The position numbers and the translations under genes were made by a program. This document shows positions 1 through 64,000 of a DNA stretch of 64,000 bases, one piece after another. Location of the stretch: the NCBI RefSeq assembly GCF_056746865.1, contig NZ_CM163382.1. One strand, 5' to 3'. The notes under the pieces are model-generated. The model saw only the letters and a list, made by a program, of their open reading frames with translations, did not search any database and had not been told where the DNA came from. How positions within the stretch are numbered: position 1 is the stretch's first letter; every line of letters starts with the position of its first letter.

Positions 1-12108: not shown

Positions 12109-12431
12109 TTTTTTGCACGCCCGTATTCAACGGCTTCTTTAAGGAGTTCATTTTCCATCGTTTTTTTGCCGAGCAGGCGCTGGAGTTCTTTAATCTGCTT
12201 CATGGCAGCAGCAAGTTCAGAGGCAGGAACGACCTGCTCTCCTGCGGCCACAGCAGTAAGACTTCCCTCCTGGTATTGCTTGCGCCAGAGAAATAACTGG
12301 CTGGCTGCCACACCGTGTTGCCGGGCAACAAGGGAGACCGTCATTCCCGGTTCAAAACTCTGCTGAACAATAGCGATCTTTTCCTGTGTAGTACGCCGTC
12401 TGCGTTTCTCCGGTCCTAAGACATCAATCAT
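12066..12431 (-). CDS. insC: IS2 OrfA (HTH protein)
   Basis: [25 protein letters not shown]...; 121 aa; overlaps insD as expected for the frameshift fusion. Confidence 0.9.
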
Positions 12432-12522
12432 CTGCTCTCCAATGACTAGTCTAAAAACTAGTATTAAGACTATCACTTATTTAAGTGATATTGGTTGTCT
12501 GGAGATTCAGGGGGCCAGTCTA

Positions 12523-13488
12523 ATTATAGGCACTTGCCATATGTAATATTGAGGTGTCAGGAGTTATTGCGATATAAGCATCTTTTATGATTGCTGCTGA
12601 ACGTTTAATCGAGGGTGATAAGGATAAACGGTAGACATTATTATAACAATCCACTAATACCCTGGCTTTATCTTCCCCTTTTGGTCCATGAACGATCACT
12701 ATTGGTATATCTGTTTCACTTTGAATTTTTGCTATTAGATTTTCTGCAATCGATAATGAAAATGTACGTTCCTGCGAGCTACCTTCTAAATTAAGCGCAA
12801 TGTAAGATCCTAACGATCGCATTTCCTCGCGCACCTCATCGAGTACATCCTCACTTAGTGGCAATTCATATATTGGCCTGACTGCTGGAAAACCCGCCTC
12901 ACGCATCATAAATGCCCATGTCATGGGTACAGGAGCCCGGAGATTCTGATCCATCCGGGACGCGTTCTTGCACAAAGGGGAGTAGCACTTCATGGTTAAA
13001 CCAACAACCTGAAAATTCGTTTTTGCTTTTAACTGACTGATAAATATCATCGTTTTCAGGTTCTTTTTACGCATCGCCTCTATACAAAGATCCGGCGTAC
13101 CGTATTGCTGTGTTATGTTCTTTGCTAAATCTTTTATTTCTTTTAATGTTGCGTGATCCTGCATAGTCATTGTGACTAATGTTAATTTAGTCTTTTCAAG
13201 TTTAAGTGCATTAAACACTTCTAAATTAATTGTCGACGTAACAATTAAAAGATGCTTAATTTTATGCAATTCAAGCGCCCGAATAACAGGAAAGATGGCC
13301 ATAGCATCGCCAATCTGGTCGGGAATATGGATAACAACAAACTCTGTTTTTTCAATATTAAAATTATAAGCTTTATAATCGTAGTAACTAAATGCAATAC
13401 GTCTCAACAATGATGCTAAAAACATACCTAACCTCGCCTCCCTACTGGTTATAATGCATTGCAGTCTATCAGACTCATCATGGCGCAA
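12523..13488 (-). pseudogene. yeeL: glycosyltransferase family 9 (heptosyltransferase-like) gene truncated at its 3' end by IS2
   Basis: ORF 12520..13488 runs into the IS2 end, which supplies the stop; remaining 3' codons continue in the same frame at 11037..11191. Confidence 0.7.
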
Positions 13489-13739
13489 TTTTGTGCATAT
13501 GCGGACTTTTATGTTTCATATCTCGAACCTGTGGGTCCTCTGCTTAATCCTTAAACAACACCAGCAACTCCTGCGCTTTCATCTTCCAGCGAATTTTTCA
13601 TGTTGCCGTTAATCGGCCATAAAATCATTTGCAGATGCGCTCTGTCGAGGTAGTCTCATAAGGTTCGTTTATAGATCGACGGCAATGTGAGTTACCTTTT
13701 CCATACTAATTATAAAAAGACAGTACAAACAGGATCATT

Positions 13740-15056
13740 ATGGACTCCACGCTCATCTCCACTCGTCCCGATGAAGGGACGCTTTCGTTAAGTCGCGCCC
13801 GACGAGCTGCGTTAGGCAGTTTCGCTGGTGCCGTCGTCGACTGGTATGATTTTTTACTCTATGGCATTACCGCCGCACTGGTGTTTAATCGCGAGTTTTT
13901 CCCGCAAGTAAGCCCGGCGATGGGAACGCTCGCCGCATTTGCCACCTTTGGCGTCGGATTCCTTTTCCGTCCGCTCGGCGGTGTCATTTTCGGTCACTTT
14001 GGCGACCGACTGGGACGTAAGCGCATGTTAATGCTGACCGTCTGGATGATGGGCATCGCGACAGCCTTGATTGGTATTCTTCCTTCCTTCTCGACCATTG
14101 GGTGGTGGGCACCTATTTTACTGGTGACGCTGCGTGCCATTCAGGGATTTGCCGTCGGCGGCGAATGGGGAGGCGCGGCGTTGCTTTCCGTTGAAAGTGC
14201 ACCGAAAAATAAAAAAGCCTTTTACAGTAGCGGTGTACAAGTTGGCTACGGTGTAGGTTTACTGCTTTCAACCGGACTGGTTTCATTGATCAGTATGATG
14301 ACGACTGACGAACAGTTTTTAAGCTGGGGCTGGCGCATTCCTTTCCTGTTTAGCATCGTACTGGTACTGGGAGCATTGTGGGTGCGCAATGGCATGGAGG
14401 AGTCCGCGGAATTTGAACAACAGCAACATTATCAAGCTGCCGCGAAAAAACGCATCCCGGTTATCGAAGCGCTGTTACGACATCCCGGTGCTTTCCTGAA
14501 GATTATTGCGCTACGACTGTGCGAATTGCTGACGATGTACATCGTTACTGCCTACGCACTTAATTATTCAACCCAGAATATGGGGTTACCGCGCGAACTT
14601 TTCCTCAATATTGGTTTGCTGGTAGGTGGATTAAGCTGCCTGACAATTCCCTGTTTTGCCTGGCTTGCCGATCGTTTTGGTCGCCGCAGGGTTTATATCA
14701 CAGGCGCGTTAATCGGAACGTTGAGCGCATTTCCTTTCTTTATGGCGCTTGAAGCACAATCTATTTTCTGGATAGTTTTCTTCTCCATAATGCTGGCAAA
14801 CATTGCGCATGACATGGTGGTGTGTGTGCAACAACCGATGTTTACCGAAATGTTTGGTGCCAGTTATCGCTATAGTGGCGTTGGAGTCGGTTATCAGGTT
14901 GCCAGTGTGGTTGGCGGTGGATTTACACCTTTTATTGCCGCTGCACTCATCACTTACTTTGCCGGGAACTGGCATAGCGTCGCCATTTATTTGCTGGCTG
15001 GATGCCTGATTTCCGCAATGACCGCTTTGTTGATGAAAGACAGTCAACGCGCTTGA
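13740..15056 (+). CDS. shiA: shikimate transporter (MFS)
   Basis: 438-aa 12-TM ORF with MFS sugar-transporter motifs (GxxxDRxGRR); synteny. Confidence 0.88.
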   Translation: MDSTLISTRPDEGTLSLSRARRAALGSFAGAVVDWYDFLLYGITAALVFNREFFPQVSPAMGTLAAFATFGVGFLFRPLGGVIFGHFGDRLGRKRMLMLTVWMMGIATALIGILPSFSTIGWWAPILLVTLRAIQGFAVGGEWGGAALLSVESAPKNKKAFYSSGVQVGYGVGLLLSTGLVSLISMMTTDEQFLSWGWRIPFLFSIVLVLGALWVRNGMEESAEFEQQQHYQAAAKKRIPVIEALLRHPGAFLKIIALRLCELLTMYIVTAYALNYSTQNMGLPRELFLNIGLLVGGLSCLTIPCFAWLADRFGRRRVYITGALIGTLSAFPFFMALEAQSIFWIVFFSIMLANIAHDMVVCVQQPMFTEMFGASYRYSGVGVGYQVASVVGGGFTPFIAAALITYFAGNWHSVAIYLLAGCLISAMTALLMKDSQRA

Positions 15057-15157
15057 TAGCCTGGCGAAGATCATCCGATCTTCGCCTTACACTTTTGTTT
15101 CACATTTCTGTGACATACTATCGGATGTGCGGTAATTGTATGGAACAGGAGACACAC

Positions 15158-16612
15158 ATGAATAATAAGGGCTCCGGTCTGACCCCAGCTCAGGCACTGG
15201 ATAAACTCGACGCGCTGTATGAGCAATCTGTAGTCGCATTACGCAACGCCATTGGCAACTATATTACAAGTGGCGAATTACCTGATGAAAACGCCCGCAA
15301 ACAAGGTCTTTTTGTCTATCCATCACTGACCGTAACCTGGGACGGTAGCACAACCAATCCCCCCAAAACGCGCGCATTTGGTCGCTTTACCCACGCAGGC
15401 AGCTACACCACCACGATTACTCGCCCTACTCTCTTTCGTTCGTATCTTAATGAACAACTTACGTTGCTGTATCAGGATTATGGTGCGCATATCTCAGTGC
15501 AACCCTCGCAGCATGAAATCCCTTATCCTTATGTCATCGATGGCTCTGAATTGACACTTGATCGCTCAATGAGCGCTGGGTTAACTCGCTACTTCCCGAC
15601 AACAGAACTGGCGCAAATTGGCGATGAAACTGCAGACGGCATTTATCATCCAACTGAATTCTCCCCGCTATCGCATTTTGATGCGCGCCGCGTCGATTTT
15701 TCCCTCGCACGGTTGCGCCATTATACCGGTACGCCAGTTGAACATTTTCAGCCGTTCGTCTTGTTTACCAACTACACACGTTATGTGGATGAATTCGTTC
15801 GTTGGGGATGCAGCCAGATCCTCGATCCTGATAGTCCCTACATTGCCCTTTCTTGTGCTGGCGGGAACTGGATCACCGCCGAAACCGAAGCGCCAGAAGA
15901 AGCCATTTCCGACCTTGCATGGAAAAAACATCAGATGCCAGCATGGCATTTAATTACCGCCGATGGTCAGGGTATTACTCTGGTGAATATTGGCGTGGGA
16001 CCATCCAATGCTAAAACCATCTGCGATCATCTGGCAGTGCTACGCCCGGATGTCTGGTTGATGATTGGTCACTGTGGCGGATTACGTGAAAGTCAGGCCA
16101 TTGGCGATTATGTACTTGCACACGCTTATTTACGCGATGACCACGTTCTTGATGCGGTTCTGCCGCCCGATATTCCTATTCCGAGCATTGCTGAAGTGCA
16201 ACGTGCGCTTTATGACGCCACCAAGCTGGTGAGTGGCAGGCCCGGTGAGGAAGTCAAACAGCGGCTACGTACAGGTACTGTGGTAACCACAGATGACAGG
16301 AACTGGGAATTACGTTACTCAGCTTCTGCACTTCGTTTTAACTTAAGCCGGGCCGTAGCAATTGATATGGAAAGTGCAACCATTGCCGCGCAAGGATATC
16401 GTTTCCGCGTGCCATACGGGACACTACTGTGTGTTTCAGATAAACCGTTGCATGGCGAGATTAAACTTCCCGGTCAGGCTAACCGTTTTTATGAAGGTGC
16501 TATTTCCGAACACCTGCAAATTGGCATTCGGGCGATCGATTTGCTGCGCGCAGAAGGCGACCGACTGCATTCGCGTAAATTACGAACCTTTAATGAGCCG
16601 CCGTTCCGATAA
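15158..16612 (+). CDS. amn: AMP nucleosidase
   Basis: ORF 15002..16612; start ATG 15158 (MNNKGSGLTPAQ) preceded by AGGAG; 484 aa. Confidence 0.9.
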   Translation: MNNKGSGLTPAQALDKLDALYEQSVVALRNAIGNYITSGELPDENARKQGLFVYPSLTVTWDGSTTNPPKTRAFGRFTHAGSYTTTITRPTLFRSYLNEQLTLLYQDYGAHISVQPSQHEIPYPYVIDGSELTLDRSMSAGLTRYFPTTELAQIGDETADGIYHPTEFSPLSHFDARRVDFSLARLRHYTGTPVEHFQPFVLFTNYTRYVDEFVRWGCSQILDPDSPYIALSCAGGNWITAETEAPEEAISDLAWKKHQMPAWHLITADGQGITLVNIGVGPSNAKTICDHLAVLRPDVWLMIGHCGGLRESQAIGDYVLAHAYLRDDHVLDAVLPPDIPIPSIAEVQRALYDATKLVSGRPGEEVKQRLRTGTVVTTDDRNWELRYSASALRFNLSRAVAIDMESATIAAQGYRFRVPYGTLLCVSDKPLHGEIKLPGQANRFYEGAISEHLQIGIRAIDLLRAEGDRLHSRKLRTFNEPPFR

Positions 16613-16954
16613 TAAGTTCTGAACCTTCTCATCAGAAATAGATGTGAAGGATTAAGTAAGACATCTGGCAAATAGCCTGCAATCAACGCGGGCTGTTTGC
16701 TTCCTTGGGCAGATGCGAGTTTCATTATCGTCTTAATGATTTCCGCATATTAAAAGCATGTATGCTTTCAAAATATAATTATAAAAAATCCCGCCAACAA
16801 CATTAGTTTTTATAAAACAAAATATAAGATTATGGCTTTAGAATATTTTTATTTCTAATAGACGAGATTTTTCCTGTTATGATATAATATGCTGATTTAA
16901 CACATGTTAACGATTTACCAGTAATGTAAATAAATTTTCGAGGAGATCATTCCA

Positions 16955-17671
16955 GTGGGACGTAAATGGGCCAATATTGTTGCTAAAAAAACGGCTAAAG
17001 ACGGTGCAACGTCTAAAATTTATGCAAAATTCGGTGTAGAAATCTATGCTGCTGCTAAACAAGGTGAACCCGATCCAGAATTAAACACATCTTTAAAATT
17101 CGTTATTGAACGTGCAAAGCAGGCACAAGTTCCAAAGCACGTTATTGATAAAGCAATTGATAAAGCCAAAGGCGGCGGAGATGAAACGTTCGTGCAGGGC
17201 CGTTATGAAGGCTTTGGTCCTAATGGCTCAATGATTATCGCCGAGACATTGACTTCAAATGTTAACCGTACGATTGCTAACGTTCGCACAATTTTCAATA
17301 AAAAAGGCGGCAATATCGGAGCGGCAGGTTCTGTCAGCTATATGTTTGACAATACGGGTGTGATTGTATTTAAAGGATCAGACCCTGACCATATTTTTGA
17401 AATTTTACTTGAAGCTGAAGTTGATGTTCGTGATGTGACTGAAGAAGAAGGTAACATTGCTATTTATACCGAACCTACTGACCTTCATAAAGGAATCGCG
17501 GCTCTAAAAGCAGCTGGAATCACTGAGTTCTCAACAACAGAATTAGAAATGATTGCGCAATCTGAAGTTGAGCTTTCCCCAGAAGATTTAGAAATCTTTG
17601 AAGGGCTTGTTGATGCCCTTGAAGATGACGACGATGTACAAAAAGTTTATCATAACGTCGCAAATCTCTAA
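16955..17671 (+). CDS. yeeN: YebC/PmpR-family transcriptional regulator
   Basis: 238-aa ORF with GTG start, [12 protein letters not shown]... typical of the YebC family. Confidence 0.85.
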
Positions 17672-17680
17672 TTATATTTT

Positions 17681-17715
17681 AAAGAAATCTGTCTTTACGG
17701 CAGATTTCTTTAATC
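17681..17715 (+). terminator. probable terminator after yeeN
   Basis: 11-bp perfect stem AAAGAAATCTG / CAGATTTCTTT with 9-nt loop, T-rich tail. Confidence 0.5.
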
Positions 17716-18123
17716 TCATATAACCCTTATAAAAAATATAATGTTCAACTCGTCATATTGATTATAAAAAATCCCCGTTCCCAGAGAAATAATATTTATT
17801 AAAATTCCAGTTCTTCTTTTTCTGATTACAGAAGGCAAAGTGGCAATTACGCATAGTTTCCCGATAAAGACGCGATAGCGACATCCCGCATAAGGCATTT
17901 TTCTCTTTATCTTTGTACGGTACTTCATGGAACAGAGTTTTTGACCTTGCGAATCGTGATGTCTGTTGGGGGGCAACTTGCTCACTGAAGCGTGAGACTC
18001 GATTAAGCGCACGAAACACAGAAATCAAAAAAACCGGTCACTTTTTTACAAGGTAACCGGGTAAAAATAATTTTTATTTTTTAACTGTTTTGAGACTCAT
18101 AGAGATGTCTCAAAACTAAAATT

Positions 18124-18199
18124 TGGCTCCTCTGACTGGACTCGAACCAGTGACATACGGATTAACAGTCCGCCGTTCTACCGACTGAACTACAGAGGA
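18124..18199 (-). tRNA. asnW: tRNA-Asn (GUU)
   Basis: reverse complement identical to asnT. Confidence 0.95.
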
Positions 18200-18299
18200 A
18201 TCGTGAGAACGAGGCGAATATTAGCGATGCCCACCCACAATGTCAAAGCCTGTTTTTTAAATTTGAAATCGTTTGCTGAAATAATCTGCATTTTGTCGT

Positions 18300-19943
18300 T
18301 TATTCCGACACAACTGGCTTTTTTTCACACTTTTGCGGCTCGGGTCGAGGGTATTTCCATAGCCAACGTCCAGTAACCATTCGCCAGTAAAACAGCACGG
18401 CCCGCACAGCCCAGTCGGCAAACATTCCCATCCAGACACCAACCACACCCCAGCCAAGCATGATTCCCAGCACATAACCGACTACAACCCGACAACCCCA
18501 CATGCTCAACATCGAAACCCACATGGCGTAACGGGCATCACGAGCACCTTTAAATCCAGCGGGTAGCACCCATGAGGCGGACCAAATAGGCATAAATAAA
18601 GCATTTAGCCAAATCAGAATCACAACGACATGTTTAACCTGTGGATCCTGGGTGTAAAACGATGCCATAACCCCGGCAAAGGGAGCCGTTAGCCAGGCGA
18701 TGGCCGTTAATCCAAGAGTGGAAAGCCAGAACACATGCCGCAACTGAATCTCTGCTTGCGCTATCTGCCCTACCCCCAACCTTCGGCCTGTAATGATCGT
18801 AGAAGCAGAGCCGAGCGCACTTCCGGGTAAGTTGATAAGAGCCGCAATTGAAAACGCGATAAAATTTCCGGCAATAACACTGGTCCCCATCCCGGCAACG
18901 AACATTTGGGTTAATAACCGACCACTGGTAAATAACACTGATTCGACACTCGCGGGAATACCAATCCCCATGACTTCCCAGATAATGCTAAAATTCAGCG
19001 GTTTAAAATAGCTCTTTAACGAAATCCTTAGCGCAGGATTAAAACCAATCGCCAGCACCCACAAAATTGCAACTGCGCCAATATAACGAGAAATGGTTAA
19101 ACCCAGCCCTGCCCCGACAAATCCCAGTCCCGGCCAGGAGAAAAGGCCGTAAATCAATATGCCGCTAATAATAATATTAAGAATATTCAGGCTACCGTTA
19201 ATCAATAGCGGTATTTTCGTATTCCCTGCACCACGAAGTGCCCCGCTACCAATAAGAGTGATGGCAGCTGCTGGATAACTGAGTACCGTCAGCTCCAGAT
19301 AAGTCAACGCCAGTGCTTTAACTTCTGTCGTGGCATCACCCGCGACGAAATCAATAATTTGTTCGCCAAAATGATGAATAAGCGTTGCCAACAGTACGGC
19401 AAACAACGTCATGATCACCAATGACTGCCGCGTCGCCACCCTCGCTCGTCGTCGATCCCGCTTACCGAGACTAAATGCCACAACGACAGTAGTACCAAGA
19501 TCGATAGCAGCAAAAAAAGCCATAATGACCATATTGAAGCTGTCCGCCAATCCCACGCCGGCCATCGCATCTTTTCCCAGCCAGCTGACCAGAAAAGTGC
19601 TCAGAACCCCCATCAACAGGACACAGGCATTCTCCATGAAGATAGGAACAGCAAGCGGGGTTATCTCGCGCCAGAACAACACTTTGTAGCTCTTGCGTTT
19701 AGCGTGCCAGCGAGTGCCGTGAACAACCTGGCGTAAAGCAGAGGAGATATTCAAAGCCGACCTTAATTGCAGAAAGTGAAACCACATTTCAAATAATGAG
19801 GGAGAATCAGCAAAGCTGCAAAGATTTTCGCCAACAAATTGTCTGCAAATGCAACAAACTGTTGATAGAAACGGCAAACAGTTGGGGAATTTAAAAATCG
19901 GGTTTGACAAAAGATTTTTCGCCGTTAAGATGTGCCTCAACAA
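18300..19943 (-). CDS. yeeO: MATE-family efflux transporter
   Basis: 547-aa polytopic membrane ORF; true start may lie downstream of the ORF start. Confidence 0.8.
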   Translation of the reverse strand: MLRHILTAKNLLSNPIFKFPNCLPFLSTVCCICRQFVGENLCSFADSPSLFEMWFHFLQLRSALNISSALRQVVHGTRWHAKRKSYKVLFWREITPLAVPIFMENACVLLMGVLSTFLVSWLGKDAMAGVGLADSFNMVIMAFFAAIDLGTTVVVAFSLGKRDRRRARVATRQSLVIMTLFAVLLATLIHHFGEQIIDFVAGDATTEVKALALTYLELTVLSYPAAAITLIGSGALRGAGNTKIPLLINGSLNILNIIISGILIYGLFSWPGLGFVGAGLGLTISRYIGAVAILWVLAIGFNPALRISLKSYFKPLNFSIIWEVMGIGIPASVESVLFTSGRLLTQMFVAGMGTSVIAGNFIAFSIAALINLPGSALGSASTIITGRRLGVGQIAQAEIQLRHVFWLSTLGLTAIAWLTAPFAGVMASFYTQDPQVKHVVVILIWLNALFMPIWSASWVLPAGFKGARDARYAMWVSMLSMWGCRVVVGYVLGIMLGWGVVGVWMGMFADWAVRAVLFYWRMVTGRWLWKYPRPEPQKCEKKPVVSE

Positions 19944-19947
19944 CGAT

Positions 19948-20023
19948 TCCTCTGTAGTTCAGTCGGTAGAACGGCGGACTGTTAATCCGTATGTCACTGG
20001 TTCGAGTCCAGTCAGAGGAGCCA
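19948..20023 (+). tRNA. asnU: tRNA-Asn (GUU)
   Basis: identical to asnT; hairpin plus T-run follows at about 20030..20056. Confidence 0.95.
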
Positions 20024-20060
20024 AATTCCTGAAAAGCCCGCTTTTATAGCGGGATTTTTG

Positions 20061-21011
20061 CTATATCTGATAATCAATTTCCTCTTCACTGCTTTCCATC
20101 ACCTGCCGCTTGATATCCTCAACTGACAGTCCTGCATTACAAAGTTCCAGAAAGCGCCAGACATAGTTACGCTGAAGTTGTCCTCGCTTCAGTCCCAACC
20201 AGACAGTATTAGCATCAAAAAGATGCCGCGTATCCAGGCGGATTAAATTCTCTTCCTCTTGTTCGCCACTGGATTGCTCGGCAACTAATCCGATCCCAAG
20301 CCCAAGAGCAACATAGGTTTTAATGACATCAGAATCCTGCGCACTTAATACAATATCTGCCAGCAAACCTTTGCGGGCAAATGCGTCATCAATACGTGAG
20401 CGCCCCGTAATCCCCTGTCGGTAAGTGATTAACGGCCACTTCGCTATTGATTCCAGCGTCAATGGTGAAATTTGCGTCAAGGGATGATCGTGTGGAACAA
20501 GCAAACTATGGTGCCAACGAAACCACGGGAAGGCGACGAGCTGCGGGTCATTACTCAAACGCTCGCTGGCGATACCAATATCAGCTTCGCCATTTTGCAA
20601 CAATGTCGCAATTTCCTGTGGCGTCCCCTGGATTAGCTCGAGCCGAACCTCCGGGAAAAGTTCGCGAAAAGCTTTAATGACCTCTGGCAAGCTATAACGT
20701 GCCTGAGTATGCGTCGTTGCAATAGTGAGAACGCCAGACGTATCGTTGGTAAACAGGTCTGCAAGCCGACGAACATTACTGGCTTCATTCAGAATACGTT
20801 CTGCAATGACCAGTAATGCTTTGCCCGGTTCAGTCATGCCCAGCAGTCGCTTACCTCGTCGAACAAATATTTCGATGCCAAGTTCATCCTCCAGTTCCCG
20901 AATATGACGGCTGACGCCTGACTGTGAGGTAAAAAGCATATTCGCAACCTCTGTCAGGTTGTAATCCTGACGTGCAGCCTCGCGGATTATCTTTAGTTGT
21001 TGGAAATTCAC
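20061..21011 (-). CDS. cbl: LysR-type regulator Cbl
   Basis: 316-aa ORF; N-terminal LysR HTH (MNFQQLKIIREAARQ...). Confidence 0.88.
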   Translation of the reverse strand: MNFQQLKIIREAARQDYNLTEVANMLFTSQSGVSRHIRELEDELGIEIFVRRGKRLLGMTEPGKALLVIAERILNEASNVRRLADLFTNDTSGVLTIATTHTQARYSLPEVIKAFRELFPEVRLELIQGTPQEIATLLQNGEADIGIASERLSNDPQLVAFPWFRWHHSLLVPHDHPLTQISPLTLESIAKWPLITYRQGITGRSRIDDAFARKGLLADIVLSAQDSDVIKTYVALGLGIGLVAEQSSGEQEEENLIRLDTRHLFDANTVWLGLKRGQLQRNYVWRFLELCNAGLSVEDIKRQVMESSEEEIDYQI

Positions 21012-21112
21012 GGTAAACTCCGGGCAGTTCAGATTTCCCGTTATTGTTAAAGTCTAATGCCCGGCATAACAAATAATAAAAACCCGCATCTTATTCCATC
21101 CCGATATAACAC

Positions 21113-22030
21113 TTAGCTCACCAATTGCCACTGCCTTTTTTCCATCACTGGAGAACTAATCACTGACATTAACAACTCTTTCACTGCCTGTGCCTGTGGC
21201 GATAAGTTCGCTCTGGCGGGTAAATTTAATGACAAAGAGAGACTCATGGAAGGAGTGGTAATGCGTGACATCCACCCATTTACTGCGCCACATAACGAAC
21301 GCGCGGCCGATTCGGGTAATACTGCAACGCCCATGCCGCTGGCAATCGCTGCGGTAAGCGTGGCAATAGACTCAATTTCACCAATAACTTTTGCCGTGAG
21401 TCGCCGTAGGGAAAAAGCCTCATCAACACGAAGTCTAATAGCACTGTAATCACTGGGGAGAAAGAGGTTCATTTGCGCAATAGCATTCACATCAACGCTT
21501 TGCCCCGGGCAATCTTGAGTTCCTACCAGAAAAAGATCTTCTTTCAGCAAAGCCTGACTGGATACACCAGCCACAGGGGAATGCTCATAAATCACCGCCA
21601 TATCGAGTTGGTGATTTATCAATTTTTCGTTAAGCACTGCACCACTATTTTCATGAAGATAGATAACGATCTCCGGAAATTCAGCGCGAACCGCCTGTAA
21701 TAAGGGCATGGTGATGGATGACGCAGCGGTTCCTGGTGCAAAGCCAATCGAGACTTGCCCCGATAATGCCTGACCAACGTTATGCACCGCCAGTTGGGCC
21801 TGTTCACACTGACGTAAAATGGCCCGCGCATGGGTATAGAGAATTTTTCCGGCGTCTGTTGGTGTAACGCCCCGCTTTGTACGGATCAAAAGTTGTTGAT
21901 TTAACTCACCTTCCAGTGTGGCAACCTGCTGGCTGAGCGCTGGTTGTGCGATATGCAATACTTCAGCAGCCTGGGTCAGGCTACCAATATCTACAATTTT
22001 TACGAAGTATTTCAGGCGTCTGAAGTTCAT
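21113..22030 (-). CDS. nac: nitrogen assimilation control protein (LysR family)
   Basis: ORF 21113..22060; start at MNFRRLKYFVKIVDIGSLTQAAE (ATG 22030); 305 aa. Confidence 0.88.
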   Translation of the reverse strand: MNFRRLKYFVKIVDIGSLTQAAEVLHIAQPALSQQVATLEGELNQQLLIRTKRGVTPTDAGKILYTHARAILRQCEQAQLAVHNVGQALSGQVSIGFAPGTAASSITMPLLQAVRAEFPEIVIYLHENSGAVLNEKLINHQLDMAVIYEHSPVAGVSSQALLKEDLFLVGTQDCPGQSVDVNAIAQMNLFLPSDYSAIRLRVDEAFSLRRLTAKVIGEIESIATLTAAIASGMGVAVLPESAARSLCGAVNGWMSRITTPSMSLSLSLNLPARANLSPQAQAVKELLMSVISSPVMEKRQWQLVS

Positions 22031-22366
22031 GTTGCCTCCGGTTTTTAAGAATCGGCCCAAGTGCCGCCATTACTTACAACCAGATTGCAAGATGCTTGCC
22101 AGTTTTATTTTGGTGTTGATGTACAAGCTAACCAACTGTCAAATAAGAGATTATGATAGATTCGTCATTGGCTCTTTTTATCTGCAGTCGCATTCACCTG
22201 CCCTATAAAAGGAGGGTATGCACCACGATGGTTCATTACCCAATAAGATTGAAAGCTCACCACTTTGTTGAAATTGGCAGCAAACAAACAAAAAAATGCA
22301 TTTCACCCTTTGACATCACCATGCACTGCCATTAATATGCGCCCCGTTCACACGATTCCTCTGTAG

Positions 22367-22442
22367 TTCAGTCGGTAGAACGGCGGACTGTTAATCCGTA
22401 TGTCACTGGTTCGAGTCCAGTCAGAGGAGCCAAATTCAAAAA
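22367..22442 (+). tRNA. asnV: tRNA-Asn (GUU)
   Basis: identical to asnT, including the 24 bp upstream (TAATATGCGCCCCGTTCACACGAT). Confidence 0.95.
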
Positions 22443-22449
22443 AGCCTGC

Positions 22450-22478
22450 TTTCGAGCAGGCTTTTTACTTTCTAATTA
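22450..22478. terminator. bidirectional terminator between asnV and ldtA
   Basis: AAAAGCCTGCT-TTCG-AGCAGGCTTTT hairpin with flanking T/A runs. Confidence 0.6.
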
Positions 22479-22487
22479 TCAACGCTC

Positions 22488-23420
22488 TTAAAACATCTGT
22501 CTTGAACCAGAACTAATTTGCACAGGCATTCCCGATCGACGTTGCAACGCAGCATTTGCGCGATTTACATCAACTTCTTGCCCGTTGATAAACGCCCGCA
22601 AAGATGGGGTTACCGGCAATGGCACTTTTCGGTCAGACTCATATTCTGCACGATTGCGCGACAGCGGCTCATGAACTTCCAGCCACTTTGAACCATCCGG
22701 TTCCGTTGTGTATTTCACTGGCTGATCAATAATTTGTACACGAGTGCCTACAGGAACATTATCAAACAGATATTTGATATCGTCATTACGCAGACGAATA
22801 CAGCCCTGACTTACACGGAGCCCAATACCAAAATTGGCATTGGTACCGTGGATGGCATACAACCTGCCAATATAAATCGCGTACAGCCCCATGGGGTTAT
22901 CGGGCCCCGCAGGAACAAATGCGGGCAAACTCTCCCCTCGTTTCGCATATTCGCGCCGGGTGTTCGGCGTTGGCGTCCAGGTTGGTGCTTCTTGTTTACG
23001 TTCAACGGTAGTCACCCAGTTACGCGGGGTTTCTCGCCCAGCCTGGCCGATACCAATAGGAAAGACTTCCACTGTATTACTGTCTGGCGGATAGTAATAA
23101 AGACGCATTTCAGCGACGTTAACCACAATCCCTTTACGAACAGTGGCGGGCAAAATCAGTTGCTGCGGAATGGTGAGTTGTGAGCCAGGCTTCGGCAAAA
23201 AAACATCAGCGCCCGGATTCGCTTCCAGCATATTACTTAACCCTTGCCCGTATTGTGCGGCAAAAGTCTCCAGCGGCTGAGTATTGTGATCAGGAACAGT
23301 TACAGTAAGCGACTGCCCCACTAAACGGCTACCCTCTGGAGGTAATGGATAAGTTACCGCCAGGCTATTTTGGCTGGCAAAAAGCAGAGCAAATGAGCAA
23401 AAAATATTTACACGACGCAT
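22488..23420 (-). CDS. ldtA: L,D-transpeptidase (YkuD domain)
   Basis: ORF 22488..23423; signal peptide [21 protein letters not shown]; catalytic region with GCIRL motif. Confidence 0.85.
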
Positions 23421-23484
23421 CATGTCCCTTTCCTAAGTCGCGAAAGCTATCCGTTAAGTATAGCTTTTATCAGACTTTTCGTTT

Positions 23485-24564
23485 TTAACTGTTCAAATCA
23501 GAAGTCGTATTCCCCGGTAGAACAATATTACTGGCAGCAAGTTCGCCCATGTTGTTATATATCGCACAGGCAGCTTCGATGATGGGCATCGCCAGAGCTG
23601 CGCCACTCCCCTCACCTAAACGCATCTCCATATTGAGATAAGGCTCCAGCCCCAAATGCGACAGCGCAATACGCGCCCCTTTTTCTGCCGACAGGTGAGA
23701 AGGAATGAGATACGGTTTGATTGCAGGAGACATCTGGCAGGCTGCGAGCGCGGCAGCATAAGAAAGAAATCCATCCAGCAACACGGGTAAACCGCAGGAA
23801 GCAGCGCCTAACATCACGCCAGCCATTCCGACCAAATCAAATCCACCCACTTTTGCCAGGACATCAACGCCATCCTGCGGATTTGGTTGATTCAACGTAA
23901 TCGCCCGGCGCACAACATCAATTTTATTAGCCAGTTTATCTGTCGGCAGGTTTGCGCCAATCCCAACCACTTCTTCAGGATCCCGGCCAGTGATTGTGCT
24001 GACTATTGCCGCTGCCGGTGTCGTGTTTGCCATCCCCAGTTCACCTACACCAAACAGCGTGACACCGTTTTTTGCCAGCTCCCGCGTATAACATATGACG
24101 TCCAAAAGCAACTTTTCAGCCTGACGGCGACTCATTGCCGGAGCTGAAGCAATATTGCCGCTACCTCGTGCGACACGCATGTTGATAAGCCCGGGGATAG
24201 GCTCAGCACTATCAATACCAACATCAACTACGTGGACGTTAGCGCCCGCTTGTGCTGCCAGCACACACACGCCGGTTGTTCCGCGGGTCATATTTTCAGC
24301 CTGAATGGCTGTCACTTCTTTTGGGGAAATAGCGACCCCTTCCTCCCAGACGCCGTGATCGGCACACATAACCAGTACCGCTTTTTTGCCCACATGCGGT
24401 ATGCCATTCAACCCCGGCATTCCCGCCAGTTGTATGGCAAGCGCCTCCAGCCTTCCCAGGCTACCAACAGGTTTGAGTAACCCGTCAATATGCCGTTGTG
24501 CACGCGACATAGCGGCAGGATCGATAGCAGGGATCGTATTCAGTAAATCGGCAAGTGTTTGCAT
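23485..24564 (-). CDS. cobT: nicotinate-nucleotide--dimethylbenzimidazole phosphoribosyltransferase
   Basis: 359-aa ORF; synteny with cobS/cobU. Confidence 0.88.
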
Positions 24565-24575
24565 GTCACGTCTCT

Positions 24576-25319
24576 TTATAGCAGTGCCAGCAGGAAGACC
24601 AGTTCACCAAGCTCTATAGCAGCTCCCAGCGTATCGCCGGTTTGCCCGCCCAGCGTACGTTTGAGAAGCTGACCGAGGATGAAAATCGCCACCATCGTCA
24701 CCACCATAGCAGCCACACCATGCATACCCGGCAATAATACGGCAGCAAAAATAGCGGCTAAGCCGAGTGTGACGCAGGTTTGTCGCCCATCAATTTTGCC
24801 AATGAACACATTGCCAAGCCCTTCTTCCCGCGCATAACGATGACGATACATCAATAATGCGGCAGTCCCGCGGCTGACCGCACATGCTGCCGCCAGCGAT
24901 GCAAGGATCGGTTCGCCACGCAGAGCCAACTCGCTTAATACCAGAATCTTTGCCAGTACAACAAAAATCAATGCCAGACCGCCATGGGTGCCTAAACGGC
25001 TATCACGCATGATTTCCAACATGCGATCGCGGCTACGTGCAGAAAATACGCCATCACAGGTATCGGCGAGGCCGTCCAGGTGGAATCCCCCGGTCATCAG
25101 CGCCAGCACAAGTACGCTAAACAGTGCCGCCAGTGGTACGCCACACCATGCCTGCAGCACCATGAAGACCAGCCCGCTAATCGCGCCAAGCAATAATCCA
25201 ATTAAAGGAAAAGTAATAATACCGCGAGAATAATGCTCGAAATCCAGTCCCTGGGACCAGCGACGCGGTACAGGCAGACGCGTAATAAATGAGAGCATCG
25301 CCCAAAATAATTTACTCAT
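24576..25319 (-). CDS. cobS: cobalamin 5'-phosphate synthase
   Basis: ORF 24576..25355; start at [11 protein letters not shown]; polytopic membrane protein; start overlaps cobU stop. Confidence 0.88.
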
Positions 25320-25861
25320 TTGATTTTTACTCCAATACCCGAAACCACCAGCCATACTTCATTTGCCGCAGCGGCCAACTGCTGATTTACCCGCCCGGCA
25401 ATATCACGAAAATGTCGTGCCAGACGACTCTCCGGCACAATCCCCATTCCCACTTCGTTAGTCACTAATACAACCTTTGCGGGGCAACGTTGGCAGGCAG
25501 CAATCAACGACTGAATCTCAGCATTAATCGCCTGTTCCATCGCCTGATAATCCCATTCATCAGGGTCTTTATCGCCGCCATAATCAAACAACAGATTAGT
25601 CACCATTGTGGTAACGCATTCCAGCAACACAACCTCATTCGGGTTAATGTCTGCATGAATTAATTCATCAAGATGTTGCCAGCGCTCCACTGTGCGCCAG
25701 TGCTCCGGGCGGCCTTGCCGATGATGTTCTATCCGTGCAGCCATCTCATCATCAAGGATTTGCGAGGTAGCGATATACAGAACCTGTGAAGAGTCCCCAA
25801 TAAGCGCCTCTGCGTGGCGACTCTTCCCGCTCCGTGCGCCCCCCGTCACCAAAATCATCAT
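25316..25861 (-). CDS. cobU: adenosylcobinamide kinase / adenosylcobinamide-phosphate guanylyltransferase
   Basis: 181-aa ORF with P-loop GGARSGKS. Confidence 0.9.
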
Positions 25862-27134
25862 ACCGACTCCTGATTCAAATGTATGATGGTATTCATTGAA
25901 CAGAACAATGGATCCCCCACCGTTGCTGACCGCAAAACATTTACGCGATTAATACTGCGCGTAATATAATTAAAAATCCAGCATTCTCAATCCATTACGA
26001 AATAAGATGGCATTACGGAATAGCCAGACTTTCTCGTGTTAACGTCCGACAAAATGTGTCATTGACAGCGGTTTCTGTGGATTGACACATTTCATTCAGA
26101 TAATGAATTAATGCTACTGCCGGACCAACCAGCAAACGGGCATTGTGTTCTGAAATCCAGGCTATTGATTCAACGTCAGCGACAGTTCTGCGCTGTAAAA
26201 GAACTTGTAAAACAACGCAATAGAATTATCCGGAATGGTGGCGACTATGCACTAGAACACCACAATTTCGCTCTCTCGGTAAGGCACTGTCACAGCATTC
26301 AACAGAATGTGACTTGCCAGATTTATTAGCGCCACCAGATGTTTAACCGGGTAACCACGACCCAGTCGGGGATATATTCCATCTTCTCGCTGACATCATC
26401 AAGAATAAAAAGGTTTATCACACTCAGAGCAACGTTCTTCAGCAGGCGGGATAATTCTTCAACATTTAAAAGATGTGTTATTAAAGGCATACAAACTGGA
26501 CGTATTGTATTTTCTTTTGGTGGTTGACCTAAGGTAGCAGTTTATCCTGATGCGCTGAGATTTCTGTAATATCTACGTCAACATTCTCCTCGAATAGAAA
26601 ATGCAGCCCCGGCAAGTGATTCACATTTTTTAACAAAACGTTGTTAGCGTGCCATTTTCAGAAGCTCTCCAAGAAAGCGAATTCTTTTCTCAAATTCTGC
26701 ATTCTCAGACACAGCTTTCTACTCCATGGCAATGGCCCAAATACGAAGTTGCTCAGGATCATTAGTGGTGCTGAGAAGTTAAATAACCATGCGGAGTACC
26801 ACTCGTCATCACGTATTTATATATCATGAAGCTATTGTTGTGTTTTGTACATCAGTAGATGTATTCTGATATACTCCTTTTGCTAGACATAACCTTTCAC
26901 CTGCTTGCAAAGCTTCTGTGTTCTGACATTGCCAAATTGTTGCAATTCTGTATCCAGCCTTCTTTCAGTCATAGCTTCGGGCCGCGATAAGACTCACTGA
27001 TCTGACCCTGATTCCTCTTGCAGACTTTATAGACCAATTAAAATGCAGTTTCTGCAGGTCAACGTCTGACCATCATTGTCATCACTCTGGCCATTAGAGT
27101 AACCTTCTGCATTCATCCTTTTGTAAAAAGTTTA

Positions 27135-27590
27135 TAGACTGGCCCCCTGAATCTCCAGACAACCAATATCACTTAAATAAGTGATAGTCCTGATACAAGT
27201 TTTTAGAGTAGTCATTAGTGAACAGATAATTGTTAACTTAGAACCAGTAAAATGCAAACGACGCACCACGCTGGGAAAATCGCTGCTATTCAGCAGAGTT
27301 TTGTACCGAGAATTGTGGCCAGCCACTTATTGCTCTCGCGTAAGCAGGTATCCCCATCGTTTACCAGTCCAGCACATCTTGTGGTCAGGCAGAAGAAGAG
27401 CAAACTGTTACTGGACTCACTGCATGCATGGTGGAGAAAAATGCCACGCTATCCAAAAATCCAGACTGGGAGAATGGTTCAGCTGTGTACTGAATCAGTG
27501 GGGCGCACTCTGTTATTACAGTGTTGACGGTCAGGCGGAGGCAGACATAATGCCGCGGAAAAAGCCCTTTGTGCCATCTGTCTCGGAAAT
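27135..27590 (+). mobile_element. IS2-group (IS3 family) left-end remnant
   Basis: first ~55 bp (TAGACTGGCCCCCTGAATCTCCAGACAACCAATATCACTTAAATAAGTGATAGTC) nearly identical to the IS2 end at 12468..12522, then a diverged OrfA-like reading frame. Confidence 0.55.
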
Positions 27591-27805
27591 AAAAACTTTA
27601 TGTTCTTCGGCGGCGAGCGCAGTGCACTGTTGTATGGGCTTATCGGCACTTGCCTTCTGAACGACATTGATCCGGAAGCGTATCTGCGCCATATCCTGAG
27701 CGTACTGCCGGAATAACCTTCCAACCGTATTGATGAACTCCTGCCATGGAACGTAGTTCTCACCAATAAATAAGCATCAATATGATTCTCCATTAACGCT
27801 TACCT
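27590..27805 (+). mobile_element. IS66-family right-end fragment (3' end of tnpC plus terminal repeat)
   Basis: encodes ...LLYGLIGTCLLNDIDPEAYLRHILSVLPE*PSNRIDELLPWNVVLTNK; ends in CGCTTAC (reverse of the GTAAGCG IS66 terminus). Confidence 0.55.
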
Positions 27806-27911
27806 TTTCTCAGGCTATTTTTGCTTTTTTTTGCTTTTCCCCGCCACTTTATGGTGATTATCACATCAATATACATCGATAGATATTAACGTAACTGAAG
27901 TGAGGTGAAGC

Positions 27912-29126
27912 ATGAAATTTGAACGCCATCATGAAATATTGAAACGACTCAGTAAATTCGGTTCTGTAAAAGTATCCGATCTGTCCAATAGCCTCAATGT
28001 AACGAAAGAAACTATTAGTTCAGATCTTAATGAACTTGCCAGGCTTGGCTATCTGACTCGATGTCATGGCGGTGCTTTTATCGTCCTAGACTCGCTTGAT
28101 ACTATTGCGAAAAATGAAATCGCTTATGCGCTTGAAAATTATGATACAGCCCAGGGAATAAAAAAAGGCCACTCAACTATGAAAAGTCAAGTATGCGTTA
28201 TTGGTTCGTTTAATGTTGATATCATCAGTTATTTGCCGAGGCTTCCCACTATCGGAGAATCGCTTCTGGCAAGTAATTTTATATTTTCACCGGGGGGAAA
28301 AGGCTGTAACCAGGCGCTGGCAGCAAGCTTTGCCGATACTGATGTTTATTTCATAACAAAAGTAGGTACAGATCACTTTAGTGATTATGCGATCAACTTT
28401 ATGAATTCGTCTAAGATTTATAAAAGTATAATTTATCAAACGAAAGAAACGCAAACCGGAACTGCCACGATCCTTGTTAATGAAGGTACTGGCGATAATG
28501 TTATTGCGATCTATCCCGGTGCCAACATGACAATGTCGTCCGATGAAATAACTATTCAGAAAGAAGCGATTATTAATTCTGATGTCATACTTCTGCAGCT
28601 CGAAACAAATTATACCGCTCTGCAACAAGCGATCACATTGGCGCAAAAAAACAGTATCCCGGTCATTATTAACCCGGCACCCTATAATGATATCGTCAAC
28701 GAACTTATTCAGGATGTTGATTATATCACCCCCAATGAAACAGAAGCTGGTTTACTGTCCGGCATAGACGTACACGATCTTGAATCAGCTAAACGAGCTG
28801 CAGAAGCTATCCACAATAAAGGGGTAAAAAACACGGTTATCACGCTCGGTAGCAAGGGCTCGCTCGCATTTGATGGCAAAAAATTCATTCATTCGCCAGC
28901 GTTTCCAGCGGTCGTTAAAAATACGGCAGGAGCCGGGGATGCGTTTAACGGCTCTCTGGCATCAGGACTTGCGAAAGGAAAATCACTGGAATCAGCACTG
29001 TGTTATGCCAGCGCCTTTGCATCCCTAGCGGTGGAGACAAGCAATGCTTCCGACATGCCTGAACATGAATCTGTGATACATCGAATTCAGAGTATACATT
29101 ATCAGCAAACTATTTTTACGCATTAA
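27912..29126 (+). CDS. DeoR-type HTH regulator fused to a PfkB-family carbohydrate kinase
   Basis: N-terminus SDLSNSLNVTKETISSDLNELARLGYLTRCHGGA (DeoR HTH); C-terminus with TPNETEAGLL and GAGDAFNG (PfkB signatures). Confidence 0.75.
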   Translation: MKFERHHEILKRLSKFGSVKVSDLSNSLNVTKETISSDLNELARLGYLTRCHGGAFIVLDSLDTIAKNEIAYALENYDTAQGIKKGHSTMKSQVCVIGSFNVDIISYLPRLPTIGESLLASNFIFSPGGKGCNQALAASFADTDVYFITKVGTDHFSDYAINFMNSSKIYKSIIYQTKETQTGTATILVNEGTGDNVIAIYPGANMTMSSDEITIQKEAIINSDVILLQLETNYTALQQAITLAQKNSIPVIINPAPYNDIVNELIQDVDYITPNETEAGLLSGIDVHDLESAKRAAEAIHNKGVKNTVITLGSKGSLAFDGKKFIHSPAFPAVVKNTAGAGDAFNGSLASGLAKGKSLESALCYASAFASLAVETSNASDMPEHESVIHRIQSIHYQQTIFTH

Positions 29127-29139
29127 GAAGGGACAGAGA

Positions 29140-29898
29140 ATGAATAACACCAAAAAATCACTAAAAGTGCTCTTTATTGGGGAATCCTGGCATATTCATA
29201 TGATTCATTCAAAAGGATATGACAGTTTTACCTCAAGTAAATATGAAGAAGGTGCGACCTGGTTACTCCAGTGTCTGAAAAATAGTCAGGTAGATGTCAC
29301 CTATATGCCAGCACATACGGTACAAATTGCCTTCCCTGAAGATGTGGCACAGTTAGAACAATATGATGCCATCGTTATTAGTGATATTGGTAGTAATACT
29401 TTCCTGCTACAAAATGATACTTTTTATCAGCTTCGCATAAAACCAAACGCTCTCGAACTGATTAAAGAATATGTGAATAACGGTGGTGGGTTATTGATGA
29501 TTGGCGGCTATCTCTCATTCATGGGAATTGAAGCAAAAGCCAATTATAAAAATACAGTTCTGGCTGATGTGCTCCCGGTTACGATGTTAGATGGTGACGA
29601 TCGTGTCGAAAAACCAGAGGGTGTTATTGCACAGCCATCACAACCTGAACATCCAGTTATTAAAGGGTTCTCTGAATATCCTTTTTTCCTAGGTTATAAC
29701 CGGGCGATCGCTAAAGAAAATGCTGAGGTGGTATTAACAATAAACAACGCTCCATTACTGGTCTTTGGTAACTATCACAACGGGAAAATAGCCTGCTTTA
29801 TGAGTGACTGTTCACCGCACTGGGGTACACAGCAGTTTATGTCCTGGCCGTTCTATACCGCGTTGTGGGTAAATATACTGACTCATATTGCAAGATAA
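29140..29898 (+). CDS. hypothetical protein, possibly class-I glutamine-amidotransferase-like (ThuA-like) fold
   Basis: 252-aa ORF 14 nt after the kinase stop; fold assignment is tentative, from memory only. Confidence 0.5.
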   Translation: MNNTKKSLKVLFIGESWHIHMIHSKGYDSFTSSKYEEGATWLLQCLKNSQVDVTYMPAHTVQIAFPEDVAQLEQYDAIVISDIGSNTFLLQNDTFYQLRIKPNALELIKEYVNNGGGLLMIGGYLSFMGIEAKANYKNTVLADVLPVTMLDGDDRVEKPEGVIAQPSQPEHPVIKGFSEYPFFLGYNRAIAKENAEVVLTINNAPLLVFGNYHNGKIACFMSDCSPHWGTQQFMSWPFYTALWVNILTHIAR

Positions 29899-29954
29899 TA
29901 ATAATAATGGGGTAACTCCAGTTACTCCATTTACTATAATAGAAGGATTGATGT

Positions 29955-30920
29955 ATGAAAAAGAATAAGTACTCAACTCCCTTATGGATGCTTGCCACGA
30001 TTCTTGCGGGTATGCTCTCCCCTATGCAATCAGCGGTGAATGGTCAATTAGGTCACTGGTTACAGGACGGTAATGCATGCGCAGTTATCTCCTTTGCCAG
30101 TGGTTTAGTCGTGATGTTTTTTATTATTATGGCGCGAAAAGAAACCCGGCAACAATTTGCGGCAATTCCTTCTCTGATTAAAAACCGAAAAGTTCCTCTC
30201 TGGAACTGGTTTGCCGGTCTCTGTGGAGCGATGGTGGTATTTTCTGAAGGCGCATCAGCCAGCGCACTCGGGGTCGCAACGTTTCAGACCGCACTGATCT
30301 CCGCGCTATTGCTGTCTGGTTTACTTTGCGATCGCTTTGGTATCGGTGTCGACGAGAAAAAATACTTTACCCCTTATCGCATCATCGGTGCATTATTTGC
30401 GGTTATTGCTACGATTTTTGTTGTGTCACCGCAGTGGCATTCTACCTCTTTCATTTTACTTGCCATTCTTCCGTTCTTAGCTGGTTTGCTTGCAGGATGG
30501 CAGCCCGCTGGAAATGCAAAAGTAGCTGAAGCTACGGGATCCATGCTGGTTTCAATCACCTGGAATTTCATCGTTGGATTTTGTGTTTTAGGCACAGCGC
30601 TAGCTATTCGTGTCGCATTAGGGCACGTCACTGTTCAATTACCAGATGTCTGGTGGATGTATCTTGGCGGCCCGCTTGGACTAATGTCTATCGGTTTAAT
30701 GGCCATTTTGGTCAGAGGTCTTGGGTTACTGATGCTGGGGGTTGCTTCAACGGCGGGCCAGTTACTGGGATCAGTATTGATTGACGTATTAATTCCATCG
30801 CTGGGCAATACCGTTTATCTGGTCACGATCATCGGAACACTGTTTGCACTGGTCGGTGCAATTGTTACCACTATTCCGGAATACAGAGCCTCGAAAACAA
30901 TGAAGAAAATGGAGGTATAA
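29955..30920 (+). CDS. DMT-superfamily membrane transporter (YdcZ/DUF606-like)
   Basis: 321-aa ORF, about 10 TM helices, internally duplicated halves. Confidence 0.6.
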   Translation: MKKNKYSTPLWMLATILAGMLSPMQSAVNGQLGHWLQDGNACAVISFASGLVVMFFIIMARKETRQQFAAIPSLIKNRKVPLWNWFAGLCGAMVVFSEGASASALGVATFQTALISALLLSGLLCDRFGIGVDEKKYFTPYRIIGALFAVIATIFVVSPQWHSTSFILLAILPFLAGLLAGWQPAGNAKVAEATGSMLVSITWNFIVGFCVLGTALAIRVALGHVTVQLPDVWWMYLGGPLGLMSIGLMAILVRGLGLLMLGVASTAGQLLGSVLIDVLIPSLGNTVYLVTIIGTLFALVGAIVTTIPEYRASKTMKKMEV

Positions 30921-30922
30921 TC

Positions 30923-31957
30923 ATGAAAGATTATCTACAAACTGTGACGGGCCCCGTCGCCCGTGAAGATATGGGGCTAACACTTCCTCATGAACATCTG
31001 TTCAACGATCTTTCCTCTGTTGTGGATGCTCCTTGCTATCCTTTTTCACAACGGCTTGTTGATAAAAAAGTCACGGCAGAAATCCAGTGGGCATTAAAAC
31101 ACGATCCTTATTGCTGCGCTGATAATATGGACCGCAAACCTATTGAAGATGTGATCTTCGAAATTAATAACTTTATCTCGCTCGGTGGTCGCACCATTGT
31201 TGATGCCACAGGGTCTGAGTCTATCGGACGAGATGCGCAGGCATTACGAGAAGTCGCATTAAAAACAGGTCTGAATATTGTTGCTTCCTCCGGTCCCTAC
31301 CTGGAAAAATTTGAAAGCCAGAGAATTCATAAAACGGTTGATGAACTGGCGACAACGATCGATAAAGAATTGAATCAAGGGATTGGCGATACGGATATTC
31401 GTGCCGGAATGATCGGTGAAATAGGTGTCTCACCGACATTTACCGAAGCCGAGCATAACAGCTTGCGGGCTGCCTCGCTGGCACAGATTAACAATCCTCA
31501 TGTGGCGATGAATATTCACATGCCGGGCTGGCTTCGTCGCGGTGATGAAGTACTCGACATTGTGTTAGGTGAAATGGGCGTCTCGCCAAATAAAGTCTCT
31601 CTCGCACACTCGGATCCGTCAGGAAAAGACGTGGCGTATCAGCGGAAAATGCTTGATAAAGGTGTCTGGCTGGAATTCGACATGATTGGCCTAGACATTA
31701 CCTTCCCGAAAGAGGGAATAGCGCCAGGGGTGCAGGAGACTGCCGATGCCGTCGCTCATCTCATTGAGTTGGGATACGCCGATCAGCTTGTTCTCAGCCA
31801 CGATGTCTTCCTTAAACAAATGTGGGCTAAAAATGGCGGTAATGGCTGGGGATTTGTTCCAGATGTTTTTCTGGCCTATCTGGCGGAGCGCGGCGTCGAT
31901 AAAACGATCCTCAAAAAACTCTGTATCGATAATCCCGGACGATTATTGACCGCATAA
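30923..31957 (+). CDS. phosphotriesterase-homology protein (amidohydrolase superfamily, Php-like)
   Basis: 344-aa ORF; metal-binding HEH at the N-terminus (LPHEHLF), later His/Asp ligands; start 3 nt after the transporter stop. Confidence 0.75.
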   Translation: MKDYLQTVTGPVAREDMGLTLPHEHLFNDLSSVVDAPCYPFSQRLVDKKVTAEIQWALKHDPYCCADNMDRKPIEDVIFEINNFISLGGRTIVDATGSESIGRDAQALREVALKTGLNIVASSGPYLEKFESQRIHKTVDELATTIDKELNQGIGDTDIRAGMIGEIGVSPTFTEAEHNSLRAASLAQINNPHVAMNIHMPGWLRRGDEVLDIVLGEMGVSPNKVSLAHSDPSGKDVAYQRKMLDKGVWLEFDMIGLDITFPKEGIAPGVQETADAVAHLIELGYADQLVLSHDVFLKQMWAKNGGNGWGFVPDVFLAYLAERGVDKTILKKLCIDNPGRLLTA

Positions 31958-31996
31958 AACCATTATCCCCCGGCACATTGCGCCGGGGGATGTCAA

Positions 31997-32335
31997 TTAA
32001 TACCCCGCCGTTAAATCATCCACCAAGCGCGAGTCGGATGCGCCGTACAACTCACCATCCGACCCAACCATAATGCTTTGCGTGCTGCCCATCGCCTCAT
32101 TCAGCGCCACTTTCTGACCTTTTGCTTCCAGCAGCTTGAGCGTATCCGGACTAAACCCTTTTCAACACGCAGCTCGTCCGGCAACCACTGATGGTGGAAA
32201 CGAGGCGCATTGGTCGCTTCGGCAACATTCATTCCACAATTGATGCTGTTCACCACCATTTGCGGCACGGTAGTGATGATCCAGCTACCGGTAACAAAGT
32301 GAGTACATAAAGGCCATACTGTCACGAACAGTGCA
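31997..32335 (-). pseudogene. ggt: gamma-glutamyltranspeptidase 3' fragment
   Basis: minus strand encodes ...TTVPQMVVNSINCGMNVAEATNAPRFHHQWLPDELRVEKG, then after a frameshift ...DSRLVDDLTAGY*. Confidence 0.7.
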
Positions 32336-32608
32336 AAAGTGGCTCTTCCTCAACCTAGGTGAAGATTTTCATGCCAGTGGACTCATTACCCTCCGCCTAA
32401 GTAGTTCAAGTCCGGCTCGACCATACATCTGGCGTATCAGCACCTTCAGGCGATTTACATGACCTTCGACAACACCAGTACTCCAGCGACTGCTGATTGC
32501 CTCACATATAGCCGCAGCATCAGCTTCCATCCCCGCAGCTACGCACCGAAGTTCTGCTGAGCCGCTTTCGTGGACCCGAGTGAACCAGCTGCTTAGCTGT
32601 GATTTATT

Positions 32609-33988
32609 TTAGGTTTTCAGAATACGGTAGAACTCGAGTACCAGTTGCTGCGCTATTTTCAACTCCGGTTCTTTTTCACACATCAGACTAATAAATCGGA
32701 AAGCATAATTTTCTTCACCCCTGATTATTCTCCAGGGCATCAACCAGCGGCTTACCCGTGACACTGAAGGAAGTCTTGCGGCAGTAGTAACCGGTGGGAT
32801 CCAGCCTTTATGCCATTTGGCAACAGCATCCCTGACGATGGTTTCACTGCCTGTAACCCCCCTGGCCACCATTTCCCGCCATATCCGGCCGGAGTTATAA
32901 TTACCACATTCTCGTTGCTCTTTTAACCACTCCCTCCATGGGTCCAGAAGCCCTCGCTTTGGAGGCCTGGTTGACATTTCAGGGAATGTTCCTGAACCCA
33001 CCCAGCGACTGACTGTCACTCGCGACAGGCCTGTAATACGGGATATTTCCCTGAAACTACATCCCTTGTTATGCAGGGCCATAACCTCTGTCCAACGCTG
33101 ATGCCGTTTTTTGCGGATGTGCTGTTTAAGGCGTTCCAGACGACGGAGCGATGCTACAGGCACAGATATTTCTGGCTCAGGTGATTTCTTCAGTGATAAC
33201 TCTCTGACAACAAGACGTATCAGAGGCATATGTCTGTACATCATTCGTTCAGGCTCATCACCAATATTTTTTAGCAGGTGCCATCGATCGGCCACCTGTC
33301 TGGCCTGAGGTGCACCTTCACGTGCTGCTGTCGCATAGACTCCACTGCGATCACGCGAGACAACCTGTATTTCCGGATATTTTCTGAACCAGGTCGCCAG
33401 CGTACGCTGATCACGGCCGGGAAGCAGGACGAGGGGACGGTGAGTATCAGGATTGACTATTAACATACCGCAGCAGTGGCCCCGATGCCACGCCCACTCA
33501 TCAATACCGACATGAGGCGCGCCTGACTGTTTCGTCTCCGGGGTATTGATAAGCCTGCGAAGAAGAGTATCAGCACTGCAACGGAGACCCACTGCCGTTG
33601 CAGCCCGTTTTCCAGCCTCACCTCCAGCTATTAATCCCAGTTGACGTTGTTAATTTTGTAACGCCTGTGAAGACTGCTGGTGTGAACTGGCGAAGGGAGC
33701 AAGCGACTCGGCAAAAATTTTACGTGAACAAGCCGGGTTACGGCAGTACCAGTGGCGGACGGAAAATACAAGCCATAGCGTCTGCCCTGAGCAGGGTAGA
33801 TGCTGTATCCGGCGCCGACGACAACTATGAACAGAGTCGCTACGCTTAAAGCATTCAGGACATTGTGCTGTTTTGCGTTTTCCGTGGAGATGGAGGGTTA
33901 TACCGTCAGAGCTAATAATTTGTCGACTGCATCGCCATCCGCAAGGTAACTGTAGAAGTGTCTTAAGAGAGTGCATTGCGTTGCCCAT
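32609..33988 (-). pseudogene. ISL3-family transposase, split by a frameshift
   Basis: ORF 33650..33988 has the zinc-ribbon N-terminus (LHLHGKRKTAQCPEC...HLPCSG...WYCRNPACSRKIFAE); ORF 32609..33592 has the DDE core (GIDEWAWHRGH...DRWHLLKN). Confidence 0.6.
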
Positions 33989-34271
33989 AACTTAAAACAG
34001 CTTAGATCCTTGTTCGCCAGAAAGTTTCATCCATTTTCTTCCACCCAGGTTGCGGAAGAACCACTTTTCATCCGTCGTTGACAGATGTGAAGTATGCGGG
34101 AGAAAAAGTGAATATCTAACTGTAATAACTCAGACCGGTACGAGTACTCGGGACGTCTACAATCATTCAGGGCAAAGTGCTAAAATTTCTCTATCCCGGG
34201 ATGCCCCTACCAACGCAGCACTCCCGGAGATATCATTACAGCTCTGCAACTGATTTCCGCGACTGAACCGC

Positions 34272-34679
34272 TCAGTTCCTATCCTTCCAGTTGCCCTCCT
34301 GCCCCCCCTCCCTGCTGTATACCCCGGTACCACAACTCGGGCAGCACTTTTCCCCCTCATAATTTTCGTCACACATCACACAAAACCACTTTCTCACCTT
34401 CACCGTATAATCCGGAACCGTCATACCCTGCAGATGCAAACGACGGGCCTCTTTCTCTGCCGGGTCAAGCCAGGTGCATCGCAGCAGGATTTTCTCAGCG
34501 ACAGTCATCTGGTCATGTTCAAACCACGGTGGTTGTCCGTCATTGCCCCGCTGAAGTGTTAACGGGCATCCACAGGACACACAGCACAAAACGTCCTGGC
34601 GGTTGTGCTTCGCTGCTTCTTTCGCCGTAACAAAATGGCCTTTGCTGTCATTCGCCATATAACAGTTCAGAATTCGCAT
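34272..34679 (-). CDS. Cys-rich hypothetical protein (paralog B of a tandem pair)
   Basis: 135 aa from ATG 34679 with AGGAGG RBS; same CxxC...PWFEH...CxxC layout; overlaps paralog A stop by 13 nt. Confidence 0.45.
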   Translation of the reverse strand: MRILNCYMANDSKGHFVTAKEAAKHNRQDVLCCVSCGCPLTLQRGNDGQPPWFEHDQMTVAEKILLRCTWLDPAEKEARRLHLQGMTVPDYTVKVRKWFCVMCDENYEGEKCCPSCGTGVYSREGGQEGNWKDRN

Positions 34680-35074
34680 ATTTCCTCCTGAGTTGTCCGG
34701 GGAATACTGAATCCTCCGGTCTGGCAGTGTGTGCAGTACCGCTCCCCATAATAATCGTGGTGACATTGTCTGCAGTGCCAGCTGGCTTTACGCACCACGG
34801 GTAAGGCATCCGGTACGAATTGCTGCAGACGTTTAATCAACTGTATTTCTCTGCGCTCCGGCCTGACATAAGGGCACTGTTGACCGTGCTCTGTCAGCCT
34901 GTCGTCAGTGTGTTCAAACCAGGGAAGTTCAGTGTCGTATTGCGGATGGTATCTGAGTGCACTGCCACACAAGTGGCAGGTGTAGTTAGCATAAGGTGCG
35001 GCCTGTGCAGTACGGGCGCCCGTCAGACGTCCGTTGCCATCAAGAGCGATAAAGGATTTTGCGTACATAGTCAT
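34667..35074 (-). CDS. Cys-rich hypothetical protein (paralog A of a tandem pair)
   Basis: 135 aa; CxxC...PWFEH...CxxC pattern; GAGGA RBS. Confidence 0.45.
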   Translation of the reverse strand: MTMYAKSFIALDGNGRLTGARTAQAAPYANYTCHLCGSALRYHPQYDTELPWFEHTDDRLTEHGQQCPYVRPERREIQLIKRLQQFVPDALPVVRKASWHCRQCHHDYYGERYCTHCQTGGFSIPRTTQEEICEF

Positions 35075-35327
35075 ATTCCTCAGCCGCCAGACGACACGCA
35101 GGCAACAGCCGTCCCGGTACGGGCAGCGTGGTCAGGGTGTGAATGGCGGTTCAGTTAAAATCTGGACTGGAGTTTGGGTAAAGCAGGCTGGTTGCTGTTA
35201 CAGCACTGTGGTTGTCACACAATGGAACACTGACGTAAAAAACAGTCAGTGGGCGAGTGGATACATCGTTGCCGCCAGACAACAACCCATACTTTTGGTT
35301 TGCCGGGTATTGGCGCGCCAGTCGTGC

Positions 35328-35897
35328 TCAACTCCGGCTACAGCCAAAATTGCGCTCACCGGTGCAGTGAGCTTTGGTATGTTCCTTCGCCAGATAGTCA
35401 GCACGTTCCAGCACCTGCTGAAAGCCAGTGTCATCATCGCGTTCCAGCCACACCGCCGGCCAGGCCGGGAAATGCACCAGCGTGGCATGGCACCCGACAT
35501 CCACTCCCAGGGCACTGCACCACGCCTGTTTAATCATCCCGGCCAGTGATCCCGGAGCACGGTAATCACCGGCACGACACCAGGTATCCCGGTTAACCAG
35601 CAGCATCAGGTGATAGTGTTTTTTACCTTTGCACTCCCCAAACTCCCGGGCCCAGACGTAATGCAGGGTTGTGGGATGCACGCGTTTACCTTCCCGATGC
35701 TTACGTTTCTGGTAAGCGTCGATTCGGGCTTTCAGGGCATTGATGAAGCGGGATATCACAGCTGCGTCCGTTGCTGCCGGTACATCCGGGAAACGCAGGT
35801 CAACCCGCAATGCCGTCAGGCGGGGATGAACATTCAGTGCGTGCCGCACCGTCTCACGAATACGTTGCTGCCAGAAGGGGTTGTATTTGTAGGTCAT
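35328..35897 (-). CDS. YagK/YfjJ-family (inovirus Gp2-like) protein
   Basis: ORF 35328..35933; likely start ATG 35897 (MTYKYNPFWQQRIRE) with GGAG RBS; family call from memory. Confidence 0.5.
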   Translation of the reverse strand: MTYKYNPFWQQRIRETVRHALNVHPRLTALRVDLRFPDVPAATDAAVISRFINALKARIDAYQKRKHREGKRVHPTTLHYVWAREFGECKGKKHYHLMLLVNRDTWCRAGDYRAPGSLAGMIKQAWCSALGVDVGCHATLVHFPAWPAVWLERDDDTGFQQVLERADYLAKEHTKAHCTGERNFGCSRS

Positions 35898-36093
35898 GGT
35901 TAAATCTCCGTATGGTTCATACGGAATAGCCACGTCGTAAAAAATGCGCAGAGTCCCTGAAGTGACCTCCGGCAGGACACTGTCTCAGGCACTCTGTGAT
36001 AACCCGAACGGTCGTCTCCGGACTGACGGTTGAATTTTCAGCGTTGTTTTTTTAATGTAAAAAACCGGTTACGGGTAAGGCTGTGAGGAGGGA

Positions 36094-36297
36094 GTGATGG
36101 TGATACGCAAAAAGAAGTGCAGGGACTGTGGAAACGCGATTACTCATAATACAGTGTGTTGCCCGTATTGTGGTTCTGTCGACCCCTTCGGCTATTACCG
36201 GAATACAGACCGTATCGTTACCATACTGCTGGCACTGATTATTGTGGTCCTGCTGACTACTGTCAGCGTCAGTGTGTATATACTGTGTAGCTGGTGA
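36094..36297 (+). CDS. small zinc-ribbon membrane protein (hypothetical)
   Basis: 67 aa; CRDCG...CCPYCG followed by one TM helix. Confidence 0.3.
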   Translation: MMVIRKKKCRDCGNAITHNTVCCPYCGSVDPFGYYRNTDRIVTILLALIIVVLLTTVSVSVYILCSW

Positions 36298-37423
36298 GAT
36301 AACGGTTCATGTATCCCCTGAGCTGACAGTGTACCGGGTATATTAAGCGTAACCGACAGGTTCTCCTTCATACCATATTAAATTTTTCCAGGTATTGCCG
36401 CTGCCTTATTTCGTCCCATACAGGAAAACTCGTCTGGGTTTCTGACAAATACGCGAAACTCACAGCCCCTCAATATCAACCACACGCTGTAAGCCGGTAA
36501 TACCTGAAAATCAGCCTATTACCGCCCGCGCCTCCGTTACCGAACGCTCAGGTGACCAGACTGAAGCCCAGCACGCACTCGTAAAATTTGCGGTCAGTTC
36601 CGTCAGTCAGTGGGCAACCGCAGAGTTACGGGCTTCCAGGTCCACAGGAGTGAGTCTATAACGCGTGTGGGAAATCATTTTTTCTGGCGTTGACAGAACG
36701 CCTTACGGGCTGCTACTTACCCGGTGTCCCGCAATACAGCCTTAGTGTTCCGTTATCGGGGATCCGGACGCACCGCAACAACCGGGGAAGTATTTCTGGT
36801 TAGAGCTGTGTCAAGAGGGATTTCTCAGCCCCTCACTCACCGGCTCAGTCTCAGGGCAGAAGCATTAATACACTCAGTTCATGTCTTATACAGGAATGGG
36901 CATAGGGGGAGCTGGCGTGTCACTGCTGATTTTACGCATCAGCGTTCATGTATCTGCACTCTGATACAGAATGCTTCACAGCGCTCTGTTACCGGAGAGA
37001 TTTACTCTCTTAGGTTATTCTGGCAAATCCTTTACGTTACTCTCTGATGACTTCTTATATTTATAATACCAATCAGACAACCTTATCCCATCGGTGATAT
37101 CAGTCTCCTGCTCGCCAGGAACGGGCTGACTCACTGTAACCACCTCCGAAAACAACTCTGCAATTATCAGAACGCCTGCTTCTCTCCCTGTCCTCACGAA
37201 AACTATCCCCTCTTTATCGCGCGTGCGTGCGGAAGCATCTTTTCGCAACCCCCCCCCCCGGGATTCCGCTACGGCTCTGCCATCGCAATCCCCCCGTTTA
37301 TCTCCGGACAGCCACATTCCCGATTATTTTTTACGTTTCTCCCCGGTTGTTATGCCGGTGAAGGTGGCGCGCTGTTTTCATGACCACACCGGCTGGTTTA
37401 ACAACATCCGGAGGAACATTCTC

Positions 37424-37630
37424 ATGGCTACCCCAGTTTCGCTGATGGATGACCAGATGGTCGACATGGCGTTTATCACTCAACTGACCGGCCTTACCGA
37501 TAAGTGGTTTGACAAACTCATCAAAGATGGGGGCTTTCCTGCGCCCATCAAAATGGGGCGCAGCTCCCGCTGGCTGAAAAGTGAAGTGGAAGCCTGGCTG
37601 CAGGCGCGTATTGCACAGTCCCGTCTGTAA
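37424..37630 (+). CDS. alpA: AlpA-family phage transcriptional regulator
   Basis: ORF 37223..37630; start ATG 37424 after GGAGG; 68 aa with MGRSSRWLKSEVEAWL. Confidence 0.75.
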   Translation: MATPVSLMDDQMVDMAFITQLTGLTDKWFDKLIKDGGFPAPIKMGRSSRWLKSEVEAWLQARIAQSRL

Positions 37631-37717
37631 TTTTTAACCACTAACCCTTCGCCCACAGCAGACGCAATCTCCGGCCTGCCGGCGGCGCTCTGCTGCCTGT
37701 TATCCCCCGTGAGGAAT

Positions 37718-38326
37718 ATGAAAATGAAACAACAGTATCAGACCCGTTACGAGCTGCTCCATGAAAACTACCAGAAATGGCTGACCGGCTTCACCCGGCA
37801 CGCCGTATCATGGGGCGTGTGTCATCCGAATATCTACTATTTCCATAATCTGACGCCCGGGTGGGTGTCATTCAATGGCGAAAAACCGGAGATTGCCATC
37901 GTTCCCCAGAGTCTGCACCGGCTGATTTATGGTCCGGACAAACGGAGCTCCCCGTCCCTGGATGATGATCTGGTGGTGAATTTATGCACCAGCGAACACC
38001 TGCTGGTTCATCATCCGATGCTGGAAGGGATCCTGCTGTCTGAATGTGAGCGCCTGAAGCAACATTCTCTGGCAAACAAACTGATCAGCCTCTTCCGTCA
38101 GTTTGGCGGCACGGAGTTACGTCTCAAACTGGTCTGGCTCTGCTGGCTTGACTTAATGACCGGAAACAGCCTTGACGACTGGACGAAAAACCTGAAACAC
38201 AAATCAGAAAAAGATCTGGAGCAATGGATCATTGCACGTCAGGGTCAGAGTGAACCACTGACAAATCTGATGGATCAGTACGTGCTTATGGCATACCGTA
38301 CATCGGTTGATGCCGCTCACAGTTGA
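37718..38326 (+). CDS. hypothetical protein
   Basis: ORF 37709..38326; ATG 37718 after GAGGA; no recognised domain. Confidence 0.45.
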   Translation: MKMKQQYQTRYELLHENYQKWLTGFTRHAVSWGVCHPNIYYFHNLTPGWVSFNGEKPEIAIVPQSLHRLIYGPDKRSSPSLDDDLVVNLCTSEHLLVHHPMLEGILLSECERLKQHSLANKLISLFRQFGGTELRLKLVWLCWLDLMTGNSLDDWTKNLKHKSEKDLEQWIIARQGQSEPLTNLMDQYVLMAYRTSVDAAHS

Positions 38327-39285
38327 TGTCTGAGAACCACAGGGCTGGCAGCAGAAAACCAGCCCTGTGGTAAAATACAGTAATAGCGGCGTACATCAGG
38401 CACGCCGCTCACTCGTCCACAGATCATATACGTCATTATACTGCGCGATAACGGAGGGCTTCAGCACCCGGTCATTTCTGAGCGGGTATGAATACCATTG
38501 ATGATGCGAAGCAGCCACGGGCAGAAACGTTCTTCACAACCAGGTGCCTCCATCTTCACTGCAGTCTGAATGTGCCGGCTTGTTATCCACCAGAAATGGT
38601 ATGCTCCGGTACATGCATACCCCGGAGACTATAAACGCACTGAATCATAGCCTCCCACCTCAGCAGGAGGCAGTCAGCTTTCAGGCGGAAAAACGTTGCA
38701 GTTAAAGATCGTGAGAATCGCTGTTTCGTTGCATAGCAACCCGAACAGTTGTAGTGAAACATTTTACCTGCATCAGCACATGGTCAGGCGCCGTCTGTAT
38801 GGCGTGGAATACTGATGTTTCGGCTGATGGCAAGCCTCATTCTCTGTGGAAACAGGGGCGCGCATTAGCTTCTCAACCAAGAGAGTGTCACAAAGACAAA
38901 TATTGCTGAAAATCGCATTCATCGTTCAGGCGTGAATGCCCGGAGACAAAAGCCGCTGTCCACACAGTCCCCCTCTGACCTGAACAAAAAGCATACACAC
39001 AACAGGCTCACCTGACCCCGAAAAACCATAACTTCAGCAATACCAGTGACACCAGCACGTTACCTCAGTGCCACATCTTCAGACCGCGATCAATCTGAAA
39101 TGTGACTATCGGGGCAATATCCCTGCTTTGTGGTACACGATAACCAGAAAACATCCCCTGAACCGCCAGCCAGAAAGACTGGCCACAAAAGGGGTAAGCT
39201 GAAATCGTTTATGGATTACATCGACATATGCCTGGCAGAGAATGGTAAGCGTGCAGTGAGAACCGTATTGACGAAGTGAAGCTGG

Positions 39286-40821
39286 TCAGGCGGGCAGAGT
39301 AACCCGCCACGGGAGCAGAGCACCCACCCGGTTCACAGGCCAGTCGGCGATGACATCAAGTACATGATGCAGATAGCGTTCCGGATCCACGCCGTTTAAT
39401 TTGCACGTCCCGATAAGACTGTACAGTGACGCACCGCGCTCACCACCATGATCCGAGCCGAAGAACAGCCAGTTTTTTCTCCCCAGACTGACCAGTCGTA
39501 GGGCGTTTTCGGCAATGTTATTATCCACCTCCACCCAGCCATCTTCTGCATAGCGGGTCAGCGCCGGCCACTGGTTCAGCGCATACCCGAACGCCTTCGC
39601 CAGTTCTGAGTGCCTTGAGAGGGTTTTCTGTTTCTCCCGCAGCCACCCCTCCAGTGACGCCAGCAGCGGCAGCACTTTTTGGTGCCGGACTGCCTGCCGT
39701 TCCTCTGCTCTTTTACCTCTGAGCTCCGACTCGATGGCATACAGCTCGCCGATCCGTTTCAGCGCCTCCTCCGTCAGGGCTGACGGGGTACGGACGTGAA
39801 CATCGTGGATTTTTCGGCGGGCATGGGCCCAGCACGCGGCTTCCTTTATATGGCCGTCGCGGTAGAGCTCGTTGAACCCGGCGTAGGCATCAGCCTGCAG
39901 TACGCCACTGAAGCCTGCAAGATGGGTCTGAGGGTGGATACCTTTTCTGTCCGGGCTGTAAGCGAACCACACTGCGGGGGCCAGCGCTGATCCGGCGTTG
40001 CGGTCGTCTCGAACGTACGTCCATAAGCGCCCGGTCTTCGTCTTCTTATTGCCCGGCAACAGCACCGGGACAGGCATATCGTCAGCATGGAGTTTGCCGT
40101 CGGTCAGGACATAGTGCTGAAGGGCTTCATCCAGCGGTGCCAGCAGACGACAACACGCATCCACCCAGCCCGACAGTACAGAACGACTCAACACTACACC
40201 CTGGCGGGCATAGATCTCCGACTGGCGATACAGCGGTATGTGCTCTGCATACTTTGAGGTCAGCACTCGGGCCAGCAGCCCCGGTCCGGCGATCCCCCGT
40301 TCGATGGGGCGCGAAGGAGCCGGGGCCTGAACGATGCGATCGCACCGACGGCAGGCATGCTTTTCACGGACTGTCCGGATAACCCGGAAGGCGCTGCGCA
40401 TCAGCTCCAGCTGTTCGGCGGCATCCTCACCCAGGTAACTCAGCGAACCACCGCACTCCGGGCAACACGGCTCAGTCGGCAGCAGCCGCTTCTCATCCCG
40501 TGGGAGTGACTCAGGGAACGGTTTGCGGGTGCGGGTCTGACGCAGCGGGCGCTGCACTGCCGGGTCATCCACCCGGCCGGTCAGCGTATCGCTTTCCTGC
40601 TGCAGCAGGTTCAGGTCAGCTTCCATTTGCGCGATACGGCGGGATACCTTTTCGGAACGACTGCCGAAGTTCATCCGGCGCAGCTTATCCAGTTGCGCCT
40701 GCAGATGGTCTATTTCGCGTTCCCGGTTGCTCAGCTTTTCCTGCAGGGCGTGGATCAACGCTTCCTGGTTCGGCCAGGCGCTGTTTCAGCAGAAGGATGT
40801 CGTCAGAAGAGGTGTCGTTCA
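39286..40821 (-). pseudogene. IS66 transposase TnpC with a frameshift in the first ~20 codons
   Basis: ATG 40821 encodes MNDTSSDDILLLKQRLAE, then one extra C shifts into the long ORF (QEALIHALQEKL...) at 40758..39286. Confidence 0.7.
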
Positions 40822-40871
40822 TAAGCCTGTATTTTACCAGGCTTATTCTGCGACAACCAGGATAAAGAGCG

Positions 40872-41219
40872 CTACAACATGGTCAGGGATGTCAGTAACC
40901 GCTTTGGCTGTCGCCAGTCGATACCTTCCATCAGCATCGCCAGTTGCGCCGGCGTCAGGAACACTTTGCCATCGCGGGCTGAGGGCCAGGCGAAGCGACC
41001 ACGTTCTAGTCGCTTTGTCAGCAGGCACAGACCATCGCCGGTGGACCAGAGCAGTTTTACCTGACTGCCGCTGCGTCCCCGGAAGATGAAGACGTGGCCG
41101 GACATCGGGTCATCTTTCAGCGCGGTCTGCACCTTTGCGGCGAGGCCATTGAAGCCGTTGCGCATATCGGTGATACCGGCAACCAGCCAGATTTTTGTGC
41201 CTGCGGGAAGATTTATCAT
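40872..41219 (-). CDS. IS66 accessory protein TnpB
   Basis: 115 aa, MINLPAGTKIWLVAGITDMRNGFNGL... Confidence 0.85.
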   Translation of the reverse strand: MINLPAGTKIWLVAGITDMRNGFNGLAAKVQTALKDDPMSGHVFIFRGRSGSQVKLLWSTGDGLCLLTKRLERGRFAWPSARDGKVFLTPAQLAMLMEGIDWRQPKRLLTSLTML

Positions 41220-41599
41220 ACAGGCCCCCGCATCAGTTCGCGCAGGACAGTGCTCATGAGTTCAGCAGAGGGATGAGTCAGTGTTATTTCTCCTCCCCGA
41301 CATTTTATGTGGCAGGTAGCGGGAGGAGAGCAGGATGGTAGTTCGAAGGTTGGGAGAGAAGAGCCCGCCTGAAGCTGCACGGGTATCAGGGCAGGAAGCG
41401 ACGATGAGTTTTTTCGGGGCCGACAGACCCGCCCTTCACGCTGCCAGAGCCTTATCCATTTAAAGAGCAGGTTATCATTGACGTCATGTTTCCGGGCCAG
41501 TGCGGCAATACTGCCTTCTTCTTCAAGAGCCAGCCTGACCAGTTCCATTTTGAATTCAGGGGAATAGTGTTTCCGGGGAAGTCTTTCTTTAGCGCGCAT
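41216..41599 (-). CDS. IS66 accessory protein TnpA
   Basis: 127-aa ORF whose stop overlaps the tnpB start. Confidence 0.7.
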   Translation of the reverse strand: MRAKERLPRKHYSPEFKMELVRLALEEEGSIAALARKHDVNDNLLFKWIRLWQREGRVCRPRKNSSSLPALIPVQLQAGSSLPTFELPSCSPPATCHIKCRGGEITLTHPSAELMSTVLRELMRGPV

Positions 41600-43154
41600 G
41601 AGGTGTCCACCTGCAAAATAAGTGGGTGCTTAAGTTACAGGATCCTGGATTCGGGACCAGACGGTACTCAGACGACGCTTACAGAGAATGTCCGGAATGA
41701 CGAGGTTATCTTTGCGGAGATTAAGGCAATGGTATACGGGCCGACGTTCCATGCCGCGTTACTACATTCAGCCCGGACGTAAAATGCGCCCGTCAAAAAG
41801 AACGGTTCGCTTCGAAACTCAGCCAGGATACCACCTCTCCGCCACACCCGGGAAGAAGTTGATATGGTGGTTGCCGGACAACAGCGCTCCTGGATTGACT
41901 GCTGCATCACTCAACCACGCTGAATATCAAAGGAGAGCGTTACCGGTTAAAAGAGAAACGTAAAGCTGTGGTGATGACCCAAAACGCAACGCCTGTCAGT
42001 GAGGATGAAATGGTGAAAAGCGGACAGCATCAGTAACGGAAGTATCTTAGCGGGTACGAAAATGGCAGGATCGTGACATTGACAGAATATCTCCTGATCA
42101 TCCTGAATGACTGCAGTTGCTGTAGAAAAGTAAGCTGTCTCCACCCACGGCACCACTTAACAGGCATTCCGTAACTTCCCCCAGACTTACTATGACGCAT
42201 TATCGGTGCACTGAAAACGGGAGAGTGCGCTTAAAACCGCAGACCGCATGCGGGTGTTACTGCATGACAGTCTGGCCGTATTGTGAGATGTCGGCAGGAA
42301 CCGATGTCCGCGCAGGGGGGAACTTCCTGCAGTACCTGACGCTTCAAATGGTATTAACCGTAGGGTGTTGTTGGTTCCGGATCGCGGAAATGGGAGCACA
42401 GGTCTGCTACGGGGTGTACCTCTGACAGTATATCCGGCTCGCTCATCTGACAGCCTCTCTCCCGGAAAAGACCAAAAATGAGATCGTCTCCTCAACAGCA
42501 GAGAAGAGGTCTTGACAGACAGGCTATATTGCATACGATTTATGAAGAAAAAGACAGCAAATATGGAGGTTATAGCGGAGAATACCCTACGAAATTCCTA
42601 TGAAAAACGATTGAAAAAAATATCAAATTCGATTCGTTTTTATATGCTTTTTGGGAGCGTGGCGATGACGAACTGTTGCATGTGCAGAGGAGAATGCACC
42701 CGGAAGCACCAGAATCATCCAGAAAGGCAGAACGATTACGCATCAAACCAGGAGACAGCAATATCAAGGTAATATACTGATTTAAAATGAATTTACAGCA
42801 ATACGTGAAAACATTTTTTACTTAAAGGAGACAGATGCGCTGAAGAGAGTGCAAGTATTTTTATATAAAAATGAGAAGTTTACGGGATGTATATCCGGCA
42901 CACTATGACCGGAGAATATCAGTCAAGCTTAAAAAGACAATAAATACAGTGAGTTAAATACACAGAGAAAACGTAGTATCAGAGGGTACATCTTACAACA
43001 GAGACTGAATTTCCGGTTTTTCATAACCGGCGCATTCCGGAAAGTGCAGGCGGCCCGGAGGTTTTCTGACGCCACTACCTGGTAGATTGTTCTGTACATC
43101 ATGTACGGAGGTTTTTGTTTGCTTTTTTAAAATCTGCAAATGTGAGAAAAGCAG

Positions 43155-44318
43155 GTGAGGTGTATTGTGGGAAAGGAACTGGATGATATCTGCACCAGCT
43201 GTCCGTATATCGATGCTGTAAAACGGCACAAACAACAGCTCGGTGCCATAGAGGAATATACACAGTGGTTAAAAAAAGAACCACGGGCATCTTATTTTTT
43301 TCTGTTCCAGCTGTATACCCGCATTCACAATACATTTTTCTCCCAAAAGCAACAACTCCCGTTCACTCCCGGTGGCACTCACTGCCCGGAACCTGATGTC
43401 ACCCTTCGGGACTTAACGCTTTCCCCTGGCTACCACAGTGATTATGCCCCTCAACCCATTCCGGAGATGGACAGTTCTGCTGTTGTTCCCCCAACTAATG
43501 AAAACACCTCGCCTCCGGAAGATACTCCCGACAACACTCCGGCCGGAGGCAATACCGGACAAGCGGAAAAGACCAGAAACGCAGGACTCACACCCATTCC
43601 TGAAAAACGTTCAGGAATGCCCCCGGAACATCTGCGGTTTGCCACGGGGTTTCCATCGCAACCGAAGATTGCCGGTCCCAGAGAAAAGCCGATGCGCACC
43701 GTGCATCCGGATAAAATCTACCGTGAAATTATATGGTTCTGCTCCAGTTACCTGCTGAAATCCGGACCAGAGGCTACGAGGACGATTATCAACTCAGTAT
43801 TCTCTGAATGGGCCAGCATAAACAATGATTACCCCTCCCCCTTTTCGTGGGTGGACAGCAGGGACAGTGAACAGTGTGACTGGTTATGGAACGCCATGCA
43901 GGTCCGGTGTGTGGGAACCCCGCTGAATCCCCTTACCCCGGAGCAGAAATACTGGTTTGCCTGCGCCACGTTTGATAACTGGGAGGGCTGGAATGAGCAA
44001 CAGGTACAGTTTTTACTGGAAAGTAATCCCAGACGGAACAGAGCGAAGTTTACGCAGGTCTCCTTCCAGGCCCCCAGGATTCAGCATAAAGCGATTCTTC
44101 TTGATGAGCTGAAAAGTGCCCGGGAGCAACAAAAAAGGCGTGATGAACGTGCTGATGGTTCCGTCCCTCTGAAACTGTCCGGAAAAATCCACAAACAGCT
44201 TGAAAGTATTGCCCGAAGTCGTGGTGTCCTCCCAAAAAAACTGCTGAATGAAATGATTGAGCAGGCGTACCATGATTTGGTGGCAACCAGGCAGAACAGC
44301 CAAATCGATTCCAGATAA
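43155..44318 (+). CDS. hypothetical protein with a Pro/Thr-rich central linker
   Basis: 387-aa ORF; start uncertain (GTG 43155 or 43167); no recognised domain. Confidence 0.5.
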   Translation: MRCIVGKELDDICTSCPYIDAVKRHKQQLGAIEEYTQWLKKEPRASYFFLFQLYTRIHNTFFSQKQQLPFTPGGTHCPEPDVTLRDLTLSPGYHSDYAPQPIPEMDSSAVVPPTNENTSPPEDTPDNTPAGGNTGQAEKTRNAGLTPIPEKRSGMPPEHLRFATGFPSQPKIAGPREKPMRTVHPDKIYREIIWFCSSYLLKSGPEATRTIINSVFSEWASINNDYPSPFSWVDSRDSEQCDWLWNAMQVRCVGTPLNPLTPEQKYWFACATFDNWEGWNEQQVQFLLESNPRRNRAKFTQVSFQAPRIQHKAILLDELKSAREQQKRRDERADGSVPLKLSGKIHKQLESIARSRGVLPKKLLNEMIEQAYHDLVATRQNSQIDSR

Positions 44319-44839
44319 TTTCAGACAGATATTATTTCCGTGAATCCCCCGCCACCTTTCCGGTGCGCGGGGTTTTGTCTTTTTTCACCGGGAATACATG
44401 TATGAATCCGTCTGATGCCATTGAGGCAATTGAAAAACCGCTCTCCTCCCTGCCTTACTCACTTTCCCGTCACATCCTGGAACATCTGCGCAAACTCACC
44501 AGTCACGAACCCGTGCCTGGCATTATGGGTAAAAGCGGGGCCGGTAAATCCTCACTCTGTAATGCGCTGTTTCAGGGGGAGGTCACCCCGGTCAGTGATG
44601 TTCACGCCGGCCCCCGGGAAGTGCAGCGCTTCCGTCTTGCAAAATGGCATCTGAATCGATCGCAGTTTGGCATTCGAATCGATCATGATTTGGCATCCAT
44701 CTCCGATCACAGTTTGGCATCACAATCGATCACGATTTGGCATGCTTCCGATCATTGATTGGCATCCTGCCAGTCACTCCGGGAATTAACTCTTTTCACC
44801 ACAGTCTCCATTGCCGTGTTTAAACCAGTGGAGACGTCA

Positions 44840-46405
44840 ATGTCCAGAAAGAGAAAATCCAGGAGCACTATGGAAACCTGTTTTAAGATTCTTCAGCTCA
44901 AGTTCGACAAGAAGCTGACTAACCGTTGTATCGGACTGACGTTACACATCAGCGCCTCAACCGTTTTTGAGGTTCTTGCCCGCTTCAAAGCCTCTTCTCT
45001 GTCATGGCCATTACCTGCTGATATATCCCATGACACGCTGGAGAAACTCATTTTTCCGCCCAAAGACACCTTTGCATCAGAGCTTGTAATGCCTGACATG
45101 TTGTACCTCGATACGGAAATGAGAAAACCAGGTGTGACGCGGCAACTGTTGTGGATGGAATACAAGGCACAGGCGGGTAACAAAGCGATGGGATACTCGC
45201 ACTTCTGCCGTTGCTACCGGGAGTGGAAAAAAACGCGACGTCTCTCCATGCGCCAGGAGCATCGTGCCGGCGAAAAGCTTTTTATCGACTTCTGTGGTCC
45301 TACGGTTCCTGTTATTAATCCGGACACCGGTGAGATACGCCGCGTGGCAATCTTCGTGGCCGTAATGGGGGCGTCCAACTATACCTACGTTGAAGCGTGC
45401 GAAGGTCAGGACATGATGTCATGGTTAAATGCCCACAGCCGTTGCCTGACCTTCCTGGGCGGCGTACCGAAGCTGCTCATCCCCGATAACCTCAGAAGCG
45501 CAGTGAAAAAGGCCGATCGATATGAGCCTGTCATCAACGACAGTTATCAGGCACTGGCTGAGCACTATGGCACGGTTATCATCCCGGCCCGACCACGCAA
45601 ACCTAAAGATAAACCAAAAGCAGAAAACGGCGTCCTCATCGTCGAACGATGGCTTCTTGCCCGCATCCGTAATGAAACCTTCCACACGCTCAGGGCGCTG
45701 AATGCGCGCCTTAGGGAGTTACTGACAGACATGAATAACCGGCCAATGAAGGGGTACGGCAATCAAACCCGTGCAGAACGCTTCCGCATACTGGATGCGC
45801 CAGCACTCTCTCCGCTGCCTCTGGCACCTTATGAATACACGGAATACAAAGCTGTGAAGGTTGGCCCTGACTACCACGTTGAATATGCCCGTCACTGGTA
45901 CTCCGTTCCACACGAACTGGTCGGTCAGCGTCTGTCACTGAAGGCGGGGCAGTCGGTGGTACAGCTCTGGCACAAGGGGCAGTGTGTGGCGCAACATCCG
46001 CGCAGCACACATGAATATAAACACACAACCAATCCGCTTCACATGCCAGAGCGCCACCGGCAGCACGGGACATGGACACCGGAACGCCTGATCGAGCAGG
46101 GAAAACGTACGGGCCCGTCCACAGGCCGGGTGGTTGAATCCATGCTGAAGGCAAAACCCCATCCGGAACTGGCTTATCGTGCAGTTCTGGGGCTGCTGGC
46201 ACTTCAGAAAAAATACGGCCCGGAACGGCTGGAAAAGGCCTGTTACGTTGCCCTGCACTATAACGCCCCTGACAGACGCTTTATCGACAATCTGCTGCGT
46301 CACCATCGGGAGAACCTGGAGCTTCCATTATCCCGCCAGGGCGAACAACATCCGGCATATGCTTCAGAGCATGAAAACCTGCGTGGTCCGGGCTACTACC
46401 ACTGA
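44840..46405 (+). CDS. istA: IS21-family transposase IstA
   Basis: ORF 44759..46405; start placed at MSRKRKS (44840), uncertain. Confidence 0.8.
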   Translation: MSRKRKSRSTMETCFKILQLKFDKKLTNRCIGLTLHISASTVFEVLARFKASSLSWPLPADISHDTLEKLIFPPKDTFASELVMPDMLYLDTEMRKPGVTRQLLWMEYKAQAGNKAMGYSHFCRCYREWKKTRRLSMRQEHRAGEKLFIDFCGPTVPVINPDTGEIRRVAIFVAVMGASNYTYVEACEGQDMMSWLNAHSRCLTFLGGVPKLLIPDNLRSAVKKADRYEPVINDSYQALAEHYGTVIIPARPRKPKDKPKAENGVLIVERWLLARIRNETFHTLRALNARLRELLTDMNNRPMKGYGNQTRAERFRILDAPALSPLPLAPYEYTEYKAVKVGPDYHVEYARHWYSVPHELVGQRLSLKAGQSVVQLWHKGQCVAQHPRSTHEYKHTTNPLHMPERHRQHGTWTPERLIEQGKRTGPSTGRVVESMLKAKPHPELAYRAVLGLLALQKKYGPERLEKACYVALHYNAPDRRFIDNLLRHHRENLELPLSRQGEQHPAYASEHENLRGPGYYH

Positions 46406-46421
46406 CAGAAGGAACAACAGT

Positions 46422-47177
46422 ATGAGTGATAACCTGTTAAACAAACTGACCCAACTGAAACTCCCGGCGATGGCCGGGAGCCTGATACGGCAGCGGGAAA
46501 CGCCTCAGACCTACGACGAACTGTCGTTCGAGGAAAGGCTGACGCTGCTGGTTGATGACGAGCTTCTGAGCAGGGAAAACAGCCGTGTGGCACGGTTGAG
46601 AAAAAATGCCGGCCTGAAATACCAGGCAACACCGGAAGGGCTGCGCTATCCGGCCTCAAGAGGTCTGCGGGCTGAACAGATGAGAGAACTGCTGAACGGC
46701 CACTACATAACCCACAGGAAAAACCTGCTGATAACCGGTCCGACAGGATGTGGCAAGAGCTGGATAGCCAATGCGCTGGGCGAACAGGCATGTCGACAGA
46801 AACACAGCGTCCGGTACTGTAGAACCGGGCGATTACTGGAACAACTGGCTCAGGGACGTGTTGATGGCAGCTGGCTGAAATATCTGAAACAGTTGCAAAA
46901 AATACAGGTTCTAATCCTGGACGATCTGGGGCTGGAACAGTTAAGTAACGCCCAGTGTAATGACCTTCTGGAGCTCATAGAGGATCGTTACGGACAAAGC
47001 AGCACGATAGTGGTAAGCCAGTTCCCGGTAGATAAATGGCATGGTCTGATGGAGAACCCAACAACAGCAGATGCCATCCTGGACAGACTGGTACATAACT
47101 CACACCGGGTGGTCCTTCAGGGAGAGTCACTGAGGAAAAATCCCCCGGTAGTGGAAAGCAGCGAAAAAACGCGTTAA
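46422..47177 (+). CDS. istB: IS21-family ATP-binding helper IstB
   Basis: start ATG 46422 (MSDNLLNKL); Walker A GPTGCGKS; DExx-like LILDDLG. Confidence 0.85.
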   Translation: MSDNLLNKLTQLKLPAMAGSLIRQRETPQTYDELSFEERLTLLVDDELLSRENSRVARLRKNAGLKYQATPEGLRYPASRGLRAEQMRELLNGHYITHRKNLLITGPTGCGKSWIANALGEQACRQKHSVRYCRTGRLLEQLAQGRVDGSWLKYLKQLQKIQVLILDDLGLEQLSNAQCNDLLELIEDRYGQSSTIVVSQFPVDKWHGLMENPTTADAILDRLVHNSHRVVLQGESLRKNPPVVESSEKTR

Positions 47178-48038
47178 AAAGCGGTAGAAAAAGTTAAGTT
47201 CCCGGTTGATCGAATGGATGCGAATCGCTGATCGGACTTCGATGCCAATCCGTGATCGAATAGAGCGGAATACGCATCCGTCTGAATGGCCATGGTCACA
47301 GCATGGTTATCACTGACCTGCCCGGGGTGGGCGAGAGCCGGGACAGGGATGCAGAGTATGAAGCCCTGTACCGTGACATTCTGCTCGAACTGGACCTGGT
47401 ACTGTGGCTGATTAAAGCCGATGACCGTGCCCTGTCTGTGGATGAGTATTTCTGGCGACACATCCTGCACCGGGGACATCAGCGGGTACTGTTTGTGGTG
47501 ATGCAGGCCGATAAAACGGAGCCCTGCCATGAATGGGATATGGCCGGTATTCAGCCTTCTCCCGCACAGGCACAGAACATTCGCGAAAAAACGGAGGCGG
47601 TATTCCGTCTGTTCCGGCCCGTACATCGGGTTGTTGCCGTATCGGCCCGCACCGGCTGGGAACTGGATACGCTGGTCAGTGCGCTCATGACAGCACTTCC
47701 CGACCATGCCGCCAGTCCCCTGATGACCCGCCTGCAGGACGAGCTGCGCACGGAGTCTGTCCGGTCTCAGGCCCGTGAACAGTTTACCGGTGCGGTGGAC
47801 CGGATATTTGACACGGCGGAGAGCGTCTGCATTGCCTCTGTTGCACGCACGGTTCTGCGCGCCGTCCGTGACTCGGTGGTCTCTGTTGCCCGCGCGGTAT
47901 GGAACTGGATTTTCTTCTGAACCCGGTGGTGATGTACCAGGCTGTTGTTACAGATTTTTAACTCCATGAAAACACTATGCAAACGCAGCCATACCCGGGT
48001 TGTCCCCTTGCGTTGTGTTTCTCAAGTTAATAGAATAC

Positions 48039-48080
48039 ATCGATCGTTACTATCATATCGATCGTTATAAACGATCGTTT
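48039..48080 (+). promoter_or_regulatory. three operator-like repeats with palindromic CGATCG cores upstream of the dynamin-like gene
   Basis: ATCGATCGTTA at 48039 and 48057, AACGATCGTTT at 48070; AGGAAGG RBS at 48124..48130. Confidence 0.45.
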
Positions 48081-48137
48081 GTAGTAAATGACCTCCTCCG
48101 TGGTTGTCATGAAAATGCGTCTTAGGAAGGTTAAATA

Positions 48138-50534
48138 ATGCACGAAAAGAACATCGCCCTGCTTTGTGATGAAGCCGACCGACTTTTGCAACTGAACATT
48201 AATCTGCTCCGGCAAATGGTTGAGGAGCCAGATGTGTTATCTGACAGTAAGAACGAAAACAGACTGCTTTTTGATAAACAGAAAGCACTGAAAAGAATTG
48301 AGGAGCTGGAGGGCGAACAAATCAAAACCGCCCGCAGGGAGATGGTGCTGGCTGTTGTCGGCACGATGAAAGCAGGCAAATCAACCACCATCAACGCCAT
48401 TGTGGGGCAGGAAATTCTGCCTAACCGTAACCGCCCCATGACCTCTGTACCGACGCTCATCCGCCACGTTCCCGGAAAAACTGAGCCGGTTCTCCATCTG
48501 GAACATATTCAGCCTGTCCGCAATTTATTAATCACACTGCAGGAAAAACTCGCCACCCCGGCAGGACAGCAGGTCGCACAGACCCTGCAGCAAACCGGGG
48601 ATACCCGCGAACTGCTGGATATTCTGACGGATGATGGCTGGCTCAAAAATGAATACCACGGGGAGGAGGAAATCTTTACCGGACTGGCATCGTTAAACGA
48701 TCTGGTTCGTCTTGCTGCGGCAATGGGGACTGAATTTCCTTTTGATGAATACGCAGAAGTGCAGAAACTGCCGGTGATCGACGTGGAATTCAGCCATCTG
48801 GTGGGGATGGATGCATGCCAGGGAACACTCACACTGCTGGATACCCCCGGCCCTAATGAGGCCGGACAACCGCAGATGGAAGTGATGATGCGGGATCAAC
48901 TGCAGAAAGCCTCTGCGGTTCTGGCTGTGATGGATTACACCCAGATGAACTCAAAAGCGGATGAAGACGTCCGTAAAGAGCTTAATGCCATTGCTGACGT
49001 ATCAGCCGGCCGCCTGTTTGTACTGGTCAATAAATTTGATGAGAAAGACCGCAATGGCGATGGGGCAGATGCCGTACGCCAGAAAGTTCCGGCAATGCTG
49101 AACAGCGATGTGCTGCCCGCCTCCCGCGTTTATCCCGGATCCTCACGCCAGGCATACCTGGCTAACCGTGCGCTTCATGAGTTACGGAAAAACGGAACCC
49201 TTCCTGTTGATGAAGCCTGGGTCGATGATTTTATCAGAGGTGCCTTCGGTTGCATGAAAAAAGAATACGTCTGTAAAGACAGTGAACTGGCAACTGAAGG
49301 GGCGACAGACCTGTGGGAAGGCTCACTTATCGATCAACTGATAACGGAAGTCATACAGAGCTCACATTCCAGAGCTGCGGCACTGGCGGTTGACTCTGCC
49401 GCCGCAAAACTGATGCAGAATGCAGAAAATATCAGTGAATACCTGTTGTTACGCCATCAGGGGCTACAGCAAAGCATTCAGTCACTGCAGTCGCATATCA
49501 CCAGCCTGCTTGCGGATATCCGGGAAATCGCGGACTGTCAGGAGCAGATGACCACTGATGTCAGAATGGCCATGGAGGAGATCGATACTAAAACCCGGGA
49601 ATTACTGACGGGGGTCTGCACCTCACTGGAAGAGGAGCTGAATGACTATTTCAGAAGCGGTAAACGCAAAGAACAGCAAATGCTGGAGGAAGAAGACGCA
49701 GAACAACGAAGGTCTCAGTCCGGATTATGGGGGAAAATTTCTCAATGGTCCGGTATCAACAACCAGGGCCGGGAGGATTACAGGAAACGAGATTTTGCCC
49801 CGGACAGCCCCGAAATAAAATTCAGTGATCGCAGGGAAGCCCTTGAACTGATGACGCAAATCGAATCGACCGTGACCAGCCTGCACCGTGAGGCTGAAGC
49901 ACAGTTCCGGCCTGAGCTGGAGAAAATCGTCAGCGGGATTGAAACAGGTTTTCGTGGCACGGCCCTGTACGCCACAGAAAACATTGCCGGTCGCATCAAT
50001 GCCCGCCTGGAGGATGAGGGCTTTACCGTAAAAATCAGTTTTCCGGCAGTCAGCCAGTTACAGACCCGGCTCGCGGTAAAAATAAATCTGAGTGCGCTTA
50101 TGGAGGAAAGAACGGAGACCGTCACCCGTCGCCGTCGGCAGAGTGGCGTATGGGGAACCGTTTGTCGATGGTTTGGCACCAGTGACCTGGGCTGGGAAAA
50201 CTATGACGAGGATGTGAGTCGCAGCGTGATCAATATCAACAAGGTCAGAGAGGAAGTTATGTCACTGACCCGGGCATATTTCGGGGAGCTGCAGGCATCC
50301 ATTGAGCAGGATATTAACCAGCCCGTCCGCCAGGAAATCGATGCCTTTTTCTGCGCATTCAGGGAGAAAGTTGAACAACTGCGTAACACGCTGATTCAGA
50401 GCTCTGAAGATCATAAACGCGATCAGCAGGCGCAGGAACGGCTTACCGGGCGACTTCAGGCATTAAATGAAAGGGTTCCTGAGCTCATTACTGACAGTAA
50501 GGCGCTGAGGGAAGAGCTGGAGACAATGCTGTGA
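48138..50534 (+). CDS. dynamin-like GTPase (bacterial dynamin-like protein)
   Basis: 798 aa; G1 GTMKAGKSTTINAIVG, G3 LLDTPGPNE, G4 VLVNKFD; long helical C-terminal half. Confidence 0.85.
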   Translation: MHEKNIALLCDEADRLLQLNINLLRQMVEEPDVLSDSKNENRLLFDKQKALKRIEELEGEQIKTARREMVLAVVGTMKAGKSTTINAIVGQEILPNRNRPMTSVPTLIRHVPGKTEPVLHLEHIQPVRNLLITLQEKLATPAGQQVAQTLQQTGDTRELLDILTDDGWLKNEYHGEEEIFTGLASLNDLVRLAAAMGTEFPFDEYAEVQKLPVIDVEFSHLVGMDACQGTLTLLDTPGPNEAGQPQMEVMMRDQLQKASAVLAVMDYTQMNSKADEDVRKELNAIADVSAGRLFVLVNKFDEKDRNGDGADAVRQKVPAMLNSDVLPASRVYPGSSRQAYLANRALHELRKNGTLPVDEAWVDDFIRGAFGCMKKEYVCKDSELATEGATDLWEGSLIDQLITEVIQSSHSRAAALAVDSAAAKLMQNAENISEYLLLRHQGLQQSIQSLQSHITSLLADIREIADCQEQMTTDVRMAMEEIDTKTRELLTGVCTSLEEELNDYFRSGKRKEQQMLEEEDAEQRRSQSGLWGKISQWSGINNQGREDYRKRDFAPDSPEIKFSDRREALELMTQIESTVTSLHREAEAQFRPELEKIVSGIETGFRGTALYATENIAGRINARLEDEGFTVKISFPAVSQLQTRLAVKINLSALMEERTETVTRRRRQSGVWGTVCRWFGTSDLGWENYDEDVSRSVININKVREEVMSLTRAYFGELQASIEQDINQPVRQEIDAFFCAFREKVEQLRNTLIQSSEDHKRDQQAQERLTGRLQALNERVPELITDSKALREELETML

Positions 50535-51436
50535 CTTCACCATTTATTCAACAAATTGCTGATAACCGGGTATGTCAGGTACTCACCTGTCTTCCTGAAA
50601 AATTTGTGGTTGATTTCGCAAACGGAATCGATGTTGCACAGGAGCATATCCGCACGGCCGGAGAGCGCACGTTCTTCCGGCGTTTAAAAGAGGGGCTGAC
50701 CGGCGAAGGCGCTGCACGGCAGAATGCCATCAATGCGTCGCTTGCACAGGGCGTTGAGGCGTCCCTGCGCTGGCTGACGGAGATGACAACGTCACTTGCC
50801 ACCACAAACTACGCGATTACCCGGGTAAACGACAGGGTCAGTTCACTGGTCAGTGATACAGCCAGGCTGGCGCATTATTCCGCAGATACGCGGGAGCAGT
50901 TACTCACCCTGGCCGATCAGGTTCACCATAAACTGAATCATCTTGAAGAAAAACTCCACCGTGTTGACCAGGTTCAGCGGGCGCAGTTACATCTTGAGCA
51001 GATATTCTCATGGTGGAGCGCCGGGCGATATGCGTCATTTTCCCCTGCCGGACGTTGTTATGTGGCACTTGAAGAGCTTCGCTGGGGCGCGTTTGGTGAT
51101 GTGATACGTCAGAGCGAAACAGGCCAGGTTAACCAGCTACTGGATATTCTCAGACATAAAGCATTAACGCAGATGGCACAGGAGAGTGGCGGTAGTGCAA
51201 CCGTGCGTCTGAACACTCTGGACTGGCTTGGTGGTCAGGGCCGGGAGCAGGCAGATAACGAGTGGCATGACGCGATTAACTGGCTGGGAGACTGGTGCAG
51301 TGAAGAGCAGCATCCGGTGATCTGGTCAACCACGCAGGCTGCAGAACACTTACCGGTTCGCATGCCTCGCCTCTGCTCTGCAGAACGCCTCTCTGAAAGT
51401 ATGGTCGATGAAATATTTCAGAAGGGGGCTGCATGA
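50531..51436 (+). CDS. hypothetical helical protein translationally coupled to the dynamin-like GTPase
   Basis: 301 aa; GTG start overlaps upstream TGA (GTGA at 50531..50534); no recognised motif. Confidence 0.65.
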   Translation: MTSPFIQQIADNRVCQVLTCLPEKFVVDFANGIDVAQEHIRTAGERTFFRRLKEGLTGEGAARQNAINASLAQGVEASLRWLTEMTTSLATTNYAITRVNDRVSSLVSDTARLAHYSADTREQLLTLADQVHHKLNHLEEKLHRVDQVQRAQLHLEQIFSWWSAGRYASFSPAGRCYVALEELRWGAFGDVIRQSETGQVNQLLDILRHKALTQMAQESGGSATVRLNTLDWLGGQGREQADNEWHDAINWLGDWCSEEQHPVIWSTTQAAEHLPVRMPRLCSAERLSESMVDEIFQKGAA

Positions 51437-52503
51437 GTACAGAAATGAAAACGGGGCTGGTGCTGTCCGGTGGCGGGGCGGTGGGCGCTTATCAGGCGGG
51501 AGTGGTTAAGGCACTGGCAGAGTGTGGTACACAGATCAGCATGGTTTCAGGGGCCAGCATTGGCGCATTCAATGGTGCCATTATCGCGGCCTCTCCCGAT
51601 CTGTCAGAAGCTGCCGTACGCCTGGAGGCGCTCTGGGATCATCTGGGGAATAATCAGGTGCTGTCGGTAAACAGATTGGTTTACTTTTCATTGCTGAAAA
51701 AATTGTTCCAGGCAATGAACCTCTGCCAGATCCCCGGACGTGCAGGAGCACTGCTTACGACGCTTCTTCGCCATATATCGACAATCAACGGGTTTGACAA
51801 TCTGATGGCTCAGCCGTTGTTGTCAGATGAGCCCCTGACAGCGCTGATGGATCATTATCTTGATACTGATGCTCTGGCAGACGGGCTACCGCTGTATGTG
51901 TCGCTGTACCCCACAGAAGGGGGCATGCAGGATATTATTGACTGCATTCGTGCTGAACTGGGTGTCGGAACCACGAAAAACGCCGTTTTTCAGCATATCC
52001 AGAGCCTGCCCCGCGGACAGCAGAAAGAGGCTCTGCTTGCGTCAGCCGCGCTGCCCCTGCTGTTCCGTCCCCGTGAGGTTCAGGGGACAATGTTCGGTGA
52101 TGGTGGTATGGGAGGATGGCGAAATATGCAGGGAAATACCCCTGTGACGCCTCTGGTCGATGCCGGATGCAATATGGTGATTGTGACGCATCTGAGTGAG
52201 GGTTCTTTATGGGATCGCCAGGCTTTTCCGGACACCACAATCCTTGAGATCCGTCCCCGGAAAAGGCTGAAATATGCAGGTGATGGTGGCAACAGCGGCG
52301 GTCTGCTCAGTTTTACATCGGCACATACCGACGCCTGGCGTCAGCAGGGCTATGAAGACACGATGCTGGCGATGGAGCATATCCGGAAACCGCTGGCAGC
52401 ACGTCAGGCACTGACCCGGTCAGAGGCGGTATTGCAGAAAAGCCTGGATATAACGGAAGAGGCAGATTTGGCACTGAGAAACGCGATGGCCCGGATTAAA
52501 TAA
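51433..52503 (+). CDS. patatin-like phospholipase
   Basis: 356 aa; GGGAVGAYQAG oxyanion motif, GASIGA (GxSxG) nucleophile, DGG catalytic Asp; ATGA overlap with the upstream gene. Confidence 0.85.
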   Translation: MSTEMKTGLVLSGGGAVGAYQAGVVKALAECGTQISMVSGASIGAFNGAIIAASPDLSEAAVRLEALWDHLGNNQVLSVNRLVYFSLLKKLFQAMNLCQIPGRAGALLTTLLRHISTINGFDNLMAQPLLSDEPLTALMDHYLDTDALADGLPLYVSLYPTEGGMQDIIDCIRAELGVGTTKNAVFQHIQSLPRGQQKEALLASAALPLLFRPREVQGTMFGDGGMGGWRNMQGNTPVTPLVDAGCNMVIVTHLSEGSLWDRQAFPDTTILEIRPRKRLKYAGDGGNSGGLLSFTSAHTDAWRQQGYEDTMLAMEHIRKPLAARQALTRSEAVLQKSLDITEEADLALRNAMARIK

Positions 52504-52833
52504 AGACGCCCCAAAGAAACGCCACCGCCTGTGGTGGTGTTTTTCCTGTCTGGTGTTATTGAAAATATTTTCATATATATATTACCTGAGAGAAAGTTTT
52601 ACCCCTCACCTGTCAATTCACTCACTGGAAATTTAATTATGAAATTACCTGTAAAGTTATTAATGAGCCTTATATCTCTGGTCAGCGTTATTGCACGTGC
52701 CGGGGAATATAAAAATTACAGCCGGGATGAAATAAAATACTGGCGATATACATCATACAAGGGGGGGAAACTTCCGGAAGGTTTCACTGATGAGAAATTT
52801 TCCAGCGCCATTTACAACGGAAGAATATTTACA

Positions 52834-53322
52834 ATGAAACGTTTACATACCCTTATGTTATTTCTGGCGGTTCTGTTCACGGGCTTTAACTTTAACGCAG
52901 AAGCGGCTACCGTAAAACAAGCTCTTAGTTGTAACCCGGAAGCCTGGGCTGAACAACCTGGAGCGTGTCCATCAACGTACGAGTTGTACGAAGGTGACGC
53001 TACCTACAAAGCCGCTATCGACAAAGCATTAAAACCGGTCGGACTGAGCGGCATGTTCGGTAAAGGCGGCTATATGGATGGCCCTGGTGGAGGTATCACG
53101 CCAGTAAACATTAACGGTACAGTCTGGTTCCAGGGCGACGGTTGCAAAGCCAATACCTGCGGCTGGGACTTTATCGTAACACTCTATAACCCAAAAACCC
53201 ATGAAGTTGTTGGCTACCGTTACTTTGGTTTAGATGACCCGGCCTACCTGGTTTGGTTCGGTGAAATTGGCGTGCATGAATTCGCGTATCTGGTGAAAAA
53301 CTACGTAGCTGCGGTTAACTAA
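52834..53322 (+). CDS. periplasmic protein, possibly Ivy-like (lysozyme-inhibitor family)
   Basis: signal peptide MKRLHTLMLFLAVLFTGFNFNAEA; GCKANTCGWDF resembles the Ivy CKPHDCG loop; same frame stays open upstream to 52531. Confidence 0.45.
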   Translation: MKRLHTLMLFLAVLFTGFNFNAEAATVKQALSCNPEAWAEQPGACPSTYELYEGDATYKAAIDKALKPVGLSGMFGKGGYMDGPGGGITPVNINGTVWFQGDGCKANTCGWDFIVTLYNPKTHEVVGYRYFGLDDPAYLVWFGEIGVHEFAYLVKNYVAAVN

Positions 53323-53337
53323 TTTAAGGAGTCTATC

Positions 53338-53748
53338 ATGAAAACTTTTATCAAAACTTTACTCGTTGCTGTAACTATTCTGTTCTCTGTCTTCGCTACT
53401 GCGAAACAAGTAAAACTGCCAAATAACATCAAATACGTTAATACTACAGAAGCGTTTTCCTGTACCGAAATTGACGGTATGAATTGCCAGACAAAGAATC
53501 AGTTCAACTATAAAGATAACAGCTATGTTTTCGTGCTTGAACGTGGTGGTGCCTGGTGCTACGACTACACTGTCTCGGTAGTTAACCTGAAAACCGGGAA
53601 AGCACAAATGATTGAATACGGGGACAATCAACTGTGCTCAGGTAGCAACAAACCGTTCTTCGAAATCAAAAATGGCGTACCGACGGTAGGAGTCATCGAC
53701 ACATCCGGAAAACCTGTCGTTGTAGCCCAGGACAAACTTAAAATCTAA
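53338..53748 (+). CDS. small exported hypothetical protein
   Basis: 136 aa with N-terminal signal peptide and four Cys. Confidence 0.55.
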   Translation: MKTFIKTLLVAVTILFSVFATAKQVKLPNNIKYVNTTEAFSCTEIDGMNCQTKNQFNYKDNSYVFVLERGGAWCYDYTVSVVNLKTGKAQMIEYGDNQLCSGSNKPFFEIKNGVPTVGVIDTSGKPVVVAQDKLKI

Positions 53749-53968
53749 GGAGTAAACCATGCGTTTCTCTGCACATTATTAATATCAAAGGTAAATACAG
53801 CCCCAGCCATTGTTACCGGAAAGCCGCTTAATGCGTGGCTCGCCAGTGAAAGGCCTCTCAGACAATAAACCTTATTCATTTCACCCGTCAGGCCGCGTCT
53901 TCTCCGGGAGACGCGGCTTTTTTCATTTATTGCACCAGTAAATCTTAACCACCGATAAGGAGCAAAGT

Positions 53969-64000: not shown

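Follow-up and report, generated by a model that had tools for sequence, protein, structure and literature searches.

Which compound is handled by a four-gene cassette that is headed by a DNA-binding domain fused to a sugar kinase, and is carried on an island of the Escherichia coli chromosome? The cassette spans positions 27,912–31,957 of the window, the 64,000-nucleotide stretch of contig NZ_CM163382.1 (GCF_056746865.1) that was analyzed. According to the list of open reading frames, all four genes lie on the plus strand, with ATG as the start and TAA as the stop codon (Table 1). The original prediction described them as compact same-strand genes, which is correct, but each of its spacers of 14, 57, and 3 nt was one nucleotide too long: the genes are separated by 13, 56, and 2 nt. 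The Shine–Dalgarno-like motifs GAGGTG, AAGGGA, GAAGGA, and GGAGGT precede genes 1 to 4, respectively. The identical gene order is present in Salmonella, Citrobacter, Klebsiella, Providencia, Budvicia, and Orbus. Therefore, the arrangement, which recurs in six other genera, is not a chance juxtaposition.

The cassette is not novel; it is orthologous to the Salmonella cluster rikA(STM3547)-STM3548-STM3549-STM3550 described by McCormick, Jabbar & Escalante-Semerena (Mol Microbiol 2026, PMC13432705), who named Escherichia among the genera with a conserved rikA cluster. Like the original prediction, the authors proposed that the genes act as a unit to break down an unknown substrate. The cluster of Salmonella Typhimurium contains the same genes in the same order, beginning with the same 404-residue-long HTH-PfkB protein, and its products share 80–82% (gene 1) and about 83–85% (gene 2) of residues with those of E. 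coli. Residues D343 and Met90 occupy the same positions in Salmonella RikA and the E. coli gene-1 protein. The latter has all the features of the RikA group: D343 within GAGD, a length of 404 residues, an N-terminal HTH, M90, and orthologs of STM3548–STM3550 encoded downstream. The R36S substitution of the window allele sets the E. coli copy apart from the Salmonella cluster. The present analysis adds the selection acting on the HTH, the conservation of Met or Val at position 90, the upstream repeat and CRP-like site, the genomic neighborhoods of PF07090 genes, and the R36S substitution.

The cassette is island-borne in E. coli, as had been predicted. It is an accessory element present in 1909 of 5426 complete E. 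coli genomes (about 35%) and is located on an IS-scarred island adjoining cobU, and not at the ggt locus as in S. diarizonae. The upstream flank contains IS4 and IS66 fragments, and the downstream flank a ggt remnant followed by an ISL3 transposase gene. The cassette is collinear with the cluster of S. diarizonae, with 77% DNA identity along 4.1 kb that extend into the downstream ggt. The remnant shares 81% identity with the intact, convergently oriented ggt gene next to the cluster of S. diarizonae and Citrobacter, which indicates that the cassette moved along with a piece of its old neighbor. The GC-rich hairpin behind gene 4 is likely the end of the operon, shared with the convergent ggt.

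Table 1 Features of the cassette and its flanks (positions in the window).
Feature	Position	Strand	Remarks
IS66-family transposase remnant, upstream cassette boundary	27360..27716	+	transferred from the RefSeq annotation of a 100%-identical strain (L001 11661-12017)
Tandem direct repeat TTTTTGCTTT-TTTTTGCTTT, candidate operator for gene-1 HTH	27818..27837	+	94 to 75 nt 5' of gene-1 ATG
Candidate CRP-like site TATGG-TGATTA-TCACA	27850..27865	+	8/10 matches to TGTGA-N6-TCACA
Gene 1, rikA ortholog	27912..29126	+	404 aa; HTH_DeoR 5-56, linker 61-89, PfkB 92-382, catalytic D343
Codon 36 AGT (Ser), R36S in HTH recognition helix of window allele	28017..28019	+	
Met90 ATG, candidate internal translation start	28179..28181	+	315-aa kinase-only isoform
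Gene 2, PF07090 GATase1-like, STM3548 ortholog	29140..29898	+	252 aa
Gene 3, DMT-superfamily membrane transporter, two YdcZ-type halves, STM3549 ortholog	29955..30920	+	321 aa
Gene 4, phosphotriesterase-family metal hydrolase, Pmi1525/STM3550 ortholog	30923..31957	+	344 aa
GC-rich hairpin, 12-bp stem	31965..31991		8 nt 3' of gene-4 stop
Gamma-glutamyltransferase 3' remnant	31981..32290	-	annotated ggt fragment
ISL3-family transposase gene with internal stop, downstream boundary	32369..33988	-	

Pfam profiles agree with the proposed fusion of a DeoR-type HTH (HTH_DeoR, E 1e-12; PF08220, E 1.2e-12) to a PfkB kinase (E 1e-64) with the motif GAGDAF (residues 340–345, within GAGDAFNG at 340–347), which contains D343. 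The N-terminal HTH_DeoR that defines the DeoR family is shared with the canonical repressors AgaR, GlpR, and DeoR, and AgaR is the best NCBIfam match of the gene-1 HTH (E 4e-10). In contrast, Pfam found no match in gene 1 to the C-terminal sugar-phosphate-binding effector domain of these repressors (DeoRC, PF00455), which is replaced by a complete PfkB kinase that is catalytically active in the gene-1 family. The fusion had been considered unusual, but about 100 clusters at 90% identity, from Enterobacterales and Orbaceae, carry it. The kinase domain matches E. coli RbsK (1gqt) with E 5e-52, and all the ribose-binding and catalytic residues of RbsK (PDB 1RKD, 1GQT) are retained; N101, D103, GGKGCNQ (128–134), the glutamate of QLET (228–232), and D343 align with its ribose ligands. 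Unlike gene 1, RbsK lacks a DNA-binding domain, is controlled by the separate LacI-type RbsR, and is part of the rbsDACBK transport operon. Ribose-induced cooperativity has been reported for both RikA and RbsK. Salmonella RikA is a proven ATP-dependent D-ribose kinase, for which D343 is essential, and a chromosomal copy of rikA enables growth of Salmonella on ribose (PMC13432705). The full-length identity of 80–82% to the Salmonella proteins and the conserved ligands predict the same activity for the E. coli protein. Among the substrates originally suggested, a sugar is thus supported for the kinase by the use of free D-ribose by RikA, whereas a lactone or phosphoester has no direct support.

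The remaining genes encode a PF07090 protein, a transporter, and a metal hydrolase. The description of gene 2 as ThuA-like is right at the level of the three-dimensional fold but not of the family: a Pfam scan to E 10 returned GATase1_like (PF07090) alone, and no match to the ThuA profile PF06283. The protein corresponds to STM3548, the structure of which has been solved (PDB 2GK3, E 7e-145). The cysteine of the Cys-His-Glu triad of class I amidotransferases was not found at the nucleophile elbow, which, judging from the alignment and the secondary structure of an AF2 model alone, is formed by G122-G123-Y124, invariant in 20 diverse homologs. The sole invariant cysteine, C224, belongs to a separate C-terminal D-C-x-P-H-W motif. 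The product of gene 3 is a DMT transporter, as proposed, with about ten hydrophobic segments and two tandem five-helix YdcZ repeats (DMT_YdcZ, PF04657) at residues 10–154 (E 4e-30) and 169–303 (E 1e-15). Gene 4 was correctly recognized as phosphotriesterase-like (PTE, PF02126, E 2e-46). Its His-x-His motif and four other metal ligands (H23, H25, E166, H199, H229, and D294) align with H12, H14, E125, H158, H186, and D243 of Php, and the aligned ranges agree with those of the 1bf6 match. Nevertheless, gene 4 is not an ortholog of Php (yhfV): the match to Php (1bf6, 4lef; E 1.5e-24) covers only residues 77–340, and the NCBIfam PRK09875 score of 108 bits is below the cut-off of 486. The match to Proteus mirabilis Pmi1525 (PDB 3RHG/4QSF) is far stronger (E 3e-174; 3.4e-174 before rounding) and extends over residues 1–344 of both proteins, so the php locus suggested for comparison is not comparable. 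Pmi1525 is a phosphotriesterase-family methylphosphonate and carboxylate esterase, which shares the six metal ligands, and its known activities are in vitro and on synthetic esters. The four-gene context of gene 4 was observed in Providencia, a genus related to Proteus.

Two conserved elements precede gene 1. The 20-nt T-rich tandem repeat has a single match in the window, versus 0.02 expected, and is kept across seven genera despite saturated synonymous sites. A degenerate form of the pattern occurs exactly once, and at the same position, in seven cassette loci (two from E. coli and one each from Citrobacter, Salmonella, Klebsiella, Providencia, and Budvicia). Orbus has a variant form, and paralogous operons contain different 10-nt tandem repeats at the equivalent position. 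DNA homology of the window to Salmonella, Citrobacter, and Klebsiella starts right at the repeat, at about position 27,817. The repeat resembles AgaR-type operators. The CRP-like site, which includes the palindrome GTGAT-T-ATCAC (27,854–27,864), is also kept across seven genera. By manual count, seven to nine of the ten consensus positions match in each of the 12 promoters compared (orthologs and paralogs), for example TGTGA-TTGAAT-TCACC in the SPI-2 paralog and TATGA-GTACAA-TCACA in Providencia.

The neighbors of related genes point to ribose. Paralogous HTH-PfkB genes head operons that encode a nucleoside hydrolase and NupC, or an ADP-ribosylglycohydrolase and an ABC transporter. PF07090 genes of other lineages adjoin genes for ribokinase and PRPP synthetase, NupC, nucleoside hydrolase, or Rbs-type ABC transporters, and their partners also include peptidase- and esterase-type hydrolases. 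Among 17 non-redundant PF07090 loci with adequate flanks, a small and crudely gene-called sample of which about half represent the same enterobacterial cassette, 14 contain a ribose-related gene, 15 a hydrolase partner, and 12 a ribokinase. A lineage with 33% GC has the order LacI-PfkB-PF07090-RbsBAC-PTE, and in another, PF07090-DMT-PTE is accompanied by an AraC regulator but not by the kinase. The ttr-adjacent orf408-orf245-orf32-orf48 of Salmonella SPI-2 (STM1382–STM1379; STM1381 is PDB 3SOZ) is a paralogous module. It encodes, in order, a 408-residue-long HTH_DeoR-PfkB protein, a PF07090 protein, a hydrolase, and a transporter, and its promoter likewise combines a near-consensus CRP site with a tandem repeat. 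However, in the SPI-2 module a proline-iminopeptidase-type alpha/beta hydrolase takes the place of the PTE and an APC amino-acid permease that of the DMT protein, and the HTH-PfkB protein lacks methionine at the position equivalent to 90.

Based on these observations, a function of the cassette can be proposed, in which we place somewhat less than even confidence. The cassette may be a self-contained, horizontally mobile, self-regulated, and catabolite-controlled operon that frees ribose from a ribosyl ester or amide conjugate. The DMT transporter would import the ribose-containing conjugate, the aglycone of which may be acyl- or amino-acid-like. The phosphotriesterase-family esterase, whose ortholog Pmi1525 has a published in vitro esterase activity, and the PF07090 protein would then liberate D-ribose. 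The PfkB domain of gene 1 would convert ribose to ribose-5-phosphate, a reaction that its Salmonella counterpart (80% identical) has been shown to catalyze. The full-length HTH-kinase would control the operon from the conserved tandem repeat with its kinase domain as the ligand sensor, and it is plausible that the regulator phosphorylates its own inducer. Catabolite control would be exerted through the CRP-like site, and an internal start at Met90 may provide an additional kinase-only isoform. The enzyme-repressor fusions BirA (HTH and biotin ligase) and NadR (HTH, NMN adenylyltransferase, and ribosylnicotinamide kinase) carry an N-terminal HTH on an enzyme of the pathway that they control, and occupancy by substrate or product can set their DNA binding. 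The architecture and proposed logic of gene 1 are alike, but the enzyme parts have no sequence relationship, and DNA binding and ligand control are proposals in the case of RikA.

Several observations are counted against the ribose-conjugate operon: the off-target view of ribose phosphorylation taken by the RikA authors, the HTH-less RikA product together with the Q81* and R36S alleles, the AraC-regulated lineage without the kinase, the PF07090 protein without the elbow cysteine, the Pfam label of YdcZ as a putative exporter, and the limited sample of neighborhoods. The state of the HTH is central to one alternative, according to which the domain is a relic, the 315-residue-long kinase translated from Met90 is the only functional product, other factors regulate the operon, and the repeat serves either as a UP-like promoter element or as the binding site of another regulator. 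The sole RikA product recovered from Salmonella under the published growth conditions was a 35 kDa protein without the HTH (PMC13432705). Residue 90 is methionine in 81 and valine in 10 of 96 homologs (91 together), and the surrounding linker is otherwise unconserved; among 12 loci, codon 90 is ATG in ten and GTG in one, with AAAGG-type purine runs upstream. This conservation fits the 35 kDa product and suggests two isoforms, and it can also be cited for a relic HTH, as can the T-rich repeat. In E. coli, the Q81* allele, with a stop codon between HTH and kinase, is common, and together with R36S of the window allele it indicates that the fused regulator is dispensable in some lineages. Since R36S replaces an invariant arginine in the recognition helix, regulation may be impaired in the window allele. 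However, cleavage in the linker could also yield the C-terminally tagged 35 kDa band, the strong GAGGTG is kept upstream of codon 1 in nearly all orthologs, and the repeat sequence differs between paralogous operons. Furthermore, purifying selection on the HTH is as strong as that on the kinase domain: pN in codons 1–60 is 0.10–0.14, compared to pS of 0.52–0.70 and a kinase-domain pN of 0.10, and dN/dS of the HTH is 0.06–0.18. Residues V30, E33, T34, R36, D38, and L39 are invariant among the 96 homologs, which are down to 46% identical. We consider a relic HTH quite improbable.

The order of reactions could also be reversed, so that gene 1 phosphorylates the imported compound, or another furanose or furanose lactone, before hydrolysis by the PTE-family enzyme and the PF07090 protein, and activity on ribose is secondary. 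By analogy, such a route might resemble the fructoselysine and fructose-asparagine pathways or employ a PTE-family phospho-furanose lactonase. RikA has a Km for ribose of 2 mM, and its kcat/Km of 0.2 min-1 uM-1 is about 50-fold lower than the 11.2 of RbsK, because of which its authors regard ribose phosphorylation as possibly off-target or moonlighting (PMC13432705). Furthermore, gene 1 scores slightly below the equivalog cut-off of the NCBIfam ribokinase model TIGR02152 (284 versus 299.65 bits), and gene 4 has a weak match to the phospho-furanose lactonase model NF045706 (42 bits, cut-off 630). We nevertheless consider initial phosphorylation unlikely, because every ribose-contacting residue of RbsK is kept in gene 1, and the paralogs and PF07090 neighbors are paired with enzymes of free ribose (nucleoside hydrolase, ADP-ribosylglycohydrolase, and PRPP synthetase). 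The reported activities of Pmi1525, which are on non-phosphorylated esters, also argue against it. The specificity of RikA does so as well: the enzyme uses deoxyribose, xylose, and xylulose poorly and does not act on L-arabinose (PMC13432705). In a detoxification module, a toxic ester or organophosphonate would be cleaved by the PTE-family enzyme and its product exported by the YdcZ-type DMT protein, with accessory roles for the kinase and the PF07090 protein. Such a module would agree with the Pfam exporter label and with the esterase activity of Pmi1525 cited in PMC5341072. The CRP-like site in the promoter, the sugar-type ABC importers or amino-acid permeases that replace the DMT protein in other lineages, their LacI regulators, and the tight link to ribokinase (12 of the 17 loci) make detoxification very unlikely. 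The best known substrates of Pmi1525, reportedly found by Xiang et al. in 2015, are synthetic methylphosphonate and carboxylate esters, which would suit a detoxifying enzyme.

Full-length identity between gene 1 of the cassette and Salmonella proteins is 80–82%, and an alignment of the entire unit to the S. diarizonae cluster extends across 4.1 kb at 77% identity. These alignments identify the cassette as the E. coli ortholog of the STM3547-STM3550 cluster. It had already been described and is not new as a discovery: a literature search by locus tag retrieved one paper (McCormick, Jabbar & Escalante-Semerena, Mol Microbiol 2026, PMC13432705). According to this study, STM3547 encodes RikA, a PfkB ribose kinase, and the chromosomal rikA copy alone supports growth on ribose. 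RikA has a Km of 2 mM and a kcat/Km about 50-fold lower than that of RbsK, the E. coli ribokinase; D343 is essential, and pentoses besides ribose are poor substrates. The cluster, kept in Citrobacter, Escherichia, Budvicia and Proteus, was considered a possible pathway for an unknown carbon source (PMC13432705). We found it in Salmonella, Citrobacter, Klebsiella and Providencia; in E. coli, megablast recovered the full cassette from 1909 of 5426 complete genomes, about one third.

Domain searches recovered the HTH_DeoR-PfkB fusion of gene 1, the two DMT_YdcZ halves of gene 3 and the PTE domain of gene 4, in agreement with the original prediction, and the NCBIfam collection contains no family covering genes 2 and 3. 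The ORF list bears out the predicted four same-strand genes, but the spacers measure 13, 56 and 2 nt, each one nucleotide less than the 14, 57 and 3 nt first reported. Every gene is preceded by a Shine-Dalgarno-like motif, a 12-bp GC hairpin lies 3' of gene 4, and the G+C content of the cassette is 40–48%, compared to about 50% in the flanking DNA.

Coordinates of the cassette and of features discussed in the text (window positions unless a locus is named)
Feature	Position	Strand	Description
Gene 1	27912-29126	+	404 aa; Pfam HTH_DeoR residues 5-56, PfkB 92-382
Gene 2	29140-29898	+	252 aa; Pfam GATase1_like PF07090
Gene 3	29955-30920	+	321 aa; Pfam two DMT_YdcZ halves
Gene 4	30923-31957	+	344 aa; Pfam PTE
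Q81* allele of gene 1	L096 178-1392		E. coli, Logan assembly SRR25465007; stop corresponds to window 28152-28154
20-nt tandem direct repeat (candidate operator)	27818-27837		5' of gene 1; multi-genus alignment
CRP-like site	27850-27865		TATGG-TGATTA-TCACA, directly downstream of the repeat
ggt 3' fragment	31981-32290	-	gamma-glutamyltransferase; 81% identity to intact ggt
tRNA-Ser and four tRNA-Asn genes	1564-1653, 2645-2720, 18124-18199, 19948-20023, 22357-22432		
Two overlapping zinc-ribbon protein genes and an 'inovirus Gp2 family' gene	34272-35933	-	beyond the ISL3 element

We tentatively propose, at a probability slightly below even, that the cassette is a self-regulated, CRP-controlled catabolic operon for a ribose conjugate. 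The operon would import the conjugate, the PTE-family esterase and the PF07090 protein encoded by gene 2 would free ribose from it, and RikA would phosphorylate the freed ribose. The kinase activity was demonstrated for the Salmonella ortholog, and gene 1 retains every ribose ligand of RbsK as well as the catalytic Asp. A pathway in which the kinase acts first is an unlikely alternative to this order of steps. Both the inward direction of transport and the class of substrate are presumed in the proposed catabolic operon; that the genes constitute a detoxification or export module instead is improbable. The full-length HTH-kinase would be a one-component sensor-regulator, binding DNA under the control of its ligand. 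Comparative results narrow the search for the substrate to ribose conjugates and provide concrete leads in the 20-nt candidate operator, the R36S and Q81* alleles, and a two-isoform model of gene 1.

The 35 kDa product published for the Salmonella gene 1 ortholog (PMC13432705) indicates that the HTH is perhaps not made, and the domain was therefore subjected to a sequence-evolution test. In comparisons between E. coli, S. diarizonae and Citrobacter, pN is 0.10–0.14 and pS 0.52–0.70 over codons 1-60 (dN/dS 0.06–0.18), and pN of the kinase domain is 0.10. PF08220 is present in all full-length gene 1 homologs, down to 46% identity; V30, E33, T34, R36, D38 and L39 do not vary across 96 representatives; and a strong GAGG-type Shine-Dalgarno sequence precedes codon 1 in nearly all loci. 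This combination argues that the HTH is translated and constrained, and a vestigial HTH is quite unlikely. Of the 96 homologs, 81 have Met and 10 have Val at position 90 of gene 1, and no further position in the surrounding linker is more than 50% conserved. In 11 of 12 loci the codon itself is ATG or GTG and is preceded by purine runs of the AAAGG type. The simplest reconciliation of the published 35 kDa product with the strong HTH conservation is that gene 1 would give rise to two products, a full-length regulator-kinase and a kinase-only form.

The allele of gene 1 in the window carries Ser in place of the invariant Arg36 of the recognition helix (R36S). Another E. coli allele, which represents a cluster of 825 sequences, contains the nonsense change Q81* (CAG to TAG), which leaves an HTH-only ORF of 80 aa and, from Met90 onward, a kinase of 315 aa. 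R36S and Q81* are natural, putatively regulator-defective alleles. In E. coli strain F467 (locus L015, 17956-18921), the DMT gene has an internal stop and is annotated as a pseudogene. Together with Q81*, this shows that the cassette is degenerating, or is being rewired, in part of E. coli.

The 260 nt 5' of gene 1 were aligned from seven genera. Two tandem copies of TTTTTGCTTT are nearly invariant among these genera despite saturated synonymous sites, and the 20-nt repeat occurs once in the window, compared to 0.02 occurrences expected. In each of seven cassette loci of six genera, its degenerate pattern is present exactly once, and always equally far from the ATG; Orbus has a variant form. 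Paralogous HTH-PfkB operons have differing 10-nt tandem repeats in the same place, such as TTCCGTTTAC followed by TTCCGTTTCA in Pectobacterium. This is the pattern expected of cognate operators, and the repeat is a candidate operator of the cassette. At the position of the CRP-like site, 7–9 of the 10 bases of TGTGA-N6-TCACA are matched in 12 of 12 promoters by our own count. An Rfam scan of 27300-32400 with E up to 1 detected no known RNA element, and therefore no riboswitch in the leader. A consensus promoter scan gave 8 sites with 10.2 expected from shuffled sequence and thus no enrichment, and a possible internal promoter 5' of gene 3 (29878-29905) was not above chance.

Gene 4 retains all six metal ligands, and a search of solved structures matched it over its full length to Pmi1525 of Proteus mirabilis (3RHG, 4QSF; E 3e-174), whereas the match to Php (yhfV), the E. 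coli phosphotriesterase homolog, reached only E 1.5e-24. The previously suggested comparison with the yhfS-yhfX locus thus involves a distant paralog. Orthology of gene 4 to Php or to the organophosphate hydrolase OPH was rejected. The nucleophile elbow of gene 2 reads GGY124 and lacks the amidotransferase Cys, and a working glutamine amidotransferase was rejected for this reason. At least 15 polar residues of the protein are invariant, among them H20, H23, H59, D82, E131, D223, C224 and H227; several of these fall in low-confidence loops of the model. A literature search on PF07090/DUF1355 and PMI1522-1525 returned nothing functional. Solved structures exist for two of the proteins encoded by the cluster, and one of its enzymes is of interest for the hydrolysis of nerve agents.

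Since a scan of genome contigs with gene 1 returned two loci only, gene context was taken from exact-protein look-ups and one metagenome scan. The look-ups placed the same four genes in Klebsiella, Providencia, Orbus and Budvicia. One operon headed by an HTH-PfkB paralog contains a nucleoside hydrolase, NupC, an MFS transporter and an M20 hydrolase. In Salmonella bongori (L008 9336-14904), a paralog heads an operon with a sugar-type ABC transporter and an ADP-ribosylglycohydrolase-family protein, possibly an uptake and cleavage system for a ribosylated compound. In Rahnella (L007 9310-12238) and Pectobacterium (L009 9257-12048), the paralog is accompanied by a DHDPS-type aldolase, DUF386 and an MFS transporter; this branch has no obvious fit to ribose, and the kinase may have a different substrate there. 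The SPI-2-adjacent orf408-orf245-orf32-orf48 module of Salmonella keeps HTH-PfkB and PF07090, but contains a proline-iminopeptidase-type hydrolase and an amino-acid permease.

PF07090 proteins of Bacillaceae and Paenibacillus (59–66% identity) neighbour LacI, PfkB, M20 hydrolases and Rbs-type ABC transporters. The metagenome scan yielded 80 further PF07090 loci, which crude gene calling and clustering reduced to 17 non-redundant loci with adequate flanks; spurious antisense ORFs called in high-GC soil contigs (cluster c2) were left out. Fourteen of the 17 loci contain a ribose-related gene and 15 a hydrolase partner. Arrangements include LacI-PfkB-PF07090-RbsBAC-PTE in a 33%-GC lineage, a nucleoside-type ABC transporter with nucleoside hydrolase, M20, PF07090 and M20, as well as PF07090-PfkB-PRPP synthetase, NupC-PF07090, and, in a locus lacking the kinase, AraC next to PF07090-DMT-PTE. 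In this small, partly redundant sample, the links of PF07090 and its hydrolase partner are consistently with the metabolism of ribose or ribosides and with aglycones that peptidase- or esterase-type enzymes process. We speculate, although we regard it as doubtful, that the cassette and its paralogs are salvage operons for ribosylated small molecules. Candidates would be amino acids or acyl groups joined to ribose as esters or amides, remnants in the gut of ADP-ribosylated proteins, O-acetyl-ADP-ribose or modified nucleosides. PF07090 would then be a previously unrecognised ribosyl-conjugate hydrolase, and the HTH-kinase gene would have two products, the full-length form as a ribose-sensing repressor and, from the conserved internal start codon, a free kinase.

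The predicted island location of the cassette holds for E. coli. Chromosomal backbone (nac, asnV, ldtA, cobTSU) lies upstream of the island and is followed by IS4 and IS66 fragments, the cassette, the ggt fragment, a defective ISL3 transposase and more island genes. The fragment shares 81% identity with the intact, convergent ggt beside the cluster in Salmonella and Citrobacter and is therefore a fossil of the former chromosomal neighbourhood. DNA homology between genera starts exactly at 27817-27818. Both observations indicate that, when the unit entered the E. coli island, its promoter region and part of the previously adjacent ggt came with it. The cluster adjoins ggt, not cob, in other genera; a functional link to the neighbouring cobUST was rejected on this ground, and the proximity is incidental. 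Asn tRNA genes are classic island integration sites. The tRNA genes of the window fall within its first 22.5 kb, and large ORFs occupy 2.7–12 kb, past the first tRNA-Asn. By homology to L015, the region at about 47–52.5 kb encodes a GTPase, a dynamin-family protein, RdcB and a patatin-like phospholipase; these genes, like the zinc-ribbon and inovirus Gp2 genes, are island cargo unrelated to the cassette.

Follow-up and report, generated by a model that had tools for sequence, protein, structure and literature searches.

The closest described counterpart of the locus studied here is the Salmonella cluster STM3547-STM3550, which is conserved in some Enterobacterales and in which STM3547 is the ribose kinase RikA; the 2026 paper reporting this (PMC13432705) makes no mention of ggt or of a ggt fragment. 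A literature search on the genomic island and the ggt fragment together found no paper. In the Citrobacter and S. enterica subsp. diarizonae loci, a full-length, convergent ggt lies about 50 bp past the last of the four genes, the phosphotriesterase-related (PTE) gene, and the gene order, yhhX-ryhB-yhhY followed by the four genes and by ggt-yhhA-ugpQ-ugpC, is that of the native ggt locus; K-12 carries yhhZ-yrhA-yrhB at the site of the four-gene cluster. A second point of reference is ggt of E. coli K-12 itself (b3447; glutathione hydrolase proenzyme, structures 2dbu and 2e0w), and a third is the general class of gene remnants that IS elements have truncated at the margins of genomic-island cargo.

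The stretch of 64,000 nucleotides that we analysed (the window) is E. coli chromosome, running through four tRNA-Asn genes (asnV among them), cbl-nac, ldtA and cobT-cobS-cobU into a CP4-44-type island. Its four-gene cluster has the same genes in the same order as the Salmonella and Citrobacter locus, likewise with a convergent ggt and an intergenic hairpin, but where that locus has an intact ggt and a yhhY flank, the window has a ggt cut at about codon 478, IS remnants and a CP4-44-type island beside cobU. We consider it very probable that the truncated gene, hereafter ggt', is a nonfunctional, hitch-hiked remnant of the cluster's original chromosomal neighbour ggt, moved along with the cluster by insertion sequences. 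The features bearing on this are, in window coordinates:

27374-27803, plus strand: 3' fragment of an IS66-family transposase gene with the element end, forming the left bound (the PGAP pseudogene at 7379-7721 of the related locus L002 corresponds to window 27374-27716).
27912-31957, plus strand: the rikA cluster, equivalent to STM3547-STM3550 and called the 'cassette' in the first-pass annotation, identified from ORFs, annotation and Pfam labels.
31965-31991, no strand assigned: G+C-rich hairpin; the spacer that holds it, 39 nt long, separates the convergent stops of the PTE gene and ggt'.
31997-32295, minus strand: ggt' pseudogene, the 3' end of the gamma-glutamyltranspeptidase gene, corresponding to K-12 residues ~478-580, with the stop codon at 31997-31999.
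32159-32162, minus strand: frameshift site, a run of four A where intact ggt has five in the alignment.
32283-32290, minus strand: single copy of CGGTAGCT, where K-12 has CGGTAGCC-CAGG-CGGTAGCC.
32296-32318, minus strand: 23 nt belonging neither to ggt nor to ISEc38 and matching nt ~4-25 of the ISEc45 left end at 20 of 22 positions (L083:2651-2673).
32319-34084, minus strand: ISEc38-like IS (ISL3 family) with a pseudogenised transposase and 43-nt imperfect inverted repeats; copies occur on plasmids.

The identity of ggt' is secure. The minus strand of 31997-32295 holds the last ~100 codons of ggt: in blastn, 31997-32290 matched the 3'-terminal 295 nt of K-12 ggt with 92.5% identity (E~1e-121), the homology ending exactly at the stop codon; in phmmer, the minus-strand ORF at 32101-32325 matched residues 88-139 of the E. 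coli GGT small chain (2dbu_B, E=2.3e-21); and the frameshift-corrected 100-aa translation matched Pfam PF01019 (E=1e-20, 74.5 bits against a cutoff of 27). With E-values of 1e-121 for nucleotides, 2e-21 for PDB and 1e-20 for Pfam, and with the independent PGAP call 'gamma-glutamyltransferase, frameshifted, incomplete, missing N-terminus', a spurious similarity to ggt is ruled out. By homology, the fragment belongs to the gamma-glutamyltranspeptidase family (PF01019, an Ntn-hydrolase proenzyme), its translation covering only model positions 420-509 of 512. It is not the full-length proenzyme of ~580 aa with a signal peptide and large and small subunits, and it begins ~87 residues past position 391; Thr391 (E. 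coli numbering) is the autoprocessing and catalytic nucleophile of GGT. Compared with the K-12 gene, ggt' shares the homologous last ~100 codons, the stop position and the C-terminal DDLTAGY, but it is frameshifted and lacks the first ~477 codons, with the signal peptide, the large subunit and the Thr391 nucleophile; its downstream flank is the PTE gene, whereas that of K-12 ggt is yrhB, and it lies ~1.5 Mb away from the resident ggt. We thus have an ordinary, dead pseudogene of about 300 bases, and one that RefSeq/PGAP already annotates in thousands of E. coli genomes. Like other IS-truncated remnants at cargo edges, it is a partial chromosomal gene abutting IS ends and annotated as a pseudogene, and it differs from that class only in revealing the original locus of the cargo.

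Much of what the first-pass annotation had read from the letters alone is borne out by the alignments. The conserved GGT C-terminus is indeed on the minus strand, with ATNAPRFHHQWLPDELRVEKG in the ORF at 32101-32325 and the final DDLTAGY and stop in the ORF at 31997-32110; the internal frameshift exists and consists of one missing A; and the absence of an upstream part holds, as the alignments found no ggt sequence upstream of ggt' and the DNA there is IS sequence. The alignment to full-length ggt that it had proposed gave the 92.5% identity over 295 nt, and the intact copy that it had suggested looking for elsewhere is matched in 5423 of 5426 complete E. coli genomes. Its span of 31997-32335 was right at the start but too long at the end, the ggt homology reaching 32290 or 32295 and 32319-32335 being part of the terminal inverted repeat of the ISEc38-like element.

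Two lesions mark the fragment. The frameshift, a change from GAAAAAGGG to GAAAAGGG seen on the plus strand as the T-run at 32159-32162, is a 1-nt deletion that divides ggt' into two ORFs. From direct inspection of the alignment, we infer that a 12-nt in-frame deletion, removing the residues PGGS, probably took place by slippage between the CGGTAGCC direct repeats; the ggt homology would then end at 32295 rather than 32290, and the 5 nt directly upstream, GTTAC, match K-12 only under this model. In the 294 aligned sites, ggt' and K-12 ggt are separated by 21 substitutions, and ggt' carries nine amino-acid changes.

The neighbours of ggt' bear on its origin. The cluster consists, in order, of rikA (a DeoR-PfkB kinase), a GATase1-like amidotransferase gene, a DMT/YdcZ transporter gene and the PTE gene (php-like). 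With one genome per species (GTDB), the nearest relatives of the PTE protein outside E. coli are in Citrobacter spp. (87-88% aa identity) and S. enterica subsp. diarizonae (85%), and no match was found among the GTDB Escherichia species representatives. At the nucleotide level, window 27817-32290 aligns in one colinear piece of ~4.47 kb, ~76% identical, to the loci of S. enterica subsp. diarizonae (L005) and Citrobacter (L004, L006 and L007), and the block spans the four genes and the spacer and continues into ggt. The window block thus retains the inner organisation of the ancestral locus, with the four genes in order, the convergent ggt and the intergenic hairpin. The ancestral flanks, yhhY/ryhB/yhhX on one side and yhhA-ugpQ beyond ggt on the other, are not there: tblastn found no remnant of yhhY left of the cluster in 25801-28000. 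With the yhhY flank missing and the IS66 fragment and cobU in its place, the block has been relocated.

The same conclusion does not extend to the junction between the PTE gene and ggt'. The hairpin in the spacer has a 12-bp stem and a terminator-like match on the minus strand, folds at -26.9 kcal/mol (z -3.9) on the minus and -22.4 kcal/mol (z -3.6) on the plus strand, and the position of its CCCGG...CCGGG stem is kept in all four outgroup loci of Salmonella and Citrobacter. It is plausibly a relic of the ggt terminator, possibly a bidirectional one. Since both the stop-to-stop spacer and the hairpin are positionally conserved, the PTE/ggt junction is no scar of a rearrangement but ancestral. 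The first-pass annotation was correct that the fragment lies directly after the cassette; the two were not brought together by a rearrangement, however, as Citrobacter and S. enterica subsp. diarizonae have the same PTE/ggt order. Its broader suggestion, that the fragment is left from a rearrangement by which foreign or relocated DNA came to this place, is supported by the colinearity with the Citrobacter and Salmonella ggt locus and by the outer edges bracketed by IS elements.

The rearrangement junctions are these outer edges: the IS66 remnant on the left (~27803), and the IS110-like scrap and ISEc38 on the right (32296-34084). On the left, the IS66-family terminal sequence ...CGCTTAC ends at ~27803 and the homology to Salmonella begins at 27817/27818. 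On the right, the 43-nt imperfect terminal inverted repeats of the ISEc38-like element pair 32319-32361 with 34042-34084, and E. coli plasmid copies annotated as 'ISL3-like element ISEc38', ~95% identical, end at the same positions. PGAP reports an internal stop in the transposase, and PF01610/PF14690 (DDE_Tnp_ISL3) were matched by its product in sister loci; the element thus has both the repeats and the transposase of the ISL3 family. A simple insertion of an ISL3-family element is expected to leave an 8-bp target-site duplication. None is present here: the flanks of the ISEc38-like element, AGGCCATA and ATGTGAAG, differ, and therefore the element did not arrive by a simple insertion and its flanks were formerly not contiguous. 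The 23 nt between ggt' and ISEc38 (32296-32318) had no ggt homology in comparisons with K-12, Citrobacter and Salmonella; they probably derive from the left end of an ISEc45-like element (IS110 family) and were left behind by an earlier IS event, an assignment that is tentative given the short match. ISEc45 copies elsewhere, which we compared for refining the IS110-like end, all lie in IS66-family targets, and their flanks align as well. Genome-wide, ISEc45 copies appear to be located in the 3' ends of IS66-family transposase genes, and in sister strains a full ISEc45 (L083:1240-2677) lies inside the IS66 fragment left of rikA, at window ~27596-27602.

The rikA-ggt' module is common in E. coli and nearly uniform. 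The stretch from the PTE gene to ggt' is found with at least 99% identity in 2529 of 5426 complete E. coli genomes, K-12 not being among the carriers, and nearly all carriers (2526/2529) have the same ISEc38 junction; among loci with an identical PTE protein, the ggt' homology breaks off at one and the same base in all ten distinct contexts. Because one junction prevails in nearly all carriers and the end base is the same, we conclude that the truncation was a single event that preceded the spread of the module; by the same junction count, the lift of the block appears to have happened once. The first-pass annotation had proposed the fragment as a marker of the island's history, and in this role it performs well. 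A separate resident ggt is near-universal in E. coli and is annotated in module carriers too, for example in strains W2-5 and 165. Queried with a chimera of K-12 ggt upstream sequence, ggt' and the PTE 3' end, none of the 5426 genomes showed the cluster contiguous with an intact ggt.

The sequence of ggt' carries information on its source. Over the 295-nt region, it differs from K-12 ggt at 21 sites (13 at third codon positions), from Citrobacter and Salmonella ggt at 52-57 sites (39-41) and from the ggt of divergent Escherichia known from metagenome contigs at 21 sites (14); K-12 and the divergent Escherichia differ from each other at 11 sites (10). The resident E. coli ggt alleles sampled are each 91.2-92.9% identical to ggt', and at 5 of the 21 differing sites ggt' retains the outgroup state. 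The third-position distances, over these 295 nt, place the source allele within Escherichia but outside the modern E. coli ggt diversity. Of the changes assignable to the ggt' branch (11 in total), seven are nonsynonymous and four synonymous, the former all affecting positions at which the outgroups do not vary (R>W, L>P, D>N, K>N, P>S, P>S and S>L), and the K-12 branch has one nonsynonymous and four synonymous changes; judged from these substitutions, the pattern is that of a gene piece drifting without selection. Metagenome contigs were also searched for a donor, that is, for an intact ggt with the ancestral-state sites of ggt'. Three matches were obtained, all with a K-12-type locus and 21 differences, and thus no closer. 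These contigs (OHII01000594.1, SKDY01002691.1 and QZMC01000002.1; L094-L096) represent divergent Escherichia with a ggt ~95% identical to that of K-12 and the yhhZ...ggt arrangement.

Several histories could in principle lead to such a fragment. As ggt' is far closer to the ggt of E. coli than to those of other genera and abuts IS elements, one could see in it a recent, IS-mediated partial duplication of the 3' end of the strain's own resident ggt, placed beside the cassette by chance. We find this very unlikely, and indeed largely refuted: the identity to every sampled resident allele is far from that of a recent copy, the outgroup states at five sites are left over, and the flank consists of the PTE gene and a hairpin of the Salmonella/Citrobacter type instead of the ggt-yrhB arrangement of E. 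coli. In the history that we favour, the cluster would have stood between yhhY and a convergent ggt in a genome of the Escherichia lineage, the position it has to this day in Citrobacter and Salmonella; with an IS66-family element on one side and an IS110-like element and then ISEc38 on the other, a ~4.5-kb block, starting ~95 bp ahead of rikA and ending near codon 478 of ggt, would have been cut out or captured and become fixed in the CP4-44-type island that adjoins cobU. Devoid of a promoter, the large subunit and Thr391, the remaining piece of ggt would then have drifted, accumulating the 1-nt and the 12-nt deletions and the seven lineage-specific replacements at conserved residues. Counting against this history are the missing target-site duplication of ISEc38 and its distance of 23 nt from ggt', and the donor arrangement, the cluster with an intact ggt at an identity of at least 95% to the module, was found in no Escherichia searched. 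We have shown that ggt' is homologous to ggt and the block colinear with the Salmonella and Citrobacter loci, where its IS boundaries lie, how frequent it is in the population and which pattern its substitutions follow; the order of the IS events and the choice between a foreign Escherichia relative and an E. coli ancestor as the source are what we infer.

The choice of source defines a sub-case of the IS-capture history that differs from it in no other respect. An ancestor of E. coli may itself have had the yhhY-rikA cluster-ggt arrangement, from which the block was copied to the cobU island before yhhZ-yrhA-yrhB replaced the native cluster. Such an ancient relocation within the genome agrees with the symmetry of the polarised synonymous changes, four on each branch, with a module diversity among strains (99.1-100% identity) of the order seen in the core genome, and with the fact that 47% of genomes have the module, for the most part at a single locus. 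But the native locus of K-12 retains no trace of the cluster, nor was one seen beside an intact ggt in the 5426 genomes, and the third-position distance to K-12 is somewhat larger for ggt' (13) than for the divergent Escherichia lineage (10); overall, we regard the internal source as possible, if somewhat doubtful. On its own, ggt' is of little importance; its value is that of a provenance tag, telling that E. coli carries the recently named rikA cluster away from the ancestral locus, as a block taken out of the yhhY-ggt interval of a chromosome of the Escherichia lineage and set down in the CP4-44-type island on the cobU side. The ggt'/ISEc38 pair can serve as a presence/absence and junction marker for typing the cobU-side island and for tracing the function and spread of the cluster.

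A rather different question is whether ggt' has been kept for a function, either as a terminator or 3' stabiliser of the PTE gene or, through read-through, as the source of a trans-acting antisense RNA against the resident ggt mRNA. The hairpin is stable on both strands and on the plus strand has no U-tract, and therefore read-through from the PTE gene into the antisense of ggt' is conceivable; moreover, perfect-match stretches of up to ~50 nt remain between ggt' and the resident ggt. Against this stand the neutral-looking substitutions, with seven nonsynonymous changes to four synonymous on the ggt' branch, and the result of an Rfam scan of 26000-36000, which gave no match at E≤1; linkage to the cluster, furthermore, explains the retention of the fragment simply. 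A scan of 31800-32500 found no sigma-70-like promoter. We consider retention for function extremely unlikely, and speculation it would equally be, with hardly any probability attached, that the rikA operon is read through across the weak plus-strand hairpin and gives an RNA antisense to the 3' end of ggt. If this were true, the antisense RNA could couple the expression of the cluster to a down-regulation of the resident GGT in the module carriers, roughly half of E. coli strains.

Some further observations concern the variation of the module and its surroundings. Several strains (L002 9960-10925; L084 and L091 5033-5998) have a DMT transporter gene that is split or carries an internal stop, whereas the window copy at 29955-30920 is intact; a part of the population carries a decaying rikA cluster. 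In strain FDAARGOS_497 (NZ_CP033850.1; L001), IS2 interrupts the amidotransferase gene, and the neighbour of the module is not cobU but a region of aspartate ammonia-lyase, C4-dicarboxylate transporter and hypT; given this different setting, the module or the island has moved or recombined in that strain. The record NZ_CP079635.1, a 1.04-Mb plasmid labelled Klebsiella pneumoniae, contains the E. coli ggt'-ISEc38 stretch with 99.8% identity over 2 kb, and is probably a misassigned or chimeric record and not a real plasmid-borne copy. Within the island of the window, four co-directional ORFs at 48138-53322 (plus strand) occupy the position where CP4-44 of K-12 has flu, their products being a dynamin-like GTPase of 798 aa (PF00350), a YjcZ-like protein of 301 aa (PF13990), a patatin-like phospholipase of 356 aa (PF01734) and a 263-aa protein without a Pfam match; they may form a defence or effector cluster. 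Finally, an IS21-type element at 44759-47174 (plus strand), with istA (rve and Mu-transposase C-terminal domains) and istB and named ISEc12 in a related annotation, lies within the island's YfjP/YeeP-type GTPase region and disrupts it.

Follow-up and report, generated by a model that had tools for sequence, protein, structure and literature searches.

The transposase gene of an ISEc38-type element in the tmaR-cobU island is broken into three parts by two point nonsense mutations

How does an ISL3-type transposase gene come to lie in pieces in the chromosome of Escherichia coli? On the minus strand of the window, the whole stretch of 64,000 nucleotides analysed here, two open reading frames (ORFs) are listed one after the other, 33650-33988 (112 aa) and 32609-33592 (327 aa). 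The first-pass annotation took them for the zinc-ribbon and DDE parts of an inactivated insertion sequence (IS) copy, split into two parts lying in different frames. Both ORFs are real and each has its Pfam match; the frames, the number of parts and the lower boundary of the gene turned out otherwise.

One reading frame and two in-frame stops

A third short ORF (32369-32530, minus strand) lies just beyond the span that had been assigned to the gene. The starts of the three ORFs, at positions 33988, 33592 and 32530, are each congruent to 1 modulo 3, and a one-frame translation from 33988 to 32366 crosses all three pieces, with a single TAA separating each neighbouring pair. The gene and its parts are as follows.

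32369..33988, minus strand: transposase pseudogene, 539 codons plus the natural TGA (32369-32371), one frame with two in-frame TAA codons (single-frame translation)
33653..33988, minus strand: piece 1, codons 1-112, zinc-ribbon N-terminus (Pfam Zn_ribbon_ISL3)
33650..33652, minus strand: L113* nonsense mutation, TAA here and TTA in intact copies (alignment, codon table and 45-mer search)
32612..33649, minus strand: piece 2, codons 114-459, with a helix-turn-helix (HTH), the start of the DDE domain (predicted D163 and D213) and an inserted HTH region (Pfam DDE_Tnp_ISL3, NCBIfam transpos_ISL3)
32609..32611, minus strand: Q460* nonsense mutation, TAA here and CAA in intact copies (alignment, codon table and 45-mer search)
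32369..32608, minus strand: piece 3, codons 461-539 plus TGA, the C-terminal end of the DDE domain with an SxGVVEG motif (predicted catalytic E508; Pfam DDE_Tnp_ISL3)

The gene is thus broken into three parts by two point nonsense mutations, without a frameshift. Its length of 1620 nt is that of intact ISEc38 genes (L002 and L003), and a three-way alignment with these two intact ISEc38-type copies contains zero indels across the element. In the same alignment, each stop is a single-base change from a sense codon, TTA (Leu113) to TAA and CAA (Gln460) to TAA. Automated annotation by PGAP of the identical sequence in strain BE2-5 reads "ISL3 family transposase; internal stop", also at 1620 nt. 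An active IS has an uninterrupted transposase frame, and here TAA interrupts it at codons 113 and 460; because of these nonsense mutations, the copy cannot make transposase.

This result also revises the extent of the gene, previously given as 32609-33988. The upper end stands, whereas the lower end, which had been read as the gene's own terminus, is the second stop, Q460*. The gene continues to 32369, and the last 79 codons, with the motif of the catalytic glutamate, had been missed.

Extent, ends and relatives of the element

Terminal inverted repeats had been expected near 32560 and 34020. A repeat search located them instead at 32320-32361 and 34042-34083; the arms it returned, 32319-32361 and 34042-34084, are 43 nt long and 77% complementary, which corresponds to imperfect repeats of ~42 nt. 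Homology with the intact copies in the three-way alignment begins and stops at these ends, at TGTCA...TGACA.

32320..34083, minus strand: complete ISEc38-type (ISL3 family) IS, 1764 bp, TGTCA...TGACA (megablast and three-way alignment)
34042..34083: left terminal inverted repeat (IRL), outer ~36 nt identical to the IRL of ISEc38 on pE1246_1 (repeat search)
32320..32361: right terminal inverted repeat (IRR), terminal 30 nt identical to the IRR of ISEc38 on pE1246_1 (repeat search)

By the ISfinder convention, isoforms of an IS share more than 90% nucleotide identity over their full length. In a megablast search against plasmids (query positions 2-1765), the window copy was 95.1-95.4% identical over 1764 bp to intact copies on IncF plasmids, and thus lies above this threshold relative to copies that PGAP names "ISL3-like element ISEc38 family transposase". 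On these alignments, we identify the element as a dead copy of ISEc38, of the ISL3 family, which was already known and already flagged by public annotation; the earlier call of an inactivated ISL3-family IS is borne out by the two in-frame TAA codons of this ISEc38 pseudogene. ISEc38 is catalogued in ISfinder and is routinely listed by MobileElementFinder surveys of E. coli (PMC10383658). In the literature on ISEc38, we found such survey listings and no mechanistic description.

The window copy shares with ISEc38 its length, ends, inverted repeats, the position of the single 1620-nt gene and the order of domains, namely a zinc ribbon, an HTH and a DDE_Tnp_ISL3 domain split by an inserted HTH region. 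It differs from ISEc38 in its two nonsense codons (L113* and Q460*), in 29 further amino acid replacements, in having no target-site duplication and in being fixed at a single site of the chromosome instead of scattered. The 29 codons differ from both intact references; the replacements include R172C, Y173C, T175M and L180P near the predicted first catalytic aspartate, and N504T and K518I in the C-terminal motif.

Judged by profile scores, the match to the ISL3 family far exceeds chance. Pfam Zn_ribbon_ISL3 (PF14690) matches piece 1 at aa 40-84 (E 4.7e-08, 33.7 bits against a cutoff of 25.5), and Pfam DDE_Tnp_ISL3 (PF01610) matches piece 2 over profile positions 1-105 (E 9.5e-16) and piece 3 over positions 196-239 of a model of length 240. 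Against NCBIfam transpos_ISL3 (NF033550; cutoff 180), the joined translation reaches 344.9 bits in a match that spans aa 31-535. The domains and ends of an ISL3 element are present, with a DDE_Tnp_ISL3 domain, an N-terminal zinc ribbon and terminal inverted repeats around a single gene; what the copy lacks are the marks of an active element, an intact ORF and a target-site duplication. We take D163, D213 and E508 to be the catalytic triad, a prediction that follows family motifs; the predicted E508 lies downstream of both stops.

Within the DDE domain lies a further segment:

32807..33082, minus strand: IS21-type HTH segment, codons 303-394, inside the ISL3 DDE domain (NCBIfam transpos_IS21, profile positions 2-100, E 8.6e-13)

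HTH_7, HTH_38 and HTH_29 match the intact ISEc38 protein at the same place, and an insertion of ~150-190 residues within the ISL3 DDE domain, part of which resembles the HTH at the N-terminus of IS21 transposases, is seen in intact ISEc38 copies too (for example L002:1596-3215). Going by these matches, the IS21-type HTH insertion is a property of the ISEc38 lineage generally and not peculiar to the window copy. Canonical ISL3 transposases (the IS204, IS1001, IS1096 and IS1165 group) have the zinc ribbon and DDE_Tnp_ISL3 domains in common with ISEc38, both above curated cutoffs, whereas in ISEc38 the 370-position NCBIfam model is stretched over 505 residues and the IS21-type HTH insertion interrupts the DDE domain.

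Distribution and decay in E. coli genomes

Using a 2.1-kb query that included both flanks and a coverage threshold of ≥80%, we found that 2745 of 5426 complete E. coli genomes carry the locus, with identities of 97.3-100%; at least 21 genomes were 100% identical across the whole 2.1 kb. The order of annotation is constant: zinc-ribbon gene, ISL3 pseudogene, remnant of the gamma-glutamyltransferase gene (ggt). Each lesion was then counted with allele-specific 45-mers, for which the 28-nt word of megablast means that a match demands an identical central base. The Q460* 45-mer was present in 2631 of the 5426 genomes and the L113* 45-mer in 816, while the sense TTA allele of codon 113 was present in 2280 genomes, a number in which intact ISEc38 copies are counted. 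In more distant strains, five orthologues were compared for their lesions:

RM13516: Q460* only
Ecol_656: stop at codon 88 and Q460*
2013C_3678: stop at codon 66, Q460* and +2 nt at codon 376
10034940-2: stop at codon 66, Q460* and +3 nt at codon 376
MRSN346647: L113* and -1 nt at codon 87, no Q460*

Of the lesions, Q460* is the most widespread and, if frequencies reflect the order of events, probably the earliest. The variety of the other lesions indicates that decay went on separately in each lineage. The presence of L113* without Q460* in MRSN346647 speaks against a simple order in which Q460* came first, and would require homoplasy, or gene conversion with an intact ISEc38 as donor. The MRSN346647 genome contains three ISEc38-type copies, and gene conversion between copies is a plausible account of its alleles.

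An ISEc38 pseudo-copy with IS91, IS911 and IS66 as neighbours was also seen on plasmid pE2865-2 (NZ_AP018810.1; L015:2755-4265). It is a mosaic, in which an ISEc38-like backbone carries a block that matches the chromosomal lineage exactly, Q460* included, and it has 4-nt and 105-nt deletions of its own. The mosaic suggests that IS copies on chromosome and plasmid have recombined or undergone gene conversion with one another, and its Q460*-type sequence implies that chromosomal-type and plasmid-type copies exchange sequence.

By the Nei-Gojobori method, dN/dS was 0.21 between two intact copies; for the window copy against orthologous pseudogenes it was 0.49-0.78, with all values below 1 and small counts (2-40 changes) behind them. 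The direction of this difference, small counts included, fits relaxed constraint.

Several other readings of the locus can be set against these data. A frameshift, whether accidental or programmed in the manner of IS1 and IS3, would place the zinc-ribbon and DDE parts in different frames; two separately listed ORFs are what it predicts, and genuine frameshifts do occur in other orthologues, at codon 87 of MRSN346647 (-1) and codon 376 of 2013C_3678 (+2). IS1 and IS3 bear a superficial likeness to the locus in that a DNA-binding ORF lies upstream of a catalytic ORF. However, a programmed -1 frameshift involves two overlapping ORFs in different frames, whereas the window element has neither a change of frame nor an overlap but a plain TAA break, and its relatives have one ORF. 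The three pieces share a frame, no indel separates them from the intact copies, and intact ISEc38 has a single 539-aa ORF, so that a two-frame organisation is foreign to the family. Frameshifting and programmed recoding were accordingly ruled out by coordinate arithmetic, single-frame translation and the indel-free alignment, and we give this reading practically no credence. Equally hard to credit is that the stops are sequencing or assembly errors in what is truly an intact, active ISEc38 transposase gene. Each stop is only one base from a sense codon, but the exact stop-bearing 45-mers recur in 816 (L113*) and 2631 (Q460*) independently assembled complete genomes, which effectively excludes the continuous ORF on resequencing that the first-pass annotation had named as its refutation. 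The genomes identical over the full 2.1 kb and the 29 replacements that accompany the stops likewise argue against error.

It is also conceivable, though very improbable, that a truncated product was co-opted, either the 112-aa zinc-ribbon peptide or, where Q460* stands alone, a 459-aa protein, which would bind ISEc38 ends and damp incoming plasmid ISEc38. Retention of the locus in about half of E. coli genomes, identity of the terminal 30 nt of both inverted repeats to active ISEc38 and a dN/dS that remains below 1 are in keeping with such a role. Against it, the N-terminus is broken variously by lineage (stop at codon 66, stop at 88, -1 at 87, stop at 113), so that no one truncated product is conserved, many strains have had the locus deleted by other ISs, and dN/dS is higher than between intact copies. 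Domestication of the N-terminal ORF was judged unlikely on the ground that orthologues break the N-terminus at different codons. A broader version, to which we allow a slim chance, is that the dead copy is functional in trans, in that it might be mobilised by a plasmid-borne ISEc38 transposase, or its truncated N-terminal DNA-binding product might inhibit or titrate that enzyme and so confer a chromosomal "immunity" to an incoming IS. Mobilisation would be possible because the terminal 30 nt are identical to those of active ISEc38. We consider it almost certain that the locus as a whole is explained as a fixed, non-autonomous ISEc38 remnant inactivated by point nonsense mutations.

The element itself is ordinary and nothing about it is new; what is useful is the corrected mechanism, extent and ends. 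With three pieces and ends at 32320 and 34083 on record, the locus is kept from passing for a gene with a frameshift or recoding. In E. coli surveys, many "ISEc38" calls may reflect this fixed, dead chromosomal copy and not an active element, and the graded, lineage-specific lesions could help, on a small scale, to trace the phylogeny of the tmaR-cobU island.

The target site, the ggt junction and the surrounding island

ISL3-family elements normally generate an 8-bp target-site duplication on insertion. No 8-bp duplication is present at the element, where the 8 nt of the left flank are TTCACATC and those of the right flank GTATGGCC. A clean 8-bp duplication was likewise not found at four independent intact copies (L002, L012 and L013 at one site; L003, L011 and L014 at separate ones), and the missing duplication at the window copy therefore carries little weight. 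On the right, the element adjoins the truncated gene:

31997..32319, minus strand: ggt remnant, approximately the last 100 codons, itself frameshifted and cut at the right end of the IS (phmmer, PGAP)

PGAP describes this remnant as "frameshifted; missing N-terminus". In a phmmer search against PDB, residues 5-56 of the translation from 32319 aligned to residues 454-505 of the 556 of E. coli GGT (E 1e-20). Since the alignment begins at the fifth residue after 32319, ggt is truncated within ~15 nt of the IS terminus. The missing 5' part of ggt does not lie across the IS; the zinc-ribbon gene ending at 34272 occupies the other side. The missing duplication, a weak test, fits a deletion adjacent to the IS or recombination between two copies. 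Two loci matching one flank only, considered as "empty sites" from before the insertion, both proved to be secondary deletions beside IS3-family elements.

A history of the locus can be proposed from these observations. An ISEc38 copy would have arrived next to a zinc-ribbon gene that belongs to a CP4-44-like integrative island, with a ggt paralogue on its other side. Either this insertion or a subsequent deletion or recombination associated with the IS would have taken ~450 codons from the 5' side of ggt together with any target-site duplication, a scenario suggested by the absence of the duplication and the loss of the ggt 5' part. Q460* probably came first and would have removed the C-terminal ~80 residues with the predicted third catalytic residue, and L113* would have followed in the sub-lineage of the window. 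Thereafter the gene would have drifted under relaxed constraint, with the copy persisting only as junk of the island through vertical inheritance and occasional recombination.

The host region is a CP4-44-like island between tmaR (yeeX) and cobU. Its genes include cbtA/cbeA, yeeS/T/W and genes for antirestriction, DUF932, patatin-like, RdcB and dynamin-family proteins, alongside an IS21-type element, parts of IS66 and many annotated pseudogenes. In other strains, parts of the locus have been lost beside IS3-family elements. The earlier view of the island as old and heavily reworked is supported by the fixation of this copy in 2745 of the 5426 genomes, by the lesions added in separate lineages and by the island's wealth of pseudogenes and IS fragments.

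Adjoining the ggt remnant is a cluster of four genes that appear intact (30923-31957 and onward, downstream, as far as about 27400), which PGAP annotates as encoding a phosphotriesterase-related protein, a DMT transporter, a glutamine amidotransferase and a PfkB kinase. The cluster is flanked by IS66 and other transposase fragments, and the php-like gene is a pseudogene in several other strains. Just upstream of the IS, at 34272-35074 on the minus strand, are two small, overlapping, paralogous zinc-ribbon genes with CxxC...CxxC motifs; this pair adjoins an "inovirus Gp2 family" gene and is kept in strains without the IS.

BE2-5, otherwise nearly identical, is not collinear with the whole window: about 37433-50818 and 54460-57249 are missing from BE2-5, and BE2-5 carries an additional prophage at sbcB. 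For the segments absent from BE2-5, annotation was taken from strain KMi025; window coordinates there are approximate. By homology to KMi025, these segments contain a dynamin-family gene split by an IS21-type element (istA/istB), a gene of the GTPase family, a copy of IS66 whose tnpC has an internal stop, and the cbtA/cbeA-yeeS/T/W module. The yeeJ inverse-autotransporter region differs as well: over part of it, about 2725-6928, there is no blastn match longer than 300 nt to BE2-5, and the block aligned after it (6928-11201) is only 96% identical; the yeeJ difference looks like allelic or repeat variation in an adhesin gene.

Follow-up and report, generated by a model that had tools for sequence, protein, structure and literature searches.

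Two small cysteine-rich genes that follow one another directly on a mobile island raise the question of what such a pair contributes to the DNA that carries it. The genes lie in a stretch of 64,000 nucleotides (contig NZ_CM163382.1 of RefSeq assembly GCF_056746865.1), referred to here as the window, on an island of the CP4-44 type located between cobU and yeeA, which confirms the placement in a mobile island that an original prediction had made from the letters of the window. Islands of the CP4 type, which bear genes for adhesins, toxin-antitoxin pairs and defence, belong to the most frequent accessory DNA of E. coli. The one studied here contains genes for AlpA, a YfjP-like GTPase, dynamin-like and patatin-like proteins, an antirestriction gene, yeeS, yeeT and cbeA/cbtA, and the region around the pair is rich in pseudogenes. 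The gene pair as such is already known, being catalogued, common and annotated; what we add is its link to YagK-family proteins and to a YagK paralog termed K2, together with a testable hypothesis. The lack of past studies may be due to the fact that E. coli K-12 has no such module at this site, as its CP4-44 island has lost this part.

The upstream paralog (ZR-A) and the downstream paralog (ZR-B) are consecutive genes on the minus strand, with the stop of the first and the start of the second overlapping by 13 nt as claimed, and the separate ribosome-binding sites that had been proposed for the two genes could both be located (Table 1). The AGGAGG of ZR-B is separated by 4 nt from the ATG at 34679. 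The statement that each gene is exactly 135 codons long holds for ZR-B, while ZR-A most likely begins at its second ATG (35068) and then encodes 133 residues. Its longest reading frame, starting at 35074, would give 135 aa. The second ATG is favoured by the spacing to the GAGGA motif (8 nt, as against 2 nt for the first ATG), by the start chosen by PGAP (WP_000270974.1, 133 aa), by the N-terminus MYAKSF of ZR-A orthologs from genera other than that of E. coli, and by the absence of the first ATG from an E. coli variant (L016). With this start, the equal length of the two proteins would be a coincidence of start choice. The overlap suggests translational coupling between the two genes. A Cys at the C-terminus of A-type proteins was considered as an additional ligand and rejected, being a by-product of the overlap with the ATG-CG start of the B gene.

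Table 1. Features of the zinc-ribbon gene pair and its surroundings (positions within the window).
Feature	Position	Strand	Remarks
ZR-A, upstream paralog	34667..35068	-	133 aa from conserved start; DUF7828 + Zn_ribbon_11
ZR-B, downstream paralog	34272..34679	-	135 codons + stop; DUF7828 + Zn_ribbon_11
ZR-A/ZR-B stop/start overlap ATGCGAATTCTGA	34667..34679	-	13 nt
GAGGA Shine-Dalgarno of ZR-A	35077..35081	-	read from sequence
AGGAGG Shine-Dalgarno of ZR-B	34684..34689	-	inside ZR-A coding sequence; read from sequence
19-nt WFEH-coding stretch of ZR-B	34516..34534		repeated in ZR-A at 34911-34929, 84% identical
YagK/YfjJ-family gene K1, "inovirus Gp2 family protein"	35328..35897	-	189 aa; YagK_YfjJ_C 1.3e-47; HYH and YLxK motifs
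Sigma-70-like promoter match (TTTACA, 16 nt spacer, GAAAAT)	36034..36061	-	consensus match only; upstream of YagK-like gene
AlpA-family helix-turn-helix gene	37424..37630	+	same island, divergent here; inside module in other genera
ISL3-family transposase pseudogene	32609..33988	-	PGAP annotation; internal stop; about 280 nt after ZR-B

Upstream of the neighbouring YagK-like gene, the promoter match listed in Table 1 weakly hints at a candidate promoter for a single transcript covering yagK, ZR-A and ZR-B. No terminator-like site on the minus strand was found between these three genes, an Rfam scan of positions 33000-39000 gave no match, and a repeat search around the pair for iterons or operators gave nothing beyond short matches in two copies and the repeat that encodes WFEH. 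Many complete E. coli genomes contain the 1.9 kb surrounding the gene pair with 100% identity. Between E. coli variants, about 90 nt upstream of ZR-A are conserved while the remaining spacer diverges.

That the two genes are duplicates of each other is confirmed by pairwise alignment of their products (31% identity across 118 residues), which with an E-value of 3e-15 is far beyond chance. The proposed layout of CxxC, PWFEH and CxxC is present in both, and the arrangement that they share can be written as CxxC...(P)WFEH...C, followed by WxCxxC...CxxC. The family had not been recognised originally, and yet both proteins are clear members of the DUF7828 plus Zn_ribbon_11 family, full-length and with strong E-values, from which we see nothing that sets them apart. 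DUF7828 (PF25165) covers residues 4-89 in each (2.8e-31 in ZR-A, 7.7e-31 in ZR-B), and Zn_ribbon_11 (PF11682, formerly named DUF3279) matches at 1.3e-09 in ZR-A and 7e-18 in ZR-B. Both are identical to RefSeq proteins (ZR-A to WP_000270974.1, ZR-B to WP_001221623.1), which PGAP annotates in thousands of genomes under the names "putative zinc ribbon protein" and "zinc-ribbon domain-containing protein".

In an alignment of 39 family members, DUF7828 is matched by all 39 and Zn_ribbon_11 by 37. Invariant or nearly so throughout are C33, C36, F53, H55, C68, W98, C100, C103, G109, C113 and C116 (numbering of ZR-B). This conservation implies two predicted zinc sites, a CCHC site in the N-terminal domain (C33/C36/H55/C68) and a C4 ribbon in the C-terminal domain (C100/C103/C113/C116). 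The zinc-ligand motifs anticipated in both duplicated proteins are thus conserved across the family, and it is from them that we infer zinc binding. A confident AlphaFold2 model of ZR-B (mean pLDDT 87.9) has two small domains with a connecting helix. With a pI of about 7, both proteins are near-neutral, unlike typical non-specific DNA binders.

Searches for better-characterised relatives returned little. The family profile, run against the sequences of the PDB, reached no E-value better than 3.2, Foldseek against AFDB50 matched family members only, Foldseek against the viral structure predictions of BFVD gave nothing at E<=1e-3, and an NCBIfam scan of ZR-A and ZR-B was without a match. Literature searches with the family domains and both RefSeq accessions retrieved no functional study and no paper that names the family.

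The N-terminal zinc finger of the competence protein CoiA is known to have the pattern CxxC, about 15 residues, (W/H)F(E/A)H and C, and the ligand pattern of the ZR proteins is alike. Profile matches to CoiA_N (PF25164) are below threshold (E 0.35 for ZR-B; E<=0.1 for 9 of the 39 members, the best at 1.3e-3), as is another remote similarity, to DUF7830, and a weak Foldseek match in BFVD concerns a phage "competence protein" (E 0.23). According to bioRxiv 10.1101/2024.02.06.579203, CoiA is a nuclease needed for the resolution of transformation D-loops, with a putative zinc finger at its N-terminus. The ZR proteins differ in lacking both the PD-(D/E)XK nuclease core and the C-terminal region of CoiA and in having a C4 ribbon instead; no Pfam match to a PD-(D/E)XK domain was obtained for either, and the two proteins end after the ribbon, at 133 and 135 aa. 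The similarity stays below the Pfam thresholds, and the ZR proteins do not belong to the CoiA family.

The duplication is not a recent one. A-type orthologs are 53-65% identical to ZR-A and only about 30% to ZR-B, and B-type orthologs are 43-49% identical to ZR-B. The order of A followed by B, with an overlap, is kept in Serratia, Hafnia, Superficieibacter, Yokenella, one metagenome contig and Klebsiella plasmids; the overlap is again 13 nt in five loci (L006, L007, L008, L018 and L022) and 10 nt in Serratia oryzae (L005). Given this split into A and B orthologs and the conservation of order and overlap across genera, the duplication must be old, and both copies and their coupling have been retained. 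As judged from these comparisons, ZR-A and ZR-B are ancient tandem paralogs within a family restricted to Enterobacterales, the order to which all relatives in the AlphaFold database belong. Single-copy relatives are common in the family, which is small (261 clusters at 50% identity in a set of 1.84 billion proteins). Of 5,426 complete genomes of E. coli, about 3,800 (about 70%) have the pair, or the trio that it forms with the YagK-like gene, with a median of two copies per genome, nearly all of them chromosomal. The family also occurs on 32 plasmids, mainly large ones of Klebsiella. A profile search of genome contigs, made with a narrow alignment, found 7 loci, and tblastn of 50,697 phage genome records gave no match to the family.

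The gene 259 nt upstream of ZR-A (K1) had been called YagK-like, and this is confirmed by a match to YagK_YfjJ_C (1.3e-47, residues 33-199); a second match is to REP_ORF2-G2P (6.2e-05). In HUH endonucleases, the HUH motif binds the metal and the YxxK motif carries the catalytic tyrosine. In an alignment of 8 diverse YagK proteins, H94-Y95-H96 and Y168-L169-x-K171 are invariant, and by these motifs the YagK proteins are putative HUH-type enzymes resembling nickases. Searched by sequence with the YagK profile, the PDB yielded no solved homolog, and literature searches on YagK/YfjJ retrieved neither a reported activity nor a functional study.

The association with YagK extends well beyond the window. 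At every locus with enough upstream sequence (the window, L003, L006-L009, L011-L013 and L022), the zinc-ribbon gene has a YagK-family gene on its own strand at a distance of no more than about 700 nt, and AlpA is usually present as well. The linkage holds for distant single-copy relatives (L003, L011, L012 and L013) and for genome loci of Hafnia, Superficieibacter, Yokenella and Lelliottia. Other genera have a fuller module in the order YagK (K1), AlpA (not always included), ZR-A, ZR-B, K2 and DUF2913. The fullest version, with all of these genes co-directional and with the 13-nt overlap, is found on a Klebsiella plasmid (NZ_CP110517.1, 73958-77356), the AlpA of which is 71% identical to that of the window. 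K2, an "inovirus-type Gp2 protein" (Pfam UCP030791), is a paralog of YagK that lacks the histidines of the HUH motif, and its gene directly adjoins the zinc-ribbon genes in six loci (L006-8, L018, L022 and L015).

An even closer connection is seen in a protein of 454 aa (P0198), in which a complete zinc-ribbon unit is followed by a C-terminal domain some 320 residues long. Five fusion proteins of 466-468 aa, from several species of Serratia, are 45-52% identical to it, and a protein of 324 aa represents the unfused form of the C-terminal domain. This domain is related to YagK, both by profile comparison (hhalign probability 92.6%, E 4.7e-7) and by direct comparison with the adjacent YagK protein (BLASTP 5e-23), and is K2-like in that the HUH histidines are absent. 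That the fusion is kept in several species is good evidence for a physical cooperation of zinc-ribbon proteins with YagK-like ones. The zinc-ribbon gene stays with AlpA and YagK, and the neighbouring cargo varies between loci; in L013, cargo in the form of a type I restriction-modification-like system starts immediately after the ZR gene. Judging from these neighbourhoods, the zinc-ribbon genes are backbone and not cargo of AlpA/YagK-type integrative islands and of some large plasmids.

Of several possible explanations for the role of the pair, we tentatively favour one in which ZR-A and ZR-B serve the HUH-type YagK proteins as nucleic-acid-binding or adaptor partners during the processing of island DNA. 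As the zinc-ribbon genes are always found beside a gene for a nicking-enzyme-like protein, their products probably help this enzyme to handle the DNA of the island. They would work physically with YagK-family proteins, and the step that they serve may be the nicking, replication or mobilisation of island DNA after excision. Translational coupling would lead to production of the two proteins in a fixed ratio, so that they could act together, and an old duplication in which both copies and the overlap have been kept fits joint action. A point against this reading is the near-neutral charge of both proteins. The heterodimer of the original prediction is unproven. The conserved order of A and B and their overlap are consistent with it, though many relatives have a single copy; an AlphaFold2 model of A and B joined by a GS30 linker (pTM 0.38, pLDDT 73) brought no gain over the monomer, with a shallow paired/block alignment, a monomer model and no interface score behind these values.

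A more specific version, which we consider possible although doubtful, has ZR-A and ZR-B as DNA-targeting subunits of a previously unrecognised machine that combines K1 as the active nickase with K2 as an inactive paralog and that replicates or mobilises the very common CP4-like islands (AlpA/P4-integrase type) of Enterobacterales. If true, such a machine would explain how islands persist and spread that do not themselves encode phage or conjugation functions. The candidate module of YagK, ZR-A, ZR-B, K2 and DUF2913 could help to explain how islands of the CP4 type replicate and move. In their proposed role, the ZR proteins are similar to the DNA-binding accessory proteins that assist HUH relaxases and rolling-circle Rep proteins in the relaxosome or in origin recognition. 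Small proteins would, in both cases, be encoded next to an HUH-type enzyme and help it to find or process its DNA site, a role with which both the linkage of the genes and the fusion to a YagK-like domain agree. They differ in type, as known HUH accessory proteins are mainly of the ribbon-helix-helix or helix-turn-helix kind, whereas the ZR proteins are predicted to have two zinc sites.

We regard it as unlikely that the pair represents island-encoded zinc-finger activators or repressors, similar to Ogr/Delta, which control genes of the island or of a helper. Ogr and Delta are zinc-finger activators of late genes in phage P2 and its satellite P4, Delta being a tandem Ogr-like duplication. In favour of the analogy, in both cases small proteins that bind zinc, or are predicted to do so, are encoded on elements with a P4-type integrase or AlpA, the duplication within Delta has a counterpart in the tandem gene pair, the ZR genes sit together with an AlpA-family regulator, and the stretch of about 90 nt conserved upstream of ZR-A could have a regulatory function. 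Against it, no sequence or profile similarity to Ogr/Delta was detected, the domain layout differs in that the ZR proteins have two distinct predicted zinc sites, and their family is absent from the phage genomes searched. Neither ZR-A, ZR-B nor any of the 39 members matches Ogr_Delta or another transcription-factor family in Pfam, no iterons or operator-like repeats were found around the genes, and the conserved fusion partner is a YagK-like domain and not one that binds DNA or RNA polymerase.

Partnership with YagK proteins, which we continue to favour, has to be reconciled with the state of the module in E. coli. In the window K2 and DUF2913 are absent, and the ISL3 remnant, which occupies their place, has truncated the module just after ZR-B. 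Every E. coli locus inspected is without K2 and DUF2913 and has an ISL3 or IS66 element directly next to ZR-B, so that the E. coli version may be incomplete or inactive. The pair might then consist of functionless leftovers which, after loss of K2 and DUF2913 through IS activity, hitch-hike with a decaying island. The many pseudogenes of the island and the frequency of truncated and mosaic copies would agree with this, as would the differences in ZR-A among E. coli variants (0 synonymous versus 3-4 non-synonymous, too few to show constraint). Against it, about 3,000 complete genomes have intact reading frames for ZR-A, ZR-B and YagK, frequently with 2-4 copies, dN/dS among E. coli variants is 0.17-0.28 for ZR-B and 0.08-0.18 for the YagK gene, and none of the zinc ligands and neither of the ribosome-binding sites has been lost. 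On balance we find decay into leftovers rather improbable.

The original prediction had expected regulators or anti-defence factors, which it considered to be frequent roles of small zinc-ribbon pairs in mobile islands. We obtained no evidence for either in the PADLOC, PHROG and NCBIfam collections, in phage genomes or among predicted viral structures, and the gene context points to partnership with YagK. It is very unlikely that the pair is an island-borne defence or anti-defence factor, even though antirestriction, toxin-antitoxin, dynamin-like and patatin-like genes are on the same island and the restriction-modification-like system of L013 directly follows the ZR gene. Not a single family of PADLOC-DB reached E<=0.01 with ZR-A, ZR-B, the YagK-like protein or the neighbours tested, PHROG profiles did not match ZR-A or ZR-B, and neither a homolog in phage genomes nor a significant viral structural match was found. 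The ZR gene remains with its AlpA/YagK backbone, and the cargo beside it differs from locus to locus. Finally, a single frameshifted gene is refuted, despite overlapping reading frames in different phases and the existence of longer reading frames with additional family domains (e.g. P0082, 238 aa), because each of the two frames encodes a complete DUF7828 plus Zn_ribbon_11 architecture behind its own start and Shine-Dalgarno sequence, and because other genera have likewise kept two separate genes that overlap by 13 nt.

A minor observation concerns the origin of the mosaic copies. The stretch encoding WFEH is repeated between the two genes (Table 1), and two mosaic family members (P0039 and P0040) change from one paralog type to the other at WFEH. 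This repeat is likely to be a crossover point from which mosaic variants arose.

In Serratia species the zinc-ribbon unit is joined within a single protein to a domain resembling K2, the YagK paralog that lacks the HUH histidines. This fusion is conserved at 454-468 aa (P0198 and P0232-P0236), and the neighbour of the fusion gene is a 350-aa YagK protein in which the HYH motif is retained. On Klebsiella plasmids and in Hafnia, K2 (Pfam UCP030791) is a separate gene and lies, together with a DUF2913 gene, downstream of the zinc-ribbon pair. Both are missing from the E. coli loci inspected, in which an IS element occupies their position, and the window carries neither past 34272.

Coordinates of features in the window and in related loci (L-numbers)
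Feature	Location	Strand	Remark
Zinc-ribbon/K2-like fusion gene	L003 2797-4161		
K2 and DUF2913 gene	L022 7493-8741; L006 10405-11650		downstream of zinc-ribbon pair
Extra partial zinc-ribbon ORFs	L005 6-182; L006 9318-9449; L007 9309-9440; L008 9319-9450; L013 3477-3797		
19-nt stretches coding for WFEH	window 34516-34534, 34911-34929		one in each zinc-ribbon gene
Spacer, YagK-like gene/ZR-A	window 35069-35327		
67-aa ORF, WP_001297900.1	window 36094-36297	+	between YagK-like gene and AlpA; PGAP 'hypothetical protein'
~200-aa hypothetical protein, WP_000813432.1	window 37709-38326	+	
~408-aa gene	L011 78-1301; L013 437-1666	- in both	divergently transcribed relative to AlpA/YagK/ZR module
PfkB kinase, glutamine amidotransferase, DMT transporter, phosphotriesterase-related protein	window ~27800-32325		yhfS-php-like cargo

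The WFEH motif common to ZR-A and ZR-B, the two overlapping paralogs, is coded in both genes by a near-identical 19-nt stretch. Many of the database 'variants' of the zinc-ribbon proteins are mosaics in which the paralog type changes at this motif (P0039, P0040, P0023 and P0031), a pattern that suggests either that the paralogs have recombined or that short contigs were assembled chimerically. Additional, partial zinc-ribbon ORFs were observed upstream of the pair, or of a single gene, in several genera, and these hint at a decayed third tandem copy.

Within the spacer that separates ZR-A from the YagK-like gene, about 90 nt adjoining ZR-A are kept between E. coli variants and contain a small hairpin (CCCG-TAC-CGGG); in one such variant (L016) the distal part has been replaced and is 94 nt shorter.

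Two hypothetical proteins are encoded around the YagK-like and AlpA-like genes. The smaller, WP_001297900.1, has an N-terminal CxxC...CxxC arrangement followed by a hydrophobic helix, with weak PHROG matches (phrog_38187, 1.6e-5) and a sub-threshold rubrerythrin-like match. In the E. coli loci, the gene for the larger, WP_000813432.1, always comes after the one for the AlpA-like protein; WP_000813432.1 has no match in NCBIfam, PADLOC or PHROG, and one relative in L010. In two distant relatives (L011 and L013), a divergently transcribed gene of ~408 aa occupies the place where an integrase might be expected; Pfam gives no clear match for it, with a weak RepB-RCR_reg match in one case.

The island also carries cargo resembling the yhfS-php region, followed by a gamma-glutamyltransferase fragment and the ISL3 pseudogene. 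The same cargo block is present in another strain at a second chromosomal site, adjoining yaiO.

Many UniProt entries of the zinc-ribbon family (for example AFDB A0A6N8N922, B7MMF4 and B7LG76) bear the name 'DNA-directed RNA polymerase, beta subunit/140 kD subunit', which looks like a propagated mis-annotation.

Follow-up and report, generated by a model that had tools for sequence, protein, structure and literature searches.

The window analysed here is a stretch of 64,000 nucleotides (RefSeq assembly GCF_056746865.1, contig NZ_CM163382.1) from the Escherichia coli chromosome around the serU/asn-tRNA cluster. Its part from 1564 to 22432 carries a tRNA-Ser (cga) gene and four identical tRNA-Asn genes (at 2645, 19948 and 22357 on the plus strand and at 18124 on the minus strand), and an Rfam match to the EFASI sRNA lies at 6401..6530 (minus strand). 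The island that concerns us begins after cobU and ends with yeeS-yeeT-cbeA-cbtA-yeeW, adjoining yeeX, sbmC, dacD and sbcB. On the K-12 map this position is that of the CP4-44 locus.

Strain AR_452 is 100% identical to the window over the alpA region and collinear with it at 99.5% over 20944..44637. It has the yersiniabactin HPI in the tRNA-Asn region, which the window does not. About 2.6 kb of the window (44637..47273) are missing from the otherwise collinear AR_452 island. The segment from cobU to the Gp2 gene (window 25900..35000, collinear with L001 4918..14119) is heavily decayed in the AR_452 annotation, which lists frameshifted genes for a PfkB kinase, a glutamine amidotransferase and a DMT transporter, together with IS4, IS66 and ISL3 fragments and no integrase. 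Nor does the annotation of the collinear AR_452 island include an integrase anywhere between cobU and yeeW.

Locally, a minus-strand gene of the inovirus-Gp2 family comes first, followed by a small zinc-ribbon ORF, an hha remnant, about 730 nucleotides with no conserved ORF, alpA and a gene of 200 amino acids. The features of this region are:

36553..36690, minus strand: pseudogene remnant of hha (Hha/YmoA family), with an internal stop and no N-terminus
37000..37350, plus strand: C-rich, G-poor stretch containing the tract, with a GC skew of -0.35 to -0.42
37015..37317, minus strand: ORF of 100 amino acids in which the tract is read as poly-G (RGGGL), most likely no gene
37218..37231, plus strand: alternating CG/TG run of 14 nucleotides, 17 nucleotides upstream of the tract
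37243..37255 and 37283..37295, plus strand: direct repeat of TCGCAA with a C-run, 40 nucleotides from start to start
37249..37259, plus strand: C11 homopolymer and hypervariable site, between A (37248) and G (37260), with GGG directly 3'
37327..37423, plus strand: conserved, structured alpA leader of about 97 nucleotides, from the TTTTTTAC motif to the ATG
37424..37630, plus strand: gene for an AlpA-family HTH regulator of 68 amino acids (PGAP annotation; Pfam PF05930, Phage_AlpA, E=1.8e-5)
37724..38326, plus strand: gene of 200 amino acids with no assigned function, downstream of alpA

An intact hha gene of 70 amino acids occupies the same place in strain A30 (L016 839..1051), so that the ancestral island carried an hha gene divergent from alpA.

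The 68-amino-acid protein also matches HTH_17 (E=1.9e-4), phrog_66 (E=8e-9) and the PHROG excisionase/transcriptional regulator families, while its match to the NCBIfam model 'excise' scores under the cutoff of that model. The Phage_AlpA match and the excisionase-type HTH place the protein in the AlpA family, and the Pfam and PHROG matches are what it has in common with the AlpA/Vis group. A studied member of that group is AlpA of CP4-57, which, according to Kirby, Trempy and Gottesman (1994), reportedly activates intA. The island protein is 33% identical to it over 30 residues and the upstream regions are unrelated. The K-12 CP4-57 alpA was dropped as a promoter reference, both the gene and its 43-nt upstream region being unrelated to the island alpA. 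The gene of 200 amino acids always adjoins alpA in this family and is probably co-transcribed with it; it has no NCBIfam or PHROG match.

Between the tract and alpA lies a leader with an invariant TTTTTTAC about 97 nucleotides before the ATG, followed by hairpin-forming sequence up to the Shine-Dalgarno. E. coli copies whose other parts have 75-85% identity hardly differ in this leader, and it can be recognised across Enterobacterales; in 45 of 83 AlpA-homolog loci, from many genera, TTTTTTAC stands at a constant distance from the ATG. When leader sequences are folded individually they are far more stable than their shuffled versions (mean MFE z of -3.0, with 32 of 39 below -2). RNAalifold on a MAFFT alignment of 26 leaders returns no structure, since the arms do not line up from one sequence class to another. 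Sequestration of the Shine-Dalgarno as a conserved feature of the leader is not supported: it is paired in 26 of 39 sequences, not above the 30.7 expected from shuffles. Rfam gives no match for the leader at the gathering score, and none at E<=1 in 36900..37700. Upstream of TTTTTTAC the 42 distinct leaders, anchored on the motif, have no positional conservation and no conserved -35/-10, and the alpA promoter is therefore not placed. A promoter-proximal element and a regulatory 5' UTR are both conceivable roles for the leader.

The run of eleven C residues at 37249..37259, 165 nucleotides before the alpA-like start at 37424, had been pointed out in a sequence-only reading of this DNA and is present exactly as described. 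It is the sole homopolymer longer than 8 in the window, where the next C or G runs in length are of 7 nucleotides. By chance, 0.012 C runs of at least 11 would be expected in the window under a first-order Markov model and 0.013 under an iid model. Comparison DNA agrees: there are no G/C runs longer than 9 in 435 kb of other enterobacterial loci, a single C8 is the sole G/C run of at least 8 outside the tract site in 197 kb of E. coli-like metagenome contigs, and no run of at least 10 occurs in about 630 kb of comparison DNA. The tract is not a chance feature. The C11 allele is also found in AR_452 (L001) and in an independent assembly (L138), although the window's own count of 11 could be off by about one.

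On the same flanks we found 14 alleles; the material comprised complete genomes, metagenome contigs, independent assemblies and one viral contig. The list gives for each allele the sequence that stands between ...TTTTCGCA and GGGATTCC...:

Ancestral allele: ACAACCACCC
ACAA-prefix alleles: ACAA-C6, ACAA-C7
ACA-prefix alleles: ACA-C7, ACA-C9, ACA-C13, ACA-C14, ACA-C17
Interrupted allele: ACA-C6-T-C2
A-prefix alleles: A-C9, A-C10, A-C11, A-C12, A-C14

Twelve of these occur among 18 copies whose 150+150-nt flanks each lie at most three SNPs from the window and are 99.87% identical (7 SNPs in 5,400 sites); A-C12 and A-C10 came from independent assemblies beyond this set. In copies at least 99% identical to the window every length difference falls in the tract, which ranges from 6 to 17 C among otherwise identical strains. 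Pure runs of at least nine have seven lengths (9, 10, 11, 12, 13, 14 and 17) on otherwise identical copies. The claim that the site is prone to slippage is thus borne out by near-identical copies with pure runs of 9 to 17 C, and the tract is a lineage-specific, slippage-prone and truly hypervariable repeat.

Homopolymers of ten or more are prone to error on long-read platforms, and the same sequence-only reading had allowed that the site might simply be an error-prone one. The records compared are mostly finished genomes of mixed technology, and differences of one base (C13 against C14, or C11 against C12) could be errors of this kind. Platform error cannot, however, explain the variation as a whole, because the range from 6 to 17 far exceeds the usual one or two bases, because alleles are also told apart by substitutions (the ACAA-, ACA- and A- prefixes and the C-to-T interruption) and because short-read metagenome assemblies agree, with C6, C7, C9 and C10 at the tract. 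In addition, identical alleles recur across unrelated samples; the interrupted allele C6-T-C2, for example, is unchanged in 11 independent samples. That the run or its variation is a product of sequencing or assembly is extremely improbable, and as a pure artefact the polymorphism is already largely refuted. What survives of the suggestion is that an exact count may be wrong by about one.

Of 5,426 complete E. coli genomes 3,640 have the alpA leader family, and a single genome can have as many as eight copies. Allele frequencies come from a systematic sample of 60 of 3,514 records and are not a full census; the window's lineage accounts for 16 of the 60. Within it the interrupted allele is the most frequent, with 8 of the 16 sampled rows (about half), and pure runs of at least nine are found in only four.

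The origin of the run can be followed in some detail. The diverged paralogs L002, L011, L012, L014, L015 and L017, which are 75-95% identical, all read ACAACCACCC at the site, and ACAACCACCC, a C-rich but non-repetitive 10-mer, is therefore the ancestral state. In one lineage three successive A-to-C substitutions (ACAACCCCCC, ACACCCCCCC, ACCCCCCCCC) fused the short C runs while the length remained constant. Length changes appear only after these constant-length steps, and all such intermediates are found on identical flanks. Three A-to-C changes within 10 nucleotides, set against a flank divergence of 0.13%, are a strong local excess. A-to-C changes bordering a C run are expected from dislocation mutagenesis, that is, transient misalignment; such a process may have produced those seen here and would not require selection, though selection for a homopolymer could also account for the excess. 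The C-rich 350 nucleotides at 37000..37350, whose skew is absent upstream of alpA homologs in other genera, are a compositional background and the raw material for the run.

The subsequent changes in length would have arisen by slipped-strand mispairing in replication. The second TCGCAA copy (TCGCAATCCCCCC, with a C6 run 30 nucleotides downstream of the tract) keeps its length in near-identical copies, which makes it an internal control; the interrupted allele is likewise length-invariant, whereas the pure runs of nine or more exist in seven lengths. Such threshold behaviour, with C6 and the interrupted allele stable and runs of at least nine variable, is what slipped-strand mispairing predicts. 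The C-to-T change in C6-T-C2 yielded a stabilised allele, and a culture of any strain with C11 or longer would be expected to contain a subpopulation of other lengths. Slippage, dislocation and the polymorphic simple repeats of E. coli have reportedly been dealt with by Levinson and Gutman (1987), in Kunkel's dislocation model and by Gur-Arie et al. (2000). The tract behaves as neutral mononucleotide microsatellites do: it is non-coding and lineage-specific, grew by adjacent substitutions, became unstable at about nine or more and was stabilised by interruption. It differs from the usual E. coli repeats in that 11-17 G/C is far longer; it is also unusual in that living strains still carry the full allelic series.

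Several other features lie close to the tract. The alternating CG/TG run is invariant in the window's lineage and has indels in diverged paralogs (a 6-nt deletion in L015 and other changes in L011, L014 and L017). The TCGCAA repeat may be one to which a protein binds, or it may supply the template for tract changes. The sequence on both sides of the tract shows moderate conservation among E. coli paralogs, so that the region may not be functionless. In some strains the tract itself has been entered by an insertion sequence:

L010 52..1500 (UPEC 536), equivalent to window ~37252/37254, and also L021: ISEc20 (IS110 family, 1,449 bp)

The element sits inside the tract in UPEC 536, SaT040 and Esc11, and alpA is annotated as intact in UPEC 536, the copy inspected. 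In a metagenome contig, another junction of ISEc20 likewise comes straight after a C-run (GCCCC joined to GTTAC), and the preferred target of ISEc20 may be C-runs; a literature search on ISEc20 gave no paper on its target site.

The slippage proposed for this site had been coupled to a stochastic control of AlpA and thereby of island excision or gene expression. The hypermutability is real, but we found no evidence that supports control of AlpA or of excision, and for the latter the island has no annotated integrase for AlpA to regulate. Under a phase-variable or rheostat-like control of alpA, the tract would either separate the core promoter from an activator site further upstream or form part of a long 5' leader. 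Its length would then alter spacing or helical phase and give a clonal mixture of expression of alpA and the downstream island genes, and AlpA itself might serve as the activator. In Gram-negative PICIs the AlpA proteins are master regulators, each activating its own promoter (PMC6092414, PMC11773190); this positive autoregulation speaks for such a control, and an upstream activator site with critical spacing is therefore conceivable. The tract is hypermutable in length and precedes alpA on the same strand; it also alters the spacing of the two TCGCAA motifs (40 nucleotides apart) and that of the upstream DNA relative to the leader. Precedents with repeats upstream of core promoters are also available (the poly-T of sabA and the poly-C of Bordetella fim).

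We nevertheless regard this control as unlikely. The tract is absent from the diverged E. coli paralogs and from the alpA-homolog loci of other species: in 80 such loci from other Enterobacterales no G/C run longer than 7 occurs in the 520 nucleotides upstream. It ends 67 nucleotides upstream of the conserved leader, and no promoter-like hexamers flank it; neither a scan nor reading of the flanking hexamers gave a sigma-70-like promoter spanning it, and the scan gave no plus-strand promoter-like site in 35800..37800. The ORF across it is not conserved. The most frequent allele in the lineage is the stabilised, interrupted one, and its share of about half of the sampled lineage is the opposite of the outcome under selection for mutability. 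The 1.45-kb IS in the tract is tolerated, with alpA intact, in UPEC 536. The relationship of the protein to the experimentally studied AlpA of CP4-57 is only a distant one, the island is without an annotated integrase, and no cognate integrase or excision module was found on which the alpA-like gene would act; PICIs differ here too, since neither an integrase nor PICI replication/packaging genes are annotated in the island. On these comparisons, the pattern of absence in relatives, interruption and IS tolerance is unlike the product of selection for a switch.

Two further readings would give the tract a function of another kind. The minus-strand ORF might be a gene (37317..37015) with poly-G in its 5' part, in which changes of one or two bases toggle the protein. 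An ORF of 100 amino acids with an ATG does span the tract in the window, its frame is kept in the C11 and C14 alleles and lost in C9, C10 and C12, and PGAP annotates an 88-amino-acid hypothetical protein there (WP_000840364.1) in some genomes, all of one sub-lineage. Those genomes, however, carry the non-repetitive ancestral sequence, and PGAP annotates no ORF there in the window's own lineage. In five diverged copies (L011 and L013-L016) frameshifts break the ORF, leaving recognisable peptide fragments in different frames; the N-terminal part of the ORF, upstream of the tract, is also read in different frames by lineage, and the ORF has no NCBIfam or PHROG match. We rejected a real gene with in-frame poly-G because of the frameshifts and the lack of family matches, and a translational frame switch is highly improbable. 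Alternatively, the C-rich 350 nucleotides of the plus strand, with the poly-C as core, might be transcribed from upstream and recruit Rho as a loading (rut) site, so that alpA would be insulated from read-through and termination tuned by tract length. The strongest known Rho ligand is poly(C), horizontally acquired islands are typical Rho targets, and the skew of -0.35 to -0.42 is sustained over 37000..37350. Yet there is no evidence that this stretch is transcribed from the plus strand and no plus-strand promoter-like site from 35800 to 37800, alpA homologs of other genera do not share the skew in their upstream sequence, and the conserved leader begins downstream of the stretch. We consider a rut site very unlikely.

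In its mechanism the tract is like any other long G/C homopolymer. Poly-C in the promoters of Bordetella pertussis fim2/fim3 and homopolymers in Neisseria and Haemophilus promoters (opc, porA) are classical SSR contingency loci. The tract shares with SSR-type loci the hypermutable repeat (12 alleles in 18 copies), and with fim2/fim3 a poly-C upstream of a gene and length polymorphism by slippage. The repeats of fim2/fim3, opc and porA, however, lie between defined promoter elements or activator sites, are kept across strains, and their switching has been shown experimentally, whereas the tract lies outside any recognisable promoter, is known here from sequence alone, is not kept as a repeat across strains and orthologs, and is often interrupted where interruptions should be rare. 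In Helicobacter pylori sabA a poly-T tract upstream of the -35 element reportedly acts according to a 'rheostat' model, its function having been shown. If the alpA transcript starts near TTTTTTAC, the two cases would be alike in having a homopolymer upstream of the core promoter; the sabA tract, however, is a stable feature of its species and the present one is limited to one island, and there to a sub-lineage.

The reading we prefer, and think likely, is that a self-expanding mononucleotide repeat has recently arisen here in non-coding DNA and is probably neutral, most likely without regulatory function. Its length would have little or no effect on alpA because it lies outside the conserved alpA leader and any conserved ORF, and nothing that we found argues for such an effect. 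In all likelihood the tract is a hot spot of mutation; it is not a proven genetic switch. It might instead be a contingency locus that is only now emerging, in which length sets the distance of a putative upstream site (possibly one of AlpA autoactivation near TCGCAA) to the alpA promoter. This seems to us quite unlikely; if true, it would provide a positive-feedback gate, with heritable and reversible ON/OFF subpopulations for alpA and the island genes that it controls. To our knowledge, E. coli does not use homopolymer switches for regulators, and an effect of tract length on alpA would represent a rare repeat-based phase variation of a mobile-element regulator in this species.

A literature search gave nothing relevant on the tract, or on alpA with homopolymers in E. 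coli; what we report is a previously undescribed hypermutable mononucleotide repeat with no demonstrated switch. For practical purposes the locus is a warning for assembly and variant calling. It separates otherwise identical copies of the island and could for this reason be used as a fine-scale typing marker. The leader, with its invariant TTTTTTAC and no Rfam family, is the more durable by-product of the analysis. As to the tract itself, every intermediate from a non-repetitive 10-mer to C17 survives in sequenced E. coli on otherwise identical flanks. This makes it a clean natural example of the birth of a mononucleotide repeat, useful for calibrating slippage thresholds.

Follow-up and report, generated by a model that had tools for sequence, protein, structure and literature searches.

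A single-base insertion in tnpC of an IS66-family element in an Escherichia coli chromosomal island

Relation to described IS66-family elements

Elements of the IS66 group carry three ORFs, tnpA, tnpB, and tnpC, of which tnpC is the most conserved and is thought to encode the transposase, and their target duplication is 8 bp long (PMC6778807). The founding members IS679 and IS66 (Han et al. 2001, J Bacteriol 183:4296; Machida et al. 1984; both cited in PMC6778807) have the same three ORFs and 8-bp duplication but are only distantly related to the element described here. This element lies in the window, the 64,000-nucleotide stretch of DNA that was analysed, at a locus corresponding to the island that separates cobU/tRNA-Asn from yeeA/sbmC on the E. 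coli chromosome. Han et al. reportedly found all three ORFs to be needed for transposition.

ISEc8 of E. coli O157:H7, found for example on the pO157-type plasmid pTX265-1, has the same tnpA-tnpB-tnpC order, GTAAGCG termini, and an 8-bp duplication, which reads GGCGAAAA at the copy in L008. The TnpC N-terminus MNDxSSDDIxLLKQRLAEQEAL is conserved between ISEc8 and the window element, and the two are 96.5% identical in TnpB and 87.7% identical over the full 511 amino acids of TnpC. Their nucleotide identity of 83% is confined to element positions 482-2438, whereas the first ~480 nt, comprising the left end and the start of tnpA, cannot be aligned, and TnpA is only 37% identical. By the ISfinder convention, isoforms share roughly at least 95% amino acid or at least 90% nucleotide identity across the element, and with these values the window element was rejected as an isoform of ISEc8. 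Because the nucleotide match covers only this part of the element and TnpA is so divergent, the window element is, judged by sequence comparison, a distinct, mosaic IS with respect to ISEc8. ISEc22, also of the IS66 family, is more divergent, with ~82-83% nucleotide identity over tnpB-tnpC and a different N-terminal sequence (MSSSLPDDINALKRLLAEQEAL), although the LAEQEAL motif is shared. PGAP names ISEc8 copies specifically and the window element only as 'IS66 family transposase'; the name given by NCBIfam, RefSeq annotation, and PLSDB annotation is likewise the generic 'IS66 family'.

An intact 2437-bp form occupies the same site in other genomes. It has the same inverted repeats, tnpA, tnpB, and 8-bp duplications, and the window copy differs from the orthologous chromosomal copy only by one extra C, which makes tnpC a pseudogene, and by one synonymous SNP. 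Intact examples include E. coli 64.1 (NZ_CP059917.1, 2876440-2878876, TnpC WP_001000401.1) and plasmid pAPEC-O1-R (NC_009838.1, TnpC WP_001000406.1). The intact form is widespread: 494 genome records of E. coli, and 334 records of plasmids belonging to E. coli, Salmonella, Klebsiella, and Enterobacter, hold matches of at least 99% identity. RefSeq genomes already contain this element, its family, and the exact frameshift allele in annotated form; in strain Santai the same allele carries the PGAP label 'IS66 family transposase, frameshifted'.

Structure of the element and its insertion site

The coordinates of the element and its parts are given in Table 1. A preliminary description had reported that the IS66-family element is complete, with an 8-bp target duplication, GTAAGCG and CGCTTAC termini, and intact tnpA and tnpB, and each of these features was recovered here. 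The octamer AGAGAATG flanks both ends, all three proteins are assigned to the family, and the terminal heptamers extend into 22-nt inverted repeats that are imperfect, with 77% complementarity between IRR and IRL. The ends of IS66-family elements are imperfect inverted repeats of ~20-30 bp that start with 5'-GTAA(GCG), and the window element has such ends together with the 8-bp duplication, tnpA and tnpB upstream of tnpC, and an IS66-type DDE domain, the frame of which is interrupted in this copy. The stop codon of tnpA and the start codon of tnpB overlap in ATGA (TCAT on the plus strand at 41216-41219), and every base of the two genes is the same as in copies with intact tnpC. The NCBIfam matches of both (NF047595 for tnpA and NF033819 for tnpB) exceed their cutoffs. 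The long frame of TnpC matches PF03050 with an E-value of 7e-104 over profile positions 1-283 of 284, along with PF13817, PF13007, and PF13005, and scores 462 bits against NF033517, for which the cutoff is 180. Searches with blastn and tblastn detected no second copy of the element within the window. They found only short remnants, at 27460-27761 and 57655-57771, of the C-terminal part of distant IS66-type TnpC proteins.

Table 1. Positions of the IS66-family element and its features in the window
Feature	Coordinates	Strand	Length	Remarks
IS66-family element, whole	39245-41682	-	2438 bp	
Target-site duplication AGAGAATG, tnpC-proximal	39237-39244	.	8 bp	Sequence and empty site
Target-site duplication AGAGAATG, tnpA-proximal	41683-41690	.	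8 bp	Sequence and empty site
IRR, terminal inverted repeat, tnpC-proximal end	39245-39266	-	22 nt	Starts GTAAGCG
IRL, terminal inverted repeat, tnpA-proximal end	41661-41682	-	22 nt	Plus strand ends CGCTTAC
Terminal heptamer GTAAGCG	39245-39251			
Terminal heptamer CGCTTAC	41676-41682			
tnpA, HTH accessory protein, intact	41216-41599	-	127 aa	PF01527, NF047595; identical to WP_001201739.1
tnpB, IS66 Orf2-type accessory protein, intact	40872-41219	-	115 aa	PF05717 (E=1.7e-38), NF033819; identical to WP_000609174.1
tnpC pseudogene, DDE transposase	39286-40822	-		+1 insertion after codon 18; aligned to intact 511-aa TnpC WP_001000401.1
CC dinucleotide with one extra C	40767-40768	-		Single C in intact copies, ISEc8, and ISEc22
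Remnant ORF from native tnpC ATG	40685-40822	-	45 codons	First 18 residues native, the rest out of frame; stops at TAA
Long ORF from TTG (native Leu21)	39286-40758	-	490 codons	LZ_Tnp_IS66, zf-IS66, DDE_Tnp_IS66, DDE_Tnp_IS66_C

Many E. coli genomes have the target in uninterrupted form, with only one AGAGAATG, and it aligns there in one piece with 382/382 identity. Since the empty site has a single copy of the octamer and copies of the same IS elsewhere are flanked by 8-bp duplications of their own (GAAAAAAT and GTTAGGCC), the duplication at this locus is not a chance repeat. In one empty-site genome the existing annotation lists the target itself as a pseudogene that is both frameshifted and incomplete.

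Origin and distribution of the extra C

From its start codon, an ATG at position 40822, tnpC has the sequence MNDTSSDDILLLKQRLAE. Alignment to an intact orthologous copy revealed exactly one additional base, which is a C of the dinucleotide CC at 40767/40768, in agreement with the preliminary description, which had placed an extra C after codon 18 and had noted that the long ORF opens at a TTG. As a result codon 19 is CCA (40768-40766) instead of the CAG of intact copies, and the frame from the native ATG reaches a TAA at 40687-40685. ISEc8 and ISEc22 both read GAA-CAG at this position, with one C. All four TnpC Pfam domains lie 3' of the shift.

Comparison with other copies, which had been proposed as a check within the same genome, was carried out across 5,426 complete E. 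coli genomes, in which this IS was found at 652 places in 503 records. The normal element is 2437 bp long with an intact 511-aa TnpC, and an intact single-ORF tnpC is the rule among the copies. The extra C is present in 25 of the 503 records and 25 of the 652 copies, one copy in each genome, and whereas the intact form has many insertion sites and is carried by many plasmids, the extra-C form is found at one site only. At exactly this chromosomal junction the IS is present in 273 genomes, 30 of which match the junction query perfectly. Part of this query is the C at 39292, which marks the sole position in it at which the two sequenced intact alleles (L002 and L003) differ, the change being synonymous (CCT to CCC). 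All 25 extra-C genomes fall inside this group of 30 with the linked SNP, and all have the element at the same site, where strains 64.1 and EH08-18-36 have the 2437-bp element with an intact TnpC. Its restriction to 25 genomes at one site within a single SNP group, together with the single C in ISEc8 and ISEc22, shows the extra C to be a genuine mutation passed on by vertical inheritance.

Single-base indels are the commonest type of error in long-read assemblies, and the true gene could in principle be intact, with the extra C introduced during sequencing or assembly, the outcome that would have overturned the preliminary description. This is very unlikely indeed, as the same base appears in 25 independent complete assemblies of isolates of varied host and source and only in genomes with the junction haplotype carrying the 39292 SNP. 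Five flank SNPs (42854, 37626, 37495, 37257, and 37250) are also common to the extra-C window and Santai and missing from the two intact-allele genomes, and the shift site is a CC dinucleotide rather than a homopolymer.

Other IS families, among them IS1 and IS3, are known to use programmed frameshifting, and an IS3-family example is annotated in the empty-site genome. For the window element, a programmed shift at the CC, through +1 movement of the ribosome or slippage of RNA polymerase, would yield full-length TnpC at a regulated low level, and its sole support is that two overlapping frames between them cover the whole protein. The two-frame layout is not conserved, being limited to 25 of the 652 copies, which share a single orthologous site and one haplotype group. 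The extra C is missing from the other 627 copies and likewise from ISEc8, from ISEc22, and from a third relative. Neither an X XXY YYZ heptamer nor a run of at least four identical bases is present at the shift or close to it, the nearest such run being the AAAA at 40739, ~30 nt downstream. Repair of the frame would require a +1 shift, and GAA CCA GGA appears to offer no hungry codon, stop codon, or re-pairing option. We assign a programmed event, the third explanation in the preliminary description, a negligible probability and reject it. Of the explanations offered there, the evidence instead selects the first, an inactivated copy.

Fate of the interrupted tnpC

Translation might restart inside tnpC, giving an N-terminally truncated TnpC that still transposes the element or acts as a regulator or inhibitor. 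The two candidate starts are the TTG at 40758, which would leave out residues 1-20, and an ATG in the same frame at 40674, which would leave out residues 1-48. The 490-codon ORF retains the leucine zipper (LZ), zinc-finger, DDE, and C-terminal domains, and no Pfam or NCBIfam model covers residues 1-38 of TnpC. Just upstream of the TTG is the AGGA-like CCAGGAAGCG, whose best predicted duplex with the 3' end of 16S rRNA has -4.3 kcal/mol, compared with -2.8 kcal/mol for the native ATG context, and the ATG at 40674 lies 10 nt 3' of the TAA of the remnant ORF, a geometry that permits termination-reinitiation. However, TTG is a weak start codon in E. coli and the AGGA-to-TTG spacing of only ~4 nt is counted as unfavourable. 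Since the TTG position is CTG in ISEc8, ISEc22, and the third relative, the TTG is a chance feature and not a conserved start, and ribosomes translating the 45-codon ORF pass straight over it. Initiation at Met49 would strip 10 residues from the start of the LZ domain (residues 39-110). Conservation of the N-terminal 20 residues as protein across ISEc8 and ISEc22 (DDI..LK..LAEQEAL) suggests that they are important, and the extra-C allele was found at no second site in the 25 genomes that carry it. Productive re-initiation is consequently considered unlikely. By analogy with the N-terminally truncated Inh protein of Tn5, a truncated TnpC from either start might act in trans as an inhibitor or regulator of ISEc8-like IS66-family elements in the same cell. 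Such a role is decidedly improbable; if true, the extra-C allele would have been retained in the lineage as a domesticated 'IS tamer' and not as junk.

The window copy is very probably a once-active IS66 element in which a spontaneous single-C insertion turned tnpC into a pseudogene that has since been inherited vertically. This history, set around the directly observed structure, mutation, population distribution, and empty site, would have begun when the 2437-bp IS jumped into the remnant of a gene that had already decayed, within the cobU/tRNA-Asn - yeeA/sbmC island, duplicating AGAGAATG. The insertion of a C after codon 18 would have arisen later in one sub-lineage, separating the native start codon from the rest of the transposase, and the broken copy would then have been passed on vertically. 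We infer that the extra-C copy has lost its transposition activity. Because its ends, tnpA, and tnpB are intact, it is probably best described as non-autonomous, presumably making no full-length TnpC, and at most it could be mobilised by TnpC from another copy; the extra-C genomes contain no other copy able to supply the protein. The single-copy status of the allele is a weak sign of inactivity, given that the median copy number of the IS is 1 per genome even for intact alleles and that the genomes are not independent samples.

Few features of E. coli genomic islands are commoner than pseudogenised IS copies, and the finding is an ordinary one that matters very little in itself. The extra C, nested in the 39292 SNP haplotype within a shared insertion (25 genomes within 30 within 273), is nevertheless a clean lineage marker, and the locus provides a worked example of how population comparison tells a mutational from a programmed frameshift. 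Copies of this IS commonly decay. In strain 50EVA an IS1A further interrupts the extra-C copy, and a sequenced IncI plasmid copy (L006) has an independent 1-bp deletion in tnpC. Six more of the listed plasmid copies are 2436 bp long, as is L006, and their gene tables contain no tnpC.

Structure and affiliation of the element

The element has the make-up that the preliminary description had given it, with the duplication, the ends, the genes, the shift in tnpC and the TTG start of the long frame all seen in the sequence (see table). The termini read GTAAGCG at the 39245 end and CGCTTAC at the 41682 end, and tnpA and tnpB share an ATGA in which the stop of the first overlaps the start of the second. 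From its native ATG, tnpC reads MNDTSSDDILLLKQRLAE and then continues as PGSVDPRP... All three products are placed in the IS66 family by Pfam and NCBIfam, with matches to HTH_Tnp_1 and NF047595 for TnpA and to TnpB_IS66 (PF05717, E=1.7e-38) and NF033819 for TnpB. TnpC matches LZ_Tnp_IS66, zf-IS66, DDE_Tnp_IS66 (E=7e-104, full length) and DDE_Tnp_IS66_C in Pfam and scores 462 bits against NF033517 (cutoff 180), the shift site lying upstream of all four domains. IS66 elements carry tnpABC between repeats and an 8-bp target duplication, and tnpC is thought to be the transposase gene (PMC6778807).

Features of the IS66-family element and of its surroundings
Feature	Position	Strand	Size	Remarks
IS66-family element	39245-41682		2438 bp	genes on minus strand
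Target duplication AGAGAATG	39237-39244 and 41683-41690			both copies abut the element
Terminal inverted repeats	39245-39266 / 41661-41682		22 nt	77% complementary (repeat finder)
tnpA	41599-41216	minus	127 aa	
tnpB	41219-40872	minus	115 aa	
tnpC, native frame	ATG at 40822 to TAA at 40687-40685	minus	45 codons	
tnpC, long ORF	TTG at 40758 to 39286	minus	490 codons	+1 frame
IS21-family insertion	44638-47272		~2.6 kb	splits "GTPase family protein" gene
N-terminal piece of split gene	44363-44758			
IstA-like ORF	44759-46405			
IstB	46179-47177			PF01695, E=2e-60
Short remnants of other, distantly related IS66-type TnpC C-termini	27460-27761; 57655-57771	plus; minus		48-62% amino acid identity to this TnpC

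An empty-site query of 382 bp, in which the two flanks are joined by a single AGAGAATG, aligns unbroken and at 100% identity to many genomes, which shows that the target duplication is real. In O55:H7 RM12579, which has the empty target, annotation already treats it as an incomplete remnant with a frameshift, so nothing functional was destroyed by the insertion. Elsewhere, on plasmids, this IS is flanked by other 8-bp duplications, GAAAAAAT and GTTAGGCC, and the ISEc8 copy in locus L008 by GGCGAAAA.

Among named elements, ISEc8 and ISEc22 are the closest. TnpC of the L008 ISEc8 is 87.7% identical to that of the element over 511 aa and TnpB 96.5%, whereas TnpA reaches only 37%; at the nucleotide level the two align at 83% over element positions 482-2438 only, leaving the first ~480 nt, which hold tnpA and the left end (window 41200-41682), unaligned. 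The element is therefore a separate, mosaic IS within the IS66 family and no isoform of ISEc8, and the pattern suggests exchange of a tnpA/left-end module among family members. Elements of its kind are well understood, and it already carries annotation in public genomes, where PGAP, the NCBI annotation pipeline, gives it a generic family name only. The intact form is common: at an identity of at least 99% it turns up in 494 genome records of E. coli and in 334 records of plasmids, IncHI2 and IncI types among them, from E. coli, Salmonella, Klebsiella and Enterobacter.

The extra base and its distribution

In a search of 5,426 complete E. coli genomes with the whole element, the best matches were 15 identical copies of 2438 bp, and below them came many copies of 2437 bp at 99.9%. 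Alignment of three loci with their flanks (strains Santai, 64.1 and EH08-18-36) to the window revealed one insertion at one chromosomal place with common flanking genes, and only two positions differ inside the element among the four sequences. At 40767/40768 the window and Santai read CC, one C more than 64.1 and EH08-18-36; the second difference, at 39292, is a synonymous third-position change (CCC versus CCT, Pro). In 64.1 and EH08-18-36, which lack the extra C, tnpC runs uninterrupted for 511 aa (WP_001000401.1), and PGAP labels the Santai gene "IS66 family transposase, frameshifted". The flanks show single-base length differences of their own, an extra T at window 38880 relative to loci L001-L003 (L002 and L003 being intact alleles) and an extra G in Santai near 37260.

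A 61-mer centered on the CC hit 503 records from 457 genomes, at 652 places in all. The extra C, scored as a perfect match, is confined to 25 of these records, at one place in each, and 477 match at 98.4%, equal to one gap. With a 200-bp left-junction query, for which coverage of at least 80% was counted as the IS at the exact site, the window's site is occupied in 273 genomes. Thirty of these match perfectly, namely all 25 extra-C genomes and five others; the query takes in the C at 39292, the sole position within it where L002 and L003 depart from the window. This nesting of 25 within 30 within 273 is what would be expected if the IS had inserted once, a SNP had followed and one 1-bp insertion had come last, all passed on vertically, and neither query found the extra-C allele at any other site in complete E. 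coli genomes. An assembly error, named beforehand as the finding that would undo the frameshift, is very unlikely, as 25 independent complete assemblies agree on the extra C and on the haplotype linked to it, and the base does not sit in a homopolymer.

Consequences for tnpC

Three readings of the shift had been proposed at the outset. A programmed frameshift at the CC, by which the full protein would be made, is rejected. Neither an X XXY YYZ heptamer nor a run of at least four identical bases occurs at or near the shift site, and GAA CCA GGA would need a +1 shift to restore the frame and offers no re-pairing. The two-frame arrangement is also missing from 96% of the copies of this IS, and three relatives (ISEc8, ISEc22 and one more) lack it too, each having GAA-CAG at this point.

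Upstream of the TTG at 40758 stands CCAGGAAGCG, with a best predicted anti-Shine-Dalgarno duplex of -4.3 kcal/mol compared with -2.8 kcal/mol for the native ATG context, and 10 nt past the TAA of the remnant ORF there is an in-frame ATG (40674), so a TnpC restarted internally, and lacking its first 20 or 48 residues, is conceivable. We nevertheless regard such re-initiation as improbable. The TTG is not a conserved start, because it is CTG in all three relatives, and the N-terminal residues that would be lost are conserved at the protein level (DDI..LK..LAEQEAL). A start at Met49 would moreover clip the LZ domain (residues 39-110), and the extra-C allele shows no sign of mobility.

The remaining proposal, that the window holds an inactivated copy, is the one supported and fits all the findings described so far. 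Decay of tnpC is routine for this IS. The sequenced copy on an IncI plasmid (L006; NZ_CP024481.1 59039-61474) is 2436 bp long and has independently lost 1 bp of tnpC, at the base corresponding to window 40639, around codon 61. Six more listed plasmid copies (H147-H152) probably share this second frameshift allele, since they are of the same length and tnpC is missing from their gene tables. In strain 50EVA the extra-C copy occupies the same site (NZ_CP138412.1 3018460-3021673) and is additionally split by IS1A, which shows continued decay of a dead copy.

The surrounding island

The element lies in the E. coli chromosome between nac, tRNA-Asn, ldtA and cobTSU on one side and yeeS, yeeT, cbeA/cbtA, yeeA, sbmC, dacD and sbcB on the other, in what we take, from K-12, to be the variable island at the CP4-44 position. 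The island is strewn with IS4, ISL3, IS66 and IS21 elements and remnants. The plus-strand TnpC remnant corresponds to a Santai fragment annotated "IS66 family transposase, frameshifted, incomplete". Santai lacks the IS21-family insertion of the window; an IS21 transposase is listed beside the IS66 element in the extra-C genomes OY754409 and SWYH.B349aT, and its presence there in some extra-C genomes hints at the window's sub-lineage. Santai's annotation records a frameshift in cbtA, the toxin gene of the CbtA/CbeA type IV toxin-antitoxin system (L005, the Santai locus, 35416-35789; approximately window 56.2-56.6 kb).

Follow-up and report, generated by a model that had tools for sequence, protein, structure and literature searches.

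The window analysed here, a stretch of 64,000 nucleotides of the contig NZ_CM163382.1, carries on its plus strand an open reading frame that a program-made list places at 43155..44318, with a GTG start and 387 aa. RefSeq annotates the same frame on identical DNA from the GTG at 43167 as WP_000514100.1, a "hypothetical protein" of 383 aa (CDS 43167..44318, stop codon included). The frame described in an earlier note on this DNA is present, with its start to be corrected. The true start is most likely the GTG at 43167, 12 nt inside the listed one, because homologues begin at the equivalent position (MGKELDD or MEKELDD), a GAGG Shine-Dalgarno read from the sequence (43157-43160, plus strand, in a region conserved among alleles) stands 6 nt before it, and the GTG at 43155 is deleted in diverged alleles. 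The four residues added by the upstream start, Cys3 included, are therefore probably untranslated. The Cys-containing N-terminus that the note had singled out does not characterise the family; a CxxC motif is present only in E. coli-type alleles.

This frame is a real gene and not a chance ORF, since 1963 of 5426 complete E. coli genomes carry it intact, relatives exist across Enterobacterales, and its product is predicted to adopt a confident fold. More than one third (36%) of the complete E. coli genomes thus carry it, nearly always as one chromosomal copy, and every record is named "hypothetical protein". A profile search of 1.84 billion representatives gathered 159 relatives, all the named ones being again "hypothetical protein" (E. 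coli, Citrobacter, Klebsiella, Enterobacter, Yersinia, Serratia, Pectobacterium, Pantoea, and others). Full-length relatives with 26-32% identity are found in Citrobacter, Cronobacter, and other hosts. The note had recognised no family and the searches agree with it. Indeed, the single sequence has no match in Pfam and NCBIfam (none at E up to 1), in PDB sequences, or among the anti-phage defence models of PADLOC-DB, and PHROGs returned only two sub-threshold matches (E 0.06-0.11), both to families of unknown function. A literature search by accession gave no match. WP_000514100.1 belongs to an unnamed protein family without entry in curated libraries.

Among E. coli alleles of the gene, dN/dS is 0.5-0.7, which corresponds to only weakly purifying selection. 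Divergence at the DNA level reaches 14-18% versus about 3% in the adjacent yeeP-type GTPase gene, a five-fold difference, and the gene is therefore a fast-evolving, mosaic locus. Values of dS are about 0.8 in the Pro/Thr/Asn-rich loop, the most divergent part, versus 0.1 in the core. The C-terminal tails pair the window allele with L009 (…ATRQNSQ…) and L008 with L011 (…ANEQHKT…), and the N-termini of the same four alleles pair differently. These mosaic ends and the uneven dS point to recombination between alleles. A decaying, functionless remnant in a rearranged, IS-ridden island is a highly improbable reading of the locus. The dN/dS values, the disruption of the surrounding island by IS66, IS21, and IS remnants, and the absence of the gene from the CP4-57 island of K-12 would suit such a remnant, but the frame is full-length in about 1960 genomes, its motifs are kept at 20-30% identity across genera, the predicted fold is confident, and both synteny and an upstream motif are conserved.

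Position in CP4-57-type islands

The gene is located, as correctly stated in the note, between an IS66 element (genes at 39286-41599, minus strand) and a yeeP-type gene interrupted by an IS21-family element. The 5' part of this GTPase gene, the conserved downstream neighbour, occupies 44402..44637 on the plus strand. It is cut by the IS21-family element at 44638-47276, which includes istA/istB-type ORFs (44759-46405 and 46179-47177) and is flanked by a 7-bp target duplication (TCCGTCT), and it resumes at 47277-47920. Many E. coli genomes carry the GTPase gene intact.

In eight diverged lineages, the family gene holds one position in CP4-57-type islands. One side displays restriction/defence cargo, an AlpA-type regulator, and a Rep-like gene of YagK/YfjJ type (inovirus Gp2 / REP_ORF2-G2P), from which the family gene is directly divergent in five lineages. 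The other side includes, in seven of the eight lineages, the yeeP-type GTPase, DUF932, a WYL regulator, an antirestriction protein, RadC, DUF987, and CbeA/CbtA; on the short L006 contig, an integrase gene follows the family gene in place of the GTPase run. Conservation of the neighbourhood with yeeP-family genes, a check proposed in the note, holds down to about 24% protein identity. In E. coli-type islands, alpA and a conserved 200-aa gene stand upstream of the WP_000514100.1 gene in the same orientation, and in the window they are further separated from it by IS66. The equivalent slot of the K-12 CP4-57 carries defence cargo and no family member.

The note had placed the gene in a slot for regulatory or conjugation-related functions. 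The regulatory half of this proposal is supported by a predicted C-terminal ribbon-helix-helix (RHH) domain and by the place beside yeeP-type genes, whereas the conjugation half is not. Indeed, no relaxase or T4SS similarity was found for WP_000514100.1, and the family is absent from phages (no match in 50,697 phage records) and essentially absent from plasmids (three records only); IMG/VR holds it at one locus on one contig.

These tRNA-integrating elements are described in a preprint as uncharacterised and possibly satellite-like, with a gene list comprising the integrase, an AlpA-like excisionase, a HUH Rep, and a RadC/ArdB/CbtA module, and the WP_000514100.1 gene is not mentioned there (PMC12458937). 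Islands of the CP4-57/CP4-44 type carry defence systems, adhesins, and toxin-antitoxin modules as cargo, and it is not understood how they are regulated, replicated, and transferred (PMC12458937). The gene is one of the few fixed genes of their control region. Its place recalls that of second regulators divergent from alpA, such as the LuxR-type regulator of PIME1 or the Stl-type master repressors of SaPI/PICI, the likeness being positional only, that is, a control region beside alpA and replication genes. In PIME1, excision and replication need both regulators (10.64898/2026.01.12.698999). The PIME1 and Stl regulators have no sequence or fold relationship to WP_000514100.1, and no helper element is known for the CP4-57-type island.

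Other genes of these islands deserve mention. In all lineages checked, the AlpA-type gene is followed by one for a protein of 190-200 aa that has no Pfam match (window 37724-38326; L003 8602-9195; L005 8598-9191; L009 6797-7399; L014 6793-7368) and displays the conserved sequence MLEGILLSEC-x-RLKQ...LANKLISL...LRLKLVWLCW. It is another unannotated core gene of CP4-57-type islands, and its kinship with the WP_000514100.1 family was rejected on the basis of profile tests, which revealed no relation. On the minus strand, a conserved pair of tandem paralogous zinc-ribbon genes (DUF7828 / Zn_ribbon_11; window 34272-35933, L001 3873-5498) comes after the Gp2/YagK-type Rep-like gene in E. coli-type and L005 islands. 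Farther downstream, at 48138-52503, the window carries a run of three genes whose stops and starts overlap. They encode a dynamin-family protein (798 aa), an RdcB/YjcZ-family protein, and a patatin-like phospholipase. This run gave only weak LeoBC and phospholipase-effector matches in PADLOC and may be a defence or membrane-remodelling cargo module.

Helical repeats and the C-terminal ribbon-helix-helix domain

Structure prediction, also proposed in the note, returned a confident AlphaFold fold for WP_000514100.1 (whole monomer, pLDDT 79.5, pTM 0.72). Residues 219-383 reach a pLDDT of 92, and the C-terminal half, rightly held to be conserved, scores 90-98 and displays 47 invariant columns among relatives of 26-31% identity. 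The basic helical segment reported at its end is likewise real, as seen in both AlphaFold and the homologue alignment. Residues 76-134 fall below a pLDDT of 50 and are predicted to be disordered.

Most relatives are compact proteins of about 300 aa, and 76 of them were found to consist of three tandem units of 80-90 residues each. The units were related to each other by hhalign, with repeat A matching repeat B at 99% (E 2.7e-18) and the N-terminal repeat matching A or B at 96%. Each unit is a Trp-rich set of three helices with three successive motifs, namely F-x-W-L-x5-(Q)C-x-W-x-W-x-Y, P-x3-E-x-Y-x2-I-x-A-x-F-D-x-W, and K-x2-F-L-x4-K-A-W-x-Q-K-K-x-R. Mapped onto this plan, residues 18-54 of WP_000514100.1 (43218..43328, plus strand, as all features of the protein) correspond to the first helix of repeat A together with a remnant of the N-terminal repeat that is complete in compact relatives, and carry the motif W-L-K-K-x-P-R-A-x-Y-F-F. 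Residues 182-371 cover the remainder of A, the whole of B, and the C-terminal domain. WP_000514100.1 thus lacks most of the N-terminal unit, and its residues 55-181 form an expanded loop of roughly 125 residues inside repeat A. The hypervariable Pro/Thr/Asn-rich disordered segment (residues 76-134, 43392..43568) is the core of this expansion; the low-complexity segment pointed out in the note is therefore real, whereas its reading as an interdomain linker is not retained. Helices 2 and 3 of repeat A span residues 181-221 (43707..43829) according to AlphaFold, hhalign, and the family mapping. Repeat B covers residues 226-329 (43842..44153), with PFSW-x6-QC-x-W-x-W, ATFDNW, and a long basic helix ending in QQKRRDER, and includes a lineage-specific insertion of about 30 residues.

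The last 50 residues of WP_000514100.1 are a predicted RHH DNA-binding domain (residues 333-382, 44163..44312). A short beta-strand (VPLKLS) followed by helix A (339-352) and helix B (356-382) with the RHH sequence pattern is present in the family. The C-terminal profile matches CopG (E 0.005), 56B, ORF56, MazE7, HP0222, and Reg576, all in register, and the family consensus scores 26.3 bits against Pfam RHH_1 (cut-off 20.5). Some relatives also reach RHH models, whereas the WP_000514100.1 sequence by itself passes no curated RHH model of Pfam or NCBIfam. WP_000514100.1 is made of two tandem three-helix repeats followed by this domain, where compact relatives have three repeats. It is a new RHH protein with a new tandem repeat domain, encoded by a core gene of a common and uncharacterised island type, and no curated family fits it.

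The strand-helix-helix aligns in register with repressors of the CopG/Arc/MetJ type (RHH_1 PF01402; CopG of pMV158, PDB 2CPG). CopG is an RHH alone, with 45 aa, whereas in WP_000514100.1 a large repeat domain precedes the RHH, which takes up the final 50 of the 383 residues. Like copG, the gene adjoins a rolling-circle-type Rep gene, but copG shares the rep operon, whereas in the five lineages with an adjacent Rep-like gene the RHH gene is divergent in all and never in the same operon.

RHH domains are also found in antitoxins such as TacA, ParD/PrpA, MazE4, and HicB, which are unrelated to WP_000514100.1 in size and N-terminal domain. No recognisable toxin partner lies beside the gene, the downstream neighbour being a GTPase that evolves independently. 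A type II antitoxin was rejected in view of the 383 aa, the 83-nt gap with a terminator-like site, and a GTPase gene that diverges five-fold slower and is sometimes separated or absent. Partnership with the yeeP-type GTPase can be conceived more broadly, the RHH repressing the gene pair and the helical repeats binding or restraining the GTPase in an antitoxin-toxin or sensor-effector manner. The GTPase gene is directly next in seven of the eight lineages, down to 24% identity, and a C-terminal RHH also occurs in HicB-type proteins. Nevertheless, such a partnership is improbable. In some islands the pair is split by cargo genes, no GTPase adjoins the gene in the Serratia and L006 relatives, and the 83-nt gap of the window includes a weak terminator-like hairpin with a T-run (44358..44382, plus strand). 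The contrast of about 3% versus 14-18% divergence gives no sign of co-evolution, the gene is intact in the window though IS21 destroys the GTPase gene, and neither protein matches a toxin-antitoxin or defence model, save for a weak LeoBC match of the GTPase.

Comparison with MatP

With repeat B added to the RHH domain, MatP replaces CopG as the best PDB sequence match. The combined profile matches it with 27.1 bits and E 3.5e-5 (profile 16-125 versus MatP 9-130), while shuffled MatP scores at most 13 bits. Comparison of profiles by hhalign against a MatP alignment of 23 sequences gave 85-88% with E 3-7e-6 over about 100 columns. Repeat B is the part aligning to the N-terminal helical bundle of MatP, and the RHH, which comes directly after the basic helix, aligns in register with MatP 66-130. 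Taken by itself, the helical part scores 6-11 bits against MatP, Foldseek of the WP_000514100.1 model against PDB returned no match, and neither Pfam MatP model (PF06303, PF17414) is matched by the family. Support from these comparisons for a resemblance to MatP is moderate, not decisive.

MatP (YcbG; PF06303 plus PF17414; PDB 4D8J, 3VEA, 7NYW) and the WP_000514100.1 family share the order of bundle, basic helix, and RHH. The bundle starts in both with a W-x-W-x-Y-L helix, the basic helix reads KAWxQKKxR in the family and QTIRARRKRH in MatP, and both are restricted to Enterobacterales-type gammaproteobacteria as far as source names show. Differences are equally clear. MatP ends with a C-terminal coiled coil for tetramerisation and partner binding (PMC12756933), which is absent from the family, as its members end at most about 25 residues past RHH helix B and the alignments stop at MatP 130. 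The family has one or two extra helical units upstream, and its gene is accessory and island-borne where that of MatP is core chromosomal. The candidate site of WP_000514100.1 consists of direct repeats, whereas matS is a 13-bp palindrome (GTGACRNYGTCAC); matS was not found near the gene, with one chance-level match with 1 mismatch 6 kb away. On the coiled coil, matS sites, core-gene status, and Pfam models, the family is not a member of MatP.

A MatP-like organiser that compacts, bridges, or positions island DNA, or that interferes with host MatP, MukBEF, or division, is a very improbable role for the protein. MatP is indeed the best PDB sequence match over bundle and RHH, and the MatP bundle also contacts DNA (PMC12756933). 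However, the family is devoid of the coiled coil, no matS lies nearby, and the candidate motif occurs once in the 64 kb instead of being scattered.

Upstream repeats and the proposed role

Three 11-bp direct repeats, CCTACGAAATT CCTATGAAAAA CGATTGAAAAA, lie at 42586..42618 on the plus strand, at -581 from the start of the WP_000514100.1 gene, and constitute a candidate operator. Such 11-bp-phased CTAYGAAWTT repeats stand upstream of the family gene in four lineages that share 24-31% protein identity and whose intergenic DNA is otherwise unalignable. On the coding strand, they are found at -156 in L003 (CCTACGAATTT TCTACGTATTT AAATCGAAATT ACTATGAATTT), at -152 in L005 (CCTACGAATTT ACTATGGATTT, with an inverted copy before them), and at -131 in L014, the lineage of 24% identity (ACTACGAAATT ACTACGTAAAA). 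In two other lineages, ATTACTAA-type repeats replace the CTAYG motif as three or four ATTACTAAAAn units, also with an 11-bp period, and the RHH strand of one of these lineages is similar. The two compact-family loci display inverted TACTAC/GTAGTA repeats beside the start codon.

The pattern CTAYG-N6-CTAYG has a single match in the 64-kb window. It occurs once each in 9 of 11 loci, always upstream of the family gene on the coding strand, and is absent from the compact-family loci L006 and L007. A looser CTAYR-N6-CTAYR gave nine matches in 516 kb, seven of them upstream of family genes. These statistics are post hoc because the motif was found by inspection and the pattern was derived from the same sequences. 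Still, chance can hardly explain the conservation of the motif across unalignable DNA. In E. coli-type islands, the motif accompanies the WP_000514100.1-type gene and not the Rep-like gene, which lies about 4 kb from it. The repeats could be bound by AlpA, by the Rep-like protein, or by the conserved 200-aa neighbour instead of WP_000514100.1.

In the E. coli type, a distance of 580 nt that includes a terminator-like hairpin separates the upstream repeats from the gene. A promoter-like site, TTGACA-16-TACGAT (42512..42539, plus strand; 10/12, a consensus match only), precedes them by 47 bp and is retained in E. coli-type alleles; scanning five upstream regions for promoters gave results at chance level. 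The hairpin (43090..43120, plus strand; nine pairs and a T-run), also conserved among alleles, lies about 50 nt before the start codon and might act as an attenuator or mark where a non-coding unit farther upstream ends. The roughly 600 nt from promoter-like site to hairpin (42512-43120) are non-coding and 82-96% conserved among alleles. They may represent a long leader subject to regulation or an independent non-coding RNA; no Rfam family matched within 36000-48500. An upstream ORF of 76-86 aa (42512-42772) was rejected as coding because its frame is broken by a 2-nt indel in allele L011.

RHH proteins usually act through short phased repeats, and most of them autoregulate. From the observed domain content, repeat structure, synteny, and upstream motif, WP_000514100.1 is proposed, with somewhat better than even confidence, to be a dimeric RHH regulator that binds the upstream repeats as a core component of CP4-57-type integrative islands. 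Two copies would pair via their RHH domains into a DNA-reading beta-ribbon. Then, successive dimers would occupy the repeats spaced by one helical turn. By analogy with most RHH proteins, this binding would set the expression of the gene itself and probably also that of neighbouring modules of the island. Like the bundle of MatP, the helical repeats would provide further DNA contacts or oligomerisation, and a signal may be sensed by the loop and N-terminal part, which evolve fast. With a DNA-binding domain and a candidate operator in hand, the island switch is testable by simple experiments.

The same repeats could be read as iterons, for which 11-bp direct repeats are typical. WP_000514100.1 would then be an accessory factor marking a replication or transfer origin, where its RHH binds the repeats and assembles or controls the HUH Rep-like protein (YagK/YfjJ, inovirus Gp2 type), as CopG with RepB on rolling-circle plasmids or as RHH accessory proteins of relaxosomes. 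This alternative is rather unlikely, though it has several points in its favour. A preprint reports genes for AlpA and a HUH Rep in islands of this type (PMC12458937), five lineages have the gene in divergent orientation right beside the Rep-like gene, and family members weakly match RepB-RCR_reg (PF10723, below cut-off), RepA/CopB, NikA-like, and BfmA N-terminal models. However, all these matches are far below cut-offs, the Rep-like gene of E. coli-type islands lies about 4 kb away without a motif copy, divergence from rep differs from the co-transcription of copG, and no nick-site-like hairpin was identified.

The regulator proposed above can be extended to a more speculative and unlikely scenario, in which the family would be an island-borne sister of MatP. 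By analogy with Stl de-repression in SaPIs, the tandem-duplicated bundle and the fast-evolving loop might sense a helper phage or plasmid, freeing the RHH from the phased operator and switching on Rep and AlpA. If this were true, the organiser of the Ter macrodomain would share ancestry with the master regulator of widespread uncharacterised tRNA-integrating islands. The resemblance itself, if confirmed, would provide the first outgroup for a chromosome-organising protein of unknown origin and would also define a new repeat domain that deserves a family entry. A separate observation concerns P0220, a MatP variant of 197 aa encoded on one 7.9-kb contig. About 47 residues of its helical bundle are duplicated internally, which may represent an assembly artefact or a natural bundle duplication.

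Follow-up and report, generated by a model that had tools for sequence, protein, structure and literature searches.

The 64-kb stretch of an Escherichia coli chromosome analysed here (the window) holds two fragments of a GTPase gene with a mobile element between them, ahead of an operon encoding a dynamin-like protein and a patatin-like phospholipase. This arrangement raises the question of how the gene came to be broken, how recently this happened, and whether the break matters to the genes behind it. We are close to certain that a copy of the insertion sequence ISSso4 transposed into codon 79 of a yeeP-type GTPase gene in a CP4-44-type island of this chromosome.

The 5' fragment of the GTPase gene (44402-44637, + strand) comprises codons 1-78 and two nucleotides of codon 79, and the 3' fragment (47284-47920, + strand, 637 nt) runs from the last nucleotide of that codon to the stop codon, with the break falling between CT and G of a leucine codon. 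Joining the two in silico gives 873 nt with an open frame of 290 codons. An earlier note on this DNA had described a clean split with the frame resuming after the duplication, and had made this depend on the joined halves forming a continuous reading frame; excision of the element restores exactly such a frame. Together with its flanks (1,354 nt), the joined sequence is found at 100% identity, over its full length and in one piece, in many E. coli chromosomes, where the matched empty sites carry an intact 'GTPase family protein' annotation. The restored protein is identical at 290/290 residues to the annotated GTPase WP_001069811.1. For annotation, this means that the two GTPase fragments should be corrected to one interrupted gene.

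The restored protein matches the GTPase domain model PF01926 (MMR_HSR1) with 49 bits (cut-off 21.9) and has G1, G3 and G4-like motifs, with the P-loop GKSGAGKS (residues 43-50) encoded in the 5' fragment and DLPG (residues 90-93) and QADK (residues 153-156) in the 3' fragment. Because the split parts G1 from the DxxG and xKxD motifs, the GTPase is probably inactivated, and we infer that its activity would be lost. As it stands, the frame of the 5' fragment continues for 39 more codons into the element and stops at 44758; the predicted product is thus 118 aa long, and its last 39 residues would come from the insertion sequence. The first in-frame ATG of the 3' fragment lies at 47303.

The naming of the gene as yeeP-type in the earlier note is borne out by both sequence and position. 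Over the 556 nt that survive of the K-12 yeeP pseudogene (b1999, in CP4-44), the restored gene is 96.2% identical at the nucleotide level, and it occupies the same island position beside cobU. Window positions 22022-27179 match a region of O145:H28 strain RM13514 that holds nac, tRNA-Asn, ldtA and cobTSU, and positions 26097-27136 align with the start of K-12 CP4-44. Sequence and chromosomal position thus make the gene a positional orthologue of yeeP, which in K-12 sits in the CP4-44 island next to cobU. The damage in K-12 is of another kind: there yeeP has lost its 5' end, with no insertion sequence interrupting it. Its K-12 paralogue yfjP, in CP4-57, encodes a protein that is 49% identical end to end to the restored GTPase (287 and 290 aa, respectively; E = 4e-93), in an alignment that is collinear over the full length and unbroken at the junction. 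The neighbourhoods differ in the gene that follows, which is flu (Ag43) in K-12 and the dynamin-like/RdcB-like/patatin operon in the window.

The element itself spans 44638-47276 (+ strand, 2,639 bp, with TG...CA tips) and is ISSso4 or an isoform of it. It is flanked by perfect copies of TCCGTCT at 44631-44637 and 47277-47283, and the match extends no further in either direction; for two given positions, agreement over 7 nt has a chance probability of 1 in 16,384. The left copy also belongs to the empty site, and the 100%-identical empty sites in other genomes set the duplication at this gene at 7 bp and prove it to be a duplication, as had been claimed. Duplications in the IS21 family range from 4 to 8 bp. 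We also considered a 6-bp duplication with a chance seventh base, using element boundaries fixed from ten other copies, and rejected it: 7 bp is the one length that recreates both the empty site and the frame. Among those ten copies the duplication was 6 bp in six, 5 bp in one and 4 bp in two. A length of 7 bp is therefore atypical for this insertion sequence, which elsewhere mostly duplicates 6 bp, yet it lies inside the family range, and a variable duplication length of 4-7 bp is now documented for this element.

The left terminal region (44638-44765, + strand) carries five 17-nt units, starting at 44657, 44680, 44704, 44727 and 44749, with the consensus CGATCAnnGwTTGGCAT, and the right terminal region (47218-47276, - strand) carries two inverted units at 47242-47258 and 47218-47234, which begin 19 and 43 nt from the tip. 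The start-to-start spacing at the left end (20-nt repeat family) is 23/24/23/22 bp. The earlier note had reported several copies of TTTGGCAT at the ends of the element. Multi-unit termini are indeed present at both ends, but exact TTTGGCAT is confined to the left one, where it occurs four times (44666, 44689, 44713 and 44736) out of a total of seven on the + strand of the window; at the right end TTGGCAT occurs inverted, once exactly (47242) and once in degenerate form. Elements of the IS21 family have an L1/L2 and R1/R2 end architecture with 23-bp spacing (PMC10122671). The units seen here, 22-24 bp apart, fit this description, and the 17-nt units of the left end are presumed to be IstA binding sites.

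Between the termini lie istA (44840-46405, + strand; 521 aa from ATG 44840) and, starting 16 nt past its stop codon on the same strand, istB (46422-47177; 251 aa, WP_001282653.1), which encodes an AAA+ helper ATPase. PGAP places the istA start at ATG 44870, giving a protein of 511 aa (WP_023181050.1) under the generic name 'IS21 family transposase'; both ATG codons are accompanied by a Shine-Dalgarno sequence. IstA was assessed as a DDE transposase, a type that combines an HTH, an integrase core and a Mu-transposase-like C-terminal domain, and it scored 285.7 bits against NF033546 (transpos_IS21; cut-off 160), 72.1 bits against PF22483 and 32.1 bits against PF00665 (rve), the last slightly below its cut-off of 32.6. 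IstB scored 257.8 bits against NF038214 (cut-off 200) and 205.7 bits against PF01695. Together with the TG...CA tips and the repeat units 22-24 bp apart, the curated IstA and IstB models place the element in the IS21 family, as proposed. The two genes were also said to be intact, and the element has no mismatches to eight copies in which both are annotated as such. The experimentally studied IS21 and IS5376 share the order istA then istB, the terminal CA, ends made of repeated units about 23 bp apart and a short target duplication. The present element differs from them in being larger (2.6 kb), in having five rather than two left-end units, and in its 7-bp duplication, compared with 5 bp for IS5376 in vitro (PMC10122671).

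ISSso4 is an IS21-family element first named in Shigella sonnei. Our use of the name rests on the PGAP label of IstB WP_001282653.1 ('ISSso4 family helper ATPase') and on the published annotation of a copy in the E. coli plasmid pCT, which was named ISSso4 in PMC6361801. Aligned over 2,639 bp, the pCT copy and the window element show seven mismatches and no gaps (99.7% identity). The two share length and tips; the duplication of 7 bp differs from the length of mostly 6 bp at other copies. Many E. coli chromosomes and plasmids carry copies that match the window element at 100% over positions 1-2639. The eight copies mentioned above lie in unrelated contexts (a TPR-protein gene, fimE, a DUF932 gene, IS100 istB, others, or plasmids), each with a duplication of its own. 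Copies that cover 80% or more of the element occur in 225 complete E. coli genomes, at up to 34 places per genome, and 503 plasmid records match it, 373 of them conjugative, from Escherichia, Salmonella, Shigella and Klebsiella. ISSso4 is a known and currently mobile insertion sequence of Enterobacterales.

The insertion had been proposed to be recent, and the identical copies elsewhere, the perfect duplication and the 100% empty sites agree with this. When the left junction (44338-44937) was used as a query against 5,426 complete genomes, no place was covered to 80% or more. The best matches reached only 3-16 nt into the flank, with a length that differed from record to record. With the element excised, the surrounding 21.36 kb differs from strain e1-39, which lacks the insertion, by two mismatches and three gaps (99.98% identity). 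Because the junction occurs in 0/5,426 genomes and 21 kb around it is nearly identical to an insertion-free strain, the insertion is a very recent event, private to one lineage among the genomes searched.

We found no evidence against insertion of the element, and weighed whether the junction could have arisen in another way, either through import of an interrupted allele by homologous recombination or through an assembly that wrongly placed a copy at this site. Recombination is frequent in island DNA, and the element is multi-copy in many genomes, where such repeats can mislead assemblers. Set against this, a perfect duplication with exact restoration of the reading frame is the signature of transposition rather than of a mis-join, the searched genomes contain no donor with the same junction, and the window holds a single copy of the element. 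Import or artefact is accordingly extremely improbable. For transposition, what is known of the family suggests a sequence of steps: IstA would bind the 17-nt repeats of each end and bring the two ends together, IstB-ATP would load onto the target DNA and then recruit IstA, the terminal CA-3'OH ends would attack the target with a 7-nt stagger, and gap repair would produce the TCCGTCT duplication.

We then considered what lies downstream. The operon (48138-52503, + strand) encodes a dynamin-like GTPase similar to CrfC/RdcA (48138-50534), a YjcZ/RdcB-family protein (50531-51436) and a patatin-like phospholipase (51433-52503), all on the + strand. Identification of the first product as CrfC/RdcA proper was rejected at 556 bits against NF007368, and since this is far under the cut-off of 1,146 we regard the protein as a paralogue and not an equivalog. 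Nor were the yeeP-type GTPase and the operon assigned to an anti-phage defence system, as PADLOC returned weak, partial matches alone (LeoBC, 22.8 and 19.8 bits; phospholipase effector, 19.8 bits). The module is present over at least 80% of its length in 1,974 of 5,426 complete E. coli genomes (~36%).

The 217-nt intergenic region in front of the operon (47921-48137, + strand) is homologous to the regulatory region of K-12 agn43 (flu), whose phase variation through Dam and OxyR is summarised in PMC3764049. It contains a candidate -35 (TTGCGT, 48008-48013), a candidate -10 (TAGAAT, 48031-48036) and GATC sites at 48042, 48060 and 48073, all three inside a candidate OxyR site at the putative promoter (48039-48075). 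This site matches the OxyR consensus at 16/20 positions, a score reached by 0/500 shuffles, compared with 14/20 at K-12 agn43. The TAGAAT -10 and the three GATC sites are common to both loci, whereas the GATC spacing is 18/13 bp in the window and 19/13 bp in K-12. The two also differ in that the window region precedes the dynamin-like operon and not the Ag43 autotransporter, and in a leader about 130 nt shorter than that of agn43. Among versions of the module that are 93-95% identical to the query, the -10 and the three GATC sites are invariant. No Rfam family was found at E <= 1 in 43000-49000, and our literature search for a link between yeeP and dynamin, or for a dynamin/patatin operon controlled by Dam and OxyR, returned nothing relevant.

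The earlier note had placed the element immediately upstream of this operon and suggested that it may supply or disrupt its transcriptional input. The element is indeed adjacent and co-oriented, but its right tip lies 861 bp from the dynamin-like start codon (48138), with the 637-nt 3' GTPase fragment and the 217-nt intergenic region in between. Read-through from istAB or an outward hybrid promoter could in principle drive or perturb the operon, for example by overriding an OFF state, and the shared orientation would allow this, as would the result of our terminator search: on the + strand from the istB stop (47177) to the intergenic region no intrinsic-terminator-like site was found, the sole such site being a hairpin of two GATC sites of the putative switch, with a weak T-run (48059-48077). 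Against this stand the distance, a consensus scan that found no sigma-70-like outward or hybrid promoter at or near the right end of the element, and a promoter region whose key positions are conserved in diverged copies. A regulatory role for the insertion is therefore unlikely. Because the operon has this agn43-homologous region of its own, it is probably independent of transcription through the GTPase gene. Most likely the operon retains the agn43-type promoter in front of it, and disruption of its input by the element appears unlikely from the sequence. We infer a neutral or mild effect, in which the operon may at most gain some read-through from istAB.

A further possibility is that the GTPase/dynamin-like module is costly and that knock-outs by insertion sequences recur as they are advantageous. 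Damage to the module is seen elsewhere: an IS3-family element interrupts the dynamin-like gene of O145:H28 RM13514, the same IS21-family element has entered the dynamin-like gene of KMi025 and duplicated 5 bp there, an IS66-family element falls under the module match in EC15, the GTPase gene is frameshifted in SMN013SH2, and yeeP is 5'-truncated in K-12. However, the module persists in ~36% of the genomes, and when its carriers were sampled at even spacing nearly all had it in one unbroken piece, while sporadic decay is expected of cryptic-prophage genes and this insertion sequence inserts widely. Selection for disruption is quite unlikely on this balance. Similarly improbable is a model in which the GTPase is a working partner of a dynamin-like/RdcB-like/patatin module made phase-variable by an agn43-type Dam/OxyR switch, the independent hits by insertion sequences (in the GTPase gene here, and in the dynamin-like gene of two other strains) are selected losses of function, and istAB read-through partly overrides the OFF state in this strain.

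The insertion is thus an ordinary knock-out, of a kind already known from many genomes. It represents one more hit by a common, active insertion sequence in a cryptic-prophage gene, within a CP4-44-type island that has been struck repeatedly by such elements, and its chief use is as a strain marker. Of greater interest than the insertion itself is its context, in which a widespread accessory operon lies directly behind a candidate agn43-type Dam/OxyR switch. If that switch is functional, the operon would constitute a phase-variable relative of the RdcA/RdcB c-di-GMP input system that has so far gone undescribed.

The direct repeat TCCGTCT that the earlier note placed at both ends of the element (44631-44637 and 47277-47283) was confirmed by reading the sequence and by script, and the match goes no further on either side. 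The DNA between the two copies is 2,639 bp long, starting with TGCAAAATGG and ending with GGAATACGCA. The GTPase gene runs from the ATG at 44402 to the stop codon at 47918-47920; its codon 79 is broken after the CT at the end of the left TCCGTCT, and the G at 47284, the first base past the right copy, completes it to CTG. As had been claimed, the frame resumes after the duplication, such that 44402-44637 joined to 47284-47920 gives 873 nt (290 aa) with no stop. We excised the element in silico together with one repeat copy, and the 1,354-nt sequence that remained, flanks included, was used to query 5,426 complete E. coli genomes. The excised sequence was recovered at 100% identity, over its full length and in a single piece, in many chromosomes, where it is annotated as an intact 'GTPase family protein'; the joined protein is identical at 290/290 residues to WP_001069811.1, annotated in O145:H28 RM13514. 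These uninterrupted matches are empty sites, and they set the inserted DNA at 2,646 bp. Eight other copies of the IS, retrieved with their flanks, showed 0 mismatches across 44638-47276 and unrelated DNA directly outside. Because these copies fix the borders of the element, the IS measures 2,639 bp and the duplication exactly 7 bp. Genes cut by other copies include a TPR-protein gene, fimE, a DUF932 gene and the istB of IS100, and the remaining copies retrieved adjoin or sit within other chromosomal and plasmid genes. On the whole, the analysis confirms what the earlier note observed and supports its interpretation.

Both proteins of the element are of the IS21 type. IstA (521 aa from 44840, or 511 aa from 44870 according to PGAP) scored 285.7 bits on the NCBIfam model 'IS21 family transposase' (cut-off 160) and also carries Mu-transposase C-terminal and integrase-core domains, and IstB (46422-47177) matched both 'IS21-like element helper ATPase IstB' (257.8 bits; cut-off 200) and PF01695 (205.7 bits). 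The in-frame ATGs of istA at 44840 and 44870 are separated by 10 codons, and both are preceded by a Shine-Dalgarno sequence (AGGAG at the second, GGAG at the first). In IS21 itself, two such starts give rise to the transposase and a slightly shorter 'cointegrase'. The left end contains five 17-nt units, CGATCAnnGwTTGGCAT, whose starts lie 20, 43, 67, 90 and 112 nt in from the tip; at the right end there are two inverted units, with starts 19 and 43 nt in from that tip. The TTTGGCAT repeats described previously at the IS ends form the core of this unit, but the exact motif occurs at the left end only. These ends agree with the architecture of the IS21 family, in which multiple direct repeats (L1/L2, R1/R2) are spaced about 23 bp apart and the reactive terminus is CA (PMC10122671).

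PGAP labels IstB 'ISSso4 family', and the IS of plasmid pCT, which is listed as ISSso4 (PMC6361801), is equal in length to the window element and differs from it at 7 positions. Some match to the element was found in 1,775 of the 5,426 complete E. coli genomes; 225 of these have a copy that covers 80% or more of it, and there are up to 34 matching places in one genome. Matches were also found in 503 plasmid records, mostly of conjugative plasmids from Escherichia, Salmonella, Shigella and Klebsiella, and the element is evidently widespread and active. Of ten other copies, six carry a 6-bp duplication, one a 5-bp and two a 4-bp duplication; since most gave 6 bp, the 7-bp duplication in the window is real yet unusual for this IS. 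The hexamer GTATCC was duplicated at two unrelated sites, in the TPR-protein and DUF932 genes, and resembles the opposite strand of the right tip, GGAATACGCA, which hints at a target preference. On the + strand of the 64-kb window, TCCGTCT occurs four times, always in the GTPase gene (44407, 44631, 47604 and the duplicate at 47277). The three natural copies in 873 nt compare with about 0.05 expected, and two of them encode Phe-Arg-Leu by the same codons.

The insertion had also been called recent, and this view was borne out. Many copies elsewhere are identical to this IS, its two flanking repeats match perfectly, and the empty sites show 100% identity. The left junction was covered in none of the complete E. 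coli genomes searched, and once the element is excised, the surrounding 21.36 kb shows 2 mismatches and 3 gaps relative to strain e1-39. All these lines of evidence argue for a very recent insertion.

The joined halves do form one yeeP-type GTPase, with 49% end-to-end identity to K-12 YfjP, an alignment unbroken at the junction and a Pfam match to the MMR_HSR1 GTPase domain. Over its 3' 556 nt, the gene shares 96.2% identity with the K-12 yeeP pseudogene. The window, O145:H28 and K-12 share the arrangement of nac, tRNA-Asn, ldtA and cobTSU (22022-27179 of the window) followed by the border of a CP4-44-type island; given this shared position beside cobTSU, the gene is the positional orthologue of yeeP. 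Upstream of the island (1564-22432) lie four tRNA-Asn genes (2645, 18124, 19948 and 22357) and one tRNA-Ser, and a 1,331-bp stretch at 11192-12522 is 95.8% identical to K-12 IS2F. As the insertion parts the P-loop (residues 43-50) from DLPG (90-93) and QADK (153-156), loss of GTPase function is expected. Only 15 nt separate the end of a terminator-like hairpin with a T-run (44358-44386) from the start codon, and a promoter of the gene's own has no obvious space there. Transcription may reach the gene by read-through from an upstream 387-aa ORF (43155-44318), which had no match in Pfam, NCBIfam or PADLOC.

The co-oriented operon downstream encodes a dynamin-like protein (48138-50534; a CrfC/RdcA paralogue scoring under the equivalog cut-off), a YjcZ/RdcB-family protein (50531-51436) and a patatin-like phospholipase (51433-52503). 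Its start codon lies 861 bp from the IS tip, and a consensus scan returned no promoter at the right end of the IS and no convincing terminator past istB. Read-through from the IS into the operon is possible. That the IS removes the operon's transcriptional input is unlikely; the operon most likely has a switchable promoter of its own, because the 217-nt intergenic region (47921-48137) shares homology with the yeeP-flu region of K-12, the agn43 switch, and its features are invariant in diverged copies. Both regions share a TAGAAT -10 (48031-48036), which in K-12 ends 6 nt ahead of the annotated 5' end of isrC, the flu leader, and three GATC sites (48042, 48060 and 48073) at almost the K-12 spacing. 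An OxyR consensus match at 48039-48075 agrees at 16/20 positions, compared with 14 for the K-12 site, and 0/500 shuffles reached 16. Neither TAGAAT nor any of the three GATC sites varies among copies taken from versions of the module that are 93-95% identical overall to the query. In agn43, such an arrangement of GATC sites, OxyR site and promoter results in Dam/OxyR phase variation (PMC3764049).

Lesions of this module occur independently in other strains: an IS3-family element within the dynamin-like gene of O145:H28 (11620-12831 of record L001), the same IS21-family element in that gene of KMi025 with a 5-bp duplication, GTAAA (17011-19649 of L010; window equivalent about 49664), an IS66-family element beneath the module match in EC15 (H123) and a frameshifted GTPase gene in SMN013SH2 (1-845 of L017). 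In 1,974 genomes at least 80% of the module is present, and sampling at even intervals showed it to be nearly always uninterrupted; sporadic decay is the simpler reading of these lesions. In O157:H7 AC-5 (1-1510 of L018), the operon lies 110 nt directly 3' of cah, a calcium-binding Ag43 homologue, and upstream of the dynamin-like start codon only about 10 nt are homologous to the window. This start of homology near the dynamin-like gene suggests that the cargo region between the GTPase and DUF932 genes is mosaic, the window type having the putative switch joined directly to the dynamin-like gene. Our literature search found no paper on an agn43-type Dam/OxyR switch before a dynamin-like/RdcB-like/patatin operon. 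The kind of insertion event and the element are already known, and the sole item deserving separate attention is the probable agn43-type switch ahead of the dynamin-like operon.

Follow-up and report, generated by a model that had tools for sequence, protein, structure and literature searches.

A predicted OxyR/Dam phase-variation switch of the antigen-43 type precedes a dynamin-like GTPase/phospholipase operon in Escherichia coli genomic islands

Introduction

Phase variation governed by Dam and OxyR is textbook knowledge for the Ag43 adhesin and for the envelope-modifying operons of Salmonella. At agn43 (flu), OxyR bound to three unmethylated GATC sites represses transcription and blocks Dam, while methylation of the sites blocks OxyR, and the competition of the two proteins after replication produces heritable states that switch at ∼1e-3 per generation, independently of the redox state of OxyR (PMC13337833, PMC3764049, PMC4872104, PMC2909390, PMC4856963). 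A single OxyR repressor site has been described in the agn43 regulatory region (PMC2909390), and the E. coli OxyR motif is ATAGnTnnnAnCTAT-N7-ATAGnTnnnAnCTAT (PMC13050107), with the half-site given in PMC2909390 as well. In the K-12 prophage CP4-44, the gene order is yeeP′, the isrC-annotated spacer and flu/agn43.

The gtr operons of Salmonella and phage P22 and opvAB likewise carry OxyR half-sites in which two GATCs are spaced by 13 bp; OxyR is blocked by methylation, the ON and OFF states are heritable, and the cargo alters the cell envelope (PMC2909390, PMC4856963). They differ from agn43-type control in having three to four half-sites upstream of the promoter that are alternatively occupied, with OxyR acting as an activator as well.

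Here, we analysed a 64,000-nt stretch of DNA (contig NZ_CM163382.1 of assembly GCF_056746865.1), referred to as a whole as the window, in which a short intergenic region with three repeats precedes an operon headed by a dynamin-family GTPase gene. No paper linking a Dam/OxyR switch with this dynamin operon was found in full-text searches.

Results

Three Dam sites lie in the yeeP–dynamin spacer

The island of the window occupies the K-12 CP4-44 position, flanked by tmaR-yeeA-sbmC, with the dynamin operon in the place of flu. The 3′ part of a yeeP-like GTPase gene was located at 47303–47920 on the plus strand, according to the ORF list and a RefSeq GTPase family protein at the identical locus; the full gene would span 47048–47920, but it is disrupted in the window by stops among its first 85 codons, as seen in the translation. 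Between its 3′-end and the dynamin-family gene lies a spacer of 217 bp (47921–48137).

A sequence check of the 64-kb window placed the CGATCG cores of the repeats at 48041–48046, 48059–48064 and 48072–48077, within two copies of ATCGATCGTTA (48039–48049 and 48057–48067) and one of AACGATCGTTT (48070–48080). These are the positions reported by an earlier reading made from the sequence only, and its ribosome-binding site AGGAAGG (48124–48130) and gap of about 55 bp before the ATG were recovered as well, the last repeat ending 57 bp before the ATG at 48138. Repeat II copies repeat I in direct orientation, and repeat III (AACGATCGTT), itself palindromic over 10 bp, is the inverted counterpart of repeat II. 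Each core contains one GATC Dam site, namely GATC-I (48042–48045), GATC-II (48060–48063) and GATC-III (48073–48076), so that the sites start at 48042, 48060 and 48073 with spacings of 18 and 13 bp.

Four of the seven matches to CGATCGTT in the 64-kb window fall inside one 40-bp stretch at the repeats, and a triple CGATCG in ≤35 bp is expected only ∼0.001 times per window of this length. A bare GATC triple in ≤35 bp is common, with ∼0.9 expected per window and occurrence in 200 of 300 simulated windows; the significance of the repeats thus rests on their extended cores, their position next to a promoter and their homology. A second GATC triple of the window (5695–5728) was set aside as a chance occurrence, being located inside a coding region and lacking extended cores.

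The spacer is homologous to the regulatory regions of flu and cah

The predicted promoter, TTGCGT-17-TAGAAT, was placed by homology to the K-12 TTGTCC-17-TAGAAT, which was called by the promoter scan. Its −35 element TTGCGT (48008–48013, plus strand) aligns with TTGTCC of K-12 flu and TTGCGT of cah, and its −10 element TAGAAT (48031–48036, plus strand) lies inside the block TAATAGAAT, which is nearly invariant across the family. The −35 of the window is weak (3/6), and the promoter scan called an overlapping TTAATA-18-TATCAT here, not TTGCGT-17-TAGAAT. Transcription is predicted to start at 48042–48043 on the plus strand, 6–7 nt past the −10; the 5′-end annotated for isrC, which is the leader RNA of agn43 in K-12, falls at this position in the alignment, on the G of GATC-I. 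The agn43 footprint and start-site coordinates used here were inferred from the K-12 annotation and reviews.

From such a start, a short 5′ leader of ∼95 nt (48044–48137, plus strand) would result, compared with the ∼200-nt isrC leader with its terminator-like hairpin at agn43. RNA folding of the leader gave −26.3 kcal/mol (z = −1.7), with a hairpin formed by GATC-II/III (48059–48077) that the terminator scan flagged as terminator-like, and with the CCTCCTCC stretch at 48091–48098 predicted to pair with the Shine-Dalgarno sequence AGGAAGG. The Rfam scan of 46000–50000 (E ≤ 1) matched no family and hence no IsrC-like leader, as would be expected if the agn43 leader had been lost.

BLAST against 5,426 complete E. 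coli genomes found the spacer at 94–100% identity in 1,985 of them, UTI89 included. MP1 and the O104:H4 strain 2009EL-2071 are further carriers of the locus. The dynamin gene itself is present in 2,478 of these genomes at 2,909 places, often in several copies per genome, and 2,205 places have the window-type junction. One weak match of the spacer (76% identity) proved to be the yeeP–cah spacer of O157:H7 strain TR01, where the order is yeeP, spacer, cah (a calcium-binding Ag43 homologue), 110 bp, and then the dynamin and RdcB-like (-patatin) genes; no promoter- or terminator-like site was detected in the 110-bp cah–dynamin gap. The cah locus of EHEC O157:H7 shares with the window the yeeP-switch layout, TTGCGT-17-TAGAAT and three GATCs, while the window is devoid of cah and its leader. 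Homology to the agn43/cah leaders ends downstream of GATC-III, and the switch there abuts the last ∼43 bp before the dynamin gene, which are identical to the region upstream of that gene in the cah-containing arrangement. From this break, the two arrangements differ in whether they contain the leader plus autotransporter, and no autotransporter gene lies between the switch and the dynamin operon in the window.

Eight sequences were then aligned, i.e. three dynamin-type alleles, K-12 flu, two cah loci, an Ag43-family allele and a Citrobacter amalonaticus locus. With a mean column identity of only 72–73%, the alignment retained the −35 TTG in seven of eight sequences (T-G in all eight), the TAATAGA-T block carrying the −10 in all, GATC-I in seven (lost only in the dynamin-type BCE049 allele), and both the ATCGATCGTT block at GATC-II and CGATCG at GATC-III in all eight. 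The possibility raised earlier that the motif might lack conservation in homologous loci is not borne out by these loci, in which it is conserved.

A one-genome-per-species scan for the exact pattern returned two matches only, the Citrobacter locus and a short contig that resembles E. coli and bears a wrong Collinsella MAG label; an exact pattern is too strict for mapping the switch family across genera. The Citrobacter switch precedes the gene of an unrelated small secreted protein.

A single predicted OxyR tetramer site contains all three GATCs

Scanning with the OxyR consensus yielded a predicted tetramer site at 48039–48075 (not assigned to a strand, as with the GATCs) with 16 of 20 consensus matches, composed of half-site 1 at 48039–48053 (ATCGATCGTTACTAT, 8/10), a spacer at 48054–48060 and half-site 2 at 48061–48075 (ATCGTTATAAACGAT, 8/10). 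It is the single best of 63,964 window positions, the next best reaching 13/20 at five positions. In the same register, the homologous site of K-12 flu reaches 14/20, and all 49 sites with at least 15/20 in 568 kb of fetched island loci are copies of the dynamin-type or the Ag43 switch. All three GATCs are contained in this site: GATC-I lies in the left element of half-site 1, GATC-II at the left edge of half-site 2, and GATC-III, 13 bp past GATC-II, in the right element of half-site 2. Indeed, when the outer ATAG/CTAT elements of a half-site read as ATCG/CGAT, a GATC pair 13 bp apart results, and the same 13-bp GATC pair lies inside one OxyR half-site at gtr (PMC2909390).

The GATC-I/II spacing is 18 bp in the window type versus 19 bp in flu and cah. 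The base absent from the window type falls between GATC-I and the CTAT element and leaves half-site 1 improved (8/10 versus 6/10 in flu); in cah, the first half-site is poor in the homologous register. The 18/13 spacing also occurs, with a score of 17/20, in an Ag43-family allele of strain 673, so that true Ag43 switches naturally include the spacing of the window. One more overlapping half-site (48030–48044, 8/10) covers the −10, and the consensus scan of the window found no OxyR half-site upstream of the −35. One predicted tetramer site over the start corresponds to the repressor-only geometry of agn43, unlike that of gtr and opvAB.

In sum of likenesses, the locus shares with agn43 the slot directly after yeeP in a CP4-44-type island, a homologous promoter, three GATCs just past the −10 with the same 13-bp II–III spacing, and a single OxyR tetramer site, predicted here, over all of them. 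An operator-like, protein-binding control region of the downstream operon, as proposed by the sequence-only reading, is thus still predicted, but not as three equivalent sites of a dimeric repressor: the agn43/cah homology and the inclusion of the three GATCs in one predicted 37-bp OxyR tetramer site speak against that part.

Natural variation largely spares the Dam sites

Via an invariant 28-mer downstream of the repeats, 42 metagenomic copies were retrieved, giving 47 copies together with the RefSeq loci. The switch lies directly upstream of the dynamin gene in all 47, and 43 of 219 columns vary among them. The −35 is invariant and the −10 shows one singleton change. GATC-I was kept in 46, GATC-II in 47 and GATC-III in 46 copies, with all three in 45 of 47, so that the 12 GATC columns display two singleton losses only. 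In seven copies the C before GATC-II is T (TGATCG), which breaks the hexamer and retains the GATC; this favours the Dam sites, rather than the CGATCG palindrome, as the conserved unit. Non-singleton changes in the 12 GATC columns numbered 0 versus ∼1.6 expected, a comparison in which the divergence of the 47 copies is too low to give a selection test power. Deep conservation, shared with the flu, cah and Citrobacter paralogues, is a stronger argument than the variation among the 47 copies.

The predicted switch precedes a five-gene operon

All genes of the predicted unit lie on the plus strand. The first (48138–50534, 798 codons) encodes a dynamin-family GTPase (RefSeq name ‘dynamin family protein’), a CrfC/YjdA/RdcA paralogue by NCBIfam CrfC (E = 1e-166), the model being matched over its full length but below the curated NCBIfam (equivalog) cut-off. 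It is followed by a YjcZ/RdcB-family protein (50531–51436; Pfam YjcZ PF13990, E = 4.7e-70, and RefSeq name) and a patatin-like phospholipase (51433–52503; RefSeq name, and weak matches both to the NCBIfam RssA-like N-terminus and to a PADLOC phospholipase effector), with 4-nt start/stop overlaps at both the dynamin–YjcZ and YjcZ–patatin junctions. Genes 4 and 5 (52639–53322 and 53338–53748) are small ORFs that RefSeq annotates as hypothetical proteins and that had no Pfam match. A strong terminator-like hairpin after gene 5 (53890–53929, plus strand; 13-bp stem, eight GC pairs, T run) fits the five-gene unit seen in the RNA-seq of strain MP1 described below.

The K-12 core pair crfC/yjdA (rdcA)-yjcZ (rdcB) are full-length homologues of the first two genes, and we know of no Dam/OxyR switch at this pair. 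The window genes differ from it in being only paralogues, borne on an island and coupled to a patatin phospholipase; the operon proteins have ∼30% amino-acid identity to the core CrfC/YjcZ pair (PMC12922286). Neither PADLOC nor NCBIfam assigned the operon to a known defence system. Eleos, the LeoA-LeoBC anti-phage dynamin system, was considered and rejected, as only a marginal LeoBC match appeared (PADLOC, E = 9e-5, with no stretch passing alone).

The operon is the top differentially expressed set in strain MP1

In a 2026 study, RNA-seq was used to compare two isogenic E. coli MP1 strains that had been derived separately, bear different tags and of which only one carries the prophage Kapi1, and the five-gene cluster SID94_19700-19720 was the top differentially expressed set in both media, with higher expression in the prophage-carrying strain (PMC12922286). 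The authors read this as prophage-island crosstalk and called the operon's regulation undescribed; phase variation was not mentioned (PMC12922286). In our mapping, SID94_19700-19720 comprises the genes of the dynamin, RdcB-like and patatin proteins together with two genes annotated as hypothetical. A yeeP pseudogene lies immediately before the cluster, separated from it by a spacer of 217 bp that contains the same promoter and three GATCs at 18/13 spacing. The flanking GTPase and DUF932 genes are outside the regulated set (PMC12922286), which fits a promoter in the spacer and a terminator after gene 5.

The MP1 difference resembles a comparison of an ON with an OFF lineage and fits a switch, without amounting to proof of one; for agn43, the colony-picking pitfall is known (PMC3764049). 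MP1 has a second operon copy, in PAI-aspV, that carries the switch too. Both copies were reported to be up together, with multi-mapping flagged by the authors (PMC12922286), and the two are 94–97% identical in our comparison. A genuine joint rise of both copies could point to a trans-acting cause.

Discussion

Drawing on the homology, motifs, positions, conservation and distribution observed here, we think it probable, with good though not full confidence, that the element is an antigen-43-type OxyR/Dam epigenetic phase-variation switch in front of a dynamin-like GTPase/phospholipase operon. Because all sequence determinants of the agn43 mechanism are present, we infer the same mechanism for the dynamin locus, including binding by OxyR, dependence on methylation, the position of the start and the switching itself. 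The sigma-70 promoter TTGCGT-17-TAGAAT would start transcription at ∼48042, and one OxyR tetramer site (48039–48075), over and downstream of the start, would hold the three Dam GATCs. When these are unmethylated, host OxyR would bind, stop transcription and shield the sites from Dam, giving a heritable OFF state; when, after replication, their methylation by Dam precedes the rebinding of OxyR, OxyR would be excluded and the promoter would run, giving a heritable ON state. The unit so driven would comprise the dynamin-like GTPase, the YjcZ/RdcB-like protein, the patatin-like phospholipase and two small proteins. By analogy with agn43, stochastic and heritable ON/OFF expression would be expected, in place of the operon being kept off until a signal derepresses it, as the sequence-only reading had it. 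That reading had also noted no regulator gene nearby, which agrees with the RefSeq annotation of the locus, and had left the regulator to host or phage; the predicted one, OxyR, is indeed encoded elsewhere in the host.

The main alternative, which we hold to be unlikely, is that inherited agn43/cah-derived DNA no longer switches and acts as an ordinary promoter, constitutive or permanently repressed by OxyR, with no heritable bistability. The TR01 arrangement suggests that the operon may at one time have been located downstream of an autotransporter and been joined to the switch when cah and its leader were lost; the leader and the GATC-I/II spacing are unlike those of K-12 flu, and one GATC is lost in some alleles. 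Against such decay, 45 of the 47 independent copies retain the −35, the −10 and the three GATCs, as do 1,985 genomes, the 18/13 spacing is shared by a bona fide Ag43 allele, and the large MP1 difference between isogenic strains disfavours both a dead promoter and uniform expression. The 16/20 OxyR match could nevertheless lock the promoter OFF; more generally, a match better than that of agn43 could bias the switch strongly to OFF or lock it there.

Far less probable still is a set of three operators for a dedicated dimeric repressor, encoded by island, phage or host, that would release the operon on a signal. Self-complementary cores and the perfect palindromy of the 10-bp repeat III suit such a repressor, as does the higher expression in the prophage carrier of MP1, read by its authors as crosstalk (PMC12922286), but the homology of the region is to a known OxyR/Dam site, the 18- and 13-bp spacings suit two OxyR half-sites and not three equal operators, natural alleles break CGATCG while retaining GATC, and no regulator gene adjoins the operon in RefSeq. 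We regard as equally improbable that the element works primarily as RNA, by way of attenuation or translational control in the leader, where the GATC-II/III inverted repeat would fold into a 5′ hairpin, its U tract being weak, and CCUCCUCC would mask the Shine-Dalgarno sequence. The terminator-like hairpin, followed by TTTGTAGT, and the predicted anti-SD/SD pairing accord with this, but folding gave a z-score of only −1.7, the 8-bp stem with four GC pairs is short and the T tract is broken, a hairpin arises automatically from palindromic GATC-containing half-sites, and GATC-I and the OxyR consensus match are left unexplained. A role at the RNA level is weakly supported, as an added layer at most.

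As an OxyR/Dam switch, the element is of a classical type and its mechanism is not new; the novelty is its widespread intracellular dynamin-like/phospholipase cargo. Where agn43 drives an autotransporter, the operon here encodes cytoplasmic or membrane-associated dynamin-like, YjcZ and patatin proteins, and about one third of E. coli strains probably express it in part of the population only. The cargo found behind the switch is Ag43, Cah (with or without the dynamin operon), the dynamin operon by itself or the Citrobacter small secreted protein, and this variety is evidence of a modular yeeP-proximal switch. We put forward, as a tentative idea on which we would not yet bet, that CP4-44-type islands possess, in this switch, a portable slot for phase variation that takes up different cargo, and that the dynamin/lipase module is phase variable in ∼37% of E. 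coli; the module is possibly a costly anti-phage or envelope-stress system. If so, the switch would be modular and re-usable for non-surface cargo, and epigenetic bet-hedging would extend from surface structures to an intracellular dynamin-like machine.

The switch offers a testable mechanism and an alternative reading of the top hit of PMC12922286, in which the MP1 ‘lysogeny effect’ on the operon would be explained as a difference between ON and OFF lineages. Its prediction also bears on experimental design for the dynamin operon: if a widespread operon is on in a subpopulation only, the results of bulk knock-out, RNA-seq and phage-challenge experiments would depend on the colony used.

Arrangement of the proposed switch with cah and with other cargo

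In O157:H7 TR01 (L002 6001-9331), the proposed agn43-type Dam/OxyR switch is followed by cah, then by 110 bp, and then by the dynamin operon. In TR01, the stretch separating cah from the dynamin gene revealed neither a promoter-like nor a terminator-like site, and transcription from one shared switch may run through cah into the operon. A switch of the same type, comprising TAATAGAAT and three GATCs spaced 19/13 bp (I-II/II-III), was found in Citrobacter amalonaticus (L004 931-978), where 14 of 20 positions agreed with the OxyR tetramer consensus. As it is located ~90 bp upstream of an unrelated small ORF that carries a signal peptide and yielded no NCBIfam match, re-use of the switch for other cargo outside E. 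coli is suggested. A further junction was observed on an E. coli-like contig (L005 1131-1178, minus strand), in which a cah-type switch with most of its leader is joined to island genes that include a yeeU/DUF-type ORF, the autotransporter being missing; the labeling of this contig as a Collinsella MAG is probably a contamination.

Natural alleles and upstream neighbors of the proposed switch

Several natural alleles deviate within the switch itself: in strain BCE049 (L008 4119-4155), GATC-I reads AATC and the −10 reads TAGATT; on a metagenome contig (L049), GATC-III reads TATC, lifting the OxyR match to 17/20; and seven copies (L015, L023, L027, L034, L038, L039 and L051) carry TGATCG at GATC-II. 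Switching may be altered or locked in all of these.

Directly upstream of the window's switch, a yeeP-like GTPase gene (window 47048-47920) is disrupted by stops within its first ~85 codons; it is annotated as an intact gene of 873 nt in a RefSeq genome with the identical locus, and broken copies also occur in K-12, UTI89 and MP1. Farther upstream, ~3.3 kb from the switch, an AAA-ATPase gene fragment carries at its end a tandem repeat of ~5 units of 23 bp (window 44645-44766), each unit bearing GATC, mostly as ATCGATCA, followed by TTTGGCAT; these repeats could be iteron-like or protein-binding.

Leader, termination and copy number of the dynamin operon

In the leader of the dynamin gene, the SD AGGAAGG is predicted to base-pair with a CCTCCTCC stretch that precedes it by 26 nt (window 48091-48130), possibly masking the start from translation; the CCTCC part of this stretch is found in the cah-containing arrangement as well. 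At the other end, a weak terminator-like hairpin directly after the patatin gene (window 52523-52539) precedes a strong one between the fifth gene and the DUF932 gene (window 53890-53919), an order suggesting that the operon unit terminates partially at the former and fully at the latter.

E. coli MP1 possesses two copies of switch plus operon, on island 8 (L052 13002-17572, minus strand) and PAI-aspV (L056 26783-31365, plus strand), which are 94-97% identical, and up to four places per genome were found in the collection. One cell could thus hold several independently switching copies.
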